Shown here piece by piece: positions 1 through 64,000 of a DNA stretch of 64,000 nucleotides; positions within the stretch are counted from its first letter, which is position 1; every line of letters begins with the position of its first letter. The notes under the pieces were generated by a model. It saw nothing but the letters and a program-made list of their open reading frames with translations, was not told the origin of the DNA and searched no databases. The translations under genes and the position numbers were made by a program. Source of the stretch: Candidatus Omnitrophota bacterium (GTDB lineage: Bacteria > Omnitrophota > Gorgyraeia > Zapsychrales > Zapsychraceae); assembly GCA_015233405.1 (NCBI GenBank), contig JADFXT010000004.1:36470-100469 (forward strand). Direction: 5' to 3'.

Positions 1-284
1 ATAAAATTCTTCGGAGTCAGCGTGTGAATGACTATCGAGCTTTCGATTAATGGCGCCCATCCGGAAAGGCCGGCCTTGTCTGGAAAACGTGAGGCATCAC
101 TTCGAAAAATGCTTGGCGGAGACTGCTTCTCCATGCCAAGAGCATCCACAATGTCGTCGAGAAATTTATAGCACAACGACAAGTCATCGCACACCCCGTC
201 CTTGCATCCATAAACATCCAAAAGCATTTGAAAGCCGAATGGTTCCGGTTTTTTAGTATGTTTCTTGATCTCTTTCTTTGTCAT
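1..284 (-). CDS. speH: S-adenosylmethionine decarboxylase-type pyruvoyl proenzyme (prokaryotic class 1B family), 3' end cut by window edge
   Basis: Absent from the ORF track because it runs off the window. Reverse translation from ATG at 284-282 gives MTKKEIKKHTKKPEPFGFQMLLDVYGCKDGVCDDLSLCYKFLDDIVDALGMEKQSPPSIFRSDASRFPDKAGLSGWAPLIESSIVIHTLTPKNF. The G-x-SG...ESS-I-x-IHT region matches the self-cleavage site of prokaryotic AdoMetDC proenzymes. Confidence 0.7.
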   Translation of the reverse strand, partial: MTKKEIKKHTKKPEPFGFQMLLDVYGCKDGVCDDLSLCYKFLDDIVDALGMEKQSPPSIFRSDASRFPDKAGLSGWAPLIESSIVIHTLTPKNF

Positions 285-517
285 TTGAACTGGTCCTTTT
301 TCCTATTATGTTGGTTAAAAGTTAAAAAAGAATTTCCCTATGCCTTCAGAAAATTCTTATGGATTAAAAATACAAATTCATTTTTTAAGCGCGGTTATTA
401 TGCCACCAGATTCTTTAATAGTCAAAGAAATATTTTGTGTTAAAACAAGATATTCGCGCGTTTAAGGACGATTTTATTGTTTGATTTTTAAGACAAATTA
501 TTCTAAGATATCCCCAC

Positions 518-718
518 ATGAAAATCACAATCAATGGCAAAAAAACAGCCTTAAAAAGCCCTCAAACACTTGCTGCAATCGTCCGCCAAACCTGTAAAGA
601 GCCCCAATATGTGGTTGCGGAAGTTAATGGTAAAATTGTCAAAAGTAACGGCTGGGCAAAAACTGTTATCCGAGAAAACGACGCCATTGAATTAGTCAGC
701 TTTGTCGGGGGCGGATAG
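518..718 (+). CDS. thiS: Sulfur carrier protein ThiS
   Basis: 66 aa ubiquitin-like protein ending in ...SFVGGG (C-terminal GG). It sits directly upstream of thiG and thiH. Confidence 0.85.
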   Translation: MKITINGKKTALKSPQTLAAIVRQTCKEPQYVVAEVNGKIVKSNGWAKTVIRENDAIELVSFVGGG

Positions 719-753
719 AAAAAACGATAGACCAGAGACACGAGACTAACACC

Positions 754-1542
754 ATGATAAGCAAAAAATCAGATTCCTTGATCATCGCGGGAAAAAAATT
801 TCAAAGCCGTTTCTTGCTGGGCACCGGGAAATTTAGAAATAAATCCGACGTCAAATCCTGTATCAATTCCTCAGGCACACAAATTGTCACCGTCGCGCTA
901 CGTCGAGTGGATGTCGAACGCCACGAAGAAAACATCCTTAAATATATTCCCAAAAACGTAACACTTCTGATCAACACCTCCGGGGCGCGTAACGCCAAAG
1001 AAGCGGTGCGCATCGCGCATTTGGCCAAGGAATCCGGTTGCGGGAACTGGATCAAAATCGAAGTCATCAACGACAGCAAATATCTTCTTCCGGATAATTT
1101 TGAAACCATCAAGGCCGCCGAACAACTCGTTAAAGACGGCTTTATCGTCTTACCCTACGTGAGCCCCGACTTAAACGTCGCGCGCGAACTTGTCAAGGTG
1201 GGCAGCTCCACCGTGATGCCGCTGGGCTCTTTGATCGGAAGCCGGCAAGGGATTAGAACCAAAGAACTCATTCAAATCCTCATCGACGAAATCGATGTGC
1301 CCATCATCGTCGACGCCGGGATTGGCGCACCCTCACAGGCGGCCGAAGCCATGGAAATGGGCGCTGACGCTGTTTTAATCAACACCGCCGTCGCGACCGC
1401 TTTAGACCCCGTCGCTGCAGCAAAAAGTTTCGCGCTAGCTATTACGGCTGGACGCCTAGCCCATTTAAGCGGAATGGCCCAACGCGCAGCTTCCGCCCAA
1501 GCCTCCTCGCCGCTGACCGGATTTCTCTACGAGCAATCATGA
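754..1542 (+). CDS. thiG: Thiazole synthase ThiG
   Basis: 262 aa with typical ThiG blocks (FLLGTGKF, VMPLGSLIGS, DAGIGAPSQAAEAMEMGADAVLINTA). ATGA overlap with the next gene. Confidence 0.95.
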   Translation: MISKKSDSLIIAGKKFQSRFLLGTGKFRNKSDVKSCINSSGTQIVTVALRRVDVERHEENILKYIPKNVTLLINTSGARNAKEAVRIAHLAKESGCGNWIKIEVINDSKYLLPDNFETIKAAEQLVKDGFIVLPYVSPDLNVARELVKVGSSTVMPLGSLIGSRQGIRTKELIQILIDEIDVPIIVDAGIGAPSQAAEAMEMGADAVLINTAVATALDPVAAAKSFALAITAGRLAHLSGMAQRAASAQASSPLTGFLYEQS

Positions 1543-2555
1543 TCTCTCTGTCTGAAACCAAAAAAATTTTAAAAGATAATGACCCGAAATCTTTAGAATG
1601 CCTGGCCCAAAAAGCCAAACGCTTGACCGAACAATATTTCGGCCACGCCATTTCGCTTTACGCCCCGCTGTATCTTTCGAATTATTGTAGCAGCCATTGT
1701 ATTTACTGCGGGTTTAACAATCATAACCGCATCAAGCGCTTCAAGCTAAATCTCGACGAGATGCGGCAAGAAATGTCTTATATTAAAAATAAGGGTATTG
1801 AAAACGTCCTTCTTTTAACCGGGGAATCATATAAAGCAACACCGCTTTCTTACCTCAAAGACGCCGTCACGACCGCCAAAGATTTTTTTACCAGCATTTC
1901 TTTAGAAGTCCATCCCATGGACGAAAAAGATTACCACGAACTTTTTTTAAACGGCGCCGACGGGCTAACGATTTATCAAGAAACATATGACCGTAAACGA
2001 TATAAACAAGTTCACGTAAGCGGCAAGAAAGCTGACTATGATTACCGGCGAGAAACGCCAAAGCGCGCGGCCAAAGCCGGATTCCGACATATTTCCTTAG
2101 GGATTCTTTTAGGCCTCTCCGTTGTTGCCGACGATTTATGGGCTCTTTATAAACATTTAGCGGAAATGGAAAAATCTTTCCCGGCGGTGGAATACAGCCT
2201 GTCCTTCCCGAGGCTTCGGCCGATTAAGGGAGAAAATTTTGCACTTTGTGACGTCGACGACAAAACTTTTATCAAGATCATTGCGCTCACACGGACCCTT
2301 TTCCCACGAGTCGGCATAAATCTCTCGACGCGAGAACCGGCCTATCTACGAGACCATGCCCTGGGGCTAGGCATCACCCGGATTTCCGCGGAATCGAACA
2401 CGTCCGTCGGAGGATACACGCTCCAATCGCCGGATGTCCAAGAGCCTCAATTCGACATCAAAGACAACCGTTCCGTTAAAGAAATCATCCGTGCCTTAAA
2501 ACACCGCGGATTTGACCCTGTCCTCACGGATTGGCGGCGGATTGACAATAGATAA
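1539..2555 (+). CDS. thiH: 2-iminoacetate synthase ThiH (radical SAM tyrosine lyase)
   Basis: 338 aa. The stretch LYAPLYLSNYCSSHCIYCGF contains the CxxxCxxC radical-SAM cluster motif in ThiH context. Translationally coupled to thiG. Confidence 0.9.
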   Translation: MISLSETKKILKDNDPKSLECLAQKAKRLTEQYFGHAISLYAPLYLSNYCSSHCIYCGFNNHNRIKRFKLNLDEMRQEMSYIKNKGIENVLLLTGESYKATPLSYLKDAVTTAKDFFTSISLEVHPMDEKDYHELFLNGADGLTIYQETYDRKRYKQVHVSGKKADYDYRRETPKRAAKAGFRHISLGILLGLSVVADDLWALYKHLAEMEKSFPAVEYSLSFPRLRPIKGENFALCDVDDKTFIKIIALTRTLFPRVGINLSTREPAYLRDHALGLGITRISAESNTSVGGYTLQSPDVQEPQFDIKDNRSVKEIIRALKHRGFDPVLTDWRRIDNR

Positions 2556-2670
2556 ATAGGCTTATGGCTTTTTAAGAAATTTTCAGTATAATACTTTTGC
2601 TCATTATTCTAAAAACAGCAAACTGAGATTTGCATTGATCTAACACAGCTCATCTTAAGGGAGGAACAAA

Positions 2671-3081
2671 ATGGAATTACCATTACAATTAAATTTTAAA
2701 GGCTGGAAAGACGACGGAGAAATCACAAACCTCATTAACGAAAAAATTGCTAAACTAGAACGTCTTTGCCATCATGTCATCAGTTGCCATATCGCCATTG
2801 AACAACTTCCTACGGCCCAGCAGACAGGACACTCCTATCATATCCGCATTGATGTCCGCATTCCGCCACACCATGAAATTGTCGTCGTGCGCGAGCCGCA
2901 AAAAGGAACACGGAGCCACACCCCGCTCTCCACACTTTTGCGTGATGCATTTGAGGTGGTCTTCCGCCAAGGCCAAGAGATCGTCAACAAGCAACACGGA
3001 CAGATCAAAGCGCATTCCAGAGAAAAACAAACTCCAAAAATATTACGTCAAAATCAGGAATCAGAAGAAATTTCAGAATGA
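2671..3081 (+). CDS. HPF/RaiA-family ribosome-associated protein (short, His-rich variant)
   Basis: 136 aa. MELPLQLNFKG...INEKIAKLERLCHHVISCHIAIE...YHIRIDVRIPPHHEIVVVREP follows the beta-alpha-beta-beta-beta-alpha pattern of the sigma-54-modulation/RaiA family. Strong SD (AAGGGAGG) upstream. ATGA overlap with thiF. Confidence 0.6.
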   Translation: MELPLQLNFKGWKDDGEITNLINEKIAKLERLCHHVISCHIAIEQLPTAQQTGHSYHIRIDVRIPPHHEIVVVREPQKGTRSHTPLSTLLRDAFEVVFRQGQEIVNKQHGQIKAHSREKQTPKILRQNQESEEISE

Positions 3082-3686
3082 ATTCCTTTGAACAAGGGCT
3101 CTTAAGATATTTATCAAAAAAACAGCTCGCCCAAATTCAATCGGTTCAAGTCGGAATTGGCGGTGCCGGCGGGCTGGGATCCAATGTGGCGCTACTATTA
3201 GTGAGAACCGGTTTTAAAAATCTTGAGATCCTCGACTCTGATAAAGTCGACATATCCAACCTCAACCGCCAGCAATATTTTCTAAAAGACATCGGCAAAG
3301 ACAAAACCAAAGTCCTTAAAAGACGCTTATTAGATATCAATCCTGATCTTCAGATCAAAATCCACACGATAAAATGGTCCGCGCACAACGGGAGCAAGTT
3401 TTTTAAAGATTGTTCTATTATCGTCGAGGCTTTTGATCAAGTTGAAAATAAACACGCGTTCGTCGAATTCTATCAAGACAAAGCAAAAACAATTGTCGCC
3501 GGTAACGGCATGGCCGGCATAAACAGCCCTAAGCCCATTCTCGTAAAGAAACTAGACAACATCTATTTTGTCGGCGATAATACAACTGATATTCGTCATG
3601 GCCATCCGCCGCTTGCTCCACGCGTGACATTATGTGCGGCCATGATGGCTGAAGCCGTTTTAAAACAAACACTCAAACCATCGTAA
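3078..3686 (+). CDS. thiF: ThiS adenylyltransferase ThiF (short E1-like form)
   Basis: 202 aa with the nucleotide-binding loop GIGGAGGLGSNVALLLVRTG followed by D-x-D...NLNRQ, typical of ThiF/MoeB E1 enzymes. Confidence 0.85.
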   Translation: MNSFEQGLLRYLSKKQLAQIQSVQVGIGGAGGLGSNVALLLVRTGFKNLEILDSDKVDISNLNRQQYFLKDIGKDKTKVLKRRLLDINPDLQIKIHTIKWSAHNGSKFFKDCSIIVEAFDQVENKHAFVEFYQDKAKTIVAGNGMAGINSPKPILVKKLDNIYFVGDNTTDIRHGHPPLAPRVTLCAAMMAEAVLKQTLKPS

Positions 3687-3699
3687 CTCCTTTTAATTT

Positions 3700-4689
3700 A
3701 TGCGCCACTTCATCTATCTTTTCATTTTTCTTTTCATCTGCGTCGACAGAACACCCAGCTTCGCACAGTTTAAAAAAGGTGGATTTTATTCCGAGGCGAG
3801 AAACGGCAACATCTCCGCCGTTAAAAAACTCTTAAACGATAAAAAAAACTTGGAACCCGCGCACCTGAACGATGCCCTTCAGGCCGCGGTGACCGGTAAC
3901 CATTTTGAGATGGTCAAATTCCTCGTTAAGAAAGGCGCCAATCCCAATCTCATCAGCGTCGGGCCTTCCCCACTCTTAATTAACGCTATTATGTATGATT
4001 ATTTTGACAGCGCCCGAGCCTTGATCCTGACCGGCGCGGATGTCAATGTGCGCGGTTATAAACGCGTCATTTATGAATTTCAGATCAACTGGGACTGGAC
4101 GGCACTGATGTGCGCCGCTTATAAAGGACGGCTCGAATTAGTCAAACTCCTCGTCGATAAGAAGGCCGATCTTCATGCGCAAGGATGGTCGCAGGTGCCC
4201 GATGAATTGGAGACGGCTGCAGATATCGCCGCTTATTCCGGGCGCGTCGACGTCTTAGAATATTTGTTAAAAAAAGGTGTGGCTATTAACCCCAACACGA
4301 TTTTCAAAGCCGCCCGCGGAGGGCATACAAAGGTCGTCGAGCTTCTCTTAAAAAAAGGCGATCAGATCAACCGCCCCGGGTCTTTGCAGGGACGGACACT
4401 TTTGATCGAAGCCAGCTGGTGGGGGCATAAAGATTTAATCGAATATCTTCTTAAAAATGGCGCCGAGATCAATAAGCAGGACACTCAAGGATATACCGCG
4501 TTAAGTGAGGTGGTCGCCAGCACCAGGGAAGATTTTTCCAACCAACTTGAAATCGCGAAACTTCTCGTCGATAATGGGGCCAATGTTAATCTGTCGGACT
4601 TTTTTGGCATCACGCCTCTCATGCGCGCCACCAAAGCCGACGTTATCCAATTCCTGACCGAGCACGGCGCTAAAAACAACCAACCTTAA
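3700..4689 (+). CDS. Secreted ankyrin-repeat protein
   Basis: 329 aa. N-terminal hydrophobic signal-like segment (MRHFIYLFIFLFICVDRTPSFAQ), then about 8 ANK units (e.g. TALMCAAYKGRLELVKLLVDKKADLHA, GHTKVVELLLKKGDQIN, GHKDLIEYLLKNGAEIN). Confidence 0.85.
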   Translation: MRHFIYLFIFLFICVDRTPSFAQFKKGGFYSEARNGNISAVKKLLNDKKNLEPAHLNDALQAAVTGNHFEMVKFLVKKGANPNLISVGPSPLLINAIMYDYFDSARALILTGADVNVRGYKRVIYEFQINWDWTALMCAAYKGRLELVKLLVDKKADLHAQGWSQVPDELETAADIAAYSGRVDVLEYLLKKGVAINPNTIFKAARGGHTKVVELLLKKGDQINRPGSLQGRTLLIEASWWGHKDLIEYLLKNGAEINKQDTQGYTALSEVVASTREDFSNQLEIAKLLVDNGANVNLSDFFGITPLMRATKADVIQFLTEHGAKNNQP

Positions 4690-4693
4690 AAAG

Positions 4694-5428
4694 TTATTTC
4701 TTATTACTGCGGACTCTCAGAGCTATCGCCAGGATAGATAGAATCAGAATGGCAAGAAAATAAAAGCAGCTGTAAACCACGATGAAAGGCTTCTGGACAA
4801 AATAATTGATCGCCGCTGACGGATTATGCAAAAATCCTTCCCCAATACCCGCCACAATATATTGAAACCAGAAAATACGGATAGGCGAGGCGATTAAAAT
4901 GGCCAAAAAATAGCGACGGAAAGAGATCGTACTTAAACCCGCGCCGATATCCTGAAAGCGAAACGGCACCAGCGGATTAAGCCGTAACGCCAAACTTCCT
5001 AAAAATCCTGTCCGCTTCCTCGTCGGCTGAAGATCTTTTTCCTTAATCCGAAACTTCACGCCAATAATGTCTTGCCCCAAGGCGCGGCTTAAGTAAAACA
5101 TAATGCCGCAATTGATAATCTCCGCAACAGAAACAAAAATAGTGCTTAAATACGGCCCAAATAAAATAGCACCCCCGACGCGGAAAATATCTCTGGGGCC
5201 TAACCAGATCAATGTCGTCGTGAGAACATAAAGAAAAACATAAACGATCCCGGTCAAGACCGGCGGAAGCTGCTGAAAATAACGCTGATAGCCGGCAAAA
5301 TCAAAATGAAATACCAGGCCAAAAAAAATAGGCACCACAATAAGCACGACGAAAAGAACCCACTTAAAAATTTTGTTCTCAAGCAGATGGTTCATAAGGA
5401 TCTCACCGTCCTCGAGCTCTTTCTTCAT
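4694..5428 (-). CDS. TVP38/TMEM64 (DedA-related, VTT-domain) membrane protein
   Basis: 244 aa polytopic membrane protein. The stretch GPRDIFRVGGAILFGPYLSTIFVSVAEIINCGIMFYLSRALG fits the VTT-domain pattern. The true start may be the second Met (5395), which removes the overlap with mnmG. Confidence 0.7.
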   Translation of the reverse strand: MKKELEDGEILMNHLLENKIFKWVLFVVLIVVPIFFGLVFHFDFAGYQRYFQQLPPVLTGIVYVFLYVLTTTLIWLGPRDIFRVGGAILFGPYLSTIFVSVAEIINCGIMFYLSRALGQDIIGVKFRIKEKDLQPTRKRTGFLGSLALRLNPLVPFRFQDIGAGLSTISFRRYFLAILIASPIRIFWFQYIVAGIGEGFLHNPSAAINYFVQKPFIVVYSCFYFLAILILSILAIALRVRSNKK

Positions 5429-7289
5429 TTCTTTTCTTTAAATAGATCATCAGAATCGAGATGGCCGCCGGCGTCACGCCGGAAATACGCAGCGCCTGGC
5501 CTAAGTTGACCGGCGCAAAACTTTTTAATTTCTGACGGATCTCGATCGACAGACCTGAAACCGTATCATAATCCATATCCGACGGGATTTTAATATTCTC
5601 GATATGCTTAAACCGCTCAACATCTTTTTGCTGTCTGGTGATAAATCCTTCATATTTGATTTCATATTCGATCTGTTCGACGGATTTAGGCGGCAGGTCT
5701 TTAAGCTGGACGTCTAATAAAGATAAAACAGCCAAAGAAATCTCCGGGCGCTTAAGCAAATCGCTTAAAGAAGTCGGCCGCCTTAAAGGAGCGCTTTCGG
5801 CGCGCTCTAAAATTTCATTCACGTCCTTCGACACAGATATTTTTGTCGTCTTTAAATACTGTATTTTGTCGTCGATAAAATGATATTTTTCTTCTACCTT
5901 TTTAAAATCCTCCTGGCTTAAAAGCCCGAATTGATAAGCATATTTTGCCAAACGCTTATCCGCATTGTCTTCGCGGACGATCAGACGATATTCAACCCGG
6001 GAGGTAAACATCCGATACGGCTCTTGCGTTCCTTTTGTTACAAGGTCGTCGATCAAAACACCGATATACGCCTCATCGCGCCTTAAAATGAACGGCTCTT
6101 TCCCTTGAACTTTTAAAGCAGCATTAATACCGGCGATCAACCCTTGCGCTGCGGCTTCTTCATAACCCGTTGTCCCATTAATTTGCCCGGCCAAAAATAA
6201 CCCTTCGATTCTCTTGGTTTCCAAAGAAGCCTTTAACGACGTCGGAGGAACAACGGCATGTTCGATAGAATATCCATAACGATTGAACTTCACATGCTCT
6301 AACCCTTGAATGGAGCGGACGAATTCTTCCTGGACCTCAGCGGGCAACCCTGTCGAAATCCCATTGGGATAATACTCGTCGGTATCAAGCCCTTCCGGCT
6401 CTAAAAATACCTGGTGGCTTTTTTTATCAGCGAATTTCTTGAGTTTGTCCTCAATGGAAGGGCAATACCGAACACCCGTGGCCTGAATTTGCCCGGAATA
6501 CATCGGCGACAAATGCATGTTCGCCTTGATAATGTCATGAGTCTCCTCGCTGGTGTGCGTAATGTAACACGCCAAGAGTTTCTGGTTTAAAGGGATCATC
6601 GGCGTACGGAAAGAAAACGGCACCGGAGGCTCGTCGGAATATTGCGGCTCAAGGCTTGAAAAATCAATCGTTGTGCCGTCTAAACGCGGAGGCGTTCCCG
6701 TCTTAAAGGCCCAAATTTCAAACCCCAATTTCTTCAAACTGTCTGCCAAGGCATGACACGCCGGCTCACCGATGCGCCCGCCGGCCGTGATGGATTTCCC
6801 GACGTGGATTCGCCCATTTAAAAAAGTTCCGGCAGCGATCACAATCGTTTTACAGGCTATTTCTTTGCCCTCTTGGGTTTTAAGCGCAACGATCTTCCCG
6901 TCTTTGGCCACAAGCTCTGTTGCTTCATCTTCTAAAATATCCAGGTTATCTTGACGGCGTAAAACATCCTGCATATAAAGTTTATAACGTTTGCGGTCGG
7001 CCTGGCACCGGGAAGACCGTACTGCTTGCCCCTTAGAGGCATTCAGCTGGCGAAATTGAATTCCCGTTTTGTCAGCGGCCAAACCCATTTCTCCGCCCAG
7101 GGCATCAATTTCCTTGACGAGCTGGCCCTTCCCCACGCCGCCGATGGCCGGATTACAGCTCATCTGGCCGATGGTGTCAAAAAACAACGTCACCATAAGG
7201 GTTGACGCGCCCATGCGGCTTGCGGCTAAAGCAGCCTCGACGCCGGCATGCCCTGCGCCGATAACGATACAATCATATGCATTTTTCAT
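5403..7289 (-). CDS. mnmG: tRNA uridine 5-carboxymethylaminomethyl modification enzyme MnmG (GidA)
   Basis: 628 aa. N-terminal FAD motif DCIVIGAGHAGVEAALAASRMG, then SCNPAIGGVGKGQLVKEIDALGG and other highly conserved GidA blocks. Confidence 0.95.
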   Translation of the reverse strand: MKNAYDCIVIGAGHAGVEAALAASRMGASTLMVTLFFDTIGQMSCNPAIGGVGKGQLVKEIDALGGEMGLAADKTGIQFRQLNASKGQAVRSSRCQADRKRYKLYMQDVLRRQDNLDILEDEATELVAKDGKIVALKTQEGKEIACKTIVIAAGTFLNGRIHVGKSITAGGRIGEPACHALADSLKKLGFEIWAFKTGTPPRLDGTTIDFSSLEPQYSDEPPVPFSFRTPMIPLNQKLLACYITHTSEETHDIIKANMHLSPMYSGQIQATGVRYCPSIEDKLKKFADKKSHQVFLEPEGLDTDEYYPNGISTGLPAEVQEEFVRSIQGLEHVKFNRYGYSIEHAVVPPTSLKASLETKRIEGLFLAGQINGTTGYEEAAAQGLIAGINAALKVQGKEPFILRRDEAYIGVLIDDLVTKGTQEPYRMFTSRVEYRLIVREDNADKRLAKYAYQFGLLSQEDFKKVEEKYHFIDDKIQYLKTTKISVSKDVNEILERAESAPLRRPTSLSDLLKRPEISLAVLSLLDVQLKDLPPKSVEQIEYEIKYEGFITRQQKDVERFKHIENIKIPSDMDYDTVSGLSIEIRQKLKSFAPVNLGQALRISGVTPAAISILMIYLKKRNEERARGR

Positions 7290-7398
7290 GATTTTCTTGG
7301 CCGTGTTGTTGATAATAGTTTCTCAAATGTAACGTGAAAAAAAGATTTTGTCAAGGAAGACAAACTGAGGAATGAGCTCGTATAAATATAAAAAAGTA

Positions 7399-8403
7399 TT
7401 ATCCTTTGGAGGGAGCGCAGGAATCACGGACAATCAATTCCGGCTTAAGGAGAATTTTTTGGGTCGGCATGGTTTTCCCCTTCATCATTTCATAAAGATA
7501 ATGAACGGCATCTTTGGCCATTTCAAACAAAGGCTGTTTGATGGTCGTAAGGGCCACGGGGCCATAAAGACAAATGGGATTATCATCAAACCCGACGACC
7601 GAAATATCCTCGGGGATCTTAATGCCGTTTTCCAGAAATACCGCAATCGCTTCCAACGCCATATCGTCGCTGGCAGCGAACACCGCTGTCGGACGGTCAG
7701 CCAGGGTCAATATCTTTTCTGCCGCCAGACGGGCAGACCGCCTTGAATAATCCCCTTTAAGCACATAATCTTCCGGAAGAGAAATCTGTTTTTTCTTTAA
7801 AATTTTTGTAAATCCCTGAAGTCGCTGGAAACCGGATTGCGTGTTAATGTCTCCCGTAATAGTGGCGATCTTTTTATGCCCAAAACCGGACAAATAATCC
7901 CCGGCCAATTCTCCACCTAAAACGTTATCCACGGCAATATAATTGACCTCAAAATCCTCGACTTTATGGTTCACGACAAAACACGGTGTTCCATTTTTAA
8001 GCGCCGCTTCCACCTGTCTTCTATTTTCGATAACATCCGCAAAGACGATCCCGCCGACATGCGTCGAGTTCAAAGGATTTAACCCATTGGTAATATGAAA
8101 TACCATGTCGAGTTGGAGCGTTTCGCAGGAATGGCCAACGCCACGGATCACTTCAATCGCATAAAAGGAATGGAAAATCCCGGGATAACCGGGAATGACA
8201 AGGCCGATAGAATTATTGACACCGCTCGCTAAACGCTGGGCGCTGACATCAGGCTGGAAATGCAAATGCGCAATCGCTTCTTCGACTTTAATGCGGTTTT
8301 TCTTCGAGACGGTAGGGACATTATTAATGACCCGAGAAACGGTTGTAATGGAAACTCCCGCACGCTGGGCTACATCCGAAATACTGACCTTCTTTTTTTC
8401 CAT
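7399..8403 (-). CDS. LacI-family transcriptional regulator
   Basis: 334 aa. N-terminal HTH VSISDVAQRAGVSITTVSRVINN followed by a periplasmic-binding-protein-like sugar-binding core. Confidence 0.9.
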   Translation of the reverse strand: MEKKKVSISDVAQRAGVSITTVSRVINNVPTVSKKNRIKVEEAIAHLHFQPDVSAQRLASGVNNSIGLVIPGYPGIFHSFYAIEVIRGVGHSCETLQLDMVFHITNGLNPLNSTHVGGIVFADVIENRRQVEAALKNGTPCFVVNHKVEDFEVNYIAVDNVLGGELAGDYLSGFGHKKIATITGDINTQSGFQRLQGFTKILKKKQISLPEDYVLKGDYSRRSARLAAEKILTLADRPTAVFAASDDMALEAIAVFLENGIKIPEDISVVGFDDNPICLYGPVALTTIKQPLFEMAKDAVHYLYEMMKGKTMPTQKILLKPELIVRDSCAPSKG

Positions 8404-8437
8404 TTTTATCCGTAGGTTTTGTTATTTCTAACAAGGG

Positions 8438-9748
8438 TTACCTGACGATATCGCCAACTTCAATCTTCTTCATCTGCTCTTTGATGTCGGCGGCAGAAAT
8501 ATCTTTCCGCACCTGAATCACTTGAACACGGGCGATATAATCGGCGCCGTGATAAACACTTAAAGTCTCGCCGATCTTGATCCCTTGCGATTCGCCGATG
8601 TTCACAATGACAAAATTGTTATCCTCATTAAGGCTTAACACTTTTCCCTGATATCCAGGCGTTTGCACGATAGGGTTATAAACATCTTTAGGCTGCTGAG
8701 ATTCAATGACGATCGCCGGTAATTCAATTCCCGTCTGAGGATTATCGGGACGATTCGGGGTAGGATTAAGATGGTTCCTAATATCCTGCGCTTCCGTAAG
8801 CTTATTGTCGATCAGATCACCCGCCTGAGAAAGCCGTTGTCCAATGCGGTCGTTTTCTTGACGCAAATTCAAAACTGTTTTTTCCAAACCGGTTTTAGCC
8901 GCGATCAATTCTCTAATTTGTTTTCGTAATGCCGTATTTTCATCGTTCAATTGTTCCGACTGGCCCGTCACATACCGCTTGTTCAATTTAGATCGCGCCA
9001 ACTCCAAAGATAAACTATTGATCACTTCAATCTTATATTTCACGTCTTGATCGACCCGCACTTTTTCTTTCTTTAATCCATCCAATTCTAACTGAAGGTT
9101 CGCATTCTTCTGGCCTAAATCCACAATTTCCATAGAACTTTTTGCAAGAGTTTCTTTCGCGCGGGTTAATTCAACTTCCAAAGCTGCTTTTTGCCGGACG
9201 ATCGAAGCCCAGTATTCGTCCTCGCTACCTAACACGGGATTTTGCGGTGTGCCGGGAGCAGCTTCCAATTCTTTCTTAACTTCCGTCTTGGGAGCGGCAA
9301 CTTCTTTGATGACTTCTTTATAAATAACTTTAGGTTTTTCCTTAAGTTTTTGAACTAAAACGTCTCGCTCTTTACGAATTTCATCCAAATGTTCTTTATT
9401 CTTCTTATCAGATTCTTGAGCGCTCGCCAGCTGTTTCTGATTTTCCTCGACCTGCCCTTCCAAACCTTTTATTTTTTTATTAAAAGCATATCGTTCTTTT
9501 TCAAACGCCTCAACCGTAGCCTTCAACTGTTTGATCTGATCCTGATATTGCAGCTCGCCATCTTTCAAAGATTTTATCTGAATAATATATTTCTTCGCAT
9601 CGTCCTCTAATTTCTGGACTTGCGCTTGAAGGGCCTTGCCTACCACGTCGACTTTCTGTTTTTCCATCAAAATATAACCAGAAAATAAGAGGGTAAGAAC
9701 TAATAATATAATTAAAACAAGGATACTTTGTCGGGCGATTTGTGACAT
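8438..9748 (-). CDS. Membrane-anchored long coiled-coil protein with small C-terminal beta domain
   Basis: 436 aa. One N-terminal TM (ILVLIILLVLTLLFSGYILM), about 300 aa of K/E/Q-rich heptad sequence, and a C-terminal GKVLSLNEDNNFVIVNIGESQGIKIGETLSVYH...VGDIV segment. Function unknown. Confidence 0.7.
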   Translation of the reverse strand: MSQIARQSILVLIILLVLTLLFSGYILMEKQKVDVVGKALQAQVQKLEDDAKKYIIQIKSLKDGELQYQDQIKQLKATVEAFEKERYAFNKKIKGLEGQVEENQKQLASAQESDKKNKEHLDEIRKERDVLVQKLKEKPKVIYKEVIKEVAAPKTEVKKELEAAPGTPQNPVLGSEDEYWASIVRQKAALEVELTRAKETLAKSSMEIVDLGQKNANLQLELDGLKKEKVRVDQDVKYKIEVINSLSLELARSKLNKRYVTGQSEQLNDENTALRKQIRELIAAKTGLEKTVLNLRQENDRIGQRLSQAGDLIDNKLTEAQDIRNHLNPTPNRPDNPQTGIELPAIVIESQQPKDVYNPIVQTPGYQGKVLSLNEDNNFVIVNIGESQGIKIGETLSVYHGADYIARVQVIQVRKDISAADIKEQMKKIEVGDIVR

Positions 9749-9889
9749 AAAAACTCCAGGGGGTTTAAAAATGAATCATTATGAATATAACAAACTCTCA
9801 ACTCTTATACAAGAATAAAACAATCTTTTTTAAGGATCAAACAGGCGAGGAGACAAAACGAAAAGCATTTTAAAGACCGTCGAGCTTAA

Positions 9890-9933
9890 ACAAAAAATAA
9901 AAAAATCAGCCGAAAATTCTCTTTCAGCTGATT
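9890..9933 (-). terminator. Rho-independent terminator after lipoprotein gene
   Basis: On the minus strand, stem AATCAGC(T)GAAA / TTTC(G)GCTGATT followed by TTTTTTTATTTTTTG. Confidence 0.6.
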
Positions 9934-9965
9934 CTCTAAATAAAACGGAATGCTTAACTTATAGA

Positions 9966-10670
9966 TTATTCAAAACGGATATCGTCTAAATAAAAAGTGC
10001 AGGATTGCGGATTAGCTCTGGCATTGGCAGACCAGCCAAACCCTCCGCTAATATAAGAAAGGTCTTTGCCTCTTAAATCGATCGTATATTCCCGCCATTG
10101 GTCGGTAAGGATCACCGGTCCTACGGTCACTTTTGACGAATCAGGATAATCTCCCAGAATTCCGCCGACAAGAAACTCTTCGATATTTTCCCCGCCCTTG
10201 TCCCCTTTGGCCCAAAAAACAAGTTTTTGAGCGCCGGTTAAATTAAACCCGCCTTTTCGATTGCCCCAGTTATTCGGAGGATTAAGCCAATAAATCCCTG
10301 CCCAGCGCTGGTCATTATTGGAACACGCGATATCATAAACAACCTTGATACATGTTTTCCCCGAATGGCAATCGAGCATCCATCCGTCCTCGAAGGACAA
10401 ACATTTGCCGTTAGGCATAAACCCGGACGGGATAAAATGATTTTCCTGAGATGTTCGGTCTCGATAAACGTAAAAAGGATTAAAATTATTTTCAGGAATG
10501 ATTTTCTGGTCGGAATCGGCGACGGCTGAATCTGCCGCAGGCTGTTCTTGAGCTTGAGCCGCTACTGGCTTGGCATTATTAACAACAGCAGCTTCTTCCT
10601 TCACAGATGACTGGCCGCATCCAAAACAAAAACAAACGGCCATTAAAAGAAAAATATTTTTCATGTTCAT
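9966..10670 (-). CDS. Lipoprotein with carbohydrate-binding-module-like beta-sandwich domain
   Basis: 234 aa. Signal peptide with lipobox-like FCFGC, a low-complexity A/Q linker, then a W/G/N-rich domain (AGIYWLNPPNNWGNRKGGFNLTGAQKLVFWAKGDKGGE...FYLDDIRFE) resembling CBM/CIA30-type modules. The family assignment is tentative. Confidence 0.6.
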   Translation of the reverse strand: MNMKNIFLLMAVCFCFGCGQSSVKEEAAVVNNAKPVAAQAQEQPAADSAVADSDQKIIPENNFNPFYVYRDRTSQENHFIPSGFMPNGKCLSFEDGWMLDCHSGKTCIKVVYDIACSNNDQRWAGIYWLNPPNNWGNRKGGFNLTGAQKLVFWAKGDKGGENIEEFLVGGILGDYPDSSKVTVGPVILTDQWREYTIDLRGKDLSYISGGFGWSANARANPQSCTFYLDDIRFE

Positions 10671-10883
10671 AGAAGATTATAATACACAGAATTTTTTAAG
10701 AATCAACCCGAATTTTATCTAAACTGCCGAATTGCGATTAAGGAAAACAGGGCCAATCCAAACTAAAAAAACATCTTGCCGCACAAATTTTCATATTAAT
10801 CTTCTCCTCTTGATATACAGGCACGGCGGTTGAAGATTTTGAAAAAAACAGTGTTCTTCTCATAATAATCGAAGAAATAGTAT

Positions 10884-10912
10884 TTGTGCACGCTGAATTT
10901 GTTTGTTATAAT
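10884..10912 (+). promoter_or_regulatory. Candidate sigma70 promoter for GPH symporter operon
   Basis: TTGTGC - 17 nt - TATAAT, about 80 nt upstream of ATG 10992. Confidence 0.4.
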
Positions 10913-10991
10913 GCCGCATTCCTTAAAAAATCATTAATTCATATCAAAAATTATTTCCAATCCTTTTTTAATTTCAAAACGGAGGTAGTTC

Positions 10992-12731
10992 ATGGAGCAA
11001 TCACAGCACCATAAGACGGCCAGCAAAGATCGTATTCCTCTTTTCCAGAAAGTCATATACGGGATTGGGTCATTTGTTAACCAATTCGCAGGCGCTGCGA
11101 CCAATCAGTTGATCATTGTTTTGAATCTTGGTCTTGGCATGAATCCTGCTTTAGTTGGTTGGATCGGAGCCGTTCCCCGCTTTCTCGATGCCTTTTCAGA
11201 TCCCCTCATCGGCTATAGTTCAGATAACACCCGGACCCGATGGGGCCGTCGTAAGCCCTGGATATTATTTGGCGCCATTTTTTCAGGTGCCCTATTAGCT
11301 TTGATGTTCCAGCTTTATAAGGGGCATGGCGAATATTTTTATTTCTGGTGGGTTTTGGCGATTCAATGCCTCTTTGTCCTCACCTTCGCTTGCTATTCGA
11401 TTCCCTGGATCGCGCTTGGTTATGAAATGACACCCGATTATCATGAAAGAACCCGACTTCAAGCGTACGCCAGCTTTTTCGCTCAACCGGTTTGGATGCT
11501 TGCTCCCTGGATTTTTAAAATTATAAGCTCGAAAGATATCGTATTGGATTTCACGTTTAAAATATGGAAATTTACGGTTCCCTTAAATACCGGAATCAAT
11601 TTGCATACCGGGTTTACCGATATTGTTCATGGCGCGCGTGTTGTTGCGATCGTCGTCGGCATATTTATCACGGTGGGCGGAATTCTTCCGGCCATCTTTA
11701 GCAAAGAACTTTATGGTAATTTACCAAAAGCAGAAAAAGGCAAAGGGAGCGTACTGCTAGCATTTTTAAACGGCCCTAAGCTTACCGCCAAAGATTTTGG
11801 CTGGGCCGCGGTGATTTGCGCTCTTTTATCGCTGATCAATTTTGGCATCCACGTCTTTACTTGGAAAGCTTTCGATAAAATCGTATTGATCAATTACGCC
11901 TTGGCATTATTTCTCGTCCTCCTCTTAAGCGCTTTGTTAATCGTCGCGTTCTTTAAGAAACTCGGGAACGTGCCCGTCGTCAAAGACATCTTGAATAATT
12001 GTGTCACGTCTTTCCAATGTGGTCCGTTCGTTAAACTTATTGCGGTCACATTCCTGATCTTTAACGGCTTCATGCTGGCCTCTGCGTTCACGGCCTATGT
12101 TGTTTTCTTCTATTGTTTTGGCAAGCAACCAACGATGGACCTGATGTATCAAAACGGTGGGACTTTGCTCGGCTGCTTTGGAACGCTCAGTGCTATTTGC
12201 ACGGCTTTCTTCGCCATTCCTTTGACCACATGGATCTCGACAAAGCTCGGCAAACGAAAGACCTTTTTGATCACCATGTCGCTCGCCATTTTCGGGTATG
12301 TTTTAAAATGGATTGGATATAACCCGCAGTATCCTTATTTACTACTCATCGCTGCTCCATTTTTAGCGTTCCATTTGGGATCGCTCTTTACACTCGTCTG
12401 CTCCATGGTCGCCGATGTTTGCGACCTTGACGAACTGCAGACCGGAACCCGTCGAGAAGGAATGTTTAGCGGGATTTATTGGTGGATACAAAAGCTGGGA
12501 ATTGCCGGGGCATCGGTTCTCTCCGGATATCTTCTGAATTGGACCGGTTTCAAACAAGAATTAGGCCTCCACCAAGCAACACACACTTTGTTTTACATGA
12601 GGGTCTGCGACGTCGGCATTCCGATCGTGACCTCTGTCGCCGCTATTTTCATTATTATGACCTTTAAGCTCTCAGAAGATAATGCTTATGACATTCGTAG
12701 GCAGCTCGAAGAGCGACGAGGAAAAACTTAG
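10992..12731 (+). CDS. GPH-family (MelB-like) glycoside:cation symporter, with central insertion
   Basis: 579 aa. GPH signature RFLDAFSDPLIGYSSDNTRTRWGRRKPWILFG. About 100 aa longer than typical family members because of extra hydrophobic segments mid-protein. Confidence 0.8.
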   Translation: MEQSQHHKTASKDRIPLFQKVIYGIGSFVNQFAGAATNQLIIVLNLGLGMNPALVGWIGAVPRFLDAFSDPLIGYSSDNTRTRWGRRKPWILFGAIFSGALLALMFQLYKGHGEYFYFWWVLAIQCLFVLTFACYSIPWIALGYEMTPDYHERTRLQAYASFFAQPVWMLAPWIFKIISSKDIVLDFTFKIWKFTVPLNTGINLHTGFTDIVHGARVVAIVVGIFITVGGILPAIFSKELYGNLPKAEKGKGSVLLAFLNGPKLTAKDFGWAAVICALLSLINFGIHVFTWKAFDKIVLINYALALFLVLLLSALLIVAFFKKLGNVPVVKDILNNCVTSFQCGPFVKLIAVTFLIFNGFMLASAFTAYVVFFYCFGKQPTMDLMYQNGGTLLGCFGTLSAICTAFFAIPLTTWISTKLGKRKTFLITMSLAIFGYVLKWIGYNPQYPYLLLIAAPFLAFHLGSLFTLVCSMVADVCDLDELQTGTRREGMFSGIYWWIQKLGIAGASVLSGYLLNWTGFKQELGLHQATHTLFYMRVCDVGIPIVTSVAAIFIIMTFKLSEDNAYDIRRQLEERRGKT

Positions 12732-12739
12732 TAGAAAAC

Positions 12740-13681
12740 ATGACAAAACAAACGCCTAAGAAAACCAGCAATTCAAAACCAATTATTATTTTTCCCTACC
12801 GAGGGTATGAAAATAATGAACGGTGCCAGTGGTATTTCTGGTGGACCGTTGACCGGTGTAAGGAAATCGACCCTAAGCCCATTGTTATGTTACCCAGAGA
12901 TACGGTCATCCGGAACGATGCCGCTTCTTTTATCAAAGATGAAAGAACCAAAACCCTGGAGGTTGTCCAAACTTGGTCTACGGATACCTGTCAAACCTGG
13001 CTTGCGGGTTGGGGGCATGTGTTAGATAATTATCCCGACGCTGAACGCATTGTCCAAATCCCCGGTGATCTGGATTATGTCAATGAAGACGTTGAATTCT
13101 ATAACAATCTTAGCGGATTCATTAAAACAACCAATACCGACATTGCCATCGGAGACTTTGGAACCGGAGACAAATATAGCGCCAAAAGTCTCGTCGATAC
13201 GTATGGATCCTACTCCCTTTTGGCCAACTGGTTTCCGGAAATCTCCCAAAGCATCCGGTCCTTGCCGCTTCATCGATCACGATCTGAATTCTTAAACATC
13301 AAAACATCTGTTTTGCGCGAACTGATCATCCGCAACAGAAATTTCGCCTATGAACAGACGTTAAACTTCCTCATCAAGTGCTGGAATTATGACGAATCAA
13401 AATGGAGATATAATATCTCGACCTATCCTTTGGGAGTTTTGTCTGACAATAAATCTTTCAGGGACTACAGGACCTGTATTGACCAGATAGAACGAATTGA
13501 ACGAATGCTTTCTTTATTGTGGAGAGAGATCAAGGAGCCTAAAAAGAAGTCCGGCTTAAGCGACAAAATGTTCGAACAACAATACACCATATTCAGCAAT
13601 GAATATGACAAGCTCTACACGAAATCCAAGGGCATTATGGAAACAGCCCGAACCACCATACGAGCACTCCTCGGCGTATAA
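12740..13681 (+). CDS. Hypothetical cytoplasmic protein (weak GT-A glycosyltransferase-like pattern)
   Basis: 313 aa, starting 8 nt after the GPH symporter stop. IIIFPY..., IPGDLDYV (DxD-like), DIAIGDF and RSEFLNIKTSVLREL loosely recall GT2/GT-A folds. No confident family. Confidence 0.6.
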   Translation: MTKQTPKKTSNSKPIIIFPYRGYENNERCQWYFWWTVDRCKEIDPKPIVMLPRDTVIRNDAASFIKDERTKTLEVVQTWSTDTCQTWLAGWGHVLDNYPDAERIVQIPGDLDYVNEDVEFYNNLSGFIKTTNTDIAIGDFGTGDKYSAKSLVDTYGSYSLLANWFPEISQSIRSLPLHRSRSEFLNIKTSVLRELIIRNRNFAYEQTLNFLIKCWNYDESKWRYNISTYPLGVLSDNKSFRDYRTCIDQIERIERMLSLLWREIKEPKKKSGLSDKMFEQQYTIFSNEYDKLYTKSKGIMETARTTIRALLGV

Positions 13682-13723
13682 ATTACACTGAAATCCACGC
13701 CTCAAGAATTTTAACAAGACAAT

Positions 13724-13760
13724 AAAAAACCCAGATTCCTCGTCGGAAACTGGGTTTTTT
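13724..13760. terminator. Bidirectional rho-independent terminator between convergent genes
   Basis: AAAAAACCCAGATTCC-TCGTC-GGAAACTGGGTTTTTT: a 10-bp stem with 1 mismatch, an A-run on one side and a T-run on the other. Confidence 0.75.
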
Positions 13761-13782
13761 ATTTCAATCTTTAAAAATAGAA

Positions 13783-14664
13783 TTAATTGGTGCTTGCTTC
13801 AGCAGCGGCTAATGCCTGTTGCGCAACTTCTGCCGGTTTCCAGAACCATCCTTGCGGGTCCCAGCACTGGGCAAAAGAAAATTCGCTTACGAGTTTCTGA
13901 AAAGCCTCTTTAGATTCTGCAGCTTTTCCAGCTTTACGATAAGCTTCGCCTTTGATATAAAGAGCGGTTCCAACATCATTAAGCGCCCAATAGCTTTGGA
14001 TTTTATCTTTGGATTCCCAGGCATATTCCTTTAAGGATGCCTGCATTTCCTTAGCTTTGGTTGCATACATTTCTATGGTTTTATCTGTGAAAATCAAAAC
14101 TCGATCCAAATCATTTTCCGTCAAAGCCTTCCAAGCCTGGCCGACTAAATAGGACGAGGAATAATTCCCGAAATCAACCGCGACACCAGAATCCATGATC
14201 TTTACTTTGTCTTTGGCGGCTTCTGCGGGTTTCCAAAACCATCCTTGCGTGTCCCAGCATTGACCGAAAGTATATTTCTCGATCACAGTAGTATACGCTT
14301 TTTTTGCCTCATCTTTTTTATCGGCTTGCTGATATGCTTGGCCTTGAATATAATAGGCGGTTGCCACATCATTTAATGCCCAATAACTGAAAACTTTGTC
14401 TTTACTAGCATCATCGCCCACAGTATAAACCGCATAATCTTTTAATTCCACCTGCATCGCTTGGGCTTTTTCTGCGTAAAGCTCGATACATTTATTAGTG
14501 TAGGCTAAAACACCATCTAAATCCTTTGCGGCCAATGCCGCCCACGCCTTCGAAACAAGCGTTGCTGACTTGTAATCCCCGAAATCATAAGCCGAAGCTG
14601 TCCGGGGGCAAATCAACGCCACACCTGTAACGAATAGAGCTACTACTAATGCGAACTTTCTCAT
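13783..14664 (-). CDS. Secreted protein made of two tandem TPR-like modules ending in CWDxQGWFWKPAE
   Basis: 293 aa with a signal peptide (MRKFALVVALFVTGVALICPRTASA). Residues 26-163 and 164-293 are clear duplicates, also visible at DNA level. Confidence 0.8.
   Translation of the reverse strand: MRKFALVVALFVTGVALICPRTASAYDFGDYKSATLVSKAWAALAAKDLDGVLAYTNKCIELYAEKAQAMQVELKDYAVYTVGDDASKDKVFSYWALNDVATAYYIQGQAYQQADKKDEAKKAYTTVIEKYTFGQCWDTQGWFWKPAEAAKDKVKIMDSGVAVDFGNYSSSYLVGQAWKALTENDLDRVLIFTDKTIEMYATKAKEMQASLKEYAWESKDKIQSYWALNDVGTALYIKGEAYRKAGKAAESKEAFQKLVSEFSFAQCWDPQGWFWKPAEVAQQALAAAEASTN
13786..14589 (-). repeat. Intragenic tandem duplication (2 x ~131 codons)
   Basis: DNA 13828-13877 (ttctgccggtttccagaaccatccttgcgggtcccagcactgggcaaaag) versus 14221-14270 (ttctgcgggtttccaaaaccatccttgcgtgtcccagcattgaccgaaag). 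Offset is 393 nt, with roughly 85% identity over this stretch. Confidence 0.85.
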
Positions 14665-14769
14665 ACCTTTTCCTCCTATTCGTTGATTGAATTTATGTTG
14701 ATTTCCAATATAGACCCAATAAGCTTTTAAAAAGTATACACTATTTTCCCTTAAAAAACCAGGAAAGCG

Positions 14770-17178
14770 CTAAAAAAATTTTTTATTCCACATTTCTTTA
14801 TAAGCAAAATAAGAAAGCTTAAGTTGCCTTAAAAAAGGACTATGCTGACCATTCCCTTGGCCGATAAGTCCAAACCACTCTTCGAAATAATATCCCCCAG
14901 GAAACGGGCCGATAGCGTCGGACTTACGGTCATGCCGAAAAGGCTCGTAATTTTTCCACCATTCATCCAGCCATTCAAAAGCAATGCCACCTAAGGCATT
15001 CCCTACGCCCGCACGGCCGGCGATGTTATCCTCGATGTCCAACCAATTACCGCGATGATAATCCGCCTGGGTCTGTTCTGCCTGTTTTAAAGTCAACTGC
15101 GGCGCATAGGACGGACAACCGTATTCACTGATCATGGCGGGTTTGCCGCTCGCATCCATCACCTGTTCCCAGAAAGAACCAAACCCGTAATCCCCGCGAT
15201 AAACGTTAGCCGAAAAAATATCAACATCCGGACAATTCTTAGCGAAGATATCCAAATAAAGCGTATCGCCATTATTGACCGCCACGGGATGATTCGGGTC
15301 GACGCTTTTGATCCATTTTGCCACCTCATTGGCAAACTTAAAATACGCCTCGGGCTTTTTGTCCGCATTACACGCCACGCCATAATTATTCTCATTTCCC
15401 AGGACCCACAACAGGATATAAGGCTCGTCCTTAAATTCCATGACCATTTTCTGGACAGATTCCATCATTTTCTTCCTATGTTCCGGATTTTCATAATCTG
15501 TTCCTTCGCTCCAGCTGGCGCCGGAACCGATCGTATATTTCCCTAAATAATCGCCCATCACGACCCGTATGCCGTAATCCTTAAAAAGCTTTCTTAATAC
15601 TTCTTTATTCGGCGTTGTCGGAACATGGTAAAGACGTATCGCATTAACGCCCATTTCTTTCATCAGCTCAAAATCTCCGACGACCGGCTCATCCGGGTCC
15701 TGCTGATTATTACGGTTGGCATCGACCCAGGCATCATAAGGACCGTCGGGCTTACCATTATTATTCGTATCCTCTTCCATCCAATTCTTTTGGGTCCCTT
15801 TGTCCGGGCTCTGACCAACCTTCGTCGGCATGTATGTCACAGCTTTAAGGACAAACGGCTTATTATCTACAAGCATCTGCCAGTGACCGTTATCATACTG
15901 AACCAAGCGAACTTTACCCATCCCAGCTTTCTTAACGACCTTTCTTAAAGGAACACGGTCTTCCATTTGAAATTTGTCTTTGAACTGGTCGACATAATCT
16001 TTTTCGACGATGCGGCCAGGGTAAGTTACGATCACATCATTAGTGATATCATTATCAAAACCATTCTGGACTTCGATCTTCATCCATTTTGCTTTAAGTC
16101 CCAATTCCGGATGAACGCGCAGGATATGTTTAATTTTAGCAATTGCGGCCTGGGCCGGATACCACGGGGTCTGCCAATATGTCCACGCGGTCGATTTCGG
16201 AAAATGAACAATCAATGATTGATACGCCTTCAGGGCCTCATCATACATATGTGATTTCTCAAAAATAAGACCCAGATAGAAAAGCTTGACGCCCCACGTC
16301 TCAGGAGCCGTAGCCCATTTAAAATACGCAGCCTCCAGATCATAACTGTTAACAAAATCCCAGTGATTACCCTCAAGCCTACCCTGACTTTTGACAACCT
16401 TAAATCGTGGATTTTTATAGACGTCCTTGATGTTCGGATAAATACCTTCTCCCAAAGCTTTAGTAAGGCCGTCCATGTCGCTGATGGAATAATGATAATC
16501 TTCTTTCCCGACGTTCAAAAATTTTCCATATTTACTGTAATCAACGACTTTTTCAGTCCCTGGATTAGCTAATTTAGGATAAATAGGCTCGACAGCGGCG
16601 TTATCTTTTTCCTCCTCGGGCGCTTTCCCCGTTAAGACATTAATACTGTCCTGACTTTTCTCAATAACAGACCAATACCATCCCCGAGGGTCCCAGGCCT
16701 GAGCGAACTTATAATTCGCAATAATATCTTTAAACTGCTTGATCGCCTCCTCGGTCTGGCCGTTGTTCATATAAGCTTCGGCCTTGATAAAAAGGCAAGT
16801 CGCCACGTCATTGAGCGCTTGATATTGGCTTTCGGTTCCCCGAGCAGGAAACGCGGTCAATTGTTCTTCCTCGAGCTTTGCATCGTTCCCGTATACGGAA
16901 AGACATTCTGCCACGATCGACTCCAAACGGCTTAAGTCCCCGTGGCCAGAGGCTTCCCATGCCGCCTTGACAAACTCCGTCGAAGGTTTGACATTCTGAG
17001 ATGGAATACCTGTTTCAGCTGCGAGGGCAGGCTTTCCGGAAGAATTTTCTTCCGACGATGTTTCAGTGGAAACCACTGCATTCATAACGGCATTTTGTTG
17101 AGCGAAAGAGGCCCGTGAGGAAAGGCAAAACAGCCCAAACAAAAGAAAAATCAACGATTTGAAATTTTTTATAATCAT
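14770..17178 (-). CDS. Secreted clan GH-A (beta/alpha)8 glycoside hydrolase with N-terminal TPR-like module
   Basis: 802 aa with a signal peptide. Residues 66-180 are homologous to the modules of the neighbouring 293-aa protein. The C-terminal TIM-barrel has NAIRLYH, VLGNENN (acid/base Glu) and ISEYG (nucleophile Glu), typical of the GH2/GH5-type clan A. Confidence 0.8.
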   Translation of the reverse strand: MIIKNFKSLIFLLFGLFCLSSRASFAQQNAVMNAVVSTETSSEENSSGKPALAAETGIPSQNVKPSTEFVKAAWEASGHGDLSRLESIVAECLSVYGNDAKLEEEQLTAFPARGTESQYQALNDVATCLFIKAEAYMNNGQTEEAIKQFKDIIANYKFAQAWDPRGWYWSVIEKSQDSINVLTGKAPEEEKDNAAVEPIYPKLANPGTEKVVDYSKYGKFLNVGKEDYHYSISDMDGLTKALGEGIYPNIKDVYKNPRFKVVKSQGRLEGNHWDFVNSYDLEAAYFKWATAPETWGVKLFYLGLIFEKSHMYDEALKAYQSLIVHFPKSTAWTYWQTPWYPAQAAIAKIKHILRVHPELGLKAKWMKIEVQNGFDNDITNDVIVTYPGRIVEKDYVDQFKDKFQMEDRVPLRKVVKKAGMGKVRLVQYDNGHWQMLVDNKPFVLKAVTYMPTKVGQSPDKGTQKNWMEEDTNNNGKPDGPYDAWVDANRNNQQDPDEPVVGDFELMKEMGVNAIRLYHVPTTPNKEVLRKLFKDYGIRVVMGDYLGKYTIGSGASWSEGTDYENPEHRKKMMESVQKMVMEFKDEPYILLWVLGNENNYGVACNADKKPEAYFKFANEVAKWIKSVDPNHPVAVNNGDTLYLDIFAKNCPDVDIFSANVYRGDYGFGSFWEQVMDASGKPAMISEYGCPSYAPQLTLKQAEQTQADYHRGNWLDIEDNIAGRAGVGNALGGIAFEWLDEWWKNYEPFRHDRKSDAIGPFPGGYYFEEWFGLIGQGNGQHSPFLRQLKLSYFAYKEMWNKKFF

Positions 17179-17185
17179 AAAAAGT

Positions 17186-18031
17186 TTATCCTACTGTTGT
17201 GCCTGATGAAAGGCCTTTAATAATATGTTTCTGCATCGCAAGATAAATCAAAATAATGGGTACCGCAGCGATGGTCAAGCCCGCCATTAAAAGCGGATAA
17301 TCGACGCTGTGCGCCCCCTGGAAAACCATCAGGCCTCTTTGAAGAGGCATCAAGGATTTATCATTTAAAAGCAGGTTAGCTAAAATATATTCATTCCAGA
17401 CATTGAGCGAATTAAAGATCACGATGACGGCAATGGCCGGCCGCGCCAAAGGAAGGGCCACGTGCCACCAAATCCCTAACCGTCCGCATCCGTCGATACG
17501 CGCCGCGTCCTCCAAGTCCGGCGACATCTTATCGAAAAAAGTCTTAAGAAGCAAAATGCTCATCGATAGCCCGACGTTGATCATGCACAAGATATATCCG
17601 TAACGCATATTCGTCCAGCCGATCTTATTCATCAAAACGACCAACGGGACGAAACTCCCCGGGAATGGGATCATCAAAGCCGCTACAAACATGTAGAAGA
17701 AGAAATTCTTTCCCGGAAAATCCAACCGCGAAAATGCATAAGCCGCCAAAGAGGATATCAAGACTATCCCGACGACAACGCTCACCGTATAGATCACGCT
17801 GTTAAAGAAATAAACACTGAATCCCCCTTCTGTCCACGCCGTGATAAAATTCTTAAAATGAAGGACATGCGGGACGAACGATTTATCCGTGAAGACCGTC
17901 GCGTTCGTCATCAAGGCGCAGCGGACCATCCAAAAAAGCGGGAACAAACAGGACACGGTCACCGCCATGAGAAAAATATGCGTGATGATTGAATTGGATA
18001 TGCGCTGCAAAAGATATTTATTGATTTCCAT
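17186..18031 (-). CDS. Carbohydrate ABC transporter permease (MalG-like)
   Basis: 281 aa, 6 TM, with an EAA-type loop (DLEDAARIDGCGRLGIWWHVALPLARPA). Confidence 0.9.
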   Translation of the reverse strand: MEINKYLLQRISNSIITHIFLMAVTVSCLFPLFWMVRCALMTNATVFTDKSFVPHVLHFKNFITAWTEGGFSVYFFNSVIYTVSVVVGIVLISSLAAYAFSRLDFPGKNFFFYMFVAALMIPFPGSFVPLVVLMNKIGWTNMRYGYILCMINVGLSMSILLLKTFFDKMSPDLEDAARIDGCGRLGIWWHVALPLARPAIAVIVIFNSLNVWNEYILANLLLNDKSLMPLQRGLMVFQGAHSVDYPLLMAGLTIAAVPIILIYLAMQKHIIKGLSSGTTVG

Positions 18032-18037
18032 AAATTC

Positions 18038-18961
18038 TTACGCCTGTTTCATTCTGTTCGATAAAATTTTAAAAAATGCCGAGATGCCGATAAGAATCGC
18101 GCCGAACGTCACACTCATCGCGCAGGCATAACCAAAACGGTTTGTCCCGATCATGGCATCCAAAATACGCGTGACGGGCACCTCCGTGTGATATCCTAAC
18201 CCCTGACCGACCATAGATAAGATCAGAATAAAAACTTGCATGGACCCTAAAACCGTCAAGATCATGACCACCAGAAGAACAGGGACCATCATCGGGATCG
18301 TGATATGACGAAATTGGTTCCAGCTTCCCGCCCCATCCACCTTCGCGGCTTCATAAAGCTGGCCGTCGATCGTTTGTAGTCCGGCGAGAAGCATAATAAA
18401 ACCCCAACCAAACCCTTTCCAACAGTGGACAACCGCAATACAGGCAAGTGCCGTCTTAGGGTCGGATAACCAATTATGGACCAACTGCGGCCAGCCTGTC
18501 TTGACCAGCAAATAGTTCAATAAACCGATATGCTCTCCGCTCTGCATGCCGGCGTAAAGGATCCACTGCCATATCAACCCGACGACAATTTCCGATAAAA
18601 CGGGCGGAATGAAAAAGACCACCCGATAAAATTTCTTCAAACGGATCTGCCGATCACAGGCCAAGGCGAGCATAAAAGCCAGGGCATTCTGTAATGTCAA
18701 CGCGATGATCGTAATAAACCCCGCGTGCCACATGGATTGCCACCAGATCTTGTCACTAAACAATTCCTGAAAATTGGCAAACCCGACGAACGTGCGGTGA
18801 GGGCTAATGCCGTTCCACTGGTGCAGGGATAAATTAAAAATTTCATAAAAAGGATACACGTAAAAAATAGAGAACAATGTGACGGCAGGAATAATAAAAA
18901 GATAATTCTTGGAATTATCCACGAGGCGGGCGGCGAATGAATTTTTTCGGATAGCCGGCAT
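18038..18961 (-). CDS. Carbohydrate ABC transporter permease (MalF-like)
   Basis: 307 aa with an EAA loop (LYEAAKVDGAGSWNQFRHITIPMMVP). Confidence 0.9.
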   Translation of the reverse strand: MPAIRKNSFAARLVDNSKNYLFIIPAVTLFSIFYVYPFYEIFNLSLHQWNGISPHRTFVGFANFQELFSDKIWWQSMWHAGFITIIALTLQNALAFMLALACDRQIRLKKFYRVVFFIPPVLSEIVVGLIWQWILYAGMQSGEHIGLLNYLLVKTGWPQLVHNWLSDPKTALACIAVVHCWKGFGWGFIMLLAGLQTIDGQLYEAAKVDGAGSWNQFRHITIPMMVPVLLVVMILTVLGSMQVFILILSMVGQGLGYHTEVPVTRILDAMIGTNRFGYACAMSVTFGAILIGISAFFKILSNRMKQA

Positions 18962-18966
18962 ATTTT

Positions 18967-20262
18967 CTAGTTGGTCTTACTTTTCGCTTTCTCAAGTTCC
19001 TGTTGTTTAGCGGTTTGGACTTCTTTGGCAACTTCTTCGGGCGTTTTCTCGCCGATAATGATCGATTGTATTCCCTTGGCGAATTTTTCCGCAACCCAAG
19101 GGTCTTCATTATATTCCCAAATGCTCGGATGTGTGGTCTGGTCCATGACCGCGGCAAAGTCAGACAAGATTTGCGGAATGGAGGACAAGGCCTTTTTATT
19201 CGACGGAAGATTCTTCGTTTGTTGGGCCAAATATTGCTGTTGTTCATCGGCGGTCAGCCACTTTAAAAAGGCAATGGCCTTATCTTTGCGCGAGGAATCT
19301 TTATTGACGACGAAAGACGAACCTGCTCCTCCCCATATTTTCATCGGAAAAGCCGTGCTTACGGCCGGAGGCAGCATCACGCCATATGCCAAATCAGGAT
19401 TCATATCATTATACACATTAACGCACCATGAACCGTTAAACGCAAAGGCGGCTCTCTCGAGGGCAAAATCCTGCTCCGCGAATTTATTAGGTTTGGTCAC
19501 GACCCCTTCGGCTAAAGCGCCTTCTTTGGCAAGCGTCGCGAAAATATTAAAAACTTTGATCCAATCAGGATCGGTGTAAGGCACTTCTCCTTTATACGTC
19601 GCCATGACTTTTTGTTCGCCCATGATATTAAAGGCATAATTTGAGGCAAAACAATTGATCATCCATTGTTCTCCCCAACCGGAAACAAGACCTGCAAGCC
19701 CGATACGCTTTAACGCCTGAGTATCGCTTAAAAATTCTTCAAAAGTTTTAGGAGGCGTTTTAATCCCTGCCTTCTCAAGCATCTTTTTATTGTAAAGCAT
19801 CTGGATATTCGTGACATCTAACGGAACGCCATAAATACCGGGCTTGATCTTATAGATATTCCCGTCGGAAAAACGGTTCACATCCAAGGCCTTGGCGAAA
19901 AGGCTGTTCTCCCACTCGCTGTCGTTTTTCTTAAACTCGTCGGTCAAATCGGCGACGAATCCGCTTTCAATGAATGAGGCGAAAACTTCTTTTTTATCTA
20001 GGATTCCATATATATCGGGAAGGACGTGTGCTTGAGCGGAGGCGATCACTTTTTGCGTATAAGCATCAGAAGGAGCATACAATTCAATTTTGACTTTAAC
20101 ACCGGTTTGAGCTTCATATTTCTGGGCGAGGGCCTCAAAGGCTTTATGCCGGTCCGTCATCCAGTGCCAAATCGTGATGGTATTGGCATCTTGTTGTTTG
20201 GGGGCACATCCGGCAGAAACAACCATGAGCAAACACAAAAAAATTCCAAGCAATTTTCTCAT
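18967..20262 (-). CDS. Extracellular sugar-binding protein of ABC transporter (lipoprotein)
   Basis: 431 aa. Lipobox LLMVVSAGC, followed by the family-1 solute-binding protein pattern (ITIWHWM...). Confidence 0.9.
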   Translation of the reverse strand: MRKLLGIFLCLLMVVSAGCAPKQQDANTITIWHWMTDRHKAFEALAQKYEAQTGVKVKIELYAPSDAYTQKVIASAQAHVLPDIYGILDKKEVFASFIESGFVADLTDEFKKNDSEWENSLFAKALDVNRFSDGNIYKIKPGIYGVPLDVTNIQMLYNKKMLEKAGIKTPPKTFEEFLSDTQALKRIGLAGLVSGWGEQWMINCFASNYAFNIMGEQKVMATYKGEVPYTDPDWIKVFNIFATLAKEGALAEGVVTKPNKFAEQDFALERAAFAFNGSWCVNVYNDMNPDLAYGVMLPPAVSTAFPMKIWGGAGSSFVVNKDSSRKDKAIAFLKWLTADEQQQYLAQQTKNLPSNKKALSSIPQILSDFAAVMDQTTHPSIWEYNEDPWVAEKFAKGIQSIIIGEKTPEEVAKEVQTAKQQELEKAKSKTN

Positions 20263-20296
20263 AAAATCTCCTGTTGCCTGATAATTAAGAAGGTTG

Positions 20297-20325
20297 AGTA
20301 TATCACCCTACGGAAGGATTGTCAA
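20297..20325 (-). promoter_or_regulatory. Candidate sigma70 promoter for ABC-transporter/GH operon
   Basis: On the minus strand, TTGACA - 17 nt - TATACT. It lies between the phosphorylase stop (20346) and the binding-protein start (20262). Confidence 0.5.
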
Positions 20326-20345
20326 AATAGAAAATCTGTCCCAGA

Positions 20346-23036
20346 TCAGTTATTTAAAACGGCCTTTATGATCAAAAAATCACCTGATTTTTCCAATAAT
20401 GCTCGAGGAATAATAGCTTCGCGGCCATGGACTTGATTGAAAGGAATCATCTTATCGTTTAAATAAATCTCTTTGATCTTATAAGTATTAAAATCATATA
20501 AATTTTTATTAATATATTGAACAGAAATTCTTTTTCCCGCAAAGGAACAATCCACTTTTGCCAATCCTTGTGCATCAAATTCTTCTTTGACCAGTTGAGG
20601 CGCCAACACCAAATCCCCGCGATGCCCTCTGATGCCGCAGGCCTGGGTCAATCGCGTCAACACAAGCCAGCTCGCCGAGCCGGTCAGATAATGATACATG
20701 CCACGGCCTTCGCCGTCGCAATATTCCGGAATGCCGGGATAAATTTTGCTCTTGGCCGTGTCCGCGCACATTTGATAAATCGAGTGAAGCACCTCATATC
20801 CTTCCCGAACAAAACCTCTTTTATACAAGGCATACGCATACATCACCGTCATGTGGCTAAAAAAGGCGCCATTTTCCTTGGTGCCATAGGCAAACCCAAA
20901 GGCTCGTCCCAAGCTTAAATAATGGTCCAATCCAAAATCCGTATTGAGCCTCACTCCGCCGAGATCTTTATCCACAAGATATTCTTTGACGGATTGGATA
21001 ATGGCCTCGATCTCATTTTGTTCAGCCAACCCGCTCATAATCGGGAAAACCTGGCCGGTTAAAGTCATTCTCACTTTTCCGCCGATACTTCCTTCAACCG
21101 CTTTACCGTCATTATCATAATAACCGTTAAGCCAAGTGTTCTTTCCGACAGAAATTTTCTGGGATTTACGAATGTGCTCAAAGATCCAAGTTCCTTTTTT
21201 CCGCAAATCTTTCACAAGTGTTGTCAGAGCAACTTCCAATTTCTCGCCGCTGATCTGAGGCTGAACCGCTGGAAAATATTTTTCCTTCAACCATTTTGTT
21301 TTGGCCTCAACACTTTCATAATCAACCGTTTCATCGAGCAAGATCAAAATTTCTTTCATGAGATTTAACGATCGAACCGCTTTTGCCTTAGCCAGATCTT
21401 CCAAAAGGTCAGCCAACGTAAGCATGTTCCCGGCGTAAAAACTCATGAACGTAACACTTTCTCCGCGATCCGCCGCCATATCCAGCCCGTCATTCCAGTC
21501 TGCATTTTCAAGGCGCATAATATTATGTTCCCCGACGTTAAAGAACTGGACCAAATGCTGAATCAAAATATGTTCTAAAAGCGATCCCTCATAAATCCGT
21601 CCGGTTTTATCTTTCAATTTATTGCCGTAAGCCGGCGTCCAGGAAGGATCTTTTTGTTTGCCGCGGGATTGTTGCGGGTCTCTGAAATAGGTGTTATTTT
21701 CAAGCACAATGTCATAATCGCCGGTCTGGTCGATGTATAAAAGAAGCGTCGTAAATGGCCAGACGCCATGGTCCATCCAAACACGGGTGATCGCATTGCG
21801 GTCGGCGATAAATTCACCAGGATTACTGCCGATGATCGTCGCGTTAGAGCCATCCACTCGTACGCCACCGAAATTATTAATCAAATTTTCCCGCACGGTT
21901 TCCGGCTCGATCAGAATAAGCGAAAGCAAATCCTGCCAAATATCCCTCCAACCCTTGCCGCCTTTACCGTAATCGTGGTCGGGCAAAAATGAACATCCAA
22001 AGATCCGTCGGAAAACCGGTTGAAGAACGACCCAATGCATCCAGGCATCATGGTCTTTATTTTCCGTTGTAAAAGATATTGATCGCGCTTTCTGCTGCCA
22101 ATAAGCCTTGTTCTGTTCCATGGCCTCTGAAAACTTTTTAGCGGAATTAAACGTTCCCAAAATCCTTGTCGTTTCTTGTTCATTCGCGCTTAGACCAACG
22201 ACGAGAAGATATTGTCTTGCTTCTGACGACTTTAATGTTTCTTCCTTAAAACGCAGCGCCCCGACCGCTTCTTTGCCGTGTAATTCTTTATCGGACAACT
22301 TACCAACCGGATTATTTTTCAATACCGCTTCAGGCGAAGATAACGACCCCGCGTCCCCGCAAAAACATTCTATGGTCGGAAATGTCCCAACCGGATTTTC
22401 ATTCTTATCGTTCAGACCCAATACAAAATATTGTTCTTTATTTTCTTTATGTCCTTCTTCATTAAAAAACATGGTCGGTTTAACGACAACGCCATTAGTG
22501 TGCTGGACGATTCGATGCAAAAGCGCGGTCACATGCTCATGATCATGCTTATTAGCCAATGACCGTGCGAATAAAGGAATCGACGCAGTCGGAACATAAG
22601 AAATGGCTTGGCTAGAAATATTTTTAACCGTTACCGACATGAGCTCTACATTTTCACCCGTCACCGGGACAAAATTCAAGGCTTCCAATTCAAGTCCAGG
22701 AAAAGGAAACCGCCTGATTATTTTATGCCAAAGCGGACCAGCCTCGACGGATATCGTGTCCTTTTCATCGCAATCCTGCGCCAAGGAAACAACGCCTTTC
22801 CCAGGGATAAAAACAAAGAAATTCCGGACCGGGATTTTTAGATCTTCCCGAGAAGCCGGTTTTGTGACGTAATGATATTTATCTGTTTTGATATCACCGC
22901 TTAAATACGGAGTAATAGAAGATTTGATCGACTTGGCGTCTACGCCGGAAAGAGGAAAGTAAATACTGCGAATTCGGGCTAAATCATCCGCCTTAAAAGA
23001 AATGCCATCCGCAAAATATTGATAACCTTTTTTCAT
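20346..23036 (-). CDS. GH94-like glycoside (beta-oligoglucan/cellobiose-type) phosphorylase
   Basis: 896 aa with no signal peptide. It contains GWRDIWQDLL, ENADWNDGLD and HYLTGSASW. These correspond, from my memory of cellobiose phosphorylase sequences, to GFRDSNQDLL, RADWNDCLN and SWLTGTAAW. Substrate unknown. Confidence 0.75.
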   Translation of the reverse strand: MKKGYQYFADGISFKADDLARIRSIYFPLSGVDAKSIKSSITPYLSGDIKTDKYHYVTKPASREDLKIPVRNFFVFIPGKGVVSLAQDCDEKDTISVEAGPLWHKIIRRFPFPGLELEALNFVPVTGENVELMSVTVKNISSQAISYVPTASIPLFARSLANKHDHEHVTALLHRIVQHTNGVVVKPTMFFNEEGHKENKEQYFVLGLNDKNENPVGTFPTIECFCGDAGSLSSPEAVLKNNPVGKLSDKELHGKEAVGALRFKEETLKSSEARQYLLVVGLSANEQETTRILGTFNSAKKFSEAMEQNKAYWQQKARSISFTTENKDHDAWMHWVVLQPVFRRIFGCSFLPDHDYGKGGKGWRDIWQDLLSLILIEPETVRENLINNFGGVRVDGSNATIIGSNPGEFIADRNAITRVWMDHGVWPFTTLLLYIDQTGDYDIVLENNTYFRDPQQSRGKQKDPSWTPAYGNKLKDKTGRIYEGSLLEHILIQHLVQFFNVGEHNIMRLENADWNDGLDMAADRGESVTFMSFYAGNMLTLADLLEDLAKAKAVRSLNLMKEILILLDETVDYESVEAKTKWLKEKYFPAVQPQISGEKLEVALTTLVKDLRKKGTWIFEHIRKSQKISVGKNTWLNGYYDNDGKAVEGSIGGKVRMTLTGQVFPIMSGLAEQNEIEAIIQSVKEYLVDKDLGGVRLNTDFGLDHYLSLGRAFGFAYGTKENGAFFSHMTVMYAYALYKRGFVREGYEVLHSIYQMCADTAKSKIYPGIPEYCDGEGRGMYHYLTGSASWLVLTRLTQACGIRGHRGDLVLAPQLVKEEFDAQGLAKVDCSFAGKRISVQYINKNLYDFNTYKIKEIYLNDKMIPFNQVHGREAIIPRALLEKSGDFLIIKAVLNN

Positions 23037-23162
23037 GTCTTTTATACCATTTTAATAGTATGAATAGATTTCACATTCTAATATGAGAACAACTATTAGA
23101 CAAGAAATAAAAAACATTCAAAGTGCGGTAAATAATTTTTTAAATTGGCAAAAGATTTATAC

Positions 23163-23504
23163 TTAGGCAGGAGAAGCAAATTTATAAAGACGGGACATCG
23201 CAACCAAAGAAATCTTATAAAATTTTAGACCGGCATCCCAGCTTTCCGTATCATTATGTTTTACCCAAACCACTTGGCCGCGTAAATTCATAGGTGCATG
23301 ACCATCAGGAAGTTCGACTTCTAAAGAAACACTGTCATTAACATAAAGGCGCTGTCTTGAGGCAATTCTGACACCCTGGGCGGAAGCATCTTCGAGATGA
23401 ACATTTTGCCCAAAATCTTCGCGGGCATCTTTAAATTTTGCCGGGAATTTTGCGCTAAAGCGCTCAAAAAGCCTTTGGTCTAATCTGTTTGTTTCAAGAG
23501 CCAT
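23163..23504 (-). CDS. Stand-alone PilZ-domain protein
   Basis: 113 aa with RLDQR (RxxxR) and DASAQG (DxSxxG) c-di-GMP binding motifs. Confidence 0.8.
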   Translation of the reverse strand: MALETNRLDQRLFERFSAKFPAKFKDAREDFGQNVHLEDASAQGVRIASRQRLYVNDSVSLEVELPDGHAPMNLRGQVVWVKHNDTESWDAGLKFYKISLVAMSRLYKFASPA

Positions 23505-23507
23505 GGA

Positions 23508-23867
23508 TTAACCGCCTTTTTGTTTCTTAAAAAATTTCTCTAATTTCGCCTTAGATCCCGATATAATTTCTTTAAAATACATCCCCAACCGATAAACGTC
23601 TGAATCTTTCACATGCCTGACCCAGCGAACCTCTCCTAAAACGATAACCGGCTCTTCTTCAGGACCTAATTGAATCTCGACGGCAATTTCCTTCCCGATG
23701 GGAATTTTGTGTTCAGAAACAAAGCCAATACCGCCTTTGCTAAAATCTATTGTTTGGATATGATCAAATGGGCTGCCATTTTTTCCTTCAACAGGCACAA
23801 GGCAAGGTAATCGATTACTTCTTCTCTTATTAATGGAACTGTTTACTTGTTGTAGGTTCTTAATCAT
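23508..23867 (-). CDS. Stand-alone PilZ-domain protein
   Basis: 119 aa with RRSNR (RxxxR) and DFSKGG (DxSxxG). Only 3 nt separate it from the next PilZ gene. Confidence 0.85.
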   Translation of the reverse strand: MIKNLQQVNSSINKRRSNRLPCLVPVEGKNGSPFDHIQTIDFSKGGIGFVSEHKIPIGKEIAVEIQLGPEEEPVIVLGEVRWVRHVKDSDVYRLGMYFKEIISGSKAKLEKFFKKQKGG

Positions 23868-24099
23868 AGGGCTCTTCCTTCATTGCTGTTAGTAAATGTA
23901 TTCTAGTGTTTATTTAAAAATTATCAAGATATATTCTTAACCCCCCAACTATTCCAGAAATGACTTAATTCGGAGCTAAATTCTTATAAAAAGACCAGGA
24001 ATTCTTGAGAGAAAGCGCTATCTTCACTGTAAATATAATATATAAATAACAAAAAAGCAAGCCCACGAGGCAAAATAGTTTACTTTTTTTTCCAACAAA

Positions 24100-25500
24100 T
24101 CACTTTCCAATACAAAATTGAGTAAAAATCTTATCCAAAAGGTCTATATCGATGTTGCGGCCGGTAATTTCATCTAAAAAATGGACTGATTCTTTGATCT
24201 CTTCCGAAATAAATTCCAAAGAAATTCCCTGTTTAAAGATATCCTGCGCCTTTAAAAGGCTTGTTTGAGCACATTTTAAAGATTCGATATGGCGAAGATT
24301 ACTCACTAGAATCCCATGCGTATCAATGACTTGCCCATGCCATACTTTCTCAACGATCTTTTCTTCCAAATCCTGTATGCCTTCTTTCTTCAAGGCTGAA
24401 ATCTTTAAGATATCTTGACCACAAAACAAATCCGCAATATTTTTTTCATCCCATTGGGGTTTAAGATCGCTTTTATTAAGAACAACCAAGACATTCTTTT
24501 GCTTTACGCTTTCCATCAGCGCATAATCTTCTTGGGTTAACTGTTGGCTGATATCGAGGAGAAAAAGGATCAAATCGGCTTTCTCAACAGACAAGCGGCT
24601 GCGGCGAATCGCCTCTTCTTCAATAGAATCCGACGGCGTCAGAAACCCGGCTGTATCAATAATCTGAAAAGGAATCCCCTTGATTTGCGCTGTTTCTTCA
24701 ATGGTGTCGCGCGTTGTTCCGGCGATGTCAGAAACAATCGCCCGCGGTGTTTTTAGAAATGCGTTTAAAAGCGACGACTTGCCGACGTTCGTTTTCCCGC
24801 ACAGGACAACCGTGATGCCCTCTTTTAAAATCCGTCCATGTTCGCTCGAAGACAAGAGCCTCGTTATACGGCCGTTGGCCTGACGGATTTTATCAACTAA
24901 TACTCCTTGAGCTTGTTCGTTAATTTCATCCTCGGGAAAATTAACATACGCCTCGATTTCCGTATAAACATCCATCAAGATTTCCCGAATATTTTCCAGC
25001 TCCGTCGACAATTCTCCTTTAAGCTGATGCGTGCTCACCCTTAAGAACGCATCCGTCTTGGATTGGATAATATCCAAGACCGCCTCGGCCTGGGCGAGGT
25101 CCATGCGGCCATTTAAAAAGGCGCGCTTGGTAAATTCTCCGGGCTCAGCTAGTCGGGCGCCATGACGTAAAACAAGTTCCAAAATAGCCTTCAAAGATAC
25201 GATCCCGCCGTGACAACTGATCTCCACAACATCCTCAGCGGTATAGCTGTGTGGGGAACGCATCAGCGTGAGCAATACTTCATCAATAATATCGTCGGAA
25301 TTTTGTTTATCCACGATCCAGCCATAATGAACCGTGAAATTCTTAAAGCTGTCCGTTTCTTTTTTATTTTTCGAAACAAAAATTTTTTGGGCAATCGACA
25401 ATGATAACGGCCCGCTTAAACGAATGACGCCGATTCCCCCCTGGCCGACGGGAGTCGAAATAGCGGCTATCGTATCGTCTATTTTTTTAAATTCATGCAT
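24100..25500 (-). CDS. mnmE: tRNA modification GTPase MnmE (TrmE)
   Basis: 466 aa. G-domain GKTNVGKSSLLNAF, DTAG, NKSD, and the characteristic C-terminal CIGK. Confidence 0.95.
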   Translation of the reverse strand: MHEFKKIDDTIAAISTPVGQGGIGVIRLSGPLSLSIAQKIFVSKNKKETDSFKNFTVHYGWIVDKQNSDDIIDEVLLTLMRSPHSYTAEDVVEISCHGGIVSLKAILELVLRHGARLAEPGEFTKRAFLNGRMDLAQAEAVLDIIQSKTDAFLRVSTHQLKGELSTELENIREILMDVYTEIEAYVNFPEDEINEQAQGVLVDKIRQANGRITRLLSSSEHGRILKEGITVVLCGKTNVGKSSLLNAFLKTPRAIVSDIAGTTRDTIEETAQIKGIPFQIIDTAGFLTPSDSIEEEAIRRSRLSVEKADLILFLLDISQQLTQEDYALMESVKQKNVLVVLNKSDLKPQWDEKNIADLFCGQDILKISALKKEGIQDLEEKIVEKVWHGQVIDTHGILVSNLRHIESLKCAQTSLLKAQDIFKQGISLEFISEEIKESVHFLDEITGRNIDIDLLDKIFTQFCIGK

Positions 25501-26855
25501 AATGTCCTCGCTTCACTCACGACAAAAACCGATCCTGTGACAAAAATAATGCCTCTTCGGCTGGTTTCTTTAAAGGCTAACGCTAAAGCGTCTTTGATAC
25601 AAAAACTAATATAACATGTTTTCTGTGGAAAATATTCTTTAAGCTCGCTGTCCGAGAAATCATACGCCCGCGGATGTTTGGCCTTGGTGACAATGACACG
25701 GTCGGCTATTTTATGCAACACCCGGCAAATGGAAGCCTTATCTTTATCTTTTGAAAGACCTAAAATAACCGTCACTTTTCGACGAGGAAATGCGTCTTGA
25801 ATTGTTTTCACAGCGACTTCCATGGACGCCGGATTATGCGCGCAATCCAAAACAATAGTCGCTTTACCAATTTTAAAGATTTCAAACCGACCCGGCCAGA
25901 AAATATTTTTTAGCCCCTCATAAACCGCTTCTTTCGAAACGACAACTCCCAAATTTTCTAACGCCTCAACAATTCCGATAGCAACGCTGGCATTCCCGAG
26001 CTGATGCTCGCCTAATAACCGTAACGTTAAATTTTTATAATGCTTGGTTTGCGTCTTAACATGGAATGTCTGCCTTGCCGAATCTTTCCGAACCTCTTTA
26101 TAAGTAATATCCTGCCCGACGATCACGGGTTTAATCTGGAAAAGACGACAGCGGCGCTCCACGACCGCGAGCGCTTTTTTATCTTGAGAGGCAATAACAA
26201 CATTCTGTTTGCTATCCTTAATAATGGCCGATTTTTCAGCTGCGATTTGCTCGACGGTGTTTCCCAATAACTGTGTATGCTCCAAGCTTATCGGCGTAAT
26301 TGCCGCGACCAGACTTGAAACAACATTCGTGGCATCCAACCGGCCGCCTAACCCGGTTTCCAGAACGACAAAATCAACTTTTGCTTTATGGAAATAATAG
26401 AGCGCCAGCGCCGTCATCACTTCAAAATAACTTAAAACGCCCAGTTCCTGAGGTTGCCGGGCCCTTTCAATCTGTGGTTTGATATCCTTAAGGATTTTAC
26501 AAAAATCTTTTTTGCTAATAATGTCCCCAAAAATATCCGTCGTATGCGGCTTATCTTTTCCGGAATTCTTTGTAAGAATCCGTATCCGCTCACGAAAATC
26601 ATTTAAATGCGGCGAGGTATAAAGCCCGACGGTATATCCGGACTCTTGAAGAATGGAAGCAACCATGGCGCACGTCGAACCCTTCCCTTTTGTGCCGGCA
26701 ACATGAATCACCTTTAAAGATTTCTCGGGATTGTTAAGCAATAAGAGTAAATATTTAATACGATTTAAATGATACGAGGAAGAAAAAGAGGAATCCAAAG
26801 ACAACTCGTGGTTTAAAAATGTTTCTAAGTATGTCTTGGATTCCTCAAAGGTCAT
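25479..26855 (-). CDS. folC: Folylpolyglutamate synthase / dihydrofolate synthase FolC
   Basis: 458 aa. Mur-ligase P-loop HVAGTKGKGST and a FolC-type layout. Overlaps the mnmE start by 22 nt. Confidence 0.9.
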   Translation of the reverse strand: MTFEESKTYLETFLNHELSLDSSFSSSYHLNRIKYLLLLLNNPEKSLKVIHVAGTKGKGSTCAMVASILQESGYTVGLYTSPHLNDFRERIRILTKNSGKDKPHTTDIFGDIISKKDFCKILKDIKPQIERARQPQELGVLSYFEVMTALALYYFHKAKVDFVVLETGLGGRLDATNVVSSLVAAITPISLEHTQLLGNTVEQIAAEKSAIIKDSKQNVVIASQDKKALAVVERRCRLFQIKPVIVGQDITYKEVRKDSARQTFHVKTQTKHYKNLTLRLLGEHQLGNASVAIGIVEALENLGVVVSKEAVYEGLKNIFWPGRFEIFKIGKATIVLDCAHNPASMEVAVKTIQDAFPRRKVTVILGLSKDKDKASICRVLHKIADRVIVTKAKHPRAYDFSDSELKEYFPQKTCYISFCIKDALALAFKETSRRGIIFVTGSVFVVSEARTLCMNLKK

Positions 26856-26889
26856 GGAAGGATTGAATCATAACGGATTAGAAAACTCT

Positions 26890-27003
26890 AAATTCAAAAC
26901 TCGAAACAAATCCGAAATTCAAAGGGCCAAACAACATTGGGCTGTTTAGGATTTCGGGGTTTGCATTTATTGTTTCGCATTTCGATATTTAGATTTCGAA
27001 TTT
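26890..27003. repeat. Imperfect ~115-nt palindromic intergenic element built from TTCGAAAT/CGAAACAA units (copy 1)
   Basis: Left arm aaattcaaaactcgaaacaaatccgaaattcaaaggg pairs imperfectly with right arm ...atttcggggtttg...ttgtttcgcatttcgatatttagatttcgaattt. It shares ttgtttcgNatttcgaNatt (18/20) with copy 2. Confidence 0.65.
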
Positions 27004-27018
27004 ATGCAATCCGGATTC

Positions 27019-28575
27019 TTAGTGTTTAAAATGCCGAATGCCGGTAAAAACCATCGCGATCTTGGCTTTGTCAGCGCCTTTGATCACTTCCGCGTCGGCA
27101 ATTGAACCGCCGGGCTGAATCACCGCTACGATCCCGGCTTTACGGATAGCGTCGATATTATCCATCTTCGGGAAGAAAGCCTCGGATGCCAAAACAGCAC
27201 CGCGGGCATTTTTTCCGGCTTTTTGAATAGCGCTATGGACACTTTCAATACGACTCGTTTGTCCGCAACCGATCCCGACGATCTTTTTAGCTTTGACCAA
27301 GACAACCGCATTGGATTTAACATTCTTCGCGACATTCCATCCGAACAAAAGAGAATCCATCTGGGATTTGGTCGGCCTTTTTTGCGTCACGATCTTTAAA
27401 TCGCCGGTGCCGACATCTGCTTTATCCTTTTCCTGCAAAAGTAATCCGCCGTAAACTTTCTTTAGGTCATATTCTTCTTTGTCCAAATCTTTAAAATCAA
27501 ACTCAAGAAGCCGCAAATTTTTCTTTTCGCTAAGAAGGTCCAGCGCCGCTTTTTCAAAAGCAGGAGCAATGACGCATTCCATAAATCCGCTTCTGATAAT
27601 GGCCTTGGCGGTTTTTATATCGACCGGCCGGTTAAGACCAATAATTCCGCCAAACGCTGAAATAGGATCACAATTGAGCGCTTCATTGTACGCCTTGGTG
27701 AGGTCTTTATTTTCCGCAACGCCCGTCGGATTATTATGCTTGATGATAACCGCCGCAGGATTCTCGAAATCTTTAACAAAATCGACGGCCGCGTTTAAAT
27801 CTAAAATATTATTGAATGACAATTCCTTCCCGTGAAGCTTGCGCATGGACGGCAGACCAAAGGACGTATTGGCGTCTTGATAAAAGGCGCCTTTTTGATG
27901 AGGATTTTCTCCGTAACGAAGGTCTTGGATTTTGGAAAACCGTAATTGAAGTTGCTTAGGAAATGTCCCGAACTCGCTGCTGGATAATCGTCGGCTTAAA
28001 AATTCCCAAATGATCTGATCATAGCGGGATGTGTGCCCAAATGCCTCGACGGATAAACTAAATAAAACAGAGTCCGACAAAAGGCCGCTATTGACGTGAA
28101 GCTCTTTGAGGATGTCCTCATAACGGTCAGGATTGCAGATTACGGCGACACTCTTAAAATTTTTAGCGGCAGAACGCAGCATCGACGGCCCGCCAATATC
28201 AATATTTTCAATCGCTTCTTCTAAAGATACATTTTTCTTTTTCGTTACACTTTCAAACGGATACAAATTCACGACCACCATATCAATCAAGCCGATATTG
28301 TGTTCCTTCAGTTGCTCCATATGTTTAGGGTTATCGCGCAGCGCCAAAAGCCCGCCGTGAATTTTAGGATGCAGCGTTTTCACGCGTCCGTCGAGCATTT
28401 CCGGGAATCCTGTGTAACTGGAAACCTCGGTAACCGAAATGCCGGACTCCTGAAGTTGGCGCGCAGTCCCGCCTGTCGAAAGAATTTCAACCCCTAAGGC
28501 CTGAAGCCCTTTAACAAACGGCAAAAGCCCTTTTTTATCGGAAACACTTATCAAAGCGCGCTTGACTTTAATCAT
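27019..28575 (-). CDS. purH: Bifunctional AICAR formyltransferase / IMP cyclohydrolase PurH
   Basis: 518 aa. N-terminal MGS-like domain (ALISVSDKKGL...GVEILSTGGTA), GRVKTLHP, and a C-terminal AICARFT domain ending IRHFKH. Confidence 0.95.
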   Translation of the reverse strand: MIKVKRALISVSDKKGLLPFVKGLQALGVEILSTGGTARQLQESGISVTEVSSYTGFPEMLDGRVKTLHPKIHGGLLALRDNPKHMEQLKEHNIGLIDMVVVNLYPFESVTKKKNVSLEEAIENIDIGGPSMLRSAAKNFKSVAVICNPDRYEDILKELHVNSGLLSDSVLFSLSVEAFGHTSRYDQIIWEFLSRRLSSSEFGTFPKQLQLRFSKIQDLRYGENPHQKGAFYQDANTSFGLPSMRKLHGKELSFNNILDLNAAVDFVKDFENPAAVIIKHNNPTGVAENKDLTKAYNEALNCDPISAFGGIIGLNRPVDIKTAKAIIRSGFMECVIAPAFEKAALDLLSEKKNLRLLEFDFKDLDKEEYDLKKVYGGLLLQEKDKADVGTGDLKIVTQKRPTKSQMDSLLFGWNVAKNVKSNAVVLVKAKKIVGIGCGQTSRIESVHSAIQKAGKNARGAVLASEAFFPKMDNIDAIRKAGIVAVIQPGGSIADAEVIKGADKAKIAMVFTGIRHFKH

Positions 28576-28602
28576 GACTTTTCCTCCGGATGAAATAAGA
28601 AC

Positions 28603-36612: not shown

Positions 36613-38471
36613 TATTTATTTTGCCCTCCCTTGAGCATTAAAGGATTATATTCTTTAATGGCCATGATCATGTAGGCTGTACCGGCGATCGAACACGTGC
36701 TTGTGCCATGCGGAGTACGCCAGCCATGGCCGGTATCCACATCTTCCAATGTGGCATAAGGCAAGCATCCTTCCCCTTGCCCTCTCGGCGACGGGCTTGA
36801 AATAATAAGTTTATTTAATTCATTTAAATATTTATCCGCCTCTTGTTTGTAGTAACCAGTCTTGATCGCATTGATATCCTTGAAATAATCACTCAGCATC
36901 TGATAGGAGACGATCATCTGCGATGTCCACTCCGGCGAGATCAATCCGCCTCGAGCGATATTAATGGACTTCGAAAAATCAAACCCTTCCGCATCGACGA
37001 TAATTCCGCTGGGGCGTTTAAAAGAAATTTTAACACCACAATGTTCTTTGGCAAATTCCATGATCTGTTCGGGATCCATGCCGTTTTCCGAGAGCGTCTT
37101 CGGGCCAAGAGCGGCCAAAGACCAGGCAAACGTATCGGTAGCGACCGTCGAATCTCCCCGACCACGATTCATCGGCGGGGATTGATAATCTTTTGGATGG
37201 GCCACCATGGCATATTTTTGCAGCCAAGAAAATATTTTTTGTTGGGCCAATGTATATTTGGCATTGTGGGTCACCTGTTCAAGCATATGGAAGAAAGCAT
37301 AAGCATCAAGATTATGTTCGGTCGCGAACCATGTCACCGTCGGGCCACCTCTTAATCCGCCGGCAGGGTCCTGGTCCTGAAGGGAAATCAACCAGTCCGC
37401 AATTTTTTCAGCCATAGGAAGATACGTTGAATCCCCTGTCTGAGAAGTATACTGCAAAATAGCCAGGCCGAGCCAAATGTTCGGCCCGCAGTGCACGGTA
37501 AATTCCGCGATCTGCCCGGAATCATAATAGTACCCGTTGGTAAAACCTTGAAACGGACCACTCAGAGTCCGGCTGTAGAAATTCAGAATATCTCGTGCAG
37601 CTTTCTCGTCGTGAAACAGAAGAAAAACATTGACCCCCAGCGCCTCGTCGTAGGTGAACGCCCAGTCTTTAACAATCTTCACCTCGCCTTCGAAGCTTTG
37701 GATAAGCCCCGTCGATGGGCTCTGATGGTTCTTAAGCCACAAGTACATTTTCGATAAAACTTTAGCCTGCAGCCCCTCTTTCTGACGAGTTAAGATCGCG
37801 ACCCGGTCCGTGATCTGCCGCTCTTCATCCAGCAAAGTTCCATATTGCGTCTCAAGTGTTTGACGGTCTAAAGCATTCTCAACGGATTTATCAATCTTAT
37901 CTTTAAGGGCCTTCTTCTGCTGAGTAACTTTTTTTAAAGACTGATTTTCCTGACTATACTGCTCTTCGAGGCTGACCAGTTGATGGACCAGCACCTGGTT
38001 GGCGGAGCGAAGTTTATAATTATGAAAAAGGCTCACGGAAAAAGCGAGCAACAAGACCGCGGCGAGCATCACCGCCGATTGGAATGAAAATCTCAACCAG
38101 CGGGCGTAGCCGACGATCCGATGGACATCCTTAGCCGCAATTTCAGAAAATTTTAATCCGATCTGAAACCTTAAATGCGTATCATCTTCTGTTTTTTGGA
38201 TCCAGGCCACCTGGGCCTTGGCTTTGATCGGCGGGCGGGATAACGGCAGATGCAAATGGACATCGAGCAAAACCTTTTGATGAACGATCGCCTCTAAAGT
38301 CTCCTGATCCACATCGGATGTTTCCAGGCAAATACCACCCTGGGAAACGTTGGCCGTATAACCCTGGTGCCAGGAATTCCCCGCCGAAGACACAACAGAA
38401 AAATCGACGGGAAAAACACTTTTGAGTCGAATATATTGCCGCTTTTCGTGGATATATTCTTTATTGGCCAT
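36612..38471 (-). CDS. PilZ - TM - coiled-coil - (alpha/alpha)-toroid-like domain fusion protein
   Basis: 619 aa. N-terminal PilZ (RQYIR, NVSQGG), one TM ([17 protein letters not shown]), about 100 aa of coiled coil, then about 370 aa with W/G/Y-rich helical-hairpin repeats ([13 protein letters not shown]..., [29 protein letters not shown]) resembling glycoside-hydrolase or terpenoid-cyclase-type toroids. Confidence 0.7.
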
Positions 38472-38515
38472 AGACGTTATTCTTGTCTGGGATTATCCTG
38501 CTATAGGATTTAAGA

Positions 38516-38887
38516 TTATTTTTCTTCAAGGGAACCGAAATATTCTTGGAACCGTTTATCTTCTCTTAAATGTTTCAAATCCTCATCCTTAAGAAGATAA
38601 TCGAAATCCTCATACCCCAGCTCAATGGCGTTCTTAATCGCATCGAAAGATTTGTCGATCTGTTGTAAAAGCGAATAACTGCAGGCGAGGTTATAGAAAA
38701 CGATGGCGTCGTCGGGCCTTAAGGAAGACAGCTTGATATCGACGTCAAGCCCTTCCTGATATAACCCTTTTTTCGTGTAGAGATCCCCGATCGCGATCAG
38801 GGCGTCGACAAAGTCCGGGTTCTTTTTCAGTAGCCCCTCATAAAAGGCGATCTCAAAATCCTGGTCATTTTCTAAAGGTTCTGTCAT
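38516..38887 (-). CDS. TPR-repeat protein
   Basis: 123 aa with TPR-like helical hairpins (FVDALIAIGDLYTKKGLYQEGLDV..., AIVFYNLACSYSLLQQIDKSFDAIKNAIELG). Confidence 0.75.
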   Translation of the reverse strand: MTEPLENDQDFEIAFYEGLLKKNPDFVDALIAIGDLYTKKGLYQEGLDVDIKLSSLRPDDAIVFYNLACSYSLLQQIDKSFDAIKNAIELGYEDFDYLLKDEDLKHLREDKRFQEYFGSLEEK

Positions 38888-40044
38888 TATTTTCCTTTTA
38901 AATAATCTGTGATGCGCGCTACAGCTTCTTTGAGATCCTCATAGCTCGACGCATAAGAAATCCGCACCTGCGTATCCCACGACGGACCGAAAGCGACCCC
39001 GGGGACCAGAGCCACTTTTTTCTTCATCAAAAGATTCTTGGAAAAATCCATGGATCTTTCCTTAAATCGTTTTATCGATGGAAAAACATAAAACGCACCC
39101 TGCGGCATATGGCAATCAAGACCGATTTCATTGAGCGCCCCGACGATATAATTACGCCTACGGTGATATTCCCTTTTCATCATCTGCACATCTTTAAAGC
39201 CGCTCTTTAAAGCTTCCTCGGCGGCCATCTGGCCCGTAATGGACGCACAGAGCATCGTATATTGATGAATTTTCGTCATAGCGGCGATGATTTTCTTAGG
39301 ACCACAAACCCAACCAATTCGAAACCCGGTCATGGCATAAGCCTTAGATGCTCCGTTAAGATAAATAACACGGTCTTTCATCCCCGGCAAAGAAGCCAGT
39401 GGCGTATGGTCAAAGTCATACGTGAGCTCGTCGTAAACCTCATCGCTTAAGACCAAAAGGTCATATTTCTGAATCACACGGGCAAGAGCCTTCAGCTCCT
39501 CTTTTGTATAAGAAGCACCCGTCGGATTACAAGGATAGTTAAGCATCAAAGCCTTGGTCCCTTTGACATAAGACTTTTTAATATCTTCGGGCGTGACTTT
39601 AAAACCGTTTGCGATATCCGTCTTAAGCGATACGGGCTCTCCTGAAGCCAACGAAACGACCGGGCCGTACGAAACATAACACGGGTCAGGAATAAGCACT
39701 TTGTCCCCGGGATTTAAAATCGCGCGGGCCGCCAAATCCAAGCCTTCGCTGACGCCGACGGTAATCAAAATTTCTTCATTGTAATCGTAGGACAACTGAT
39801 ATCGTCCCTCGAGAAACGAGGCAACGCGTTTACGCAGCTCCACGGTTCCCTTGTTCGAGGTATACGACGTATATCCCTGCTCCAAAGAATAGATCGCCTT
39901 CTCGCGGATATGCCAGGGGCTGACGAAATCCGGCTCACCGACGCCTAAAGAAATGACGTCTTTCATCCCTAAGACCAGGTCAAAAAAGACCCGTATCCCC
40001 GACGGAGGCATTTGTTCCACAATTTTTGAGATCGTATAATCCAT
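38887..40044 (-). CDS. Class I/II PLP-dependent aminotransferase (aspartate/alanine aminotransferase-like)
   Basis: 385 aa. NPCNPTG, SDEVY and the PLP-lysine region NGASKAYAMTGFRIG. Confidence 0.9.
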   Translation of the reverse strand: MDYTISKIVEQMPPSGIRVFFDLVLGMKDVISLGVGEPDFVSPWHIREKAIYSLEQGYTSYTSNKGTVELRKRVASFLEGRYQLSYDYNEEILITVGVSEGLDLAARAILNPGDKVLIPDPCYVSYGPVVSLASGEPVSLKTDIANGFKVTPEDIKKSYVKGTKALMLNYPCNPTGASYTKEELKALARVIQKYDLLVLSDEVYDELTYDFDHTPLASLPGMKDRVIYLNGASKAYAMTGFRIGWVCGPKKIIAAMTKIHQYTMLCASITGQMAAEEALKSGFKDVQMMKREYHRRRNYIVGALNEIGLDCHMPQGAFYVFPSIKRFKERSMDFSKNLLMKKKVALVPGVAFGPSWDTQVRISYASSYEDLKEAVARITDYLKGK

Positions 40045-40052
40045 ATTCAGTT

Positions 40053-40538
40053 TTAGATCGAAATATTTAACCTTTTAATTTCTTTCTTCTTCTTTAAGAC
40101 CTGTCCATCTTCTTTGTATTTCTTTAACAGAAAATGCGTGGCCGTGCCGCGGACGTTCTCCATCGGCGAAAGCTTGGAAGCAATAAAATTGGAAACGGTT
40201 TGAATGTTCTCTCCCTCGACCACGAGAAGCAGATCATACGTTCCCGAGACCAGATAACAGCTGGTGACTTCCTCAAAGCTATAGATCCGCTCGGCAATAT
40301 GATCAAACCCCACATCTTTCTGGGGTGTAATGCTGACCTCGATCAACGCCCGGACAAAAGAACCGGGTTCATTGGTTAAATCACGGTTAATCAAAGTTTT
40401 ATATTTGATAATGACGCCCTCTTTTTCATAACTCTTGATCGCCTTCTTGACCTCATCGACACTCTTACCCGTCATCTTGGATATTTCCTGGGGCGTGACC
40501 CGTGCATCATTGGATAAAATTTCTAATATATCGTCCAT
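40053..40538 (-). CDS. Lrp/AsnC-family transcriptional regulator
   Basis: 161 aa. N-terminal HTH (ILEILSNDARVTPQEISKMTGKSVDEVKKAIKSYEKEGVI) plus an RAM/AsnC_trans_reg domain. Confidence 0.9.
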   Translation of the reverse strand: MDDILEILSNDARVTPQEISKMTGKSVDEVKKAIKSYEKEGVIIKYKTLINRDLTNEPGSFVRALIEVSITPQKDVGFDHIAERIYSFEEVTSCYLVSGTYDLLLVVEGENIQTVSNFIASKLSPMENVRGTATHFLLKKYKEDGQVLKKKKEIKRLNISI

Positions 40539-40635
40539 GTCTTGCTCCTTTGTTGGCTATTACGCTGCTTATTTTTCCAGGACCTTGGGGCCCATCAGAT
40601 TGTCTTTCCATCCAGAAGAGAAAAAAACGGCAGGA

Positions 40636-41703
40636 TTATTGGGCGCTGGAATCATCAGCTTTCTTTTTTAAGTCTTCCACTTCTTTACGCAGAGCTTGAT
40701 TCTTTTTGTCGGCCTCAACGATTTTCCCCATAAGTTCTTTCTGTTGATTGCGAAAAAAGACCGTACCGTCCACAATTTTATCCAAGCTTGCATATTTTGT
40801 ATTTAATTCATCAGTAATGCTTCCTAATTTTTGTTTAAGATCATTCTGCGGCTTAAAAATATTTTCAAACTCTTTGTCTGAAAGGGCCTGCTTCTTTTCT
40901 AAAAGAACAGTTTCCTGGTCGGCCAAAGTCTTTTGGCGCGCCAATCCCTGGGATTGCTGCTTAAGATGATCATTATCGCCGCGAACCTCCTCGATCTTGT
41001 CTTGAGCATATGTACCATCCTGCTCGGCTGCAAGGATCGCCTCGTTTAAGTCCCTTTCCTTTTCTAAATTCGAACGCAATTTTGTTCTTAACGATTCAAC
41101 ATCGCCTTCATCCTTACGGTTCTTTGCGTCCACCTCAAAAGCTTTTTGCTTTGCCCCTAAAGCCAATTCCTCTTGTTGATATCTTAAGTCCGACAACTGC
41201 ATTTTTAATAACCGATCTTTTTCATCCATGTCGAGCAATTGGCCTTTAAGATAAATCTGCCGGCTTTTTTTAATCATCAGTTCATTCTCAAATTTTTCTG
41301 CTTCGCTTAACAATGGATTTTTTTTAGCAACCTCGGCCTTAAAACGCTTTGCCATACCCTGCGCTTTCTTTATTTCAGACTGATATTGCAAAATCGCCTG
41401 CTGTTTGTGCATATACGCAGACTCAAACACTTGATATTGCTTTTGAAGGCGCTGGTTCTCCTCGGTCAAAGAATAAAGTTTCTGATTCAATTCCTCGACC
41501 ACTTGAGGATTAGGCGCGGGCGCGGCAATGGAACTTTCTGTCGCCTCTAAAGCCTGATTGACCGCGTCCATTTTAGACTCGGAAAAAGCTGAAGGCGCAA
41601 AAAGACAAAGGGAAATGATTCCCAAAATACTTATTGCAATAATTCTATTCATATTAATTGTATTGTACTTATTCTTATCCTCTACGGCAAGGGTAAAAAT
41701 CAA
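40636..41703 (-). CDS. Secreted/periplasmic long coiled-coil protein
   Basis: 355 aa with a signal-like segment (IIAISILGIISLCLFAPSAFS). The remainder is Q/K/E/L-rich heptad sequence. Confidence 0.7.
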   Translation of the reverse strand: MIFTLAVEDKNKYNTINMNRIIAISILGIISLCLFAPSAFSESKMDAVNQALEATESSIAAPAPNPQVVEELNQKLYSLTEENQRLQKQYQVFESAYMHKQQAILQYQSEIKKAQGMAKRFKAEVAKKNPLLSEAEKFENELMIKKSRQIYLKGQLLDMDEKDRLLKMQLSDLRYQQEELALGAKQKAFEVDAKNRKDEGDVESLRTKLRSNLEKERDLNEAILAAEQDGTYAQDKIEEVRGDNDHLKQQSQGLARQKTLADQETVLLEKKQALSDKEFENIFKPQNDLKQKLGSITDELNTKYASLDKIVDGTVFFRNQQKELMGKIVEADKKNQALRKEVEDLKKKADDSSAQ

Positions 41704-41714
41704 TTTATTGCCTT

Positions 41715-42677
41715 TTACAGGAGCCGCGGATTCTTTTCTCTTTCCTTCACCGAATACATGGGAGATAGGACCGCTGGACGAAAGGACATTTTGGTCACGC
41801 GGGCATTCTCCAATCCGAAATCATCCATGGCATTTAAAAACTTGTACGTTTGAAGCCGTTGATCTTTGGCAAAATTTCTGAAGATAAAAACCGGAAGCCC
41901 CTTATAGGAGAGATCCGCGATCTCAAAAAGGATACAAAAAACATCCGGATTGATCTCATAGCCAACACTGTAAGCCTTGATCGCGCCATCAACCTCAACC
42001 ACCAAGCCAAGCACATTGAGCTCTTTGGCATGCTTTAAAACAGTTTCATGAACCCGCCTGCTATCTTCAAGCATCTGCTGATAAACCACCTCTAAGTTCA
42101 AGGCTTTTCGCTGGCAAGCCCAATGATCATAAAGCGTCAGGCATTCTTCAATCATCGCAGGACTAAACGGTGAAATTTTTGCCACATAAGTGTTGGTGAA
42201 AAAATTATAATCCGAACGCTTGGACTTAAAATCATTACCTTTAAGCTGTACAATATCGTTCTTAAAATAAATATACTCGTACCCTTTGTGGTAGGATGCA
42301 TATTTCTCGTCGGGAAAAAGAGAAATGCTCTTTGGGCTGACGTTTTCGATGCGCGCGACACGGCTTCGGCCGTTGACGGCGCGCATATGTTCAAAACACG
42401 CCGCAATAGTTTTCGACGTCACCGTCTCGCCTAAGGGCGGCAAATACATAAACGTCCCAGAGACGTCTTTGGCAAAAATGCAAAGAGCGTCATCGATCAC
42501 TTTAAGATCAAAAGAAAAAAAATCCTTCCACGCAAAAAGATTAACGAAGGAAAACGGCGACAAGCACTCGTGGTTTTTCTTTAGATAATGTTGGATGAGG
42601 TCGGATTTTTCTAAAAGGTCTTCGGGCATGGTAAAAAAACTAGGCGGCTCCCAGGACGAACATTTCTTCGATTTCAT
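41715..42677 (-). CDS. DUF2156-family protein (MprF C-terminal, aminoacyl-tRNA-dependent transferase fold)
   Basis: 320 aa. FSFVNLFAWKDFF..., a tandem GNAT-like layout, and C-terminal YKFLNAMDDFGLENARVTKMSFRP fit stand-alone DUF2156 proteins. An alternative start at 42629 would remove the 38-nt overlap with the upstream gene. Confidence 0.7.
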   Translation of the reverse strand: MKSKKCSSWEPPSFFTMPEDLLEKSDLIQHYLKKNHECLSPFSFVNLFAWKDFFSFDLKVIDDALCIFAKDVSGTFMYLPPLGETVTSKTIAACFEHMRAVNGRSRVARIENVSPKSISLFPDEKYASYHKGYEYIYFKNDIVQLKGNDFKSKRSDYNFFTNTYVAKISPFSPAMIEECLTLYDHWACQRKALNLEVVYQQMLEDSRRVHETVLKHAKELNVLGLVVEVDGAIKAYSVGYEINPDVFCILFEIADLSYKGLPVFIFRNFAKDQRLQTYKFLNAMDDFGLENARVTKMSFRPAVLSPMYSVKEREKNPRLL

Positions 42678-43164
42678 CTTGATACGCCGTATAATCTTCG
42701 ATTAAGTAGCTATTTTTTTTAAAAAACTCCAAGGCGTGATGCTTCTCAAAATATTTCTCTAGCGCGTTCTTGTAGACGTCAAAATCTTTTGTATAACGTT
42801 TTTCTTGAATATACGGACAGGCCAAATGGACGCTGATAAAAACTTTCTTACCTTTCCTCTCCACAAGAAAAGGATACAATCGGCATTCAAAAGGGCGCTC
42901 AGTATAAACCATGCATTTATTGAACAAAGAGTCCAGAAACTGGCAATACGCCATGTAACTGATCTCTTTTGTCTTAATGCGCCCGTCGGGATCGATGGAT
43001 TGATAATATGAGGACTTTACGTCTTTATTAAGTGGGCTTAGATTGTTCTCCGCAACCTTAGGGCGCCAGTCATGATCTTGCGCCTGAAACCGGCAGCAGC
43101 CTTCGCATTCCAGGCAAAAATCTTGAGGCACAAATTGAGGCATATCATGGAACAGGCTATGCAT
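42640..43164 (-). CDS. YkgJ-family (UPF0153) cysteine-cluster protein
   Basis: 174 aa with CLECEGCCRF (CxxCxxCC) near the N-terminus plus downstream Cys residues (C..C.Y..RP.ECR.YPF). Confidence 0.7.
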   Translation of the reverse strand: MHSLFHDMPQFVPQDFCLECEGCCRFQAQDHDWRPKVAENNLSPLNKDVKSSYYQSIDPDGRIKTKEISYMAYCQFLDSLFNKCMVYTERPFECRLYPFLVERKGKKVFISVHLACPYIQEKRYTKDFDVYKNALEKYFEKHHALEFFKKNSYLIEDYTAYQDEIEEMFVLGAA

Positions 43165-43183
43165 AATAAATTTTATCCCAAGC

Positions 43184-43504
43184 TCATTTGACTTTGGTTC
43201 CTAATTTGACGTCTTTTTCCGGCATTAAAACCGCAATGCCATTCTCGTCGGATGCCGCTAAGATCATCCCTTGCGATTCGACGCCGCGGATAACCGCCGG
43301 CTCTAAATTCGCGACAACGACCACACGTTTTCCGATCAGTTGTTCTTTCGTATAAGACTTTCGGATACCGGCGACCAGCTGACGCTGTTCCTCACCGAAA
43401 TCCACTTTGAGAACATAAAGCCTATCCGCATTCGGATGGTCCTCGACCTCTTTGATCTGTGCAATCTTTAATTCAATCTTTAGAAAATCTTCTATCGTCA
43501 CCAT
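43184..43504 (-). CDS. tRNA-binding domain protein (CsaA/Trbp111/MetG-C-like OB fold)
   Basis: 106 aa. FLKIELKIAQIKEVEDHPNADRLYVLKVDFGEE.RQLVAGI...Y..E.LIGK.VVVVANLEPA..RGV.S.GM.LAA. Confidence 0.85.
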   Translation of the reverse strand: MVTIEDFLKIELKIAQIKEVEDHPNADRLYVLKVDFGEEQRQLVAGIRKSYTKEQLIGKRVVVVANLEPAVIRGVESQGMILAASDENGIAVLMPEKDVKLGTKVK

Positions 43505-43608
43505 AAAACGGCCCCTCTCCTTTCTAAAAGAAATATTGTATTAGTACACGTTAGCACACCTGCCCTTTCGGTTCAACCCGAAATTTGAATGAGAATTAAA
43601 TCCCGGCC

Positions 43609-43636
43609 TTGACCTTCTTAGCATTCTCATTATAAT
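43609..43636 (+). promoter_or_regulatory. Candidate sigma70 promoter for pabB
   Basis: TTGACC - 16 nt - TATAAT, about 70 nt upstream of ATG 43708. Confidence 0.45.
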
Positions 43637-43707
43637 GGATAAAACCAATTTAACGGTCATGACCTACACCTCCTTTAAGACAAAGGAGCACCCAGACCCA
43701 AAAAATC

Positions 43708-44811
43708 ATGGCCGCTATTCTCATCCAATTCGAAAAAAAACCACTGCTTTTTACTGACCCTAAGCACATCATCTCTTGCTTCGAGCCGTCAAAGATCCCC
43801 GACGCATTTAAGGACATCGAACAGCTCTTAAAAGACGGATTTTTTGTGGCTGGATTTCTCTCCTATGAAGCCGGATATTGTTTTGAAAAACGTCTTTCCC
43901 AGACGAGAAAATATGCCTTTCCTCTTCTATGGATGGGGGCTTTTAAAAAACCGGATTCCGAGACATTTCATTTGAAAAAATCGGACAACTATCAATTAAG
44001 CGATCTGCACCTAAACATTTCGCCCACACACTACGCATCCAATATTGAAAAAATCCGAAGGCATATTGCTGACGGTAACGTCTATCAGATCACCTACTGC
44101 ATCAAAATGCGATTCACATTTAAAGGCAACCCGCAAGCGCTCTACGTAAAATTACTGCGCGACCAACCCGTTCCTTATCCCGCGTATATCGAGACGGATG
44201 AATTTCAAATCCTGTCCCTTTCTCCGGAACGGTTTATGAAAAAAATCAAAGATCATATTATCACCGAGCCGATGAAAGGGACCTGGCGTCGAGGAAATCA
44301 TCCTTTCTCCGACATGTTGGAATATTTTCAGTTCCAAAACGACGGAAAGAATAGGGCGGAAAATGTCATGATCGCGGATTTGCTTAGAAATGATTTAGGG
44401 CGCATCGGGAAACAGGTCGTAACCCCAAAACTTTTTACGGTGAGCCCTTATAAAACCCTTTTTCAGATGACGTCGACCGTGACCGCTCAGGTGCCTAAAG
44501 ATATTCCTCTTATAACGCTTTTCTCGGCGCTGTTTCCATCGGGTTCCGTCACCGGCGCTCCGAAAATCCGGGCCATGGAAATCATCCGCGACATCGAACA
44601 GGAAGAACGAAACATCTACACCGGAGCCATCGGCTATATGACTCCCACCAAAGATTTTTATTTTAATGTTCCTATCCGGACTTTATTGATCCGCGATCAA
44701 TTGGGAGAAATGGGCATCGGCGGAGGCATTGTGTGGGACTCAACTTCCGACGGGGAATGGAACGAAGGAATGCTCAAAAGCCGGTTTCTCATCAACGCGG
44801 CCTCACGATAA
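43708..44811 (+). CDS. pabB: Aminodeoxychorismate synthase component I (chorismate-binding enzyme, short form)
   Basis: 367 aa. GNVYQITYC, SLSPERF, PMKGT, FPSGSVTGAPKIRAMEII, RNIYTGAIGY, GIGGGIV.DS. PabB versus TrpE cannot be fully resolved by eye. Confidence 0.8.
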   Translation: MAAILIQFEKKPLLFTDPKHIISCFEPSKIPDAFKDIEQLLKDGFFVAGFLSYEAGYCFEKRLSQTRKYAFPLLWMGAFKKPDSETFHLKKSDNYQLSDLHLNISPTHYASNIEKIRRHIADGNVYQITYCIKMRFTFKGNPQALYVKLLRDQPVPYPAYIETDEFQILSLSPERFMKKIKDHIITEPMKGTWRRGNHPFSDMLEYFQFQNDGKNRAENVMIADLLRNDLGRIGKQVVTPKLFTVSPYKTLFQMTSTVTAQVPKDIPLITLFSALFPSGSVTGAPKIRAMEIIRDIEQEERNIYTGAIGYMTPTKDFYFNVPIRTLLIRDQLGEMGIGGGIVWDSTSDGEWNEGMLKSRFLINAASR

Positions 44812-44818
44812 GAAAAAA

Positions 44819-45511
44819 TCAAGAACGGTATTTATTTCGGATGATTTCCCAATACATTGTCCATGCCCGGCCCCACGTGATCTTTTTCCCGTCTTCTTTG
44901 GTCCTAGCGACATAGCGAATGGGAACCTCGACGATGGGGAAGCCTTGTTTAACAAGCTTGGCGGTAATTTCCGTCTCAAAAGAAAAATCTTGCGACGTGA
45001 TTTCGATAGCCTTAAGGACCTCTTTACGGAAGACCTTAAAACATGTGTTGATATCGGTAATTTGAACTTTGTATAAAAGACTAAACGTCCAGCAGGAAAT
45101 CAGGTTCGCCAAACGATTGATCCACTCCATTCTTTCAATGTCCCCTTTAAACCGGGAACCATAAACAACCCGGGCATTGTCCTTTAAGATCGGCGATAAC
45201 AGAACCTCGTAATTCTCTGGGCTATATTCCATATCCGCATCCTGGATCAACAGAATATCTCCCGAGGCTTTTTCAAAGCCATATTTCACAGCAGCGGTCT
45301 TCCCTTGATTTTGTTTAAAATGAAATATCCGAATCTGCGGGTCTCCCTCGAACGCCTTTAAAATATTATCGGTCTGGTCTTTGGACCCGTCATTGATGAT
45401 CACAATTTCTTTTTCCAGTGGACTGGGAAGATGGACAGATTTAACGGCTTGGATCAAGGCTTCAAGCGTTCGTTCTTCATTGTAAACAGGAATGATGATG
45501 GATAATAGCAT
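44819..45511 (-). CDS. Family 2 glycosyltransferase (polyprenyl-phosphate sugar synthase-like)
   Basis: 230 aa. LSIIIPVYNEE, VIINDGSKDQT, IQDADMEY (DxD). Confidence 0.9.
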   Translation of the reverse strand: MLLSIIIPVYNEERTLEALIQAVKSVHLPSPLEKEIVIINDGSKDQTDNILKAFEGDPQIRIFHFKQNQGKTAAVKYGFEKASGDILLIQDADMEYSPENYEVLLSPILKDNARVVYGSRFKGDIERMEWINRLANLISCWTFSLLYKVQITDINTCFKVFRKEVLKAIEITSQDFSFETEITAKLVKQGFPIVEVPIRYVARTKEDGKKITWGRAWTMYWEIIRNKYRS

Positions 45512-45540
45512 GATGAGGTTTCTAGGACGGGTAATGAAAA

Positions 45541-45615
45541 CGGGCTCGACGCGATTCGAACGCGCGATCTTCAGCGTGACAAGCTGACATGTTAACCAGA
45601 CTACACCACGAGCCC
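45541..45615 (-). tRNA. tRNA-Asp (anticodon GTC)
   Basis: The reverse complement GGGCTCGTGGTGTAGTCTGGTTAACATGTCAGCTTGTCACGCTGAAGATCGCGCGTTCGAATCGCGTCGAGCCCG folds as a cloverleaf. Acceptor GGGCTCG/CGAGCCC, anticodon stem TCAGC/GCTGA, loop TTGTCAC, T-loop TTCGAAT. No encoded CCA. Confidence 0.95.
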
Positions 45616-45681
45616 AAAAACCTGAAATTGGATATTAAGTCTAATATTGAAAAAGCAATTTGTAAAGAAAAATCTCTTTTG

Positions 45682-46356
45682 TTAACGTTTAATTCTTCCT
45701 AATAGCCTCAGCAATCCATCGAGAATAGTTAACGGATGCGGCGGACATCCCGGGATGTACAGATCCACCGGAACAATGGTTTCAAGGCCTTTCGAGGCTT
45801 CCGGACTCTCAGCAAAAAGGCCGCCGGAAATCGCACACGCACCGGAAGCAATCACGATCTTAGGCTCCGGCATGGCCTCGTACGTTTTTAAAAGCGCCTC
45901 TCGCATATTACGCACAATAGGACCAGTCACGATCATTCCGTCGGCATGCCGAGGAGAAGCGACAAACTGAATACCAAAACGGCTTAGATCAAAAACCACG
46001 GTATTAAGAACATTTAAATCCGCTTCACAGGCATTGCATCCGCCAGCGGAAACTTGCCGAAGTTTAAGCGACCGGCCGAACAATTGACGCATTTGATCGT
46101 TTAGCGCGCAAGCCAGGACTGTTTCGTTATTTTTTAGAACAAGGTCCCTGCGCTTTGCAGCGCTTAAGCGAAAATCGTTACTATATTGTATTCCATCGTC
46201 GGGAGCAAAGGTTATCTGGCCCAAATCTAAGGGACTGCCTTGACCCGCTATCATGGGCCGTCCACGATACCTCGACGGAAGCATCGGAGACTTTCCTCGC
46301 GAAAAAGAGATTGTCTTACAACCTTGTTTAAAGCGATTTATCAGGATATTAAGCAT
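45682..46356 (-). CDS. ehrS: Ehr-type complex small subunit (NuoB / HycG / EchC homologue)
   Basis: 224 aa. Retains the four [4Fe-4S] ligands: GGCNACE (CxxC), ASGACAISGG and YIPGCPPHP. Has an N-terminal extension of about 90 aa. Confidence 0.85.
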   Translation of the reverse strand: MLNILINRFKQGCKTISFSRGKSPMLPSRYRGRPMIAGQGSPLDLGQITFAPDDGIQYSNDFRLSAAKRRDLVLKNNETVLACALNDQMRQLFGRSLKLRQVSAGGCNACEADLNVLNTVVFDLSRFGIQFVASPRHADGMIVTGPIVRNMREALLKTYEAMPEPKIVIASGACAISGGLFAESPEASKGLETIVPVDLYIPGCPPHPLTILDGLLRLLGRIKR

Positions 46357-46365
46357 ATCAGCTTT

Positions 46366-47877
46366 CTATAAATCATGTCCACAATACGACAAATTAAAAC
46401 TTTTATTACACAGCGGAAAATCCGAGATCTCCTGGCCGCGCATCGCGAGGCTTAAACCAAACCAGTTATGGAACGATGGGTCTTTAATTTTATACCGCGC
46501 AAAACCACCATTTTCATCTGTAATCCCGACGTGCATAATCTCCCCTCGCCATCCTTCCACTAATGATAAGGCCAACGAATCCGGCTTAAGAGCTGGCGGT
46601 TTGACAAAAATCCCGCCTTGCGGCAAAGACGATAAAATTCTTAAAAGGAATTCCAAGGAGCGCACGACTTCCTGACGGCGGACCAAGGCCCGGCCGAAGA
46701 CATCACCGGTCGCGGCCAGGGAAATAGGAATATGCGAGAATTGCCAGAATCCCGACGAATAATCAATGCGGACATCACGCTCCAGACGACAGGCGCGACC
46801 CGCCGGGCCAACGAGACCAATCTTTTTCGCGTTCTCCATAGAGATCGCCCCAACACCTTCAAATCGCGCTAAGACCGAAGGCTTGGTAAATAATAAATTA
46901 CTCACATCTTCAAATTCTTTTTTATACCCTTTAAGTTTACGGCAGAACTCCTCCGCCATCTGACTATCGACATCAAATAACACGCCGCCGGGGCGACACA
47001 ATCCTTTGCCGAAGCGGTTCCCCGTTAACGCCAATAATAAATTCAAATAATCACCGCGCATCCGGCCGAAATATGCGCTCGTCGGCAAGAAGCCCACATC
47101 TGCGCTCATCGCGCCTAAATCTCCGACGTGATTTGAAAGCCGTTCCAGTTCAAGGGCAACTGCGCGAATCGCTTGGGCCTTGGGCGGAATGACGCATCCA
47201 GACAAAGATTCCACCACCTCACAATGGGCGATAGAATGCCCAACAGCGGTGTCTCCGGCGATGGCCTCGCTTAAAAGCGCGCTACGTTTAAAGTCCCGGC
47301 CTCGCATTAAAAGCTCTAGCCCGCGGTGTTGATATCCCAATTGAATCTCAAGGTGCATCACCTCTTCCCCATGGCACTGAAAACGAAAATGCCCCGGCTC
47401 AATAATACCGGCATGGACCGGGCCGACGCCGACCTCATGGACCTCCGGACTCTCGACGGCATAGAAAGAATAAGACCCCGGAATCGGCCGAGACGAAACA
47501 TCGGGCCAAATATCTGCCTTGCCCCGATAATTGGCGTGATAACGTAACGGCTTAAGCCATGGATGACCTTCCGGAATAATTGCCCACTGCTCCGCGACCT
47601 CACGCTCAAACCAATGCGCCTGAATTAAATCTTTGGTTAATGATTCATACTGTGGATGATCCGCCAGAATCCTCGTCGAAAAAACAGTAATTTCAGAATC
47701 TTCGTCCCACCCTAAAAAGGCAAACAGCCGCACACCGCCGTCGACTTCTTCATGTCCAAAGAAATTGACAAGCCTAGCACCTTCTTGGCATTGACTAATG
47801 ATTTTTTCACGGAACAGTTGCACACCCAAGACAGGGATCTCGGATAAAACTATGTTTGCCCCATTAAATAATTTCAT
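46366..47877 (-). CDS. ehrL: Ehr-type complex large subunit (fused NuoC-NuoD / HycE-like) lacking [NiFe] cysteine ligands
   Basis: 503 aa. VGVGPVHAGIIEPGHFRF and LGYQHRGLE are typical of group-4 hydrogenase and NuoD proteins. The N-terminal CxxC position reads SEAIAGDTAVGHS, and the C-terminal DPCxxCxxR position reads NLSYCGHDL at the extreme C-terminus. Confidence 0.85.
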   Translation of the reverse strand: MKLFNGANIVLSEIPVLGVQLFREKIISQCQEGARLVNFFGHEEVDGGVRLFAFLGWDEDSEITVFSTRILADHPQYESLTKDLIQAHWFEREVAEQWAIIPEGHPWLKPLRYHANYRGKADIWPDVSSRPIPGSYSFYAVESPEVHEVGVGPVHAGIIEPGHFRFQCHGEEVMHLEIQLGYQHRGLELLMRGRDFKRSALLSEAIAGDTAVGHSIAHCEVVESLSGCVIPPKAQAIRAVALELERLSNHVGDLGAMSADVGFLPTSAYFGRMRGDYLNLLLALTGNRFGKGLCRPGGVLFDVDSQMAEEFCRKLKGYKKEFEDVSNLLFTKPSVLARFEGVGAISMENAKKIGLVGPAGRACRLERDVRIDYSSGFWQFSHIPISLAATGDVFGRALVRRQEVVRSLEFLLRILSSLPQGGIFVKPPALKPDSLALSLVEGWRGEIMHVGITDENGGFARYKIKDPSFHNWFGLSLAMRGQEISDFPLCNKSFNLSYCGHDL

Positions 47878-47909
47878 AATTTCTTACCTTGTTTCTTTCA
47901 TTTCAATTT

Positions 47910-49322
47910 TTATATCCTGACAAGCGCGACAGCGTCATTAAGAACTTTGGTTAAAATATCCGGCATCCATAAGCCCAACCCAAGCGAGATGATCATGGCG
48001 ACGGCAATGGCCGCGTTCATCAAGAAATTTTCCTTCGCAGGAAGAACGGGCTGCGTGGGCTTTCCCAAAGCCATCTCGAGGACGATTCGTAAAACGCCGA
48101 TAAACATCACCAAAATCCCGCCCAAATAGACAAGCGCCAAAAGATAATGCCCGGATAAAACCGCGGCATTAAGGATCATCAATTCGCTATGGAATGTTGC
48201 AAAAGGGAACATCCCCGTCCCGGCGAGAAATCCGGCGATCAGAAGCACGCCGGTGACCGGATACAGGTGAATGACACCTTTAACCTCTGTTGCGCGGGAG
48301 GAGCCGTATTTCTGGGCCAAAGAACCGGCGGCTAAAAAAGCCGCGACCTTGGCAACGGCATTATTGATCATATGAAAAAAAGCTCCAAAAATCCCGACCG
48401 GGCCTAATCCTAGCCCCAAAACGAGGATCCCCATATGCTCGACGGAAGAATAGGCGAACGCCCGCTTGATATTCCCTTCGCCCAAAATAAAAATCGCCGG
48501 AGCCACCAAGGATAGTGCCCCTGTGACAATCAAAATGGAGGCGTAAAATTCGCTTAACCCCGTCTTGGCACAAATCTGGCTGACACGAATTAATGCTAAA
48601 AAAGAACATTGTGTTAGAGCCCCTGACATCAACGCCGCAATCATCCCCGGTGCCTGTCCATAGGCCTCGGGTTTCCAACTGTGCATCGGCGCCAGCCCCA
48701 TTTTACATCCATACCCGACGAGCAAAAAAATAACGCTTAACTTAAGCCAATTGACCGACAACATTTTCGCCCCGCTTAAAAGCACAGGCAAAAGAAGCGT
48801 GTGCACATCATGCGCCGCAATGGCCAAAAAAAATGTTCCTAACAAAGCCAGGGCTATGCCGACGGAACAAACCAGTAAATATTTCCATGTGGCCTCCAGA
48901 CTTTCTGGGTTACGGTGAAAACTGATCAAAGGTGCGCTAAACAGCGTCGTCGCTTCGATCGCTACCCATAAAAGCCCCATGTGCCGGCTCACGGAAACAA
49001 GCGTCATCGTTGACAAAAGCAAAAGTAAACACGCCACAAACGTCCGGGTCCTTCGTTGTTCATGGTGGAAATATCCAACCATATAAACCGAGACGCTTAA
49101 AAAGAGGAAGCTGACAATGGATAGGACAATAAGGCCTATCGCATCGAGCATCAAGAATCCATTAATTTCCGACGGAGGATTGACCTTCCAAAATGAGGCG
49201 ACGATCATCGCATGGACCAAAGACACCGCGCACAAGATGCGTACCCTTAAACGACGCTCCATTGGAAGAAAAACAACTAACCCGCAAACAAAAGGAATTA
49301 AAATTAAAACAGATAGCATCAA
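47910..49322 (-). CDS. ehrD: Ehr-type antiporter-like subunit (NuoM/NuoN/HyfF-like)
   Basis: 470 aa with about 14 TM. SSVEHMGILVLGLG and FHMINNAVAKVAAFLAAG are typical of Mrp/NuoMN-type subunits. Confidence 0.85.
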   Translation of the reverse strand: MMLSVLILIPFVCGLVVFLPMERRLRVRILCAVSLVHAMIVASFWKVNPPSEINGFLMLDAIGLIVLSIVSFLFLSVSVYMVGYFHHEQRRTRTFVACLLLLLSTMTLVSVSRHMGLLWVAIEATTLFSAPLISFHRNPESLEATWKYLLVCSVGIALALLGTFFLAIAAHDVHTLLLPVLLSGAKMLSVNWLKLSVIFLLVGYGCKMGLAPMHSWKPEAYGQAPGMIAALMSGALTQCSFLALIRVSQICAKTGLSEFYASILIVTGALSLVAPAIFILGEGNIKRAFAYSSVEHMGILVLGLGLGPVGIFGAFFHMINNAVAKVAAFLAAGSLAQKYGSSRATEVKGVIHLYPVTGVLLIAGFLAGTGMFPFATFHSELMILNAAVLSGHYLLALVYLGGILVMFIGVLRIVLEMALGKPTQPVLPAKENFLMNAAIAVAMIISLGLGLWMPDILTKVLNDAVALVRI

Positions 49323-49972
49323 AGAGTCTCTCCCATCTTAGTCCTTCTTAGCGAAGCCGGCGCGTGTTCAAACTCCTCATTGATATGATTGACAACAATC
49401 GCCATGATAAAAACAGCGACGAAAATATCCAGCAAGATCCCCATTTCGATCAACGTCGGCATGGCATCAAACAAAGATAAGGCAAAAAGAAAAATCCCGT
49501 TTTCCATAACGAGATATCCCAAGACCTGGGTGATGGCCTTGGTCCGGGTGACGATAATCATAAATCCTAATAACACTGTCGAGAGCGAACAGGGAATGAC
49601 CAAATCCGATATGAGTTTTCCCGGCAATTTGAGAGACGACGCGACCCAAAAGGCGCCAGCGATCAAAAAAGTCCCGCAGATGATCGACGTGCCGAAGCCG
49701 ATAAATGGCTTGACCTCAGAACGCATCGACATATGCCGGATGGCCCAAAATAAAATATACGGTGCGACAATCGCCTTTAAAACCAGCGTGGCCAAAACAA
49801 GCATCACATCCCGTCCCGTGAGCGCATCCGCATGCAGGAAAAACGGAACAAAGCTTAAGACAAAAGATTGCACGACGAAGATATGAATCATACCGGTAAT
49901 CCGGTATGTGGCCAAAATCGACAAGGCTAAAAACACAACTAAAATGCAGCTCGTATCAATCCAGGTTGTCAT
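49319..49972 (-). CDS. ehrC: Ehr-type small membrane subunit (HyfE-like)
   Basis: 217 aa polytopic membrane protein, matching HyfE in size and position. 4-nt overlap with the next gene. Confidence 0.7.
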   Translation of the reverse strand: MTTWIDTSCILVVFLALSILATYRITGMIHIFVVQSFVLSFVPFFLHADALTGRDVMLVLATLVLKAIVAPYILFWAIRHMSMRSEVKPFIGFGTSIICGTFLIAGAFWVASSLKLPGKLISDLVIPCSLSTVLLGFMIIVTRTKAITQVLGYLVMENGIFLFALSLFDAMPTLIEMGILLDIFVAVFIMAIVVNHINEEFEHAPASLRRTKMGETL

Positions 49973-49994
49973 GTCTTCCTTTCCGAAAGAGGAT

Positions 49995-50918
49995 TTATCC
50001 TCTCCATAATCTTACGATAAAACCAAAAAATGCCAGCGCAAAGGCGATGAGAAGAAGATTCGTTACGCGATTAAGACGTAACCTCGCCATACCGGACTCG
50101 ACCAAACCGATAAAGATCGCAATTCCCAGCATCCCAACGACAAAAATCAAGGTGTCCATCAACCCATGCCCTGTGTGGATGGGCAAAAGAATCGGGACCA
50201 AAATGCCGCCGAAAAGAAAAAGCTTGGCCGCAGCGCCATAAAGCATGTAGGCCAAATCAACACCACTATGGTCTAAGATCATCACTTCATGAATCATGGT
50301 CAACTCCAAATGCGTCGACGGGTCATCTACGGGAATCCGGCAATTTTCCGCCAAGATCACAATAAAAAAACTCGAGACCACCAGAAGAAGCGTTGGTCCC
50401 ATCAACTTCCAAGAGAGCGGGATCTCTGCGCCGATCATGCCGGATAAAGATATCTGATGAGCCACCAAGACGAGCGTCACAAAATTCATAAAGATCGTCA
50501 GCTCCGATAAACAGGAAAAAAACGCCTCACGGCTCGCGCCCATCCCTTCAAAACTAGAACCGGTATCTAACGCCGCGACAATCATAAAGAACCGTGCTAA
50601 CCCAAAAAGATACGCCACAAGAAAAATGTCGCCGGAAAACCTCACCGGGGCTTTAAACGCGCCAAAAGGAATCATTAAAGATACCGCTAAGACAGAAGCG
50701 AAAACAACGATCGGTGCGGCGCGAAAAATCCACGTTGTCGTATGACTGTAGACACATTTCTTCTGAAAAAGTTTCGCCAGGTCAAAATAAGGCTGAAACA
50801 CCGACGGGCCGACCCTGCCACCGAAGAATGCCTTGACCCGGGTAATCACACCAAGGAAAAAAGGTGAAAACAAAAGCACCATCAGCCAATGCCATAAAAT
50901 AGAAAATATAATGTTCAC
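49995..50918 (-). CDS. ehrB: Ehr-type NuoH / HycD-like membrane subunit
   Basis: 307 aa with 8 TM. GTG start preceded by AAAGGA. Shows the NuoH/HycD pattern (FFGGRVGPSVFQPYFDLAKLF.K, EAFFSCLSE, ENCRIPVDDP, ELTMIHE). Confidence 0.85.
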   Translation of the reverse strand: MNIIFSILWHWLMVLLFSPFFLGVITRVKAFFGGRVGPSVFQPYFDLAKLFQKKCVYSHTTTWIFRAAPIVVFASVLAVSLMIPFGAFKAPVRFSGDIFLVAYLFGLARFFMIVAALDTGSSFEGMGASREAFFSCLSELTIFMNFVTLVLVAHQISLSGMIGAEIPLSWKLMGPTLLLVVSSFFIVILAENCRIPVDDPSTHLELTMIHEVMILDHSGVDLAYMLYGAAAKLFLFGGILVPILLPIHTGHGLMDTLIFVVGMLGIAIFIGLVESGMARLRLNRVTNLLLIAFALAFFGFIVRLWRG

Positions 50919-50931
50919 GAGGTCCTTTCGC

Positions 50932-52776
50932 CTATCCTCTCATTTTCCAAACCAGTAAAAAAATGAGAAATACAAATATATAGATCAAATAGATCTGCGT
51001 ATACCGAATGCTTTTTTCATCAATTCTTTTAGACAAATTTCTCAAACGGGTAAAAACCGGGCGGAACAAATAATCTTCAGACGCGTCATGAACATGAGAC
51101 GACATTTGGGCCTTTTGAGGAAATTCTCCGGAAACCTCTCCCCCATAGCGTCGGAACAATAAAGTATTTCTAAAATATTGAACAATCGGACGGGCAAATG
51201 ACGAAGAGGTGTACTGCAATTTTGAAGAAAGCTGTGTGAACCCGCAGCTCCAGGTCTCGCTCGTCGGCATAGGCTCTTTACCCAAAAGCCATCGACGGAC
51301 AAAAACCAACATAATGATTAGCGCCAAAAGCACAAAGGCCGTGCCATTGATGATCGAAAGGGGATTAAGGATTTTCCCTAAATAAAACGCCGACGGCTCC
51401 ATATGCGCCAAAAAATTCCCACCCATAAAAGTTAGTCGGGCCATGACAGCAGGCATAAGGCCGATCCAAATGCATAATCCCGCTAGAAGGAACATCGGCG
51501 CCATCATCCACGCAGAAACTTCTTCTGTTCCTTTTGTTTCAATACTCGAACGTGGATTCCCTAAAAAAACAATCCCATAGACTTTGGTAAAACAGGCCAA
51601 GGCGAGCGCACCGATTAAGGCCAGCGATAGAATCCCTAAAACAAAAAACACAACACCCTGTAATGGGAGTGCCAAGACGCCCTGAAAAAGTCCGAAGTAA
51701 ATCATAAACTCGCTGATAAAACCATTAAATAACGGCAGCCCACAGATCGAAAGCGCACCGACGAGAAATAGAGTGCTGGTTAGAGGCATGATCTTCGCTA
51801 CCCCTCCCAATTTATCGATTTCGCCGGTGTGCATCTTTTGAATCACCGCGCCTGCTCCTAAAAATAAAAGCCCTTTAAAGATCGCGTGATTAATGACATG
51901 AAGAAGTGCTCCGGCAAATCCTAAAGCTGCGATAAAAGGCTGGTGATAGCTTCTGCCTAATAATCCGACGCCAAGACCTAAGGCAATGATCCCGATATTC
52001 TCGATGCTGTGATACGCCAAAAGTCTTTTGATCTCGTGCTGGCCTAAGGCATAAAGAACACCCATCACGCCGGAGACAATCCCGATGGTCAAAAGAACAT
52101 ATCCGCACCAATTAGGGAAGATTCCCATGATCCATAAGACGCGGCAGATGCCGTAAATCCCGATTTTAATGGTAACACCCGATAAAAACGCAGAAACATG
52201 CGACGGCGCCGCTGGATGGGCATGCGGCAGCCAGATATGCATGGGCAAAAACCCAGCCTTGACGCCGGACCCAATAATCGCCAGAAAAAAAATAATGCCT
52301 GCCAGCGCCGGAGAAAAAGTTGTGTGGGCCATCACAGTAAAATCCATGGAACCGGCCGTGCGCGCCATCAGAAAGAACATTAAAAACAGGCAGAACGTCC
52401 CGCAGTGCGTGGCAATAAGATATAAGAATCCAGCTCGACGAACAGAAGGCTTCTCATCGTGAAAGACAATCAAAAAATAAGTCGCAATCGACATCAATTC
52501 CCATGCGCACAAAAACAAAATCACATTATTAGCCGTAACAACCAACCCGATCGCCACCGCCAATAACAGAAAGAAGAAAGCGTGCGCTTTAAGCGATCGC
52601 GCCCCTTGATAGGAACGCATATACCCGACGCCATAAATCCCGGCGCAGAGTGTCAGAATAATAATGGCCGTCAGAAATATCAGGCTTAACGGGTCAAGCT
52701 TAAGCGTAAACTCGCCAAAAGGCACATGCCATGGGAATTGAATGATTTTTTCCATATTCTCAACCTTCACAATCAC
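50932..52776 (-). CDS. ehrA: Ehr-type antiporter-like subunit (NuoL / HyfB / HycC-like)
   Basis: 614 aa. WELMSIATYFLI, WLPHAHPAAPSHVSAFLSG, LLAYHSIENIG, HVINHAIFKGLLFLGAG. The ORF track start is GTG 52776, a 4-nt overlap with the upstream gene. ATG 52755, preceded by AAGGTTGAG, is an alternative. Confidence 0.85.
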   Translation of the reverse strand: MIVKVENMEKIIQFPWHVPFGEFTLKLDPLSLIFLTAIIILTLCAGIYGVGYMRSYQGARSLKAHAFFFLLLAVAIGLVVTANNVILFLCAWELMSIATYFLIVFHDEKPSVRRAGFLYLIATHCGTFCLFLMFFLMARTAGSMDFTVMAHTTFSPALAGIIFFLAIIGSGVKAGFLPMHIWLPHAHPAAPSHVSAFLSGVTIKIGIYGICRVLWIMGIFPNWCGYVLLTIGIVSGVMGVLYALGQHEIKRLLAYHSIENIGIIALGLGVGLLGRSYHQPFIAALGFAGALLHVINHAIFKGLLFLGAGAVIQKMHTGEIDKLGGVAKIMPLTSTLFLVGALSICGLPLFNGFISEFMIYFGLFQGVLALPLQGVVFFVLGILSLALIGALALACFTKVYGIVFLGNPRSSIETKGTEEVSAWMMAPMFLLAGLCIWIGLMPAVMARLTFMGGNFLAHMEPSAFYLGKILNPLSIINGTAFVLLALIIMLVFVRRWLLGKEPMPTSETWSCGFTQLSSKLQYTSSSFARPIVQYFRNTLLFRRYGGEVSGEFPQKAQMSSHVHDASEDYLFRPVFTRLRNLSKRIDEKSIRYTQIYLIYIFVFLIFLLVWKMRG

Positions 52777-53453
52777 TGCCTGACGATTTTCGATTCAACG
52801 ACCTGAAATGCTGCCAAGACCTCTTCCTGATTCCGATAACCATGCAAAGCCGTTTTAAAATGTTCATCCTGTAAACAAAACGCCAGACGAGACAATAAAG
52901 ACAAATGCTCTTTAAAGGAGGCAGACAAGATCACAAAAAGGGTATGAATATTTTGACCGTCTAAAGCGGCAAAATCAATGGGCGTTTCCAGAAAAAACAA
53001 CCCCACCATCGGTTCCATGCCGGCCAAGACAACAGGATGTTTAATGTGCGGAATGGCGATGCCGTCCCCGACGCCGGTTGTGCCCATCTGTTCACGGGAC
53101 AAAAGCATGTCTTTTAGAAATAGCCGCGGAATATGTATTGGTAATGGGAGGAATTCCAAAATCTTTTCAAGGATATCTTCTCGGCGATTTCCCTTAATGT
53201 CCCAATAAACCCCGCCGCGCATCAAAGCCGGCGTTAAGAGATCCTGGCCCAAGCGTTTTTTCTCACAAAGCTTAAGCGCGCCCGGTGTTAAAGGAATACG
53301 CGACTTCAGCGCCCATTCCAAGACTTCGATAGGATTAAAATAATATTGGTCATCAGCTTTCACGGCCGGCATTTTCCCGACGTTAAGCCAATGATAGAGG
53401 GTTTTTTCTTCGACCTCAAAGGCTTCTTGAACTTCATGAAAAGTCAGTTGCAT
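52773..53453 (-). CDS. HTH (excisionase/MerR-like) + PTS EIIA type-2 (PtsN-like) domain protein
   Basis: 226 aa. N-terminal TFHEVQEAFEVEEKTLYHWLNVGKMPAVK (HTH_17-like). The C-terminal EIIA-2 pattern has conserved His in GDGIAIPHIKHP and LFVILSA. Confidence 0.8.
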   Translation of the reverse strand: MQLTFHEVQEAFEVEEKTLYHWLNVGKMPAVKADDQYYFNPIEVLEWALKSRIPLTPGALKLCEKKRLGQDLLTPALMRGGVYWDIKGNRREDILEKILEFLPLPIHIPRLFLKDMLLSREQMGTTGVGDGIAIPHIKHPVVLAGMEPMVGLFFLETPIDFAALDGQNIHTLFVILSASFKEHLSLLSRLAFCLQDEHFKTALHGYRNQEEVLAAFQVVESKIVRQ

Positions 53454-53473
53454 ATTAAACGCCCCTGGTAAGA

Positions 53474-55126
53474 CTAATTCTTTTCTTGGAGTAGCTCATT
53501 GGCCCGAGCGATGGCCGGCTTCATTGCCGAGAAGACATTATCTTCTCCTATCATATCATAAAGGTGGCTCTTGACCATTTCATTGAGCGGCTGAACATGA
53601 AGCCCGGTGACAATCAAATGAATACGGCTGTTTTTGCACTTCTCATAAAAACTCCTTAAAGCATGCATACCCGTCGAGTCAATCAAAGGAACATCACGGA
53701 ACCGTAAGATACGCACCCCTGGTTTTTCATTGACCTGCCGGTCAATTTCATCAAAATGGTTCGCGGCACCAAAAAAAAGCGGCCCGTTGATTTCATAAAC
53801 CCGCACGCCCGGAGGCACGACAATTGCCGACAAGGGCTGGTCCTCGCCATCCTCATTTTCAAATTCCTTGGCCATGACTTTAATCGTGGTGGCGTCCGAC
53901 ATACGTTTCATAAAAATGAATGCCGACATAACAACCCCGACTTCGATCGCCGCATTTAAATCGACAAACACCGTAAGAAAAAATGTCGTCAAAAGTACCA
54001 TGCGCCCGCCGGTGGACCACTTCAGTAATTCACGAAACGAACGCCATTCGCTCATATGATACGCCACAACGACCAATATCCCGGCGAGGCATGCCAGCGG
54101 CACAAACTTAATCCAGGCGCCTAGAAATAGCATAATCAAAAGTACCGTTATCGCATGGACAATGCCAGCAACCGGAGTTCTTCCGCCGTTTTTAATATTC
54201 GTCACGGTCCGGGCAATCGCGCCCGTTGCCGGAATGCCGCCAAAAAGCGCAGAACCAATATTAGCAACTCCCTGCCCGATCAATTCAGTGTTCGAACGAT
54301 GTTTTCCGCCGATCATCCCGTCGGAAACGATCGCGGAAAGAAGTGATTCAATGGCCCCTAAAATGGCAATGGTAAAAGCCGGCTGAAAAAGTTCCTGGAT
54401 CCTTTTAAGCCCGAACGCGGGAAAATGCGGGGCTGGTAATGTGTGCGGCAAATCCCCAAAACGGCTGCCGATCGTCTCAACGGGAAGACGAAAAAATGCC
54501 GACAGTGCAGAAACAGAAATTAGGGCCACCAGCGCACCTGGGATTTTTCTCGAAACCTTCGGCCAAATGGCAATGATCAAAACGGTCAACATGGCTAACA
54601 TAAAAGCGTCATAATTGATGGTCCCAATATTTCCAATAAACAGACGCCATTTCTCCAAAAATTCAGCAGGAATTTTTCCAGTCGTTAATCCCAAGAAATC
54701 TTTCACCTGGGACGAAAAAATAATCATCGCAATTCCGCTCGTAAATCCGACAATGACCGAATGCGGAATAAATTTAACAATGGATCCAAACCGCACCACT
54801 CCCATAATGATCAAGATGACACCGGCCATCAACGTCGCGATCACAAGTCCGTCTATCCCATATTTTTGAACAATACCGTAAACAATAACGACAAATGCGC
54901 CCGTCGGGCCTCCGATCTGCACGCGGCTTCCGCCTAAAACGGAAATAAAAAACCCGGCGATAATGGCGGTAAAAAGTCCTTTATCCGGTGAAACCCCCGA
55001 GGCAATGGCAAATGCGATCGCCAAAGGAATCGCAACAACGCCGACAATCATGCCAGCGATACAATCCGTGATAAATTTTTCTTTAGAATAATCTTTAAGA
55101 CAAGTGAATAACTTTGGAGCAAACAT
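53474..55126 (-). CDS. SulP/SLC26-family anion transporter with C-terminal STAS domain
   Basis: 550 aa. DCIAGMIVGVVAIPLAIAFAIASGVSP, the GGPTGAFVVIVYG blocks, and a C-terminal STAS domain (VRVYEINGPLFFGAANHF...ILRFRDVPLIDSTGMHAL). Confidence 0.9.
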   Translation of the reverse strand: MFAPKLFTCLKDYSKEKFITDCIAGMIVGVVAIPLAIAFAIASGVSPDKGLFTAIIAGFFISVLGGSRVQIGGPTGAFVVIVYGIVQKYGIDGLVIATLMAGVILIIMGVVRFGSIVKFIPHSVIVGFTSGIAMIIFSSQVKDFLGLTTGKIPAEFLEKWRLFIGNIGTINYDAFMLAMLTVLIIAIWPKVSRKIPGALVALISVSALSAFFRLPVETIGSRFGDLPHTLPAPHFPAFGLKRIQELFQPAFTIAILGAIESLLSAIVSDGMIGGKHRSNTELIGQGVANIGSALFGGIPATGAIARTVTNIKNGGRTPVAGIVHAITVLLIMLFLGAWIKFVPLACLAGILVVVAYHMSEWRSFRELLKWSTGGRMVLLTTFFLTVFVDLNAAIEVGVVMSAFIFMKRMSDATTIKVMAKEFENEDGEDQPLSAIVVPPGVRVYEINGPLFFGAANHFDEIDRQVNEKPGVRILRFRDVPLIDSTGMHALRSFYEKCKNSRIHLIVTGLHVQPLNEMVKSHLYDMIGEDNVFSAMKPAIARANELLQEKN

Positions 55127-55172
55127 CGTGGACCCTTTCTAGAGAAGCTTTCCTTCCCCTTAAAATGAAAGA

Positions 55173-55193
55173 CCCTGATTTCAAAACTCAGGG
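55173..55193 (-). promoter_or_regulatory. Hairpin in SulP leader (weak terminator/attenuator candidate)
   Basis: On the minus strand, CCCTGA-GTTTTGAAA-TCAGGG followed by TCTTTCATTTT. A second CCCTGA copy lies about 45 nt upstream in the same leader (GGCTCCCTGAAG). Confidence 0.35.
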
Positions 55194-55282
55194 CCTTATT
55201 CTCTTTTTAAATTTTTTTCTGATAACTAACTTCAGGGAGCCTGGGTGGTATCCTGCAAAAGTTTAATCTCTACTTAAAAAAT

Positions 55283-55310
55283 ATTATAACTCGATTCTGT
55301 TTGCTGTAAA
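55283..55310 (-). promoter_or_regulatory. Candidate sigma70 promoter for SulP-EIIA-Ehr operon
   Basis: On the minus strand, TTTACA - 16 nt - TATAAT. It lies about 155 nt upstream of the SulP ATG (55126) and just after the stop of the upstream 80-aa ORF. Confidence 0.5.
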
Positions 55311-55333
55311 TAAGAATTCAACATTCTTAAAGA

Positions 55334-55576
55334 TCATTCAACTAAAAAAACAACTTTTGTGGAAGGCTCAATAATACAAACTCCGTCTTGAAAACGGTGG
55401 TCTGGTCCTGCCATAACGGCGATGCCTTTTTTAATATCAAATAAATTCGGGCCGACCTTCTTACAAAACAGAATACAACGAGACCCTTTGTCATCTTTCA
55501 AGGCAGACATTTTACCCCGAAGAAACTGTTCTTTATAACGGCTAACAATACCTTCTTGGACCGAGACCTTGTCCAT
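55334..55576 (-). CDS. Hypothetical small protein
   Basis: 80 aa ORF with a good SD (AAGGAG, 6-nt spacing). No recognisable family. Confidence 0.5.
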   Translation of the reverse strand: MDKVSVQEGIVSRYKEQFLRGKMSALKDDKGSRCILFCKKVGPNLFDIKKGIAVMAGPDHRFQDGVCIIEPSTKVVFLVE

Positions 55577-55601
55577 TTCTTAGCTCCTTTCGAAAACGTG
55601 C

Positions 55602-56537
55602 TTATTGCAATTTTTGGGATATCTCATACAAAACCCCACCGGCAATATCAGCCGCAGGAAGCATATATTTTCGCGCGGAAACGGTTATTTCAGTTTTTTG
55701 TTCTTTTGTTTTCTTAATTTTAAGCACAACATCCGCACCCTTCACATTGGCCTTCATTTCTCCCTTTGTCGCACTCTGCCCGGCGACATTCCCCATACGT
55801 TTTAGGACATCGAGACTGACAGCGTAAGCTTGATCAACCCCAGCATTAAAATCCTGTTTAACACTATCGTTACCGGCAAAAGTTGCTGCAATCCCGACGG
55901 GCAAAATGGCCATGCCGGCTAGCATCGCAACGCCATAGACCTGAGCCCCTTTGATCCCCGCTGATTTCAAAGGCTCCGCCAGAATCAAAACTGCCAACTG
56001 TTGAACACTGGTAATATTTTTATAGGTCTTATGGATATTGACGTCATAAACCCGCACATCCGGCTCAGGATCTTTCCCCGTATAATCTTTTGAGACGATC
56101 TTACCAATACCTAATGTCAGCTTATCAATCTGTAAAGGAAGCGGCTTAGACGTATCTGGCTGTTTCACAACTTTTAATGAATCGACATTGAGCTTGCCGT
56201 CTTTATTCTTGGCAAGTCCCATCTCTTGCAATTCAAGCTCCACCAAAGAAAGGTGCAGTTTTTGTTTCAACAATGCCGCAAGATCATAAGTGACATTAAT
56301 TTTAGGACAAGAAATCAGAACATCTTTGGAAAAGCCGTTGGGATTATATAATTTAAATCCGGAAATGCGGATCGTCGGATGAAAAATGCCAACAGAAAAA
56401 CTATCAATATGAACCGGTGCGCCCGTCACATTGGTGGCTACCACCGTAACGACCGATTTAATAATCAAATCTTTCACGATGGTGATAAAGATTAATGAAA
56501 AAGAAACAATTCCCAAAATGATAAGAATTTTTTTCAT
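55602..56537 (-). CDS. Membrane-anchored hypothetical protein
   Basis: 311 aa with an N-terminal TM (ILIILGIVSFSLIFITIV). The beta-rich N-terminal half is loosely AsmA/DUF748-like, followed by a central hydrophobic segment and a C-terminal soluble part. SD AAAGGAGG upstream. Confidence 0.7.
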   Translation of the reverse strand: MKKILIILGIVSFSLIFITIVKDLIIKSVVTVVATNVTGAPVHIDSFSVGIFHPTIRISGFKLYNPNGFSKDVLISCPKINVTYDLAALLKQKLHLSLVELELQEMGLAKNKDGKLNVDSLKVVKQPDTSKPLPLQIDKLTLGIGKIVSKDYTGKDPEPDVRVYDVNIHKTYKNITSVQQLAVLILAEPLKSAGIKGAQVYGVAMLAGMAILPVGIAATFAGNDSVKQDFNAGVDQAYAVSLDVLKRMGNVAGQSATKGEMKANVKGADVVLKIKKTKEQKTEITVSARKYMLPAADIAGGVLYEISQKLQ

Positions 56538-56598
56538 AAAATAAGAACCTCCTTTATCTTTTTAATAAATATGATACTTATATTAAGAAAATACGCGA

Positions 56599-56650
56599 AT
56601 TGGCTGTTTCCCCTTTTTCTTGACTTTTTTCTATCTCAAACTAAAAAACC
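56599..56650. repeat. Duplicated intergenic segment, copy A
   Basis: attggctgtttcccctttttcttgacttttttctatctcaaactaaaaaacc matches 57536-57587 at 44/52 positions without gaps. Confidence 0.7.
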
Positions 56651-56677
56651 CCTTGGCAGAAAGACAAGGGGTTTTTT
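56643..56677 (-). terminator. Rho-independent terminator after TM-helix-repeat gene
   Basis: AAAAAACCCCTTG-GCAGAAAGA-CAAGGGGTTTTTT, with T-runs on both strands. Confidence 0.75.
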
Positions 56678-56699
56678 AGTTGAACTTTTCCAATACGTT

Positions 56700-57377
56700 T
56701 TATTTCTTGAGCGTACTAATAAACTCTGACACGGATTTTGAAACAATATCTTTGCAGCCTAAACCAAAGGCAATCGCAAATCCAAGACCAAGGGATCCTA
56801 AAATAATGCCGATGGTCAGCTCAACAATTTTGGCGCCGATTTGTAGCTGATCCAAAGCCATGGCAATAGCAAAAACCATGACCACGATTTCGGTTAATTT
56901 GCTAAAGAAATTCACTTGAGAAATCCCGGCGTTGCTGGCAGCAGCCTTGACGATATTTCTCAAAAGGACAGCCGCAAACATGCCGACGATCAAAATAAAT
57001 ATCGCGGCAATAATGTTAGGGACAAACAAGGTTATTCTCTGTAACAGTTCAGCGGCAATGGTCAAACCGACGGAATTTAAGGCAACGACAAAGGTGATCA
57101 GCAAGGACAGCCAATAACAAATGACCCCAACTAATTCAGACAAAGAATAGCTGATGCCGCCTTTTTCCAACAAAATATCTAATTCAATCTTATGGGCAAG
57201 CTCATCTAATTTCAAAAGCTTTAATATCCGCGTAACTCCGATCTCGATGACAAACTTAGATATAAGCCAGCCAACGATCAGAAGAAAAATCACCATAAAA
57301 ATACTACTCACAAAATAACTGACTTGCGCCAAAACCACTTTCGCAGGCGTTATCAATACCCCTTGAAAATTACCCAT
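56700..57377 (-). CDS. Conserved-TM-helix repeat membrane protein (MscS N-terminal-like)
   Basis: 225 aa with repeated units of the type IIAAIFILIVGMFAAVLLRNIV / IILGSLGLGFAIAFGLG. SD CAGGAGG upstream. Confidence 0.7.
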   Translation of the reverse strand: MGNFQGVLITPAKVVLAQVSYFVSSIFMVIFLLIVGWLISKFVIEIGVTRILKLLKLDELAHKIELDILLEKGGISYSLSELVGVICYWLSLLITFVVALNSVGLTIAAELLQRITLFVPNIIAAIFILIVGMFAAVLLRNIVKAAASNAGISQVNFFSKLTEIVVMVFAIAMALDQLQIGAKIVELTIGIILGSLGLGFAIAFGLGCKDIVSKSVSEFISTLKK

Positions 57378-57535
57378 CGTTCACCTCCTGGATTCCTCGA
57401 TTGTTGATGAATGACCTTTCTCAATATGATTCTTTTTTCTCCAATAAAGACTTCAACTAAGGATTTTGCTTATAAGAACGGCGCCCTCCTTTCTTTTATT
57501 AGTCATCATCTTATTGATATTGAAGAAACAAATCT

Positions 57536-57587
57536 ATTGGCTTTTTGCTCTTTTTCCTGACTTTCTTCTACCTCAAACCAAAAATCC
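57536..57587. repeat. Duplicated intergenic segment, copy B
   Basis: attggctttttgctctttttcctgactttcttctacctcaaaccaaaaatcc matches 56599-56650 at 44/52 positions. Confidence 0.7.
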
Positions 57588-57650
57588 TCATCAAACCTCA
57601 CGAAACAAAGTTATTATACCCCCAAAACAGAACCTTGCCTATTGATTTAA

Positions 57651-57687
57651 CCAAAAAGAACCCCCTTGTCCTTTAAGGACAAAGGGG
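57651..57687 (-). terminator. Rho-independent terminator after Spy/CpxP-like gene
   Basis: On the minus strand, CCCCTTTGTCC-TTAAA-GGACAAGGGGG followed by TTCTTTTTGG. Confidence 0.7.
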
Positions 57688-57750
57688 TTAAATGCTTCAT
57701 TTAGAAAACGCTTCCGTTAAGAAACTTCCCAATAAATTTGCTTTTGAAAA

Positions 57751-58305
57751 TTATTTCTGGATTTGCTCTGGCTTCGGATTTCCAGCGGCATCAGGCGGCT
57801 TACCTTTCCATTTTCCCTTCATTCCTTCGCCTTTATGTCCGAAGTGCTCTCTTTTTTGTTCCATTTTCGCCATAAACTTCTTAAATTGTTCGGGCGTTAA
57901 TATTTTTCGTACCTCTAATATGCTGGCAAGCCTCTGATCAAGCATCTGGGCCTGCGCGGCTTTTAAATCCGCCTCAATACGATTCACTTGCTCCATATTT
58001 AACGGGTCCTTTTGAAGTTCTTGACGGAGCAACGACATTTTATCCTTCATATTTTGACCCAAGGCTTTCATTTGGTCCCGGTTCTTACTCTTGTTGGCCT
58101 CAAGCGCCTTCTGTTGTTCTTCGGTCAAATTCAAATCCTTATAAAACTGCCCTTTCTTTCCATGCTTTTCTTTCATCGGTCCTTTTTCCGGTACAACAGC
58201 TTTATCCGGCGTAGAAGCTGGTGCCGGTGTGGCCGCATAAGTCATGGCTGGCGCAAAAACCAATGCCGCTATCAGCAAAAATATTGTTACGTTGATTTTT
58301 TTCAT
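57751..58305 (-). CDS. Periplasmic Spy/CpxP-family (LTxxQ) chaperone-like protein
   Basis: 184 aa with a signal peptide and two LTxxQ motifs (LNLTEEQQKAL, ILTPEQFKKF) in a K/E/Q-rich helical protein. Confidence 0.8.
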   Translation of the reverse strand: MKKINVTIFLLIAALVFAPAMTYAATPAPASTPDKAVVPEKGPMKEKHGKKGQFYKDLNLTEEQQKALEANKSKNRDQMKALGQNMKDKMSLLRQELQKDPLNMEQVNRIEADLKAAQAQMLDQRLASILEVRKILTPEQFKKFMAKMEQKREHFGHKGEGMKGKWKGKPPDAAGNPKPEQIQK

Positions 58306-58326
58306 GACATCTCCTCCTTTTAAATG

Positions 58327-58824
58327 TTATAAAAAATATTCTTCAATGGCTGTTCCAAGCCCTTTTCCCTCATTAATAATGGTATCTTCCGATTCCTCTG
58401 ATAAATAAGAAAGATATTCTGTTTGGTCACCAGACGTTGTCTTGACCACAGATAAATTCCCGGTCTTCAAATGAGCCACAACCCCAAAAAGAATAATGAA
58501 CATGGCCACGGTCGCAAAAACAAACGCGGGTTTAGGAATATAAAAAGCCGGTTTCCAATTTAACCAAAATTTTTCAAGAAAACTTTCCTTCTGTTCTTGG
58601 CCAGAAAGAATGGCGTTCTTTATTCGTGGCCAGAGAAATGACGGCGGTGTCGCGTTCTGAGCTTGCTCAAACGGTTCGATAACCGTTTTCTGTGCGGCAA
58701 TAGAAAACTCCCGGCACTGGACACACCCAGCTAAATGGAGCTCAATATCTTTCTTTTGCTTGGCATTCATCTGAGCGTCTAAATAATCCGTCAAAATGGA
58801 TTCCTGAACTTTTTCACAGCGCAT
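58327..58824 (-). CDS. Anti-sigma factor (zf-HC2 type) with one TM
   Basis: 165 aa. N-terminal C..V......D........K..IE.HLAGCVQC (H-x3-C-x2-C) and a central TM (FVFATVAMFIILFGVVA). 11-nt overlap with the sigma gene. Confidence 0.8.
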   Translation of the reverse strand: MRCEKVQESILTDYLDAQMNAKQKKDIELHLAGCVQCREFSIAAQKTVIEPFEQAQNATPPSFLWPRIKNAILSGQEQKESFLEKFWLNWKPAFYIPKPAFVFATVAMFIILFGVVAHLKTGNLSVVKTTSGDQTEYLSYLSEESEDTIINEGKGLGTAIEEYFL

Positions 58825-59380
58825 TTTTTTGTGCCTCTTTTTTTACGTTCATCAAGGCTTCTCTGGCCCGTTTGAGCCGTGAACGAACGGTATTAACATT
58901 GATCTTCAAAACATCCGCAATTTCCTGATAACTTAATCCCTGCATATTTCGTAAAACCACACATGACCGCTGGTCCGGATTTAAAGATTGTAAAAGCCAT
59001 GTGATCATTTTTTCATTGTGTTCCTTCTCCATTTGAGCTTCTGCCGCATGCGCCGTCGCCACGGGATTTAAGCGTTCATCATATTCGACCGTCTGCGACC
59101 TTTCCTTGGATGTCTTTTTAACGCGATTGAGCGCACAGTTAACGGCGATCCTGTAAACCCATGTTTTAAAAGACGACTGAAAACGAAATTCTTTTAAACT
59201 ATGATAAACATTTAAGAAAACTTCCTGCGTAACCTCTTCAGCGTCTTCTCTATTACTGACAATGCGGAAAGCGACATTATAAACAAATTGCGACGTCGAT
59301 TTATAAATCGATTCAAACGCGTTAAGGTCGCCTTCCGACGCTTTCTTTAAAATATCTTCCAACGGATCCGACATAACCAC
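58814..59380 (-). CDS. ECF-type RNA polymerase sigma-70 family factor
   Basis: 188 aa. Region 2 (DAEEVTQEVFLNVYHSL..F...S.FKTWVYRIAVN) and region 4 (QGLSYQEIADVLKINVNTVRSRLKRARE). Confidence 0.9.
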   Translation of the reverse strand: MVMSDPLEDILKKASEGDLNAFESIYKSTSQFVYNVAFRIVSNREDAEEVTQEVFLNVYHSLKEFRFQSSFKTWVYRIAVNCALNRVKKTSKERSQTVEYDERLNPVATAHAAEAQMEKEHNEKMITWLLQSLNPDQRSCVVLRNMQGLSYQEIADVLKINVNTVRSRLKRAREALMNVKKEAQKNAL

Positions 59381-59483
59381 TTTCTACGAATGTTCGCTAG
59401 ATGAACAGGTTTTTACTTTTTCTTACTATAAACCAACTTGTCCATCAAGTAAAGCCTTGCACTTTTTCTCTATCATAGTTTCT

Positions 59484-60092
59484 TTACTTAACATACATGG
59501 TGCGCAACTGCTCTACTTTCGGGAATTCCGGATAAAATTCTCCTTGCGGCCCGATAAACCCTTTGCCGGAAACTTTTAACGTTACAGCCGTATACCCTCC
59601 GGTCGAATTTGGAATGTTGACTGTAAAAGTATCCGGGGATTTCTCAACGGGAGAATTCGACACAACGGTTGTCGGCTCGACCACAACGGGCTCTGGGACC
59701 TCAACCACCCGATATCCGCCGAATACTTTCTGATAATAAATACCATCATAAGTAAAATACGTCACGCCATCGATAATAACCCGGTGATAACCAGCTGGCA
59801 CGTCATAAACAACTGCGCCCACAGGGGCCGGAACAACAATATAGCCACTGGAATGCTGGCGATAAAAAATACCGGCGCTGTAAAAAAACCGCCCACCGCC
59901 GAAGGTAATAGAAATTCCTCCTCTAGGTAAAACACGTTCAGCATGTCCGAAAGGATAACGATGATGATAAAAATAACGCTCATCATGATCTCTTGCTCCT
60001 GGCCGGGCATTCGCGGACGTTACTTGGCTCAAGAAAATCAATAATAAAAGAGAACCGATCATTCCCCATTTTCTTAAAAGTTTGTTCAGCAT
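59484..60092 (-). CDS. Secreted Y/G/V-rich hypothetical protein (DUF6515-like)
   Basis: 202 aa with a signal peptide. Repeated GxxYYxxxGxFY / VVPAPVGAVV / DGVTYFTYDGIYYQ pattern. Confidence 0.6.
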   Translation of the reverse strand: MLNKLLRKWGMIGSLLLLIFLSQVTSANARPGARDHDERYFYHHRYPFGHAERVLPRGGISITFGGGRFFYSAGIFYRQHSSGYIVVPAPVGAVVYDVPAGYHRVIIDGVTYFTYDGIYYQKVFGGYRVVEVPEPVVVEPTTVVSNSPVEKSPDTFTVNIPNSTGGYTAVTLKVSGKGFIGPQGEFYPEFPKVEQLRTMYVK

Positions 60093-60204
60093 AAAATGCT
60101 CCTTTCTCTAACCAGATTGATTGTTCTTCTCTTTTCACTAGGTTAGACAACGGCTATCTTAAAAAAGTTCCATTTTCTAAAAAATATTTTTACGTGATGG
60201 TCCA

Positions 60205-60233
60205 TTGACGGAAAGATGAGTCAAGTGTAAGAT
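60205..60233 (+). promoter_or_regulatory. Candidate sigma70 promoter for purU
   Basis: TTGACG - 17 nt - TAAGAT, about 40 nt upstream of ATG 60276. Confidence 0.35.
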
Positions 60234-60275
60234 AAATCTAATATTAATCTTTAAAATATTAATAAAGGCCTGCGA

Positions 60276-61124
60276 ATGAATACGTTTATTCTTCTTTTTG
60301 AATGTCACGACCAGCAAGGGATTGTTGCCAAGATCTCTGCGCTTATTTTTAAATATGGTGGGAATATTATCACGGCGGACCAATACAGCAGCGATGTCAC
60401 TAGCGGGCATTTTTTCTTACGGATTGAATTCTTCCTCGATGATCGAAGGACCAGCAAAGAAACGCTTCAAGAAAAACTCGCGCCCATAGCCAAAAAATTC
60501 AAGGCTCAATGTGCTATTTACCAAAAGACTAAACGAATGAATGCCGGCATTCTGGTCTCAGAACCTGGGCATTGTTTGGCGGAAATCCTTTATTTGTGGA
60601 AAACAGGCGAGCTGGCCATGAACATCCCATTTATCATCAGTAATTTTTCTGGCCATCAAGAATTGGCTAAGCAGTACAAAATACCTTTTTATTTCATCAA
60701 GGCGACAAAAGAAAATCGGCGCGAGGACGAATTGCTCAAGATTATCGGCGGGAAAACAGATTTTCTGATTCTAGCCCGGTATATGCTGATCCTCTCCAAA
60801 AATTTCTTAAGCTCTTACAAAAAAGATATCATCAACGTCCACCACGGATTTCTCCCTTCCTTTAAAGGGATGAACCCTTACCAGCAGGCCTTGGATAAAG
60901 GCGTGAAAATTATCGGGGCAACCTCTCATTTTGTCACCGAAGGCCTTGATGAAGGGCCGATCATTGCGCAAGCCGTCGAACACGTCTCGCACACAGACAA
61001 TCTTCAAAGTCTTATCCGCAAAGGCAAAACCCTGGAGAAAAAAGTCTTAGTCGAAGCGGTCCATAATTATATCGATTACCGCATCATTAAATACCGCAAT
61101 AAAACCATCGTCTTTTCTCTATAA
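60276..61124 (+). CDS. purU: Formyltetrahydrofolate deformylase PurU
   Basis: 282 aa. N-terminal ACT domain (ILLFECHDQQGIVAKISALIFKYGGNI) plus a formyltransferase domain (INVHHGFLPSFKG.NPY.QA...GVKIIGATSHFVTE.LDEGPII). Confidence 0.9.
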   Translation: MNTFILLFECHDQQGIVAKISALIFKYGGNIITADQYSSDVTSGHFFLRIEFFLDDRRTSKETLQEKLAPIAKKFKAQCAIYQKTKRMNAGILVSEPGHCLAEILYLWKTGELAMNIPFIISNFSGHQELAKQYKIPFYFIKATKENRREDELLKIIGGKTDFLILARYMLILSKNFLSSYKKDIINVHHGFLPSFKGMNPYQQALDKGVKIIGATSHFVTEGLDEGPIIAQAVEHVSHTDNLQSLIRKGKTLEKKVLVEAVHNYIDYRIIKYRNKTIVFSL

Positions 61125-61141
61125 AATATTCCTCAAAATAA

Positions 61142-61184
61142 TAGCCCCTGATGATCATATTTATCATCAGGGGCTATTTTATTT
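61142..61184 (+). terminator. Rho-independent terminator after purU
   Basis: TAGCCCCTGATGAT-CATATTT-ATCATCAGGGGCTA followed by TTTTATTT. Confidence 0.8.
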
Positions 61185-61209
61185 CTCGTCGAAAACTGTA
61201 GGAAAATTA

Positions 61210-61285
61210 TGGTGGGCGGTGCAGGACTCGAACCTACGGCCGCTTGAATGTAAGTCAAGAGCTCTACCAACTGAGCTAACCGCCC
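61210..61285 (-). tRNA. tRNA-Val (anticodon TAC), CCA encoded
   Basis: Reverse complement GGGCGGTTAGCTCAGTTGGTAGAGCTCTTGACTTACATTCAAGCGGCCGTAGGTTCGAGTCCTGCACCGCCCACCA. Acceptor GGGCGGT/ACCGCCC, anticodon stem CTTGA/TCAAG, loop CTTACAT. Confidence 0.95.
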
Positions 61286-61295
61286 ATTATGAAGC

Positions 61296-61397
61296 AAAAA
61301 TTCGAAATTCGAAATCCAAAAACCGAAACAAGTTCAAATGACCCAAATTCAAAATTTCGTACTTTGATTTTGTTTCGAATTTCGACATTCGGATTTT
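61296..61397. repeat. Imperfect ~100-nt palindromic intergenic element built from TTCGAAAT/CGAAACAA units (copy 2)
   Basis: aaaaattcgaaattcgaaatccaaaaaccgaaacaag ... ttgtttcgaatttcgacattcggatttt. It has the same orientation and context as copy 1, just downstream of a minus-strand stop codon. Confidence 0.65.
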
Positions 61398-61443
61398 ACG
61401 TTTTAAAAAACGACGCCATGATACTACGAAAAACATCTTATTG

Positions 61444-62181
61444 TCAACAAACCATTTCTTTTAAAATCTCTTTCGCTGCCTTAGCCGGATCGGCCGCGGC
61501 CACGATCGGACGACCCACGACGAGGAAATTGCTGCCGTTATCAATGGCATCGGCTGGGGTCGTAACCCGTTTTTGATCGCCGACATCCGCACCCTTAGGT
61601 CGAATACCGGGCGTAACGATAATAAAATCTTTGCCGAATTCTTTACGAATGAGCGCAGCTTCCTGACTAGAGGCGACAACGCCATCGAGCCCTGCGTCCT
61701 TAGCAAGCCGGGCGCGGCTTAAAACCGTTTCGGTAATATTTTCCGTCTTGGCATCACTCGTTAAGACTGTTATTCCGACGATCATAGGCTTTAAGACGCC
61801 CAATTGCGCTGCTGTTTTCTTCGCCGCTTCTTGAGCGAAGCTAAGCATTTCTTTTCCGCCAAGCGTATGGACCGTCAGCATAAAAATTCCATTTTGTTTA
61901 TCACGATTTGCTGCCGTAAAAACGTCTTGATTAAGAGCGACCGCAGCAACGACAGCCGATGCAACCGTATTCGGGATATCATGATATTTTAAATCCAAGA
62001 AAACTTTCTTTCCTAATCCGGCAATATAACGCACGGCGATCGGACCGCACGCCGTGAAAAGCTGGCTGCCGACCTTAAAAATATCGACGACAGGGCTTAG
62101 CGTGTCGATGAGTTTTCTAGCCTCCTCGAACGACGGCACGTCGAGCGCAACGATCAATTGTCCTTTTTTATTCATAATCAA
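61444..62181 (-). CDS. pyrF: Orotidine 5'-phosphate decarboxylase PyrF
   Basis: 245 aa. LIVALDV, FKVG, FLDLKYHDIPNT, and ITPGIR-type blocks. Confidence 0.9.
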   Translation of the reverse strand: MIMNKKGQLIVALDVPSFEEARKLIDTLSPVVDIFKVGSQLFTACGPIAVRYIAGLGKKVFLDLKYHDIPNTVASAVVAAVALNQDVFTAANRDKQNGIFMLTVHTLGGKEMLSFAQEAAKKTAAQLGVLKPMIVGITVLTSDAKTENITETVLSRARLAKDAGLDGVVASSQEAALIRKEFGKDFIIVTPGIRPKGADVGDQKRVTTPADAIDNGSNFLVVGRPIVAAADPAKAAKEILKEMVC

Positions 62182-63071
62182 CTTCCTTGAATACTTCCAA
62201 CCAGCTCTTTAATATCTTTAATTTTATTTTTCTTCATATATTCCTTAATGCCTTCCAAAACCTCGACGGGAGTTTCAGGATTGACAAAACTCGCGGTCCC
62301 GACAGCGACCATCGTCGCGCCAGCGATAATAAACTGTAACGCATCTTCAGCGGTCATGATCCCGCCCATGGCAATTATAGGGATCTTAACCGTCTGTGCT
62401 GTTTTATAAACCATAGCAACGGCAATCGGTCGGATGGCCGGGCCGCTTAAGCCGCCGGTAAAATTTCCGATCATGGATTTTCGTTTATGGACGTCGATAA
62501 CCATAGCCGTAAATGTATTGACCAAGCTGACCGCATCCGCGCCGGCATCTTCCGCTGCCTTGGCAATCACGGAAATATCCGTGACATTCGGCGAAAGTTT
62601 CGCAACAACCGGCATGCGGGCGAGTTTCTTGACGAGCGCAACCACCCTCTTTACCGCTATGGGATCTTGTGCAACCAAAGTTTTGTGTTTTAAATTCGGA
62701 CAAGAGAGATTAAGCTCTAACGCGCTCACGCCAGCTAAATTAAATTTTTCCGTTAGAGCCTGGAATTCCTCGTCGCTGTTTCCCGACACGCTGGCAATTA
62801 CTGGCACGCCAATTTTTTTGATCTCCATCAATTTTCCTGCGATAAAAGCATCCGCGCCCGGATTTTCTATGCCAATGGCATTAACCATTCCGGCGGGCGT
62901 TTCCACAATTCTCGGCGGAGGATTGCCTTGCCTTGCATAAAGCGTCACGGTTTTAGGAATAACCGCGCCTAAGCTGGAAGAAGAATATCCTTCCACAAGG
63001 CCCCACGTTCCCGACGCTACGGTCACAGGGTTCTTAAAAGTCACATTACCAATTTTAACGGAAAGATCCAT
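62178..63071 (-). CDS. pyrD: Dihydroorotate dehydrogenase catalytic subunit PyrD (class 1B type)
   Basis: GNVTFKNPV..ASGT, NAIGIENPG, ELNLSCPN, and GGI blocks. I moved the start to ATG 63071 (MDLSVKIG...). The track start 63134 would read through a GC-rich palindrome and overlap the upstream gene. Confidence 0.9.
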   Translation of the reverse strand: MDLSVKIGNVTFKNPVTVASGTWGLVEGYSSSSLGAVIPKTVTLYARQGNPPPRIVETPAGMVNAIGIENPGADAFIAGKLMEIKKIGVPVIASVSGNSDEEFQALTEKFNLAGVSALELNLSCPNLKHKTLVAQDPIAVKRVVALVKKLARMPVVAKLSPNVTDISVIAKAAEDAGADAVSLVNTFTAMVIDVHKRKSMIGNFTGGLSGPAIRPIAVAMVYKTAQTVKIPIIAMGGIMTAEDALQFIIAGATMVAVGTASFVNPETPVEVLEGIKEYMKKNKIKDIKELVGSIQGS

Positions 63072-63091
63072 GTTTTCTATTTGTACGGTAG

Positions 63092-63111
63092 GGGCGGTTC
63101 GCGAACCGCCC
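63092..63111. repeat. Perfect 20-nt GC-rich palindrome between tauE-like gene and pyrD
   Basis: GGGCGGTTCGCGAACCGCCC, flanked by a further gtacg/cgtac complement. No U-run follows on the minus strand. Confidence 0.8.
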
Positions 63112-63117
63112 GTACGA

Positions 63118-63477
63118 TTATTTAAAAAATGCAATTTTAATGCCGACGAAAACGAGAAACAAGCCGAATATCTTTTTTAATTGCAGATCCGGAATATTTT
63201 CCGCAAAAATAGCGCCGATAAATCCTCCTAAAACAAAACCCAGCGCAATATAACAGGCCATTTGAATCTTGACATTGCCGGCATGATAATAACGCAAGAC
63301 CGCTAAAATCATCACCGGCGGCAGCATCGCCGCTAAGGATGTCCCTTGAGCCTGGTGCTGGGTTAATCCGAACATAAGAATCATGGCCGGGATCATAATC
63401 GCACCGCCGCCCAGACCAAGCATCCCACCCAGAAATCCTGACACAAGCCCGATCATGACATAAAGAAAAATTTGCAT
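63118..63477 (-). CDS. Half-size TauE/SafE-family membrane protein
   Basis: 119 aa with 4 TM. GFLGGMLGLGGGAIMIPAMILMFGL.QHQAQGTSL is the typical TauE N-terminal half. Confidence 0.7.
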   Translation of the reverse strand: MQIFLYVMIGLVSGFLGGMLGLGGGAIMIPAMILMFGLTQHQAQGTSLAAMLPPVMILAVLRYYHAGNVKIQMACYIALGFVLGGFIGAIFAENIPDLQLKKIFGLFLVFVGIKIAFFK

Positions 63478-63487
63478 GAAATTCCTC

Positions 63488-64000
63488 CTATTTCCCTAAT
63501 ACCACTTCCCCTAGCTCAAACACCGGGCCGTCGTGGCACACGGTTTTATAGCCATGGATAGTCGCTGTTGCACAACCTAAACACACACCCACGCCACACG
63601 CCATGACCTCTTCTAATGACGCCTGGCCTTTAAGTTGATGTTTATTCGCAAAATCCTGAACAGCTTTGATCATCGGCTTAGGCCCGCAGGTATAAATATA
63701 AGTTGAAGCATCAGGAATTATCTTCGAAAACAACTCCGATACGCGACCCTTTGTGCCGACGCTTCCATCGTCGGTGGAAATATAAATCTTGCAGCCGTTA
63801 TCCTTATACGCCTTTAAGCTGAAAATGTGGTCCTTGGTCCGGCCGCCGTACAATAAAATAATTTCGTATTTCTTTTTTAATTGATCCGTCAAGGCCAAAA
63901 AAGGCGCCACACCCATGCCGCCAGCGACGATTGCAACTTTTTTTATTCCTTGAGGAGGCAACATGAAGCCATTACCCAGCGGGCCTAAAATATCCAAATT
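63488..64000 (-). CDS. pyrK: Dihydroorotate dehydrogenase electron-transfer subunit PyrK, 5' end outside window
   Basis: The frame stays open to the window edge. It has an FAD/NAD-binding region (VAIVAGGMGVAPF) and a C-terminal [2Fe-2S] motif MACGVGVCLGC...C. Confidence 0.85.
   Translation of the reverse strand, partial: NLDILGPLGNGFMLPPQGIKKVAIVAGGMGVAPFLALTDQLKKKYEIILLYGGRTKDHIFSLKAYKDNGCKIYISTDDGSVGTKGRVSELFSKIIPDASTYIYTCGPKPMIKAVQDFANKHQLKGQASLEEVMACGVGVCLGCATATIHGYKTVCHDGPVFELGEVVLGK

What the first reader, a model, noticed from the sequence alone, without database searches (positions are those of the whole stretch)
45682..52776. Six-gene complex-I-like (Ehr-type) cluster whose hydrogenase-like large subunit has lost all four [NiFe] cysteine ligands
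On the minus strand the gene order is:
- NuoL/HyfB-like (614 aa)
- NuoH/HycD-like (307 aa)
- HyfE-like (217 aa)
- NuoM/N/HyfF-like (470 aa)
- fused NuoC-NuoD/HycE-like large subunit (503 aa)
- NuoB/HycG-like small subunit (224 aa)

Gaps between genes run from -4 to 32 nt. This is the architecture known for energy-converting-hydrogenase-related (Ehr) complexes, a class with no assigned function.

Seen directly in the sequence:
- Where group-4 hydrogenases carry the N-terminal CxxC, the large subunit reads SEAIAGDTAVGHS.
- Where they carry the C-terminal DPCxxCxxR/H, it ends ...SFNLSYCGHDL.
- The small subunit keeps all four Fe-S ligands (CNAC, GACAISGG, GCPP).
- The window contains no NuoI/HycF-type 2x[4Fe-4S] subunit, no NuoEFG-like input module, no formate dehydrogenase or CODH partner, and no hyp/hyc maturation genes.

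The cluster therefore looks like an ion-translocating membrane arm plus a vestigial redox module. Its substrate and partner are unknown.
Basis: partly seen in the sequence, partly recalled or inferred. Interest (0 to 1): 0.75.

Follow-up and report, generated by a model that had tools for sequence, protein, structure and literature searches.

The report
Ehr-type complex-I-like operon, stripped of cofactors
This is one more copy of a widespread, already named but still function-less relative of hydrogenases and respiratory complex I (the Ehr/Hyq complex); here it keeps only one of its iron-sulfur clusters and is co-transcribed with a PTS-type regulator and an anion transporter.

Summary
Six minus-strand genes at 45682-52776 encode HyfB-, HycD-, HyfE-, HyfF-, HycE/NuoCD- and NuoB-like proteins.

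- **Not a [NiFe] hydrogenase.** The four Ni-Fe cysteines of the large subunit are replaced by A, T, S and G.
- **Family.** This is the known Ehr family (Geobacter EhrABCDLS; rhizobial Hyq "endo-hydrogenase"). It is present in hundreds of species across more than 9 phyla, and the source is an Omnitrophota MAG.

1. **The pocket is remodelled, not decayed.** [A/S]-G-D-[T/S] and S-Y-x-G-x-D-L are conserved family-wide.
2. **The "missing" HycF/NuoI module is present as a relic.** It is normally fused to the N-terminus of the small subunit. Here it survives without its eight cysteines, so only the N2-type cluster remains, and that cluster is invariant.
3. **The operon is eight genes.** An HTH-EIIA(Ntr) gene overlaps ehrA by 4 nt; homologues were found in 35 of 54 loci with enough upstream sequence, beside ehrA. 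A SulP/STAS transporter gene lies upstream of it.

My preferred mechanism is a regulated H+/Na+ translocator, not a hydrogenase. This is inferred, not shown.

Verdict: a new member of a known kind, of moderate interest.

The parts
55283..55310 (-). Sigma-70-like promoter candidate (TTTACA-16-TATAAT) about 155 nt upstream of the SulP start codon
   Evidence: Best consensus match in 45300-56000, 11 of 12 positions. This is a consensus match only, not proof of function.
53474..55126 (-). SulP-family anion transporter with a C-terminal STAS domain (550 aa), DauA-like; probable first gene of the operon
   Evidence: Pfam Sulfate_transp 1.3e-84 and STAS 5.9e-14. NCBIfam DauA 514 bits (cut-off 614) and BicA 277 bits (cut-off 880). 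It lies 20 nt upstream of the next gene on the same strand. SulP also lies next to ehr in L003, L005, L066, L077 and L030, and a weaker match (113 bits) about 7 kb downstream in L021.
52773..53453 (-). HTH_17 + PTS EIIA(Ntr)-type protein (226 aa). HTH is residues 3-50; the EIIA domain is residues 87-216; the phospho-acceptor His136 is at 53046-53048.
   Evidence: Pfam PTS_EIIA_2 4.2e-20 and HTH_17 4.1e-05. The only PDB relatives found are all PtsN; GDGIAIPH aligns with GNGIAIPH of E. coli PtsN 1a6j. It overlaps ehrA by 4 nt. Homologues were found in 35 of 54 ehr loci (directly upstream of ehrA in 27); the His is at least 90% conserved.
50932..52776 (-). EhrA, a NuoL/HyfB/HycC-like antiporter-type subunit (614 aa)
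   Evidence: NCBIfam HyfB 565 bits. HycC 7z0s_C 1.4e-68. The alignment keeps E93 (TM5), K173 (TM7), K204 (TM8), K301 (TM11) and E356 (TM12).
49995..50918 (-). EhrB, a NuoH/HycD-like subunit (307 aa)
   Evidence: Pfam NADHdh 9.6e-33. Full-length alignment to HycD 7z0s_D at 6.4e-29, including DTGSSFEGMGASRE.
49319..49972 (-). EhrC, a HyfE-like membrane subunit (217 aa) with a NuoK-like C-terminal part
   Evidence: NCBIfam hydrogenase-4 membrane subunit 6.9e-25. Weak Pfam Oxidored_q2 match at residues 128-194.
47910..49322 (-). EhrD, a NuoM/N/HyfF-like antiporter-type subunit (470 aa)
   Evidence: NCBIfam HyfF 297 bits. The alignment to MbhH and MbsH keeps E123, K207, K325 and E380; the TM8 Lys is Gln.
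46366..47877 (-). EhrL, a fused NuoC-NuoD/HycE-like large subunit (503 aa) without Ni-Fe ligands. The L1-equivalent AGDT is at 47248-47259, the C-terminal SYCGHDL at 46369-46389, and the near-invariant beta1-beta2 loop VGPVHAGIIEPGHFRF at 47380-47427.
   Evidence: It is 100% identical to an NCBI protein of a Candidatus Omnitrophica MAG on a 168,999-bp contig.
45682..46356 (-). EhrS, the small subunit (224 aa). Residues 1-100 (46057-46356) are a cysteine-less relic of a HycF/NuoI-like 2x[4Fe-4S] domain. Residues ~105-224 are the NuoB/HycG-like domain, with the N2-type ligands Cys107, Cys110, Cys174 and Cys204.

Best explanation
**What it is.** The region is the ehrABCDLS operon of an uncultured Omnitrophota bacterium. 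It encodes a six-subunit membrane complex of the known Ehr (= Hyq) family, related to hydrogenase-4, formate hydrogenlyase and respiratory complex I. It is most probably transcribed from one promoter together with two upstream genes: a SulP/STAS anion transporter and an HTH-EIIA(Ntr) regulator.

**Shown here.**
- It is not a [NiFe] hydrogenase. All four metal-binding cysteines are replaced by a signature conserved across the family: A/S-G-D-T/S ... S-Y-x-G-x-D-L.
- Its small subunit is a fusion of a HycF/NuoI-like two-cluster ferredoxin domain with a NuoB-like domain. In the whole Omnitrophota clade the ferredoxin part has lost all eight cysteines. Only the N2-type [4Fe-4S] site is left, and it is invariant.

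**Inferred.**
- The membrane arm (EhrA, EhrD, EhrB, EhrC) still moves H+ or Na+, because the charged residues of the antiporter-like subunits and the loop that links pocket to membrane are intact.

**My best guess.**
- In this lineage the complex no longer passes electrons from a soluble donor along a cluster chain.
- Instead, a protonation, ligand-binding or one-electron event at the remodelled pocket next to the single cluster gates or drives ion movement.
- The HTH-EIIA protein sets expression, and perhaps activity, according to the phosphorylation state of the nitrogen-related PTS.
- The co-transcribed SulP transporter uses or balances the ion gradient.
For: **Identity.**
- Gene content and order.
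- 46-50% identity of the large subunit to Geobacter, Geomonas and Pelobacter loci.
- Grouping with all cysteine-less sequences in a neighbour-joining tree.

**Not a hydrogenase.**
- Residue-by-residue alignment to HycE.
- No CxxC-type motif in any of 84 fetched loci.

**The pocket is under constraint.** Among 139 cysteine-less sequences, mostly 50%-identity cluster representatives, the middle residue is Asp in 131, C2 is Thr or Ser in 120, C3 is Ser in 131 and C4 is Gly in 135. The beta1-beta2 loop H155-F166 is at least 90% conserved.

**Loss of the relay.**
- In most of the 72 aligned EhrS sequences the N-terminal part carries 8-10 Cys in two ferredoxin motifs.
- This domain matches HycF (1.2e-11), MbhN, MbsN and NuoI and Pfam Fer4 families.
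- The window's N-terminus aligns to it (36% identity, E 1e-21) with both motifs deleted or cysteine-free.
- None of 118 scorable close homologues has a ferredoxin motif. All 120 keep the four N2-type Cys.

**Membrane arm intact.**

**Regulator.**
- EIIA(Ntr)-type domain with a conserved phospho-His.
- First gene of ehr operons in at least 9 phyla.
- PtsP (Enzyme I) lies near ehr in L039 and L073.
- PtsN is known to control K+ transporters, including a cation/proton antiporter, by direct binding (PMC11808508).

**No conserved redox partner.** None was found within 10 kb in 80 loci.

**Expression elsewhere.** Ehr subunits were detected in the G. sulfurreducens proteome (PMC7894505).
Against: - Most family members keep a three-cluster chain. 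That only makes sense for electron transfer, so the ancestral function is probably a redox reaction, and the Omnitrophota form may still perform it with a donor that docks directly.
- The invariance of the N2-type cysteines fits an active redox role at least as well as a structural or gating one.
- No ion-transport or regulatory experiment exists for any Ehr complex.
- The EIIA protein may be nothing more than a transcription factor.
- SulP adjacency was seen in only 6 of 82 distinct loci, one of them a weak match, plus the window.
- The only genetic data in the family (Azorhizobium Hyq) point to H2 turnover, not ion homeostasis.
Confidence: 0.4

Rival explanations
1. It is still a true oxidoreductase and redox-driven ion pump. 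A low-potential donor such as ferredoxin or flavodoxin reduces the N2-type cluster directly. Electrons then pass to an unknown acceptor bound in the remodelled pocket, such as a menaquinone-like or other small molecule. This would be a minimal ferredoxin:acceptor counterpart of complex I.
For: - The four N2-type Cys are invariant in 120 of 120 clade members and 94-97% conserved family-wide.
- Most family members keep a complete HycF-like two-cluster relay.
- The pocket and its coupling loop are conserved.
- The authors of the Hyq work propose quinone reduction at the HyqC/G/I interface (PMC3357923).
- Marreiros et al. 2013, as cited in PMC6349859, suspect redox-coupled charge translocation.
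Against: - The relay cysteines are gone in this clade while the relic domain is retained. It presumably still covers the cluster.
- The NuoD quinone ligands are absent: Gly208 sits at the Tyr87 position, and the loop is of the hydrogenase type.
- No donor or acceptor gene is conserved next to ehr in 80 loci.
- No ferredoxin-type ORF exists in the 64-kb window.
Confidence: 0.3
2. It is a non-canonical hydrogenase, as claimed for the Azorhizobium caulinodans Hyq "endo-hydrogenase". H2 is made or consumed at a site that does not use the four classical cysteines.
For: - Deleting hyqRBCEFGI raised H2 release about tenfold in N2-fixing cultures and lowered H2 evolution at <1 uM O2 (PMC3357923, PMC2650096).
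- R. johnstonii HyqG carries the same family signature, SGDS ... SYSGHDL, and the same gene order.
Against: - No known H2-activating site lacks metal-binding cysteines, and the Hyq authors themselves call a Ni-Fe centre "uncertain, if not unlikely".
- No cell-free activity has been reported.
- The window has no hyp genes.
- According to PMC7894505, Hyb is the only hydrogenase G. sulfurreducens needs to grow on H2.
- The H2 phenotypes could be indirect effects on the redox or energy state of N2-fixing cells.
Confidence: 0.07
3. It is a solute-conversion or solute-uptake engine. A complex-I-derived module uses the ion gradient to drive anion chemistry, for example bicarbonate/CO2 or C4-dicarboxylate handling with the adjacent SulP. 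This would be analogous to cyanobacterial NDH-1 CO2-uptake complexes or DAB pumps.
For: - SulP is co-transcribed here and lies next to ehr in Omnitrophota, Verrucomicrobiota and Gemmatimonadota, with a weaker match in a Planctomycetota locus.
- L003 also has a CitMHS transporter and a malic enzyme upstream.
- The pocket is polar and conserved.
Against: - SulP is absent from most ehr loci.
- No carbonic-anhydrase-like or DabA/CupA-like gene was seen.
- The SulP scores nearer DauA (514 bits) than BicA (277 bits).
- The idea is pure analogy.
Confidence: 0.08
4. It is a decaying, non-functional remnant of a hydrogenase operon.
For: - Cofactor sites have been lost progressively: Ni-Fe in all members, and the relay clusters in several lineages.
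- One paper treats Geobacter Ehr as non-functional (PMC13194489).
Against: - All eight ORFs are intact with tight or overlapping junctions.
- At least 120 distinct close homologues at 57-77% identity have intact lengths.
- The substituted residues and the relic domain are themselves conserved.
- The family occurs in hundreds of species.
- Subunits are detected in proteomes (PMC7894505).
Confidence: 0.03

Closest known systems
Ehr (Ech-hydrogenase-related) complex of Geobacter sulfurreducens: EhrA-1/A-2, B, C, D, L, S (GSU0739-0745). Coppi 2005 and Marreiros et al. 2013, as cited in PMC7894505, PMC13194489 and PMC6349859.
   Same: - Same six subunit types in the same order.
- The large subunit has the identical AGDT ... 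SYCG signature, at 46-50% identity.
- An HTH-EIIA gene precedes an ehrA gene in Geobacter, Geomonas and Pelobacter loci.
- Function unknown.
   Different: - Geobacter-type EhrS mostly keeps the HycF-like two-cluster domain: 9 Cys in L036, L043 and L047. The window has none.
- Geobacter has two EhrA paralogues, with EIIA-EhrA-1 sometimes divergently transcribed. The window has one EhrA and adds SulP.
Hyq "endo-hydrogenase" of Azorhizobium caulinodans and rhizobia (hyqRBCEFGI; PMC2650096, PMC3357923)
   Same: - Six structural genes in the same order, preceded by a small regulator gene that overlaps the first structural gene by 4 nt (R. johnstonii pRL11).
- HyqG has 504 aa, lacks both CxxC motifs, and carries SGDS ... 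SYSGHDL.
- The small subunit has only the N2-type cluster.
   Different: - Only 34% identity.
- The regulator is an unrelated XRE-type HTH of 98 aa.
- HyqI lacks the N-terminal domain altogether (177 aa).
- hyq belongs to the nif regulon of aerobic diazotrophs; nothing of that kind is present in the window.
E. coli formate hydrogenlyase (HycBCDEFG, PDB 7z0s) and hydrogenase-4 (Hyf)
   Same: - These are the best solved relatives of every subunit: HycE 7.9e-50, HycG 1.7e-32, HycC 1.4e-68, HycD 6.4e-29.
- Same hydrogenase-type beta1-beta2 loop (EPGHFR).
   Different: - They have true Ni-Fe ligands, a separate HycF, HycB/FdhF partners and hyp/hycI maturation.
- FHL has no HyfE/HyfF-type subunits.
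Pyrococcus furiosus MBH and MBS (PDB 6cfw, 6u8y)
   Same: Homologous NuoB, NuoD, NuoH and antiporter-like core. MBS is a precedent for a group-4 relative that has given up H2 chemistry for another substrate.
   Different: - They have 13-14 subunits with a full Mrp-type Na+ module and a separate NuoI-like MbhN/MbsN.
- Similarity is much lower: MbsL 1.9e-21.
Respiratory complex I (NuoA-N) and ferredoxin-dependent NDH-1
   Same: A shared core of NuoB, C, D, H, L and M/N homologues and the N2-type cluster.
   Different: - No NuoEFG, no separate NuoI, and no NuoA or NuoJ.
- The quinone-ligand Tyr and His of NuoD are not present.
PtsN (EIIA-Ntr) of the nitrogen-related PTS (PDB 1a6j)
   Same: The EIIA domain of the first operon protein is closest to PtsN, with the phospho-His motif GxGIAIPH. 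PtsN regulates K+ transporters and a K+/H+ antiporter by binding them (PMC11808508).
   Different: It carries an N-terminal HTH_17 DNA-binding domain and is encoded inside an ehr operon rather than next to rpoN.

Membership tests
Ehr complex (EhrABCDLS) | Six genes for NuoL-, NuoH-, HyfE-, NuoM/N-, NuoCD/HycE- and NuoB-like subunits, in the order A-B-C-D-L-S | tested here: met
   The order is the same in every fetched locus that holds the whole cluster.
Ehr complex (EhrABCDLS) | Large subunit lacks the four Ni-Fe cysteine ligands | tested here: met
   Alignment to HycE gives A207, T210, S497 and G500. The family alignment agrees.
Ehr complex (EhrABCDLS) | Small subunit keeps the four ligands of the proximal (N2-type) [4Fe-4S] cluster | tested here: met
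   C107, C110, C174 and C204 align with MbhJ and HycG. Conservation is 94-97% family-wide and 120 of 120 in the clade.
Ehr complex (EhrABCDLS) | Large subunit groups with Geobacter-type Ehr sequences, not with four-Cys group-4 hydrogenases | tested here: met
   Neighbour-joining tree of 113 sequences, without bootstrap; 46-50% identity to Geobacter, Geomonas and Pelobacter loci.
Ehr complex (EhrABCDLS) | HycF/NuoI-like 2x[4Fe-4S] domain at the N-terminus of EhrS. This is typical of most members; whether it counts as defining is not stated in the papers I could read. | tested here: not met
   Only a relic is present, with no ferredoxin motif and both motifs deleted or cysteine-free.
Group 4 [NiFe] hydrogenase | L1 motif RxCGxCxxxH and L2 motif DPCxxCxxH/R in the large subunit | tested here: not met
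Group 4 [NiFe] hydrogenase | hyp/hyc maturation genes in the genome | tested here: inconclusive
   None was found in the 64-kb window. The rest of the MAG could not be read.
Respiratory complex I | NuoD quinone ligands (Tyr87 and His38 of T. thermophilus Nqo4) and the NuoEFG, NuoI, NuoA, NuoJ and NuoK subunits | tested here: not met
   Gly208 aligns with Tyr87, and the loop is of the hydrogenase type. The other subunits are absent from the window.
Hyq endo-hydrogenase (rhizobial hyqRBCEFGI) | Six-subunit core preceded by a small regulator gene, with HyqG lacking both CxxC motifs | tested here: met
   However, the regulator is not homologous.
Hyq endo-hydrogenase (rhizobial hyqRBCEFGI) | NifA/sigma-54 control, and an H2-recycling phenotype in diazotrophs | not testable with these tools
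   No nif genes were seen in the window. Physiology cannot be assessed for a MAG.
Mrp-type cation/proton antiporter | The MrpA-G subunit set without NuoB, NuoD or NuoH homologues | tested here: not met
   Only the MrpA/D-like and NuoK-like parts are shared; NuoH, NuoB and NuoCD homologues are present.
PTS EIIA(Ntr) (PtsN) | EIIA_2 fold with the phospho-acceptor His in GxGxAIPH | tested here: met
   The extra HTH_17 domain is not part of PtsN.

The most novel reading that the evidence does not exclude
Ehr complexes, at least the cluster-poor forms such as this one, may have given up electron transfer altogether. They would then be complex-I-derived conformational machines that work as PTS(Ntr)-controlled ion translocators. 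The remodelled Asp/Thr/Ser pocket and the single buried [4Fe-4S] would act as a sensor or gate. The complex would energise or balance anion transport (SulP) or another solute conversion.
Probability: 0.15. Interest if true: 0.8.

Novelty: new member of a known kind. Interest (0 to 1): 0.4.

Why it matters
**The open question.** Ehr/Hyq complexes sit between group-4 hydrogenases and complex I. They occur in hundreds of species, from Geobacter to nitrifiers and rhizobia, and have had no assigned function since 2005. This window does not solve that, and the cluster itself is ordinary for its phylum.

**What the comparison adds.**
- The former Ni-Fe pocket carries a conserved replacement signature, so it is doing something.
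- The HycF-like relay is fused to the small subunit and has been lost several times, while the N2-type cluster is always kept.
- An EIIA(Ntr)-type regulator is the commonest conserved neighbour.

These points give concrete experiments in cultured carriers (Geobacter, Geomonas, Geothrix, Desulfogranum).

**A caution for annotation.** "Hydrogenase" or "complex I" calls based on PF00346 alone can be Ehr, for example in Omnitrophota surveys.

Tried and rejected
- **Conserved redox partner.** I clustered all non-Ehr ORFs within 10 kb in 82 distinct loci. Apart from HTH-EIIA and SulP, the only recurrent family was sigma-54 response regulators, in 17 loci. No FDH, CODH, NuoEFG or separate ferredoxin recurred.
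- **HyqR versus the window's regulator.** The R. johnstonii first gene is an XRE-type HTH with no similarity to the window's HTH-EIIA, so only the position is shared.
- **Leader RNA.** I found no Rfam match in the 5' leader of SulP. The leader folds no better than shuffled sequence (z -0.62).
- **Literature on EIIA next to NuoL-like or Ehr genes.** Nothing was found. A search with the gene names ehrA, ehrL and so on was swamped by electronic-health-record papers.
- **Papers not held.** Coppi 2005 is not held, and Marreiros 2013 did not turn up in the searches. I therefore cannot say whether the fused HycF-like domain or the EIIA neighbour was noted there.
- **False alarm.** A first regular-expression count suggested that some clade members lack N2 ligands (71 of 120). 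An alignment showed all 120 keep them.
- **Cys499 as a shifted ligand.** I rejected this because the column is variable.
- **Structure prediction.** I did not run it. The tool returns confidence and secondary structure but no coordinates, so pocket geometry or docking could not have been judged.

Full report
**1. The observation.**

| Gene | Coordinates | Length | Homology |
|---|---|---|---|
| EhrA | 50932-52776 | 614 aa | HyfB-like |
| EhrB | 49995-50918 | 307 aa | NuoH/HycD-like |
| EhrC | 49319-49972 | 217 aa | HyfE-like |
| EhrD | 47910-49322 | 470 aa | HyfF-like |
| EhrL | 46366-47877 | 503 aa | NuoC-NuoD/HycE-like |
| EhrS | 45682-46356 | 224 aa | NuoB-like |

- Junctions are 13, 22, -4, 32 and 9 nt.
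- Pfam and NCBIfam agree with each homology.
- The best solved relatives of the four subunits searched against the PDB are chains of E. coli formate hydrogenlyase or P. furiosus MBH.

**2. The cysteines.**

- In the phmmer alignment to HycE, RVCGICGFAHS pairs with AIAGDTAVGHS, and DPCYSC pairs with NLSYCG. The four ligand positions are therefore Ala207, Thr210, Ser497 and Gly500.
- Cys499 is one position off. It sits in a column that varies across the family (C, S or A).
- The NuoD quinone-binding Tyr is not there either: Gly208 aligns with Tyr87 of Nqo4. The beta1-beta2 loop is of the hydrogenase type, EPGHFR.
- The small subunit keeps all four ligands of the proximal cluster.

**3. Source and family.**

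- The large subunit is 100% identical to a protein of a Candidatus Omnitrophica MAG on a 169-kb contig. It has at least 120 distinct close homologues, and those that carry a name are all from Omnitrophota.
- A full HMMER scan of 1.8 billion cluster representatives gave 6435 hits.
- I aligned 171 sequences. Of these, 139 lack Cys at ligand positions C2-C4, and the replacements are conserved:

| Ligand position | Replacement | Count (of 139) |
|---|---|---|
| C1 | Ala / Ser | 80 / 42 |
| residue between C1 and C2 | Asp | 131 |
| C2 | Thr or Ser | 120 |
| C3 | Ser | 131 |
| C4 | Gly | 135 |

- The C-terminus reads NKSFNLSYxGxDL. The loop H155-F166 is at least 90% conserved.
- Six true four-Cys hydrogenases among the same representatives form a separate basal group in a neighbour-joining tree. 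The window groups with other Omnitrophota, next to Gemmatimonadota and then the Planctomycetota/Verrucomicrobiota/Geobacter set (no bootstrap).
These may include some four-Cys hydrogenases, because the search patterns also fit them.
- The best 80 come from these groups:
  - Omnitrophota
  - Planctomycetota
  - Verrucomicrobiota
  - Desulfobacterota, including Geobacter, Geomonas limicola, Pelobacter and Desulfogranum marinum
  - Gemmatimonadota
  - Acidobacteriota, including Geothrix paludis
  - Spirochaetota
  - Riflebacteria
  - Myxococcota
  - Fibrobacterota
  - Alphaproteobacteria
- None of the 84 fetched loci has a CxxC-type motif, and all end in SY[CAS]GxD[LIMR].

This is the Ehr family.
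- It was named in G. sulfurreducens (Coppi 2005, cited in PMC7894505 and PMC13194489).
- It was generalised by Marreiros et al. 2013 (cited in PMC6349859).
- Papers from 2023 still give its function as unknown (PMC10284858, PMC10432482).

**4. The "missing" NuoI/HycF module.**

No ORF in the 64-kb window has a ferredoxin motif. The N-terminal ~100 residues of EhrS are nevertheless not a random extension.

- In most of the 72 aligned EhrS sequences this part carries 8-10 Cys in two motifs: KCxxxCxxCxxxCPTxAI and LDLGRCLFCxxCxxxCPxxAI.
- For a Planctomycetota member, residues 9-104 match HycF (1.2e-11), MbsN, MbhN and NuoI and Pfam Fer4 families.
- Family-wide, therefore, EhrS is a HycF-HycG fusion.
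- The window's N-terminus aligns with that domain (36% identity, E 1e-21). The first motif and part of the second are deleted, and what remains has no Cys.
- The same is true of all other Omnitrophota loci. None of the 118 close homologues that could be scored has a ferredoxin motif. All 120 keep the four N2-type Cys.
- Gemmatimonadota and several Desulfobacterales show partial loss. Rhizobial HyqI lacks the domain entirely (177 aa).
- The relay has thus been lost repeatedly, and the proximal cluster almost never.

**5. The operon is larger than six genes.**

- A 226-aa gene (52773-53453) overlaps ehrA by 4 nt. It encodes an HTH_17 domain plus a PTS EIIA_2 domain.
- Its only PDB relatives are PtsN proteins, and the phospho-His motif is kept: GDGIAIPH, His136.
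- Homologues are present in 35 of the 54 loci that have at least 800 nt upstream. In 27 they lie directly upstream of ehrA; in the others they lie beside a second ehrA copy.
  - In Geobacter the pair EIIA-EhrA-1 is divergent from EhrA-2-B-C-D-L-S.
  - In several Verrucomicrobiota the order is EhrA'-EIIA-EhrA.
- The His and the HTH are conserved in 40 homologues.
- PtsP (Enzyme I) lies near ehr in two loci.
- A SulP/STAS transporter gene lies 20 nt further upstream: DauA-like at 514 bits, BicA at 277 bits.
- SulP also lies next to ehr in five other loci (L003, L005, L066, L077, L030) from three phyla, with a weaker 113-bit match in L021.
- The best promoter-like site of the region is upstream of SulP, at 55310-55283. 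A tRNA-Asp follows EhrS.
- No other gene family is a conserved neighbour, apart from sigma-54 response regulators in 17 loci.

**6. The closest studied system.**

The hyqRBCEFGI operon of Azorhizobium caulinodans has the same six subunits in the same order. HyqG has 504 aa and no CxxC motifs (PMC3357923).
- Deleting the operon changes H2 release in N2-fixing cultures.
- No cell-free activity exists, and the authors themselves doubt a Ni-Fe centre.

In R. johnstonii pRL11:
- The operon begins with a 98-aa HTH gene that overlaps hyfB by 4 nt. It is XRE-type and unrelated to the window's regulator.
- HyqG reads SGDS ... FNCSYSGHDL, which is the family signature.

**7. How it probably works.**

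*Shown here:*
- The complex is an Ehr/Hyq family member and cannot bind Ni-Fe in the classical way.
- It has lost the relay clusters and kept the N2-type site.

*Inferred:*
- The membrane arm is active. EhrA keeps E93, K173, K204, K301 and E356. EhrD keeps E123, K207, K325 and E380. EhrB aligns with HycD over its full length.

*My preferred reading (confidence 0.4):*
- It is a regulated H+/Na+ translocator, gated or driven by an event at the remodelled pocket and its single cluster.
- Expression or activity is set by the PTS(Ntr) state. This would parallel PtsN control of K+ transporters and of the YcgO antiporter (PMC11808508).
- SulP uses or balances the gradient.

*Main rival (confidence 0.3):*
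- It is a still-active oxidoreductase in which a donor reduces N2 directly. This is favoured by the intact three-cluster chain in most relatives.

*Minor rivals:*
- A non-canonical hydrogenase (0.07), a solute-conversion engine (0.08) and a dead relic (0.03) are less likely.

**8. Verdict.**

- The cluster is one of very many, and it is already in public databases under the names "hydrogenase" or "NADH-quinone oxidoreductase subunit C". It is a new member of a known kind.
- The added value lies in three family-level observations: the conserved replacement signature, the fused and repeatedly lost HycF-like domain, and the EIIA(Ntr)-type first gene.
- I could not find these three points discussed in the papers available to me. 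They make the old question of Ehr function more approachable in cultured carriers.

Noticed in passing
window 45540-45616 (-) and 61210-61285 (-): tRNA-Asp(GTC) lies 65 nt downstream of the EhrS stop codon and marks the end of the operon. A tRNA-Val(TAC) lies further right.
   Followed up: yes
window 55127-55330 (-): The leader between the promoter-like site and the SulP start holds a local hairpin (GGCCCUGA...UCAGGGUC) followed by a U-run. The whole leader is no more stable than shuffled sequence and has no Rfam match.
   Followed up: partly
window 55334-55576 (-): An 80-aa ORF lies between the AsmA/DUF748-like gene and the SulP promoter region. It has not been annotated and may be spurious.
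   Followed up: no
L047 13251-20569; L072 2244-9980; L086 13631 onward: Some genomes (Geobacteraceae, a Verrucomicrobia MAG, a Variovorax plasmid) carry a second, more divergent Ehr-like cluster in tandem with the first.
   Followed up: no
L021 1-3283; L027 9173-12369: In two Planctomycetaceae loci EhrL-EhrS occur without the membrane-subunit genes upstream. In L021 an EIIA-like ORF directly precedes EhrL.
   Followed up: no
window 46366-47877 (literature cross-check): The Omnitrophota survey PMC10066038 scored "respiratory complex I" by PF00346 alone. EhrL hits PF00346 at 118 bits, so some of those calls may be Ehr complexes rather than complex I.
   Followed up: partly
window 23163-23867 and 36612-38471 (-): There are three PilZ-domain genes: two small adjacent ones and a 619-aa protein with an N-terminal PilZ domain. 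This suggests c-di-GMP signalling in this Omnitrophota bacterium.
   Followed up: no
window 3700-4689 (+): A 329-aa ankyrin-repeat protein, which is uncommon in free-living bacteria.
   Followed up: no
L003 1-4316: In a related Omnitrophota locus the SulP gene is itself preceded by a CitMHS transporter gene and a malic-enzyme gene. This hints at C4-dicarboxylate handling next to ehr.
   Followed up: no

What the first reader, a model, noticed from the sequence alone, without database searches (positions are those of the whole stretch)
52773..55126. SulP anion transporter and an HTH+EIIA(Ntr)-like protein are co-transcribed and tightly coupled with the Ehr genes
Gene layout:
- The 550-aa SulP/STAS transporter stops 20 nt before the 226-aa HTH-EIIA gene.
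- The EIIA gene's stop overlaps the first Ehr gene by 4 nt, or precedes it by 17 nt, depending on start choice.
- All eight genes are co-directional behind one candidate promoter.
- The EIIA domain keeps the phosphorylatable His (GIAIPH) and is fused to a short excisionase/MerR-like HTH. No EI or HPr is present in the window.

Established knowledge:
- SulP members transport sulfate, bicarbonate and other anions.
- As I recall, the PTS EIIA type-2 fold is grouped structurally with the cytoplasmic regulatory domain of the band-3 anion exchanger.
- Antiporter-like complex-I modules energise inorganic-carbon uptake in other systems: cyanobacterial NDH-1 with CupA/B, and DabAB.

Inference: this could be an anion (possibly bicarbonate) handling system. 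A non-hydrogenase Ehr module would supply or consume ion-motive force, and the EIIA-like protein would regulate it. I do not know of a described SulP-EIIA-Ehr operon.
Basis: inference. Interest (0 to 1): 0.7.

Follow-up and report, generated by a model that had tools for sequence, protein, structure and literature searches.

The report
PtsN-like regulator leads Ehr operon
An Omnitrophota operon joins a SulP anion transporter and a DNA-binding, PtsN-like regulator to an Ehr complex (a complex-I relative of unknown function); the regulator, not the transporter, is the constant partner of Ehr across many phyla, giving a first regulatory handle on this orphan complex.

Summary
The gene layout is as described. 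On the minus strand lie SulP (55126-53474), a 226-aa HTH_17+EIIA-2 protein (53453-52773) and six Ehr genes (52755-45682). Gaps are 20 and 17 nt. One strong promoter sits upstream (55310-55283) and no credible internal terminator was found. The genome is an Omnitrophota MAG.

- **HTH-EIIA to Ehr is the invariant pair.**
  - It holds in 30 of 30 related Omnitrophota species loci.
  - It holds in 15-17 of about 32 distant Ehr operons (EhrL 42-57% identical).
  - It holds in 6 of 6 sampled family members: Lentisphaeria, two Planctomycetota families, Binatia, Spirochaetaceae and one unnamed MAG.
  - Both PtsN histidines are conserved.
  - Many non-Omnitrophota promoters carry a shared GGACA / GTCC-N6-GTCC element.
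- **SulP is facultative.**
  - It is present in 19 of 31 Omnitrophota relatives and looks ancestral there, with several losses.
  - SulP or STAS genes sit beside only about 8-10% of distant Ehr operons, in varied positions.
  - It scores nearer DauA (C4-dicarboxylates, 514 bits) than BicA (277 bits).
  - No carbonic-anhydrase-like partner recurs.

Verdict: co-transcription and linkage are supported, but a bicarbonate machine is not. The most likely reading is a phospho-controlled regulator dedicated to Ehr, with SulP as an accessory. I found no prior description of this link.

The parts
55283..55310 (-). Candidate sigma-70 promoter of the operon (TTTACA-16-TATAAT, 11/12)
   Evidence: Best hit of the promoter scan. 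A TTTACA-N16/17-TATAAT element is also seen upstream of SulP in at least 11 of 18 related loci.
55170..55207 (-). 10-bp stem-loop in the roughly 150-nt 5' leader. Not a recognised RNA element.
   Evidence: Read from the sequence. The leader's fold z-score is -1.0. There is no Rfam hit at E<=1. It is not conserved in related loci.
53474..55126 (-). SulP/SLC26 anion transporter with C-terminal STAS domain (550 aa)
   Evidence: Pfam Sulfate_transp 1e-84 and STAS 6e-14. NCBIfam DauA 513.9 bits (cutoff 614), sulP 376.5 (cutoff 380.45), BicA 277.5 (cutoff 880). PDB matches SLC26Dg 1.5e-52 and BicA 1e-51.
52773..53453 (-). HTH_17 (residues 3-50) plus PtsN-like EIIA-2 (residues 87-216) protein, 226 aa. 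Proposed Ehr-dedicated regulator.
   Evidence: Pfam. PtsN alignment. AF2 model with pLDDT 87. Foldseek best hits are PtsN structures. It is the leader gene of ehr operons in many lineages.
53046..53048 (-). Codon of His136, the counterpart of phospho-His73 of E. coli PtsN (GIAIPH)
   Evidence: Alignment to 1a6j. The residue is invariant in alignments A1 and A3.
50932..52755 (-). EhrA, a NuoL/HyfB-like antiporter-like subunit (start taken as ATG 52755)
   Evidence: Pfam Proton_antipo_M 5e-57. NCBIfam hydrogenase 4 subunit B 565 bits, below cutoff. Start chosen by homology.
49995..50918 (-). EhrB, a NuoH/HyfC-like membrane subunit
   Evidence: Pfam NADHdh 1e-32.
49319..49972 (-). EhrC, a HyfE-like membrane subunit
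   Evidence: NCBIfam hydrogenase 4 membrane subunit 7e-25. Weak Oxidored_q2 match.
47910..49322 (-). EhrD, a NuoN/HyfF-like antiporter-like subunit
   Evidence: Pfam Proton_antipo_M 1e-38. NCBIfam hydrogenase 4 subunit F 297 bits, below cutoff.
46366..47877 (-). EhrL, a NuoC/D-HycE-like large subunit without NiFe cysteine ligands
   Evidence: Best PDB match is HycE (7z0s), 8e-50. RVCGICGFAH is replaced by EAIAGDTAVGHS, and DPCYSC by NLSYCG. The same substitute motif is seen family-wide.
45682..46356 (-). EhrS, a NuoB-like small subunit. It keeps the four N2-type cysteines but has lost the N-terminal 2x[4Fe-4S] domain present in most Ehr lineages.
   Evidence: Pfam Oxidored_q6 4e-31. Alignment with 15 other EhrS sequences.
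45540..45616 (-). tRNA-Asp immediately downstream, which marks the end of the ehr genes
   Evidence: ARAGORN and Rfam.

Best explanation
This is an eight-gene operon, sulP / HTH-EIIA / ehrABCDLS, in an Omnitrophota bacterium.

**Shown**
- The six Ehr genes encode a membrane complex related to complex I and group-4 hydrogenases.
- The complex has no NiFe site. It keeps one N2-type FeS cluster.
- By eye, both antiporter-like subunits keep the charged-residue motifs of ion-translocating NuoL/M/N.
- The small HTH+EIIA protein is the conserved first gene of ehr operons in many phyla. Its PtsN-type phospho-histidine site is intact.

**Inferred**
- The HTH-EIIA protein is a transcription regulator dedicated to Ehr.
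- Its DNA binding at the operon promoter is switched by phosphorylation of His136, through a PTS(Ntr)-type relay encoded elsewhere in the genome.
- Ehr expression would therefore follow carbon, nitrogen or energy status. In this genome SulP expression would follow too.
- SulP is an accessory gene. It is ancestral in this Omnitrophota clade, often lost, and sometimes recruited independently beside other Ehr operons.
- This suggests that an ion-coupled SLC26 anion transporter and the ion-translocating Ehr work in the same physiological setting.
- The SulP substrate is unresolved. The nearest characterised relative is the C4-dicarboxylate carrier DauA, not the bicarbonate carrier BicA.
For: - **Operon structure.** Layout, spacing and promoter are confirmed.
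- **Omnitrophota relatives.**
  - HTH-EIIA is directly followed by EhrA in 30 of 30 species-level loci.
  - The stop and start overlap, abut or lie at most 8 nt apart in 22 of 30.
- **Distant Ehr operons.**
  - The same leader gene precedes 15-17 of about 32 assessable operons with EhrL 42-57% identical.
  - It was the commonest neighbour family there.
- **Family-wide sampling.**
  - Six of 6 sampled members of the HTH-EIIA family head ehr operons in other phyla.
  - The family holds at least 2191 clusters.
- **Phospho-site.** His136 and His183 are invariant and align with PtsN His73 and His120.
- **Candidate operator.**
  - GTCC-N6-GTCC lies 43-57 nt upstream of the start codon in 7 of 19 non-Omnitrophota promoters.
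  - The background rate is 0.028 per kb.
  - Related GGACA / TGTC[CT] variants occur in 3 more.
- **SulP.**
  - It is present in 19 of 31 relatives, basal in the EIIA tree, with several losses.
  - An orthologous SulP (57% identical) sits in the same position in a far lineage, L113, where EhrL is 42% identical.
  - Other SulP subfamilies or STAS proteins sit beside L037, L046, L053, L066 and L074.
  - DauA scores above BicA.
Against: - No DNA binding, phosphorylation or transcript has been measured.
- The GTCC element is absent from the window's own promoter and from the Omnitrophota clade, so the operator here is unknown.
- No EI or HPr/NPr is present in the 64-kb window, and the rest of the genome could not be inspected.
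- Translational coupling with EhrA would equally suit a stoichiometric protein partner.
- About half of the distant Ehr operons lack the HTH-EIIA gene.
- SulP/STAS adjacency outside this clade is only about 8-10%.
Confidence: 0.5

Rival explanations
1. The HTH-EIIA protein is a protein-binding regulatory subunit, not a transcription factor. Like PtsN acting on TrkA or KdpD, it would dock on the cytoplasmic face of Ehr, and here possibly on the SulP STAS domain. It would gate ion or anion flux according to its phosphorylation state.
For: - Stop/start overlap or abutment with ehrA is seen in most loci.
- The gene is always the first of the operon and never divergent.
- Known PtsN proteins act by protein-protein contact (established knowledge).
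- STAS-only proteins or SulP recur beside Ehr.
- The AF2 model has pTM 0.84, suggesting a fixed two-domain body.
Against: - The N-terminal domain is a conserved excisionase/MerR-type HTH.
- A conserved repeat element overlaps the promoters of many of these operons.
- The protein diverges faster than the Ehr subunits: 25% against 35-42% identity in L113. That is more typical of regulators than of core subunits.
Confidence: 0.2
2. SulP, EIIA and Ehr form one energy-coupled anion uptake machine, possibly for bicarbonate. Ehr would supply or consume the ion-motive force, in analogy to DabAB or to NDH-1 with CupA/B.
For: - SulP-EIIA-Ehr is ancestral in this clade and recurs in L037 and L113.
- A SulP fused to a P-II domain follows EhrS in L053.
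- An ACT-malic enzyme, which releases or fixes CO2, replaces or precedes SulP in one subclade.
- The Omnitrophota EhrS has lost its ferredoxin-like input domain, and one lineage (L115) has lost all FeS cysteines. A core function that does not need electron input is therefore conceivable.
Against: - SulP is absent from 12 of 31 close relatives and from most other Ehr operons.
- All 6 sampled operons in other phyla lack it.
- The BicA model scores 277 bits against 514 for DauA.
- No carbonic-anhydrase-like, DabA-like or Cup-like gene is in the operon or among the recurrent neighbours.
- The malic enzyme fits a C4-dicarboxylate theme at least as well.
Confidence: 0.12
3. SulP is only a historical passenger. 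It was captured once at the operon front in an Omnitrophota ancestor and is being lost, with no functional tie to Ehr. Only HTH-EIIA-Ehr is a functional unit.
For: - The EIIA tree suggests one ancestral state followed by at least 4 losses or replacements.
- An ArsR gene is inserted between SulP and EIIA in 10 loci.
- SulP is absent from 6 of 6 sampled operons in other phyla.
Against: - SulP or STAS genes of different subfamilies sit beside distant Ehr operons in different positions and orientations. These are L053, L066, L074, L037 and L046.
- That gives about 5-7 cases where roughly 0.3 would be expected. The expectation is my own rough estimate from typical gene counts.
- The SulP in this clade is more conserved (74-81% identity) than the Ehr subunits.
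Confidence: 0.15

Closest known systems
Ehr (Ech/energy-converting hydrogenase-related) complexes, e.g. Geobacter sulfurreducens GSU0739-0745 and the Nitrospira and Margulisbacteria Ehr
   Same: - Same subunit set: NuoL-like, NuoH-like, HyfE-like, NuoN-like, a NuoCD-like large subunit and a NuoB-like small subunit.
- The large subunit lacks the CxxC NiFe ligands.
- The function is unknown in the literature (PMC6349859, PMC12342949, PMC10284858, PMC7894505).
   Different: - The small subunit here has lost the NuoI-like 2x[4Fe-4S] domain that the literature and most lineages show (PMC6349859 Supplementary Note 4).
- The operon is led by SulP and an HTH-EIIA gene. The papers I could search do not mention either.
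PtsN / EIIA(Ntr) of the nitrogen-related PTS (E. coli 1a6j; Burkholderia 3urr, 4gqx; Neisseria 2a0j)
   Same: - The EIIA-2 fold, with these structures as best sequence and structure matches.
- The GIAIPH phospho-His and the second conserved His.
- PtsN is a regulator of ion-transport systems (established knowledge).
   Different: - It is fused to an N-terminal HTH_17 domain.
- It scores below the PtsN equivalog cutoffs: 68.5 against 138.7 bits.
- It is not next to rpoN, hpf or npr, and no HPr or EI lies nearby.
- It is encoded inside a bioenergetic operon.
DauA (YchM) and BicA, characterised bacterial SulP/SLC26 transporters
   Same: Sulfate_transp plus STAS architecture. The whole protein aligns end to end with both NCBIfam models.
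   Different: - It is below both equivalog cutoffs, with DauA 514 of 614 bits and BicA 277 of 880 bits.
- The substrate therefore cannot be assigned.
- Neither DauA nor BicA is known, to my knowledge, to be encoded with a complex-I-like module.
DabAB / MpsAB and cyanobacterial NDH-1 with CupA/B (antiporter-like modules that energise inorganic-carbon uptake)
   Same: PF00361 antiporter-like subunits are linked genetically to an inorganic- or organic-anion uptake function. This is an analogy only.
   Different: - No DabA, Cup or carbonic-anhydrase-like subunit is present.
- A full NuoB/CD/H-like module is present here.
- The transporter here is a separate SLC26 protein.
PRD-containing PTS-controlled transcription regulators with an EIIA-2-like domain (MtlR, LicR, ManR type)
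   Same: An HTH plus an EIIA-2 domain whose phosphorylation controls transcription (established knowledge). This is the functional model I infer here.
   Different: - No PRD or EIIB-like domains, and only 226 aa.
- The HTH is of the excisionase/MerR (HTH_17) type.

Membership tests
Ehr complex | Group-4-hydrogenase/NuoD-like large subunit that lacks the four NiFe-binding cysteines | tested here: met
   In the alignment to HycE (7z0s_E), C-G-I-C is replaced by A-G-D-T and DPCYSC by NLSYCG. The same motif occurs in about 95 of 103 family representatives.
Ehr complex | NuoB-like small subunit, NuoH-like subunit, HyfE-like subunit and at least two antiporter-like subunits in one operon | tested here: met
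   Pfam and NCBIfam hits for all six genes.
Ehr complex | Small subunit fused to a NuoI-like 2x[4Fe-4S] domain (reported for Ehr in PMC6349859 Supplementary Note 4) | tested here: not met
   The N-terminal region is present but both cysteine motifs are deleted in the window, L001 and L036. They are present in L039, L042, L053, L064, L116 and L118. I treat this as a clade-specific variant, not as grounds for exclusion.
PtsN / EIIA(Ntr) | EIIA type-2 fold with the phosphorylatable His in G-x-A-x-P-H | tested here: met
   PF00359 at 4e-20. Alignment to 1a6j including His73 and His120. Foldseek best hits are PtsN, with TM up to 0.83 normalised to the target.
PtsN / EIIA(Ntr) | Score above the NCBIfam PtsN equivalog cutoff; a stand-alone protein of about 150-160 aa | tested here: not met
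   TIGR01419 scores 68.5 against 138.7, and NF008145 scores 61.8 against 221. The protein is 226 aa with an extra HTH domain.
PtsN / EIIA(Ntr) | Phosphorylated by NPr/HPr from EI(Ntr)/EI | not testable with these tools
   No HPr/NPr or EI is in the window or in the 31 related loci. The whole genome was not available.
SulP / SLC26 | Sulfate_transp membrane domain plus a C-terminal STAS domain | tested here: met
BicA bicarbonate transporter | Score at or above the NCBIfam BicA equivalog cutoff | tested here: not met
   277.5 bits against a cutoff of 880.
DauA C4-dicarboxylate transporter | Score at or above the NCBIfam DauA equivalog cutoff | tested here: not met
   513.9 bits against a cutoff of 614. 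It is the best-scoring model but stays below threshold.
DAB / Cup-type inorganic-carbon pumps | A carbonic-anhydrase-like subunit (DabA or CupA/B) partnered with the antiporter-like subunit | tested here: not met
   No such domain occurs in the operon. None occurs among the recurrent neighbour families of 80 Ehr loci, which were only HTH-EIIA, SulP/STAS and a histidine kinase.
PRD-type PTS regulators (MtlR/LicR) | PRD domains between the HTH and the EIIA-like domain | tested here: not met
   Only HTH_17 and PTS_EIIA_2 were detected.

The most novel reading that the evidence does not exclude
SulP, the phospho-EIIA protein and Ehr form one physically coupled, energy-driven uptake system for an anion (bicarbonate or a C4-dicarboxylate). 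In the Omnitrophota the Ehr module has shed its ferredoxin-type electron input. It would act as a largely redox-independent ion-translocating engine, gated by EIIA/STAS contacts. That would be the first assigned function for an Ehr complex, and a third independent case, after Cup and Dab, of complex-I modules being recruited for solute uptake.
Probability: 0.1. Interest if true: 0.85.

Novelty: new variant of a known kind. Interest (0 to 1): 0.6.

Why it matters
[quoted passage not shown] Their function has stayed unknown since they were first noted, as papers from 2019 to 2026 still say.

A dedicated PtsN-like HTH regulator with an intact phospho-site leads ehr operons from Omnitrophota to Planctomycetota, Lentisphaeria, Spirochaetota and Binatia. 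This gives three things to test:
- a concrete signal, the PTS(Ntr)-type phosphorylation state;
- a candidate operator;
- a recurrent partner, SLC26/STAS.

It also exposes natural variants with a reduced set of FeS clusters. These bear on whether Ehr needs electron transfer at all.

Tried and rejected
1. **Riboswitch or attenuator in the 150-nt leader.** The fold z-score is -1.0, there is no Rfam hit and the leader is not conserved in relatives. Rejected.
2. **Internal promoter or terminator splitting the operon.** Only 9/12 promoter-like hits inside coding sequence and weak hairpins inside genes were found. The promoter-like count is within about 2 sd of shuffles. The terminator-like count is about 3 sd above, which I attribute to T-rich membrane-protein coding sequence. 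Rejected as evidence.
3. **PTS partners nearby.** None were found in the window or the relatives, although the controls worked.
4. **Assigning the SulP substrate from PDB matches.** SLC26Dg and BicA tie. Only the NCBIfam scores discriminate, and both are below cutoff.
5. **The GTCC-N6-GTCC element in the window or the Omnitrophota clade.** Absent. The TTTACATAT...CATATAAT promoter pattern seen there could be an operator or simply the local promoter consensus. Unresolved.
6. **Literature.**
   - Three searches were wasted because 'Ehr' matched electronic health records and 'EhrL' matched Ehrlichia, and one exact phrase found nothing.
   - 'GSU0738' gave nothing.
7. **Correlation between the number of HTH-EIIA paralogues and the number of EhrA copies.** Not consistent.

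Full report
**Observation**

- On the minus strand, a 550-aa SulP/STAS transporter (55126-53474) is followed after 20 nt by a 226-aa protein (53453-52773). This protein has an N-terminal HTH_17 domain and a C-terminal PTS EIIA-2 domain.
- Six genes related to complex I and hydrogenase-4 follow, down to 45682.
- The EIIA stop overlaps a GTG at 52776 and lies 17 nt before an ATG at 52755.
- Comparison with 30 homologous junctions shows that EhrA proteins start M-x(6-9)-PW-x-VPFG. The ATG, with its 17-nt gap, is therefore the likelier start.
- Gaps inside the ehr genes run from -4 to 32 nt.
- The best sigma-70-like site in 11 kb (TTTACA-16-TATAAT, 11/12) lies upstream of SulP at 55310-55283. Other promoter-like or terminator-like hits are weak and sit inside coding sequence.
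- A tRNA-Asp ends the cluster.
- The 150-nt leader has one hairpin. It is not unusually structured (z = -1.0), matches no Rfam family and is not conserved.
- The rest of the window encodes housekeeping and sugar-utilisation genes. No PTS, hydrogenase-maturation, formate-dehydrogenase or carbonic-anhydrase genes were seen among the roughly 40 ORFs scanned.
- tblastn finds no HPr/NPr or EI in the window. The same queries do find them next to canonical ptsN genes in control loci.

**Identity of the parts**

The source is a Candidatus Omnitrophota MAG; the identical protein lies on a 169-kb contig.

*Large subunit (EhrL)*
- It aligns best with E. coli HycE.
- Both cysteine pairs that hold the NiFe site are replaced: RVCGICGFAH becomes EAIAGDTAVGHS, and DPCYSC becomes NLSYCG.
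- In a search of 1.84 billion cluster representatives, 884 relatives reach E<=1e-30.
- Of 103 full-length proteins among the best 150, only 6 keep CxxC motifs.
- Nearly all the others share the substitute pattern E-x-[IV]-[AS]-G-D-[ST]-x(3)-H and FNLSY[CSA]GxDL.
- This is a bona fide Ehr complex, and the former NiFe pocket is itself under conservation.

*Small subunit (EhrS)*
- It keeps the four N2-type cysteines.
- In most Ehr lineages this subunit carries an N-terminal two-cluster ferredoxin domain.
- The window and its close relatives have deleted both cysteine motifs.
- One distant lineage (L115) has lost every cluster cysteine.

*Antiporter-like subunits*
- By eye, EhrA keeps the TM5 Glu (AWELMS), TM7 Lys (GVKAGFLPMHIWLP), TM8 Lys (TIKIG) and TM12 Lys (HAIFKGLLFL).
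- EhrD keeps three of the four.
- This rests on my recall of the NuoL/M/N motifs and was not computed.

*EIIA domain*
- It aligns with E. coli PtsN, including phospho-His73 (His136 here) and His120 (His183).
- An AlphaFold model has pLDDT 87 and pTM 0.84.
- The model matches PtsN structures first and SLC4/band-3 cytoplasmic domains next.

*SulP*
- It matches SLC26Dg and BicA equally well in the PDB.
- In NCBIfam it scores 514 bits on the DauA model and 277 bits on the BicA model. Both are below their cutoffs.

**Comparative genomics within the Omnitrophota**

A scan of one genome per GTDB species found 31 Omnitrophota loci encoding the HTH-EIIA protein at 62-71% identity.
- In all 30 loci that extend downstream, ehrA follows at once.
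- Stop and start overlap in 8 loci, abut in 9, and lie 1-8 nt apart in 5 more.
- SulP lies directly upstream in 19 of 31 loci.
- In 10 of those 19, a 111-aa ArsR-family gene sits between SulP and EIIA.
- Four loci have ArsR but no SulP.
- One subclade has an ACT-malic-enzyme gene in the SulP position. In L005 that gene lies in front of SulP.
- A few loci have unrelated or divergent neighbours.
- A neighbour-joining tree of the EIIA proteins places the SulP-first layout on the basal branches and in the outgroup L037. SulP therefore looks ancestral, with at least four losses or replacements.
- Two loci carry an extra stand-alone EIIA-2 gene just upstream of SulP.
- Three loci carry a second, tandem set of Ehr membrane genes.

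**Comparative genomics beyond the clade**

A metagenome scan with a diverse EhrL alignment returned 80 loci with EhrL 39-74% identical.
- About 30-32 of these have enough upstream sequence to assess. In 15-17 of them, a gene of 224-244 aa (some called longer from upstream start codons) with the same HTH+EIIA architecture directly precedes the first ehrA. Both histidines are conserved.
- Clustering all flanking ORFs gave only three recurrent neighbour families: HTH-EIIA in 14 loci, SulP/STAS in 7, and a histidine kinase in 5.
- A profile of the distant HTH-EIIA proteins finds at least 2191 clusters. Source names include Tepidisphaeraceae, Phycisphaeraceae, Lentisphaeria, Victivallaceae, Binatia, Spirochaetaceae and Rectinemataceae.
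- Six of these proteins were looked up. All six are the first gene of an ehr operon with an unrelated or divergent gene upstream, and none has SulP.
- The HTH-EIIA family therefore appears to be specific to Ehr. About half of the Ehr operons sampled have it.

**A candidate operator**

- In 7 of 19 non-Omnitrophota promoters, the exact pattern GTCC-N6-GTCC lies 43-57 nt upstream of the HTH-EIIA start codon, always in the same orientation.
- Across 1.59 Mb of loci the pattern occurs 44 times on both strands, or 0.028 per kb. About 0.05 hits would be expected in these 19 short regions.
- Three further promoters have one-base variants.
- Several promoters add an inverted GGACA a few bases after a TTGACA -35 box.
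- The element overlaps the -35/-10 spacer or the start region.
- Excisionase-type HTH proteins typically bind direct repeats (established knowledge).
- I infer that the co-conserved HTH-EIIA binds here.
- The element is absent from the window and from the Omnitrophota clade. Promoters there share a TTTACA(TAT)...(CA)TATAAT pattern instead, and the HTH sequence differs there too.

**What the SulP link amounts to**

- Outside the clade, full-length SulP genes lie next to Ehr in five loci:
  - L037 and L113, in the order SulP-EIIA-Ehr;
  - L066, as SulP-Ehr without EIIA;
  - L053, after ehrS, with the SulP fused to a P-II domain;
  - L074, downstream on the opposite strand.
- Stand-alone STAS proteins follow ehrS in L037 and L046, and lie on the opposite strand in L047.
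- In L113 the SulP is 57% identical to the window's, while EhrL is 42% and EIIA 25% identical. The others are 27-41% identical, so they belong to different subfamilies.
- With usable flanks the rate is 2 of 26 upstream and 3 of 44 downstream.
- From typical gene counts I estimate an expectation near 0.3. This is a rough estimate, not a computation.
- The link is real but has low penetrance. It says nothing about the substrate.
- The DauA-over-BicA score and the malic-enzyme neighbours point at least as much to C4-dicarboxylates as to bicarbonate.
- No carbonic-anhydrase-like partner was found.

**Most likely mechanism**

- *Shown:* this is one compact operon; HTH-EIIA and Ehr form an invariant pair across phyla; the phospho-site is intact; the complex is not a hydrogenase.
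- *Inferred:*
  - HTH-EIIA is the Ehr-specific transcription regulator.
  - It is switched by His136 phosphorylation from a PTS(Ntr)-type relay encoded elsewhere.
  - In this genome it also controls SulP, because the only good promoter lies upstream of sulP.
- *Main rival:* the protein acts by direct contact with Ehr and/or the STAS domain.

**Comparison with what is known, and novelty**

- Ehr complexes are known, and papers up to 2026 repeatedly describe them as being of unknown function.
- The NuoB-NuoI and NuoC-NuoD fusions are described in PMC6349859 Supplementary Note 4.
- Nothing in the searchable library links Ehr to an EIIA-type protein or to SulP. The founding Ehr papers are not in that library, so an earlier mention cannot be excluded.
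- I class this as a new variant of a known kind. It is an Ehr operon with a conserved regulatory leader gene that I could not find described, with an accessory SLC26 transporter, and with a small subunit stripped of its ferredoxin domain.

Noticed in passing
L001:9657-9992 and the equivalent position in L002, L007, L009, L011, L013, L016, L017, L026, L031; without SulP in L008, L014, L019, L024: A 111-aa ArsR-family (HTH_5) gene sits between SulP and HTH-EIIA in many relatives but is absent from the window. Most of these loci share the promoter pattern ATTTACATAT-N11/12-CATATAAT upstream of SulP.
   Followed up: partly
L004:8310-9758, L006:8569-10020, L018:288-1721, L020:8547-10010, L005:6625-8088, L036:2772-4220: An ACT-domain malic enzyme lies directly upstream of HTH-EIIA in one Omnitrophota subclade, and upstream of SulP in L005. 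This is a C4-dicarboxylate/CO2 theme next to Ehr.
   Followed up: partly
window 45682-46356; compare L116:19280-20137 and L118:17139-17912: EhrS of the window clade has deleted both CxxCxxCxxxCP motifs of the N-terminal ferredoxin-like domain found in most Ehr lineages. L115 has lost all FeS cysteines, including the N2-type ones. L037 and L059 show partial loss.
   Followed up: partly
window 46366-47877 (EhrL residues 204-215 and 494-503): The former NiFe-ligand positions are not random. E-x-[IV]-[AS]-G-D-[ST]-x3-H and FNLSY[CSA]GxDL are conserved across representatives at 32-58% identity, which suggests a different conserved site.
   Followed up: partly
L053:12342-14294: A SulP transporter fused to a C-terminal P-II domain lies immediately after ehrS in a high-GC lineage.
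   Followed up: no
L037:8471-8890, L046:3043-3411, L047:9806-10339(-): Stand-alone STAS-domain proteins (122-177 aa) are encoded right after ehrS.
   Followed up: no
L005:15943-20674, L010:17297-19964, L018:7411-12195; also L004, L006 and L036: A second, roughly 50%-identical set of Ehr membrane genes (A'B'C'D') lies in tandem with, or replaces, the first set in some Omnitrophota. In L005 and L018 the first set is not followed by its own L/S genes.
   Followed up: no
L007:6576-7088, L030:7745-8230: An extra stand-alone EIIA-2 gene with no HTH lies just upstream of SulP in two relatives.
   Followed up: no
L038:332-1824, L039:1032-2617, L121:10001-11564: Two tandem HTH-EIIA paralogues precede the ehr genes in some lineages.
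   Followed up: no
43-57 nt upstream of the HTH-EIIA start codon in L038, L050, L052, L059, L069, L116, L118 (about position 9953 in L116 and L118); variants in L119-L121: A conserved GTCC-N6-GTCC direct repeat, often with an inverted GGACA after the -35 box, overlaps the promoters of HTH-EIIA-ehr operons from several phyla.
   Followed up: partly
window 55334-55576 (-): An 80-aa ORF directly upstream of the operon promoter has no Pfam or NCBIfam match.
   Followed up: partly
window 3700-4689 (+): A protein made of ankyrin repeats (329 aa), which is unusual for bacteria.
   Followed up: no
window 57751-59380 (-): An ECF sigma factor (58814-59380), a 165-aa ORF with no match (possibly an anti-sigma factor) and an LTXXQ/Metal_resist periplasmic protein form an envelope-stress-like trio upstream of the operon region.
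   Followed up: no
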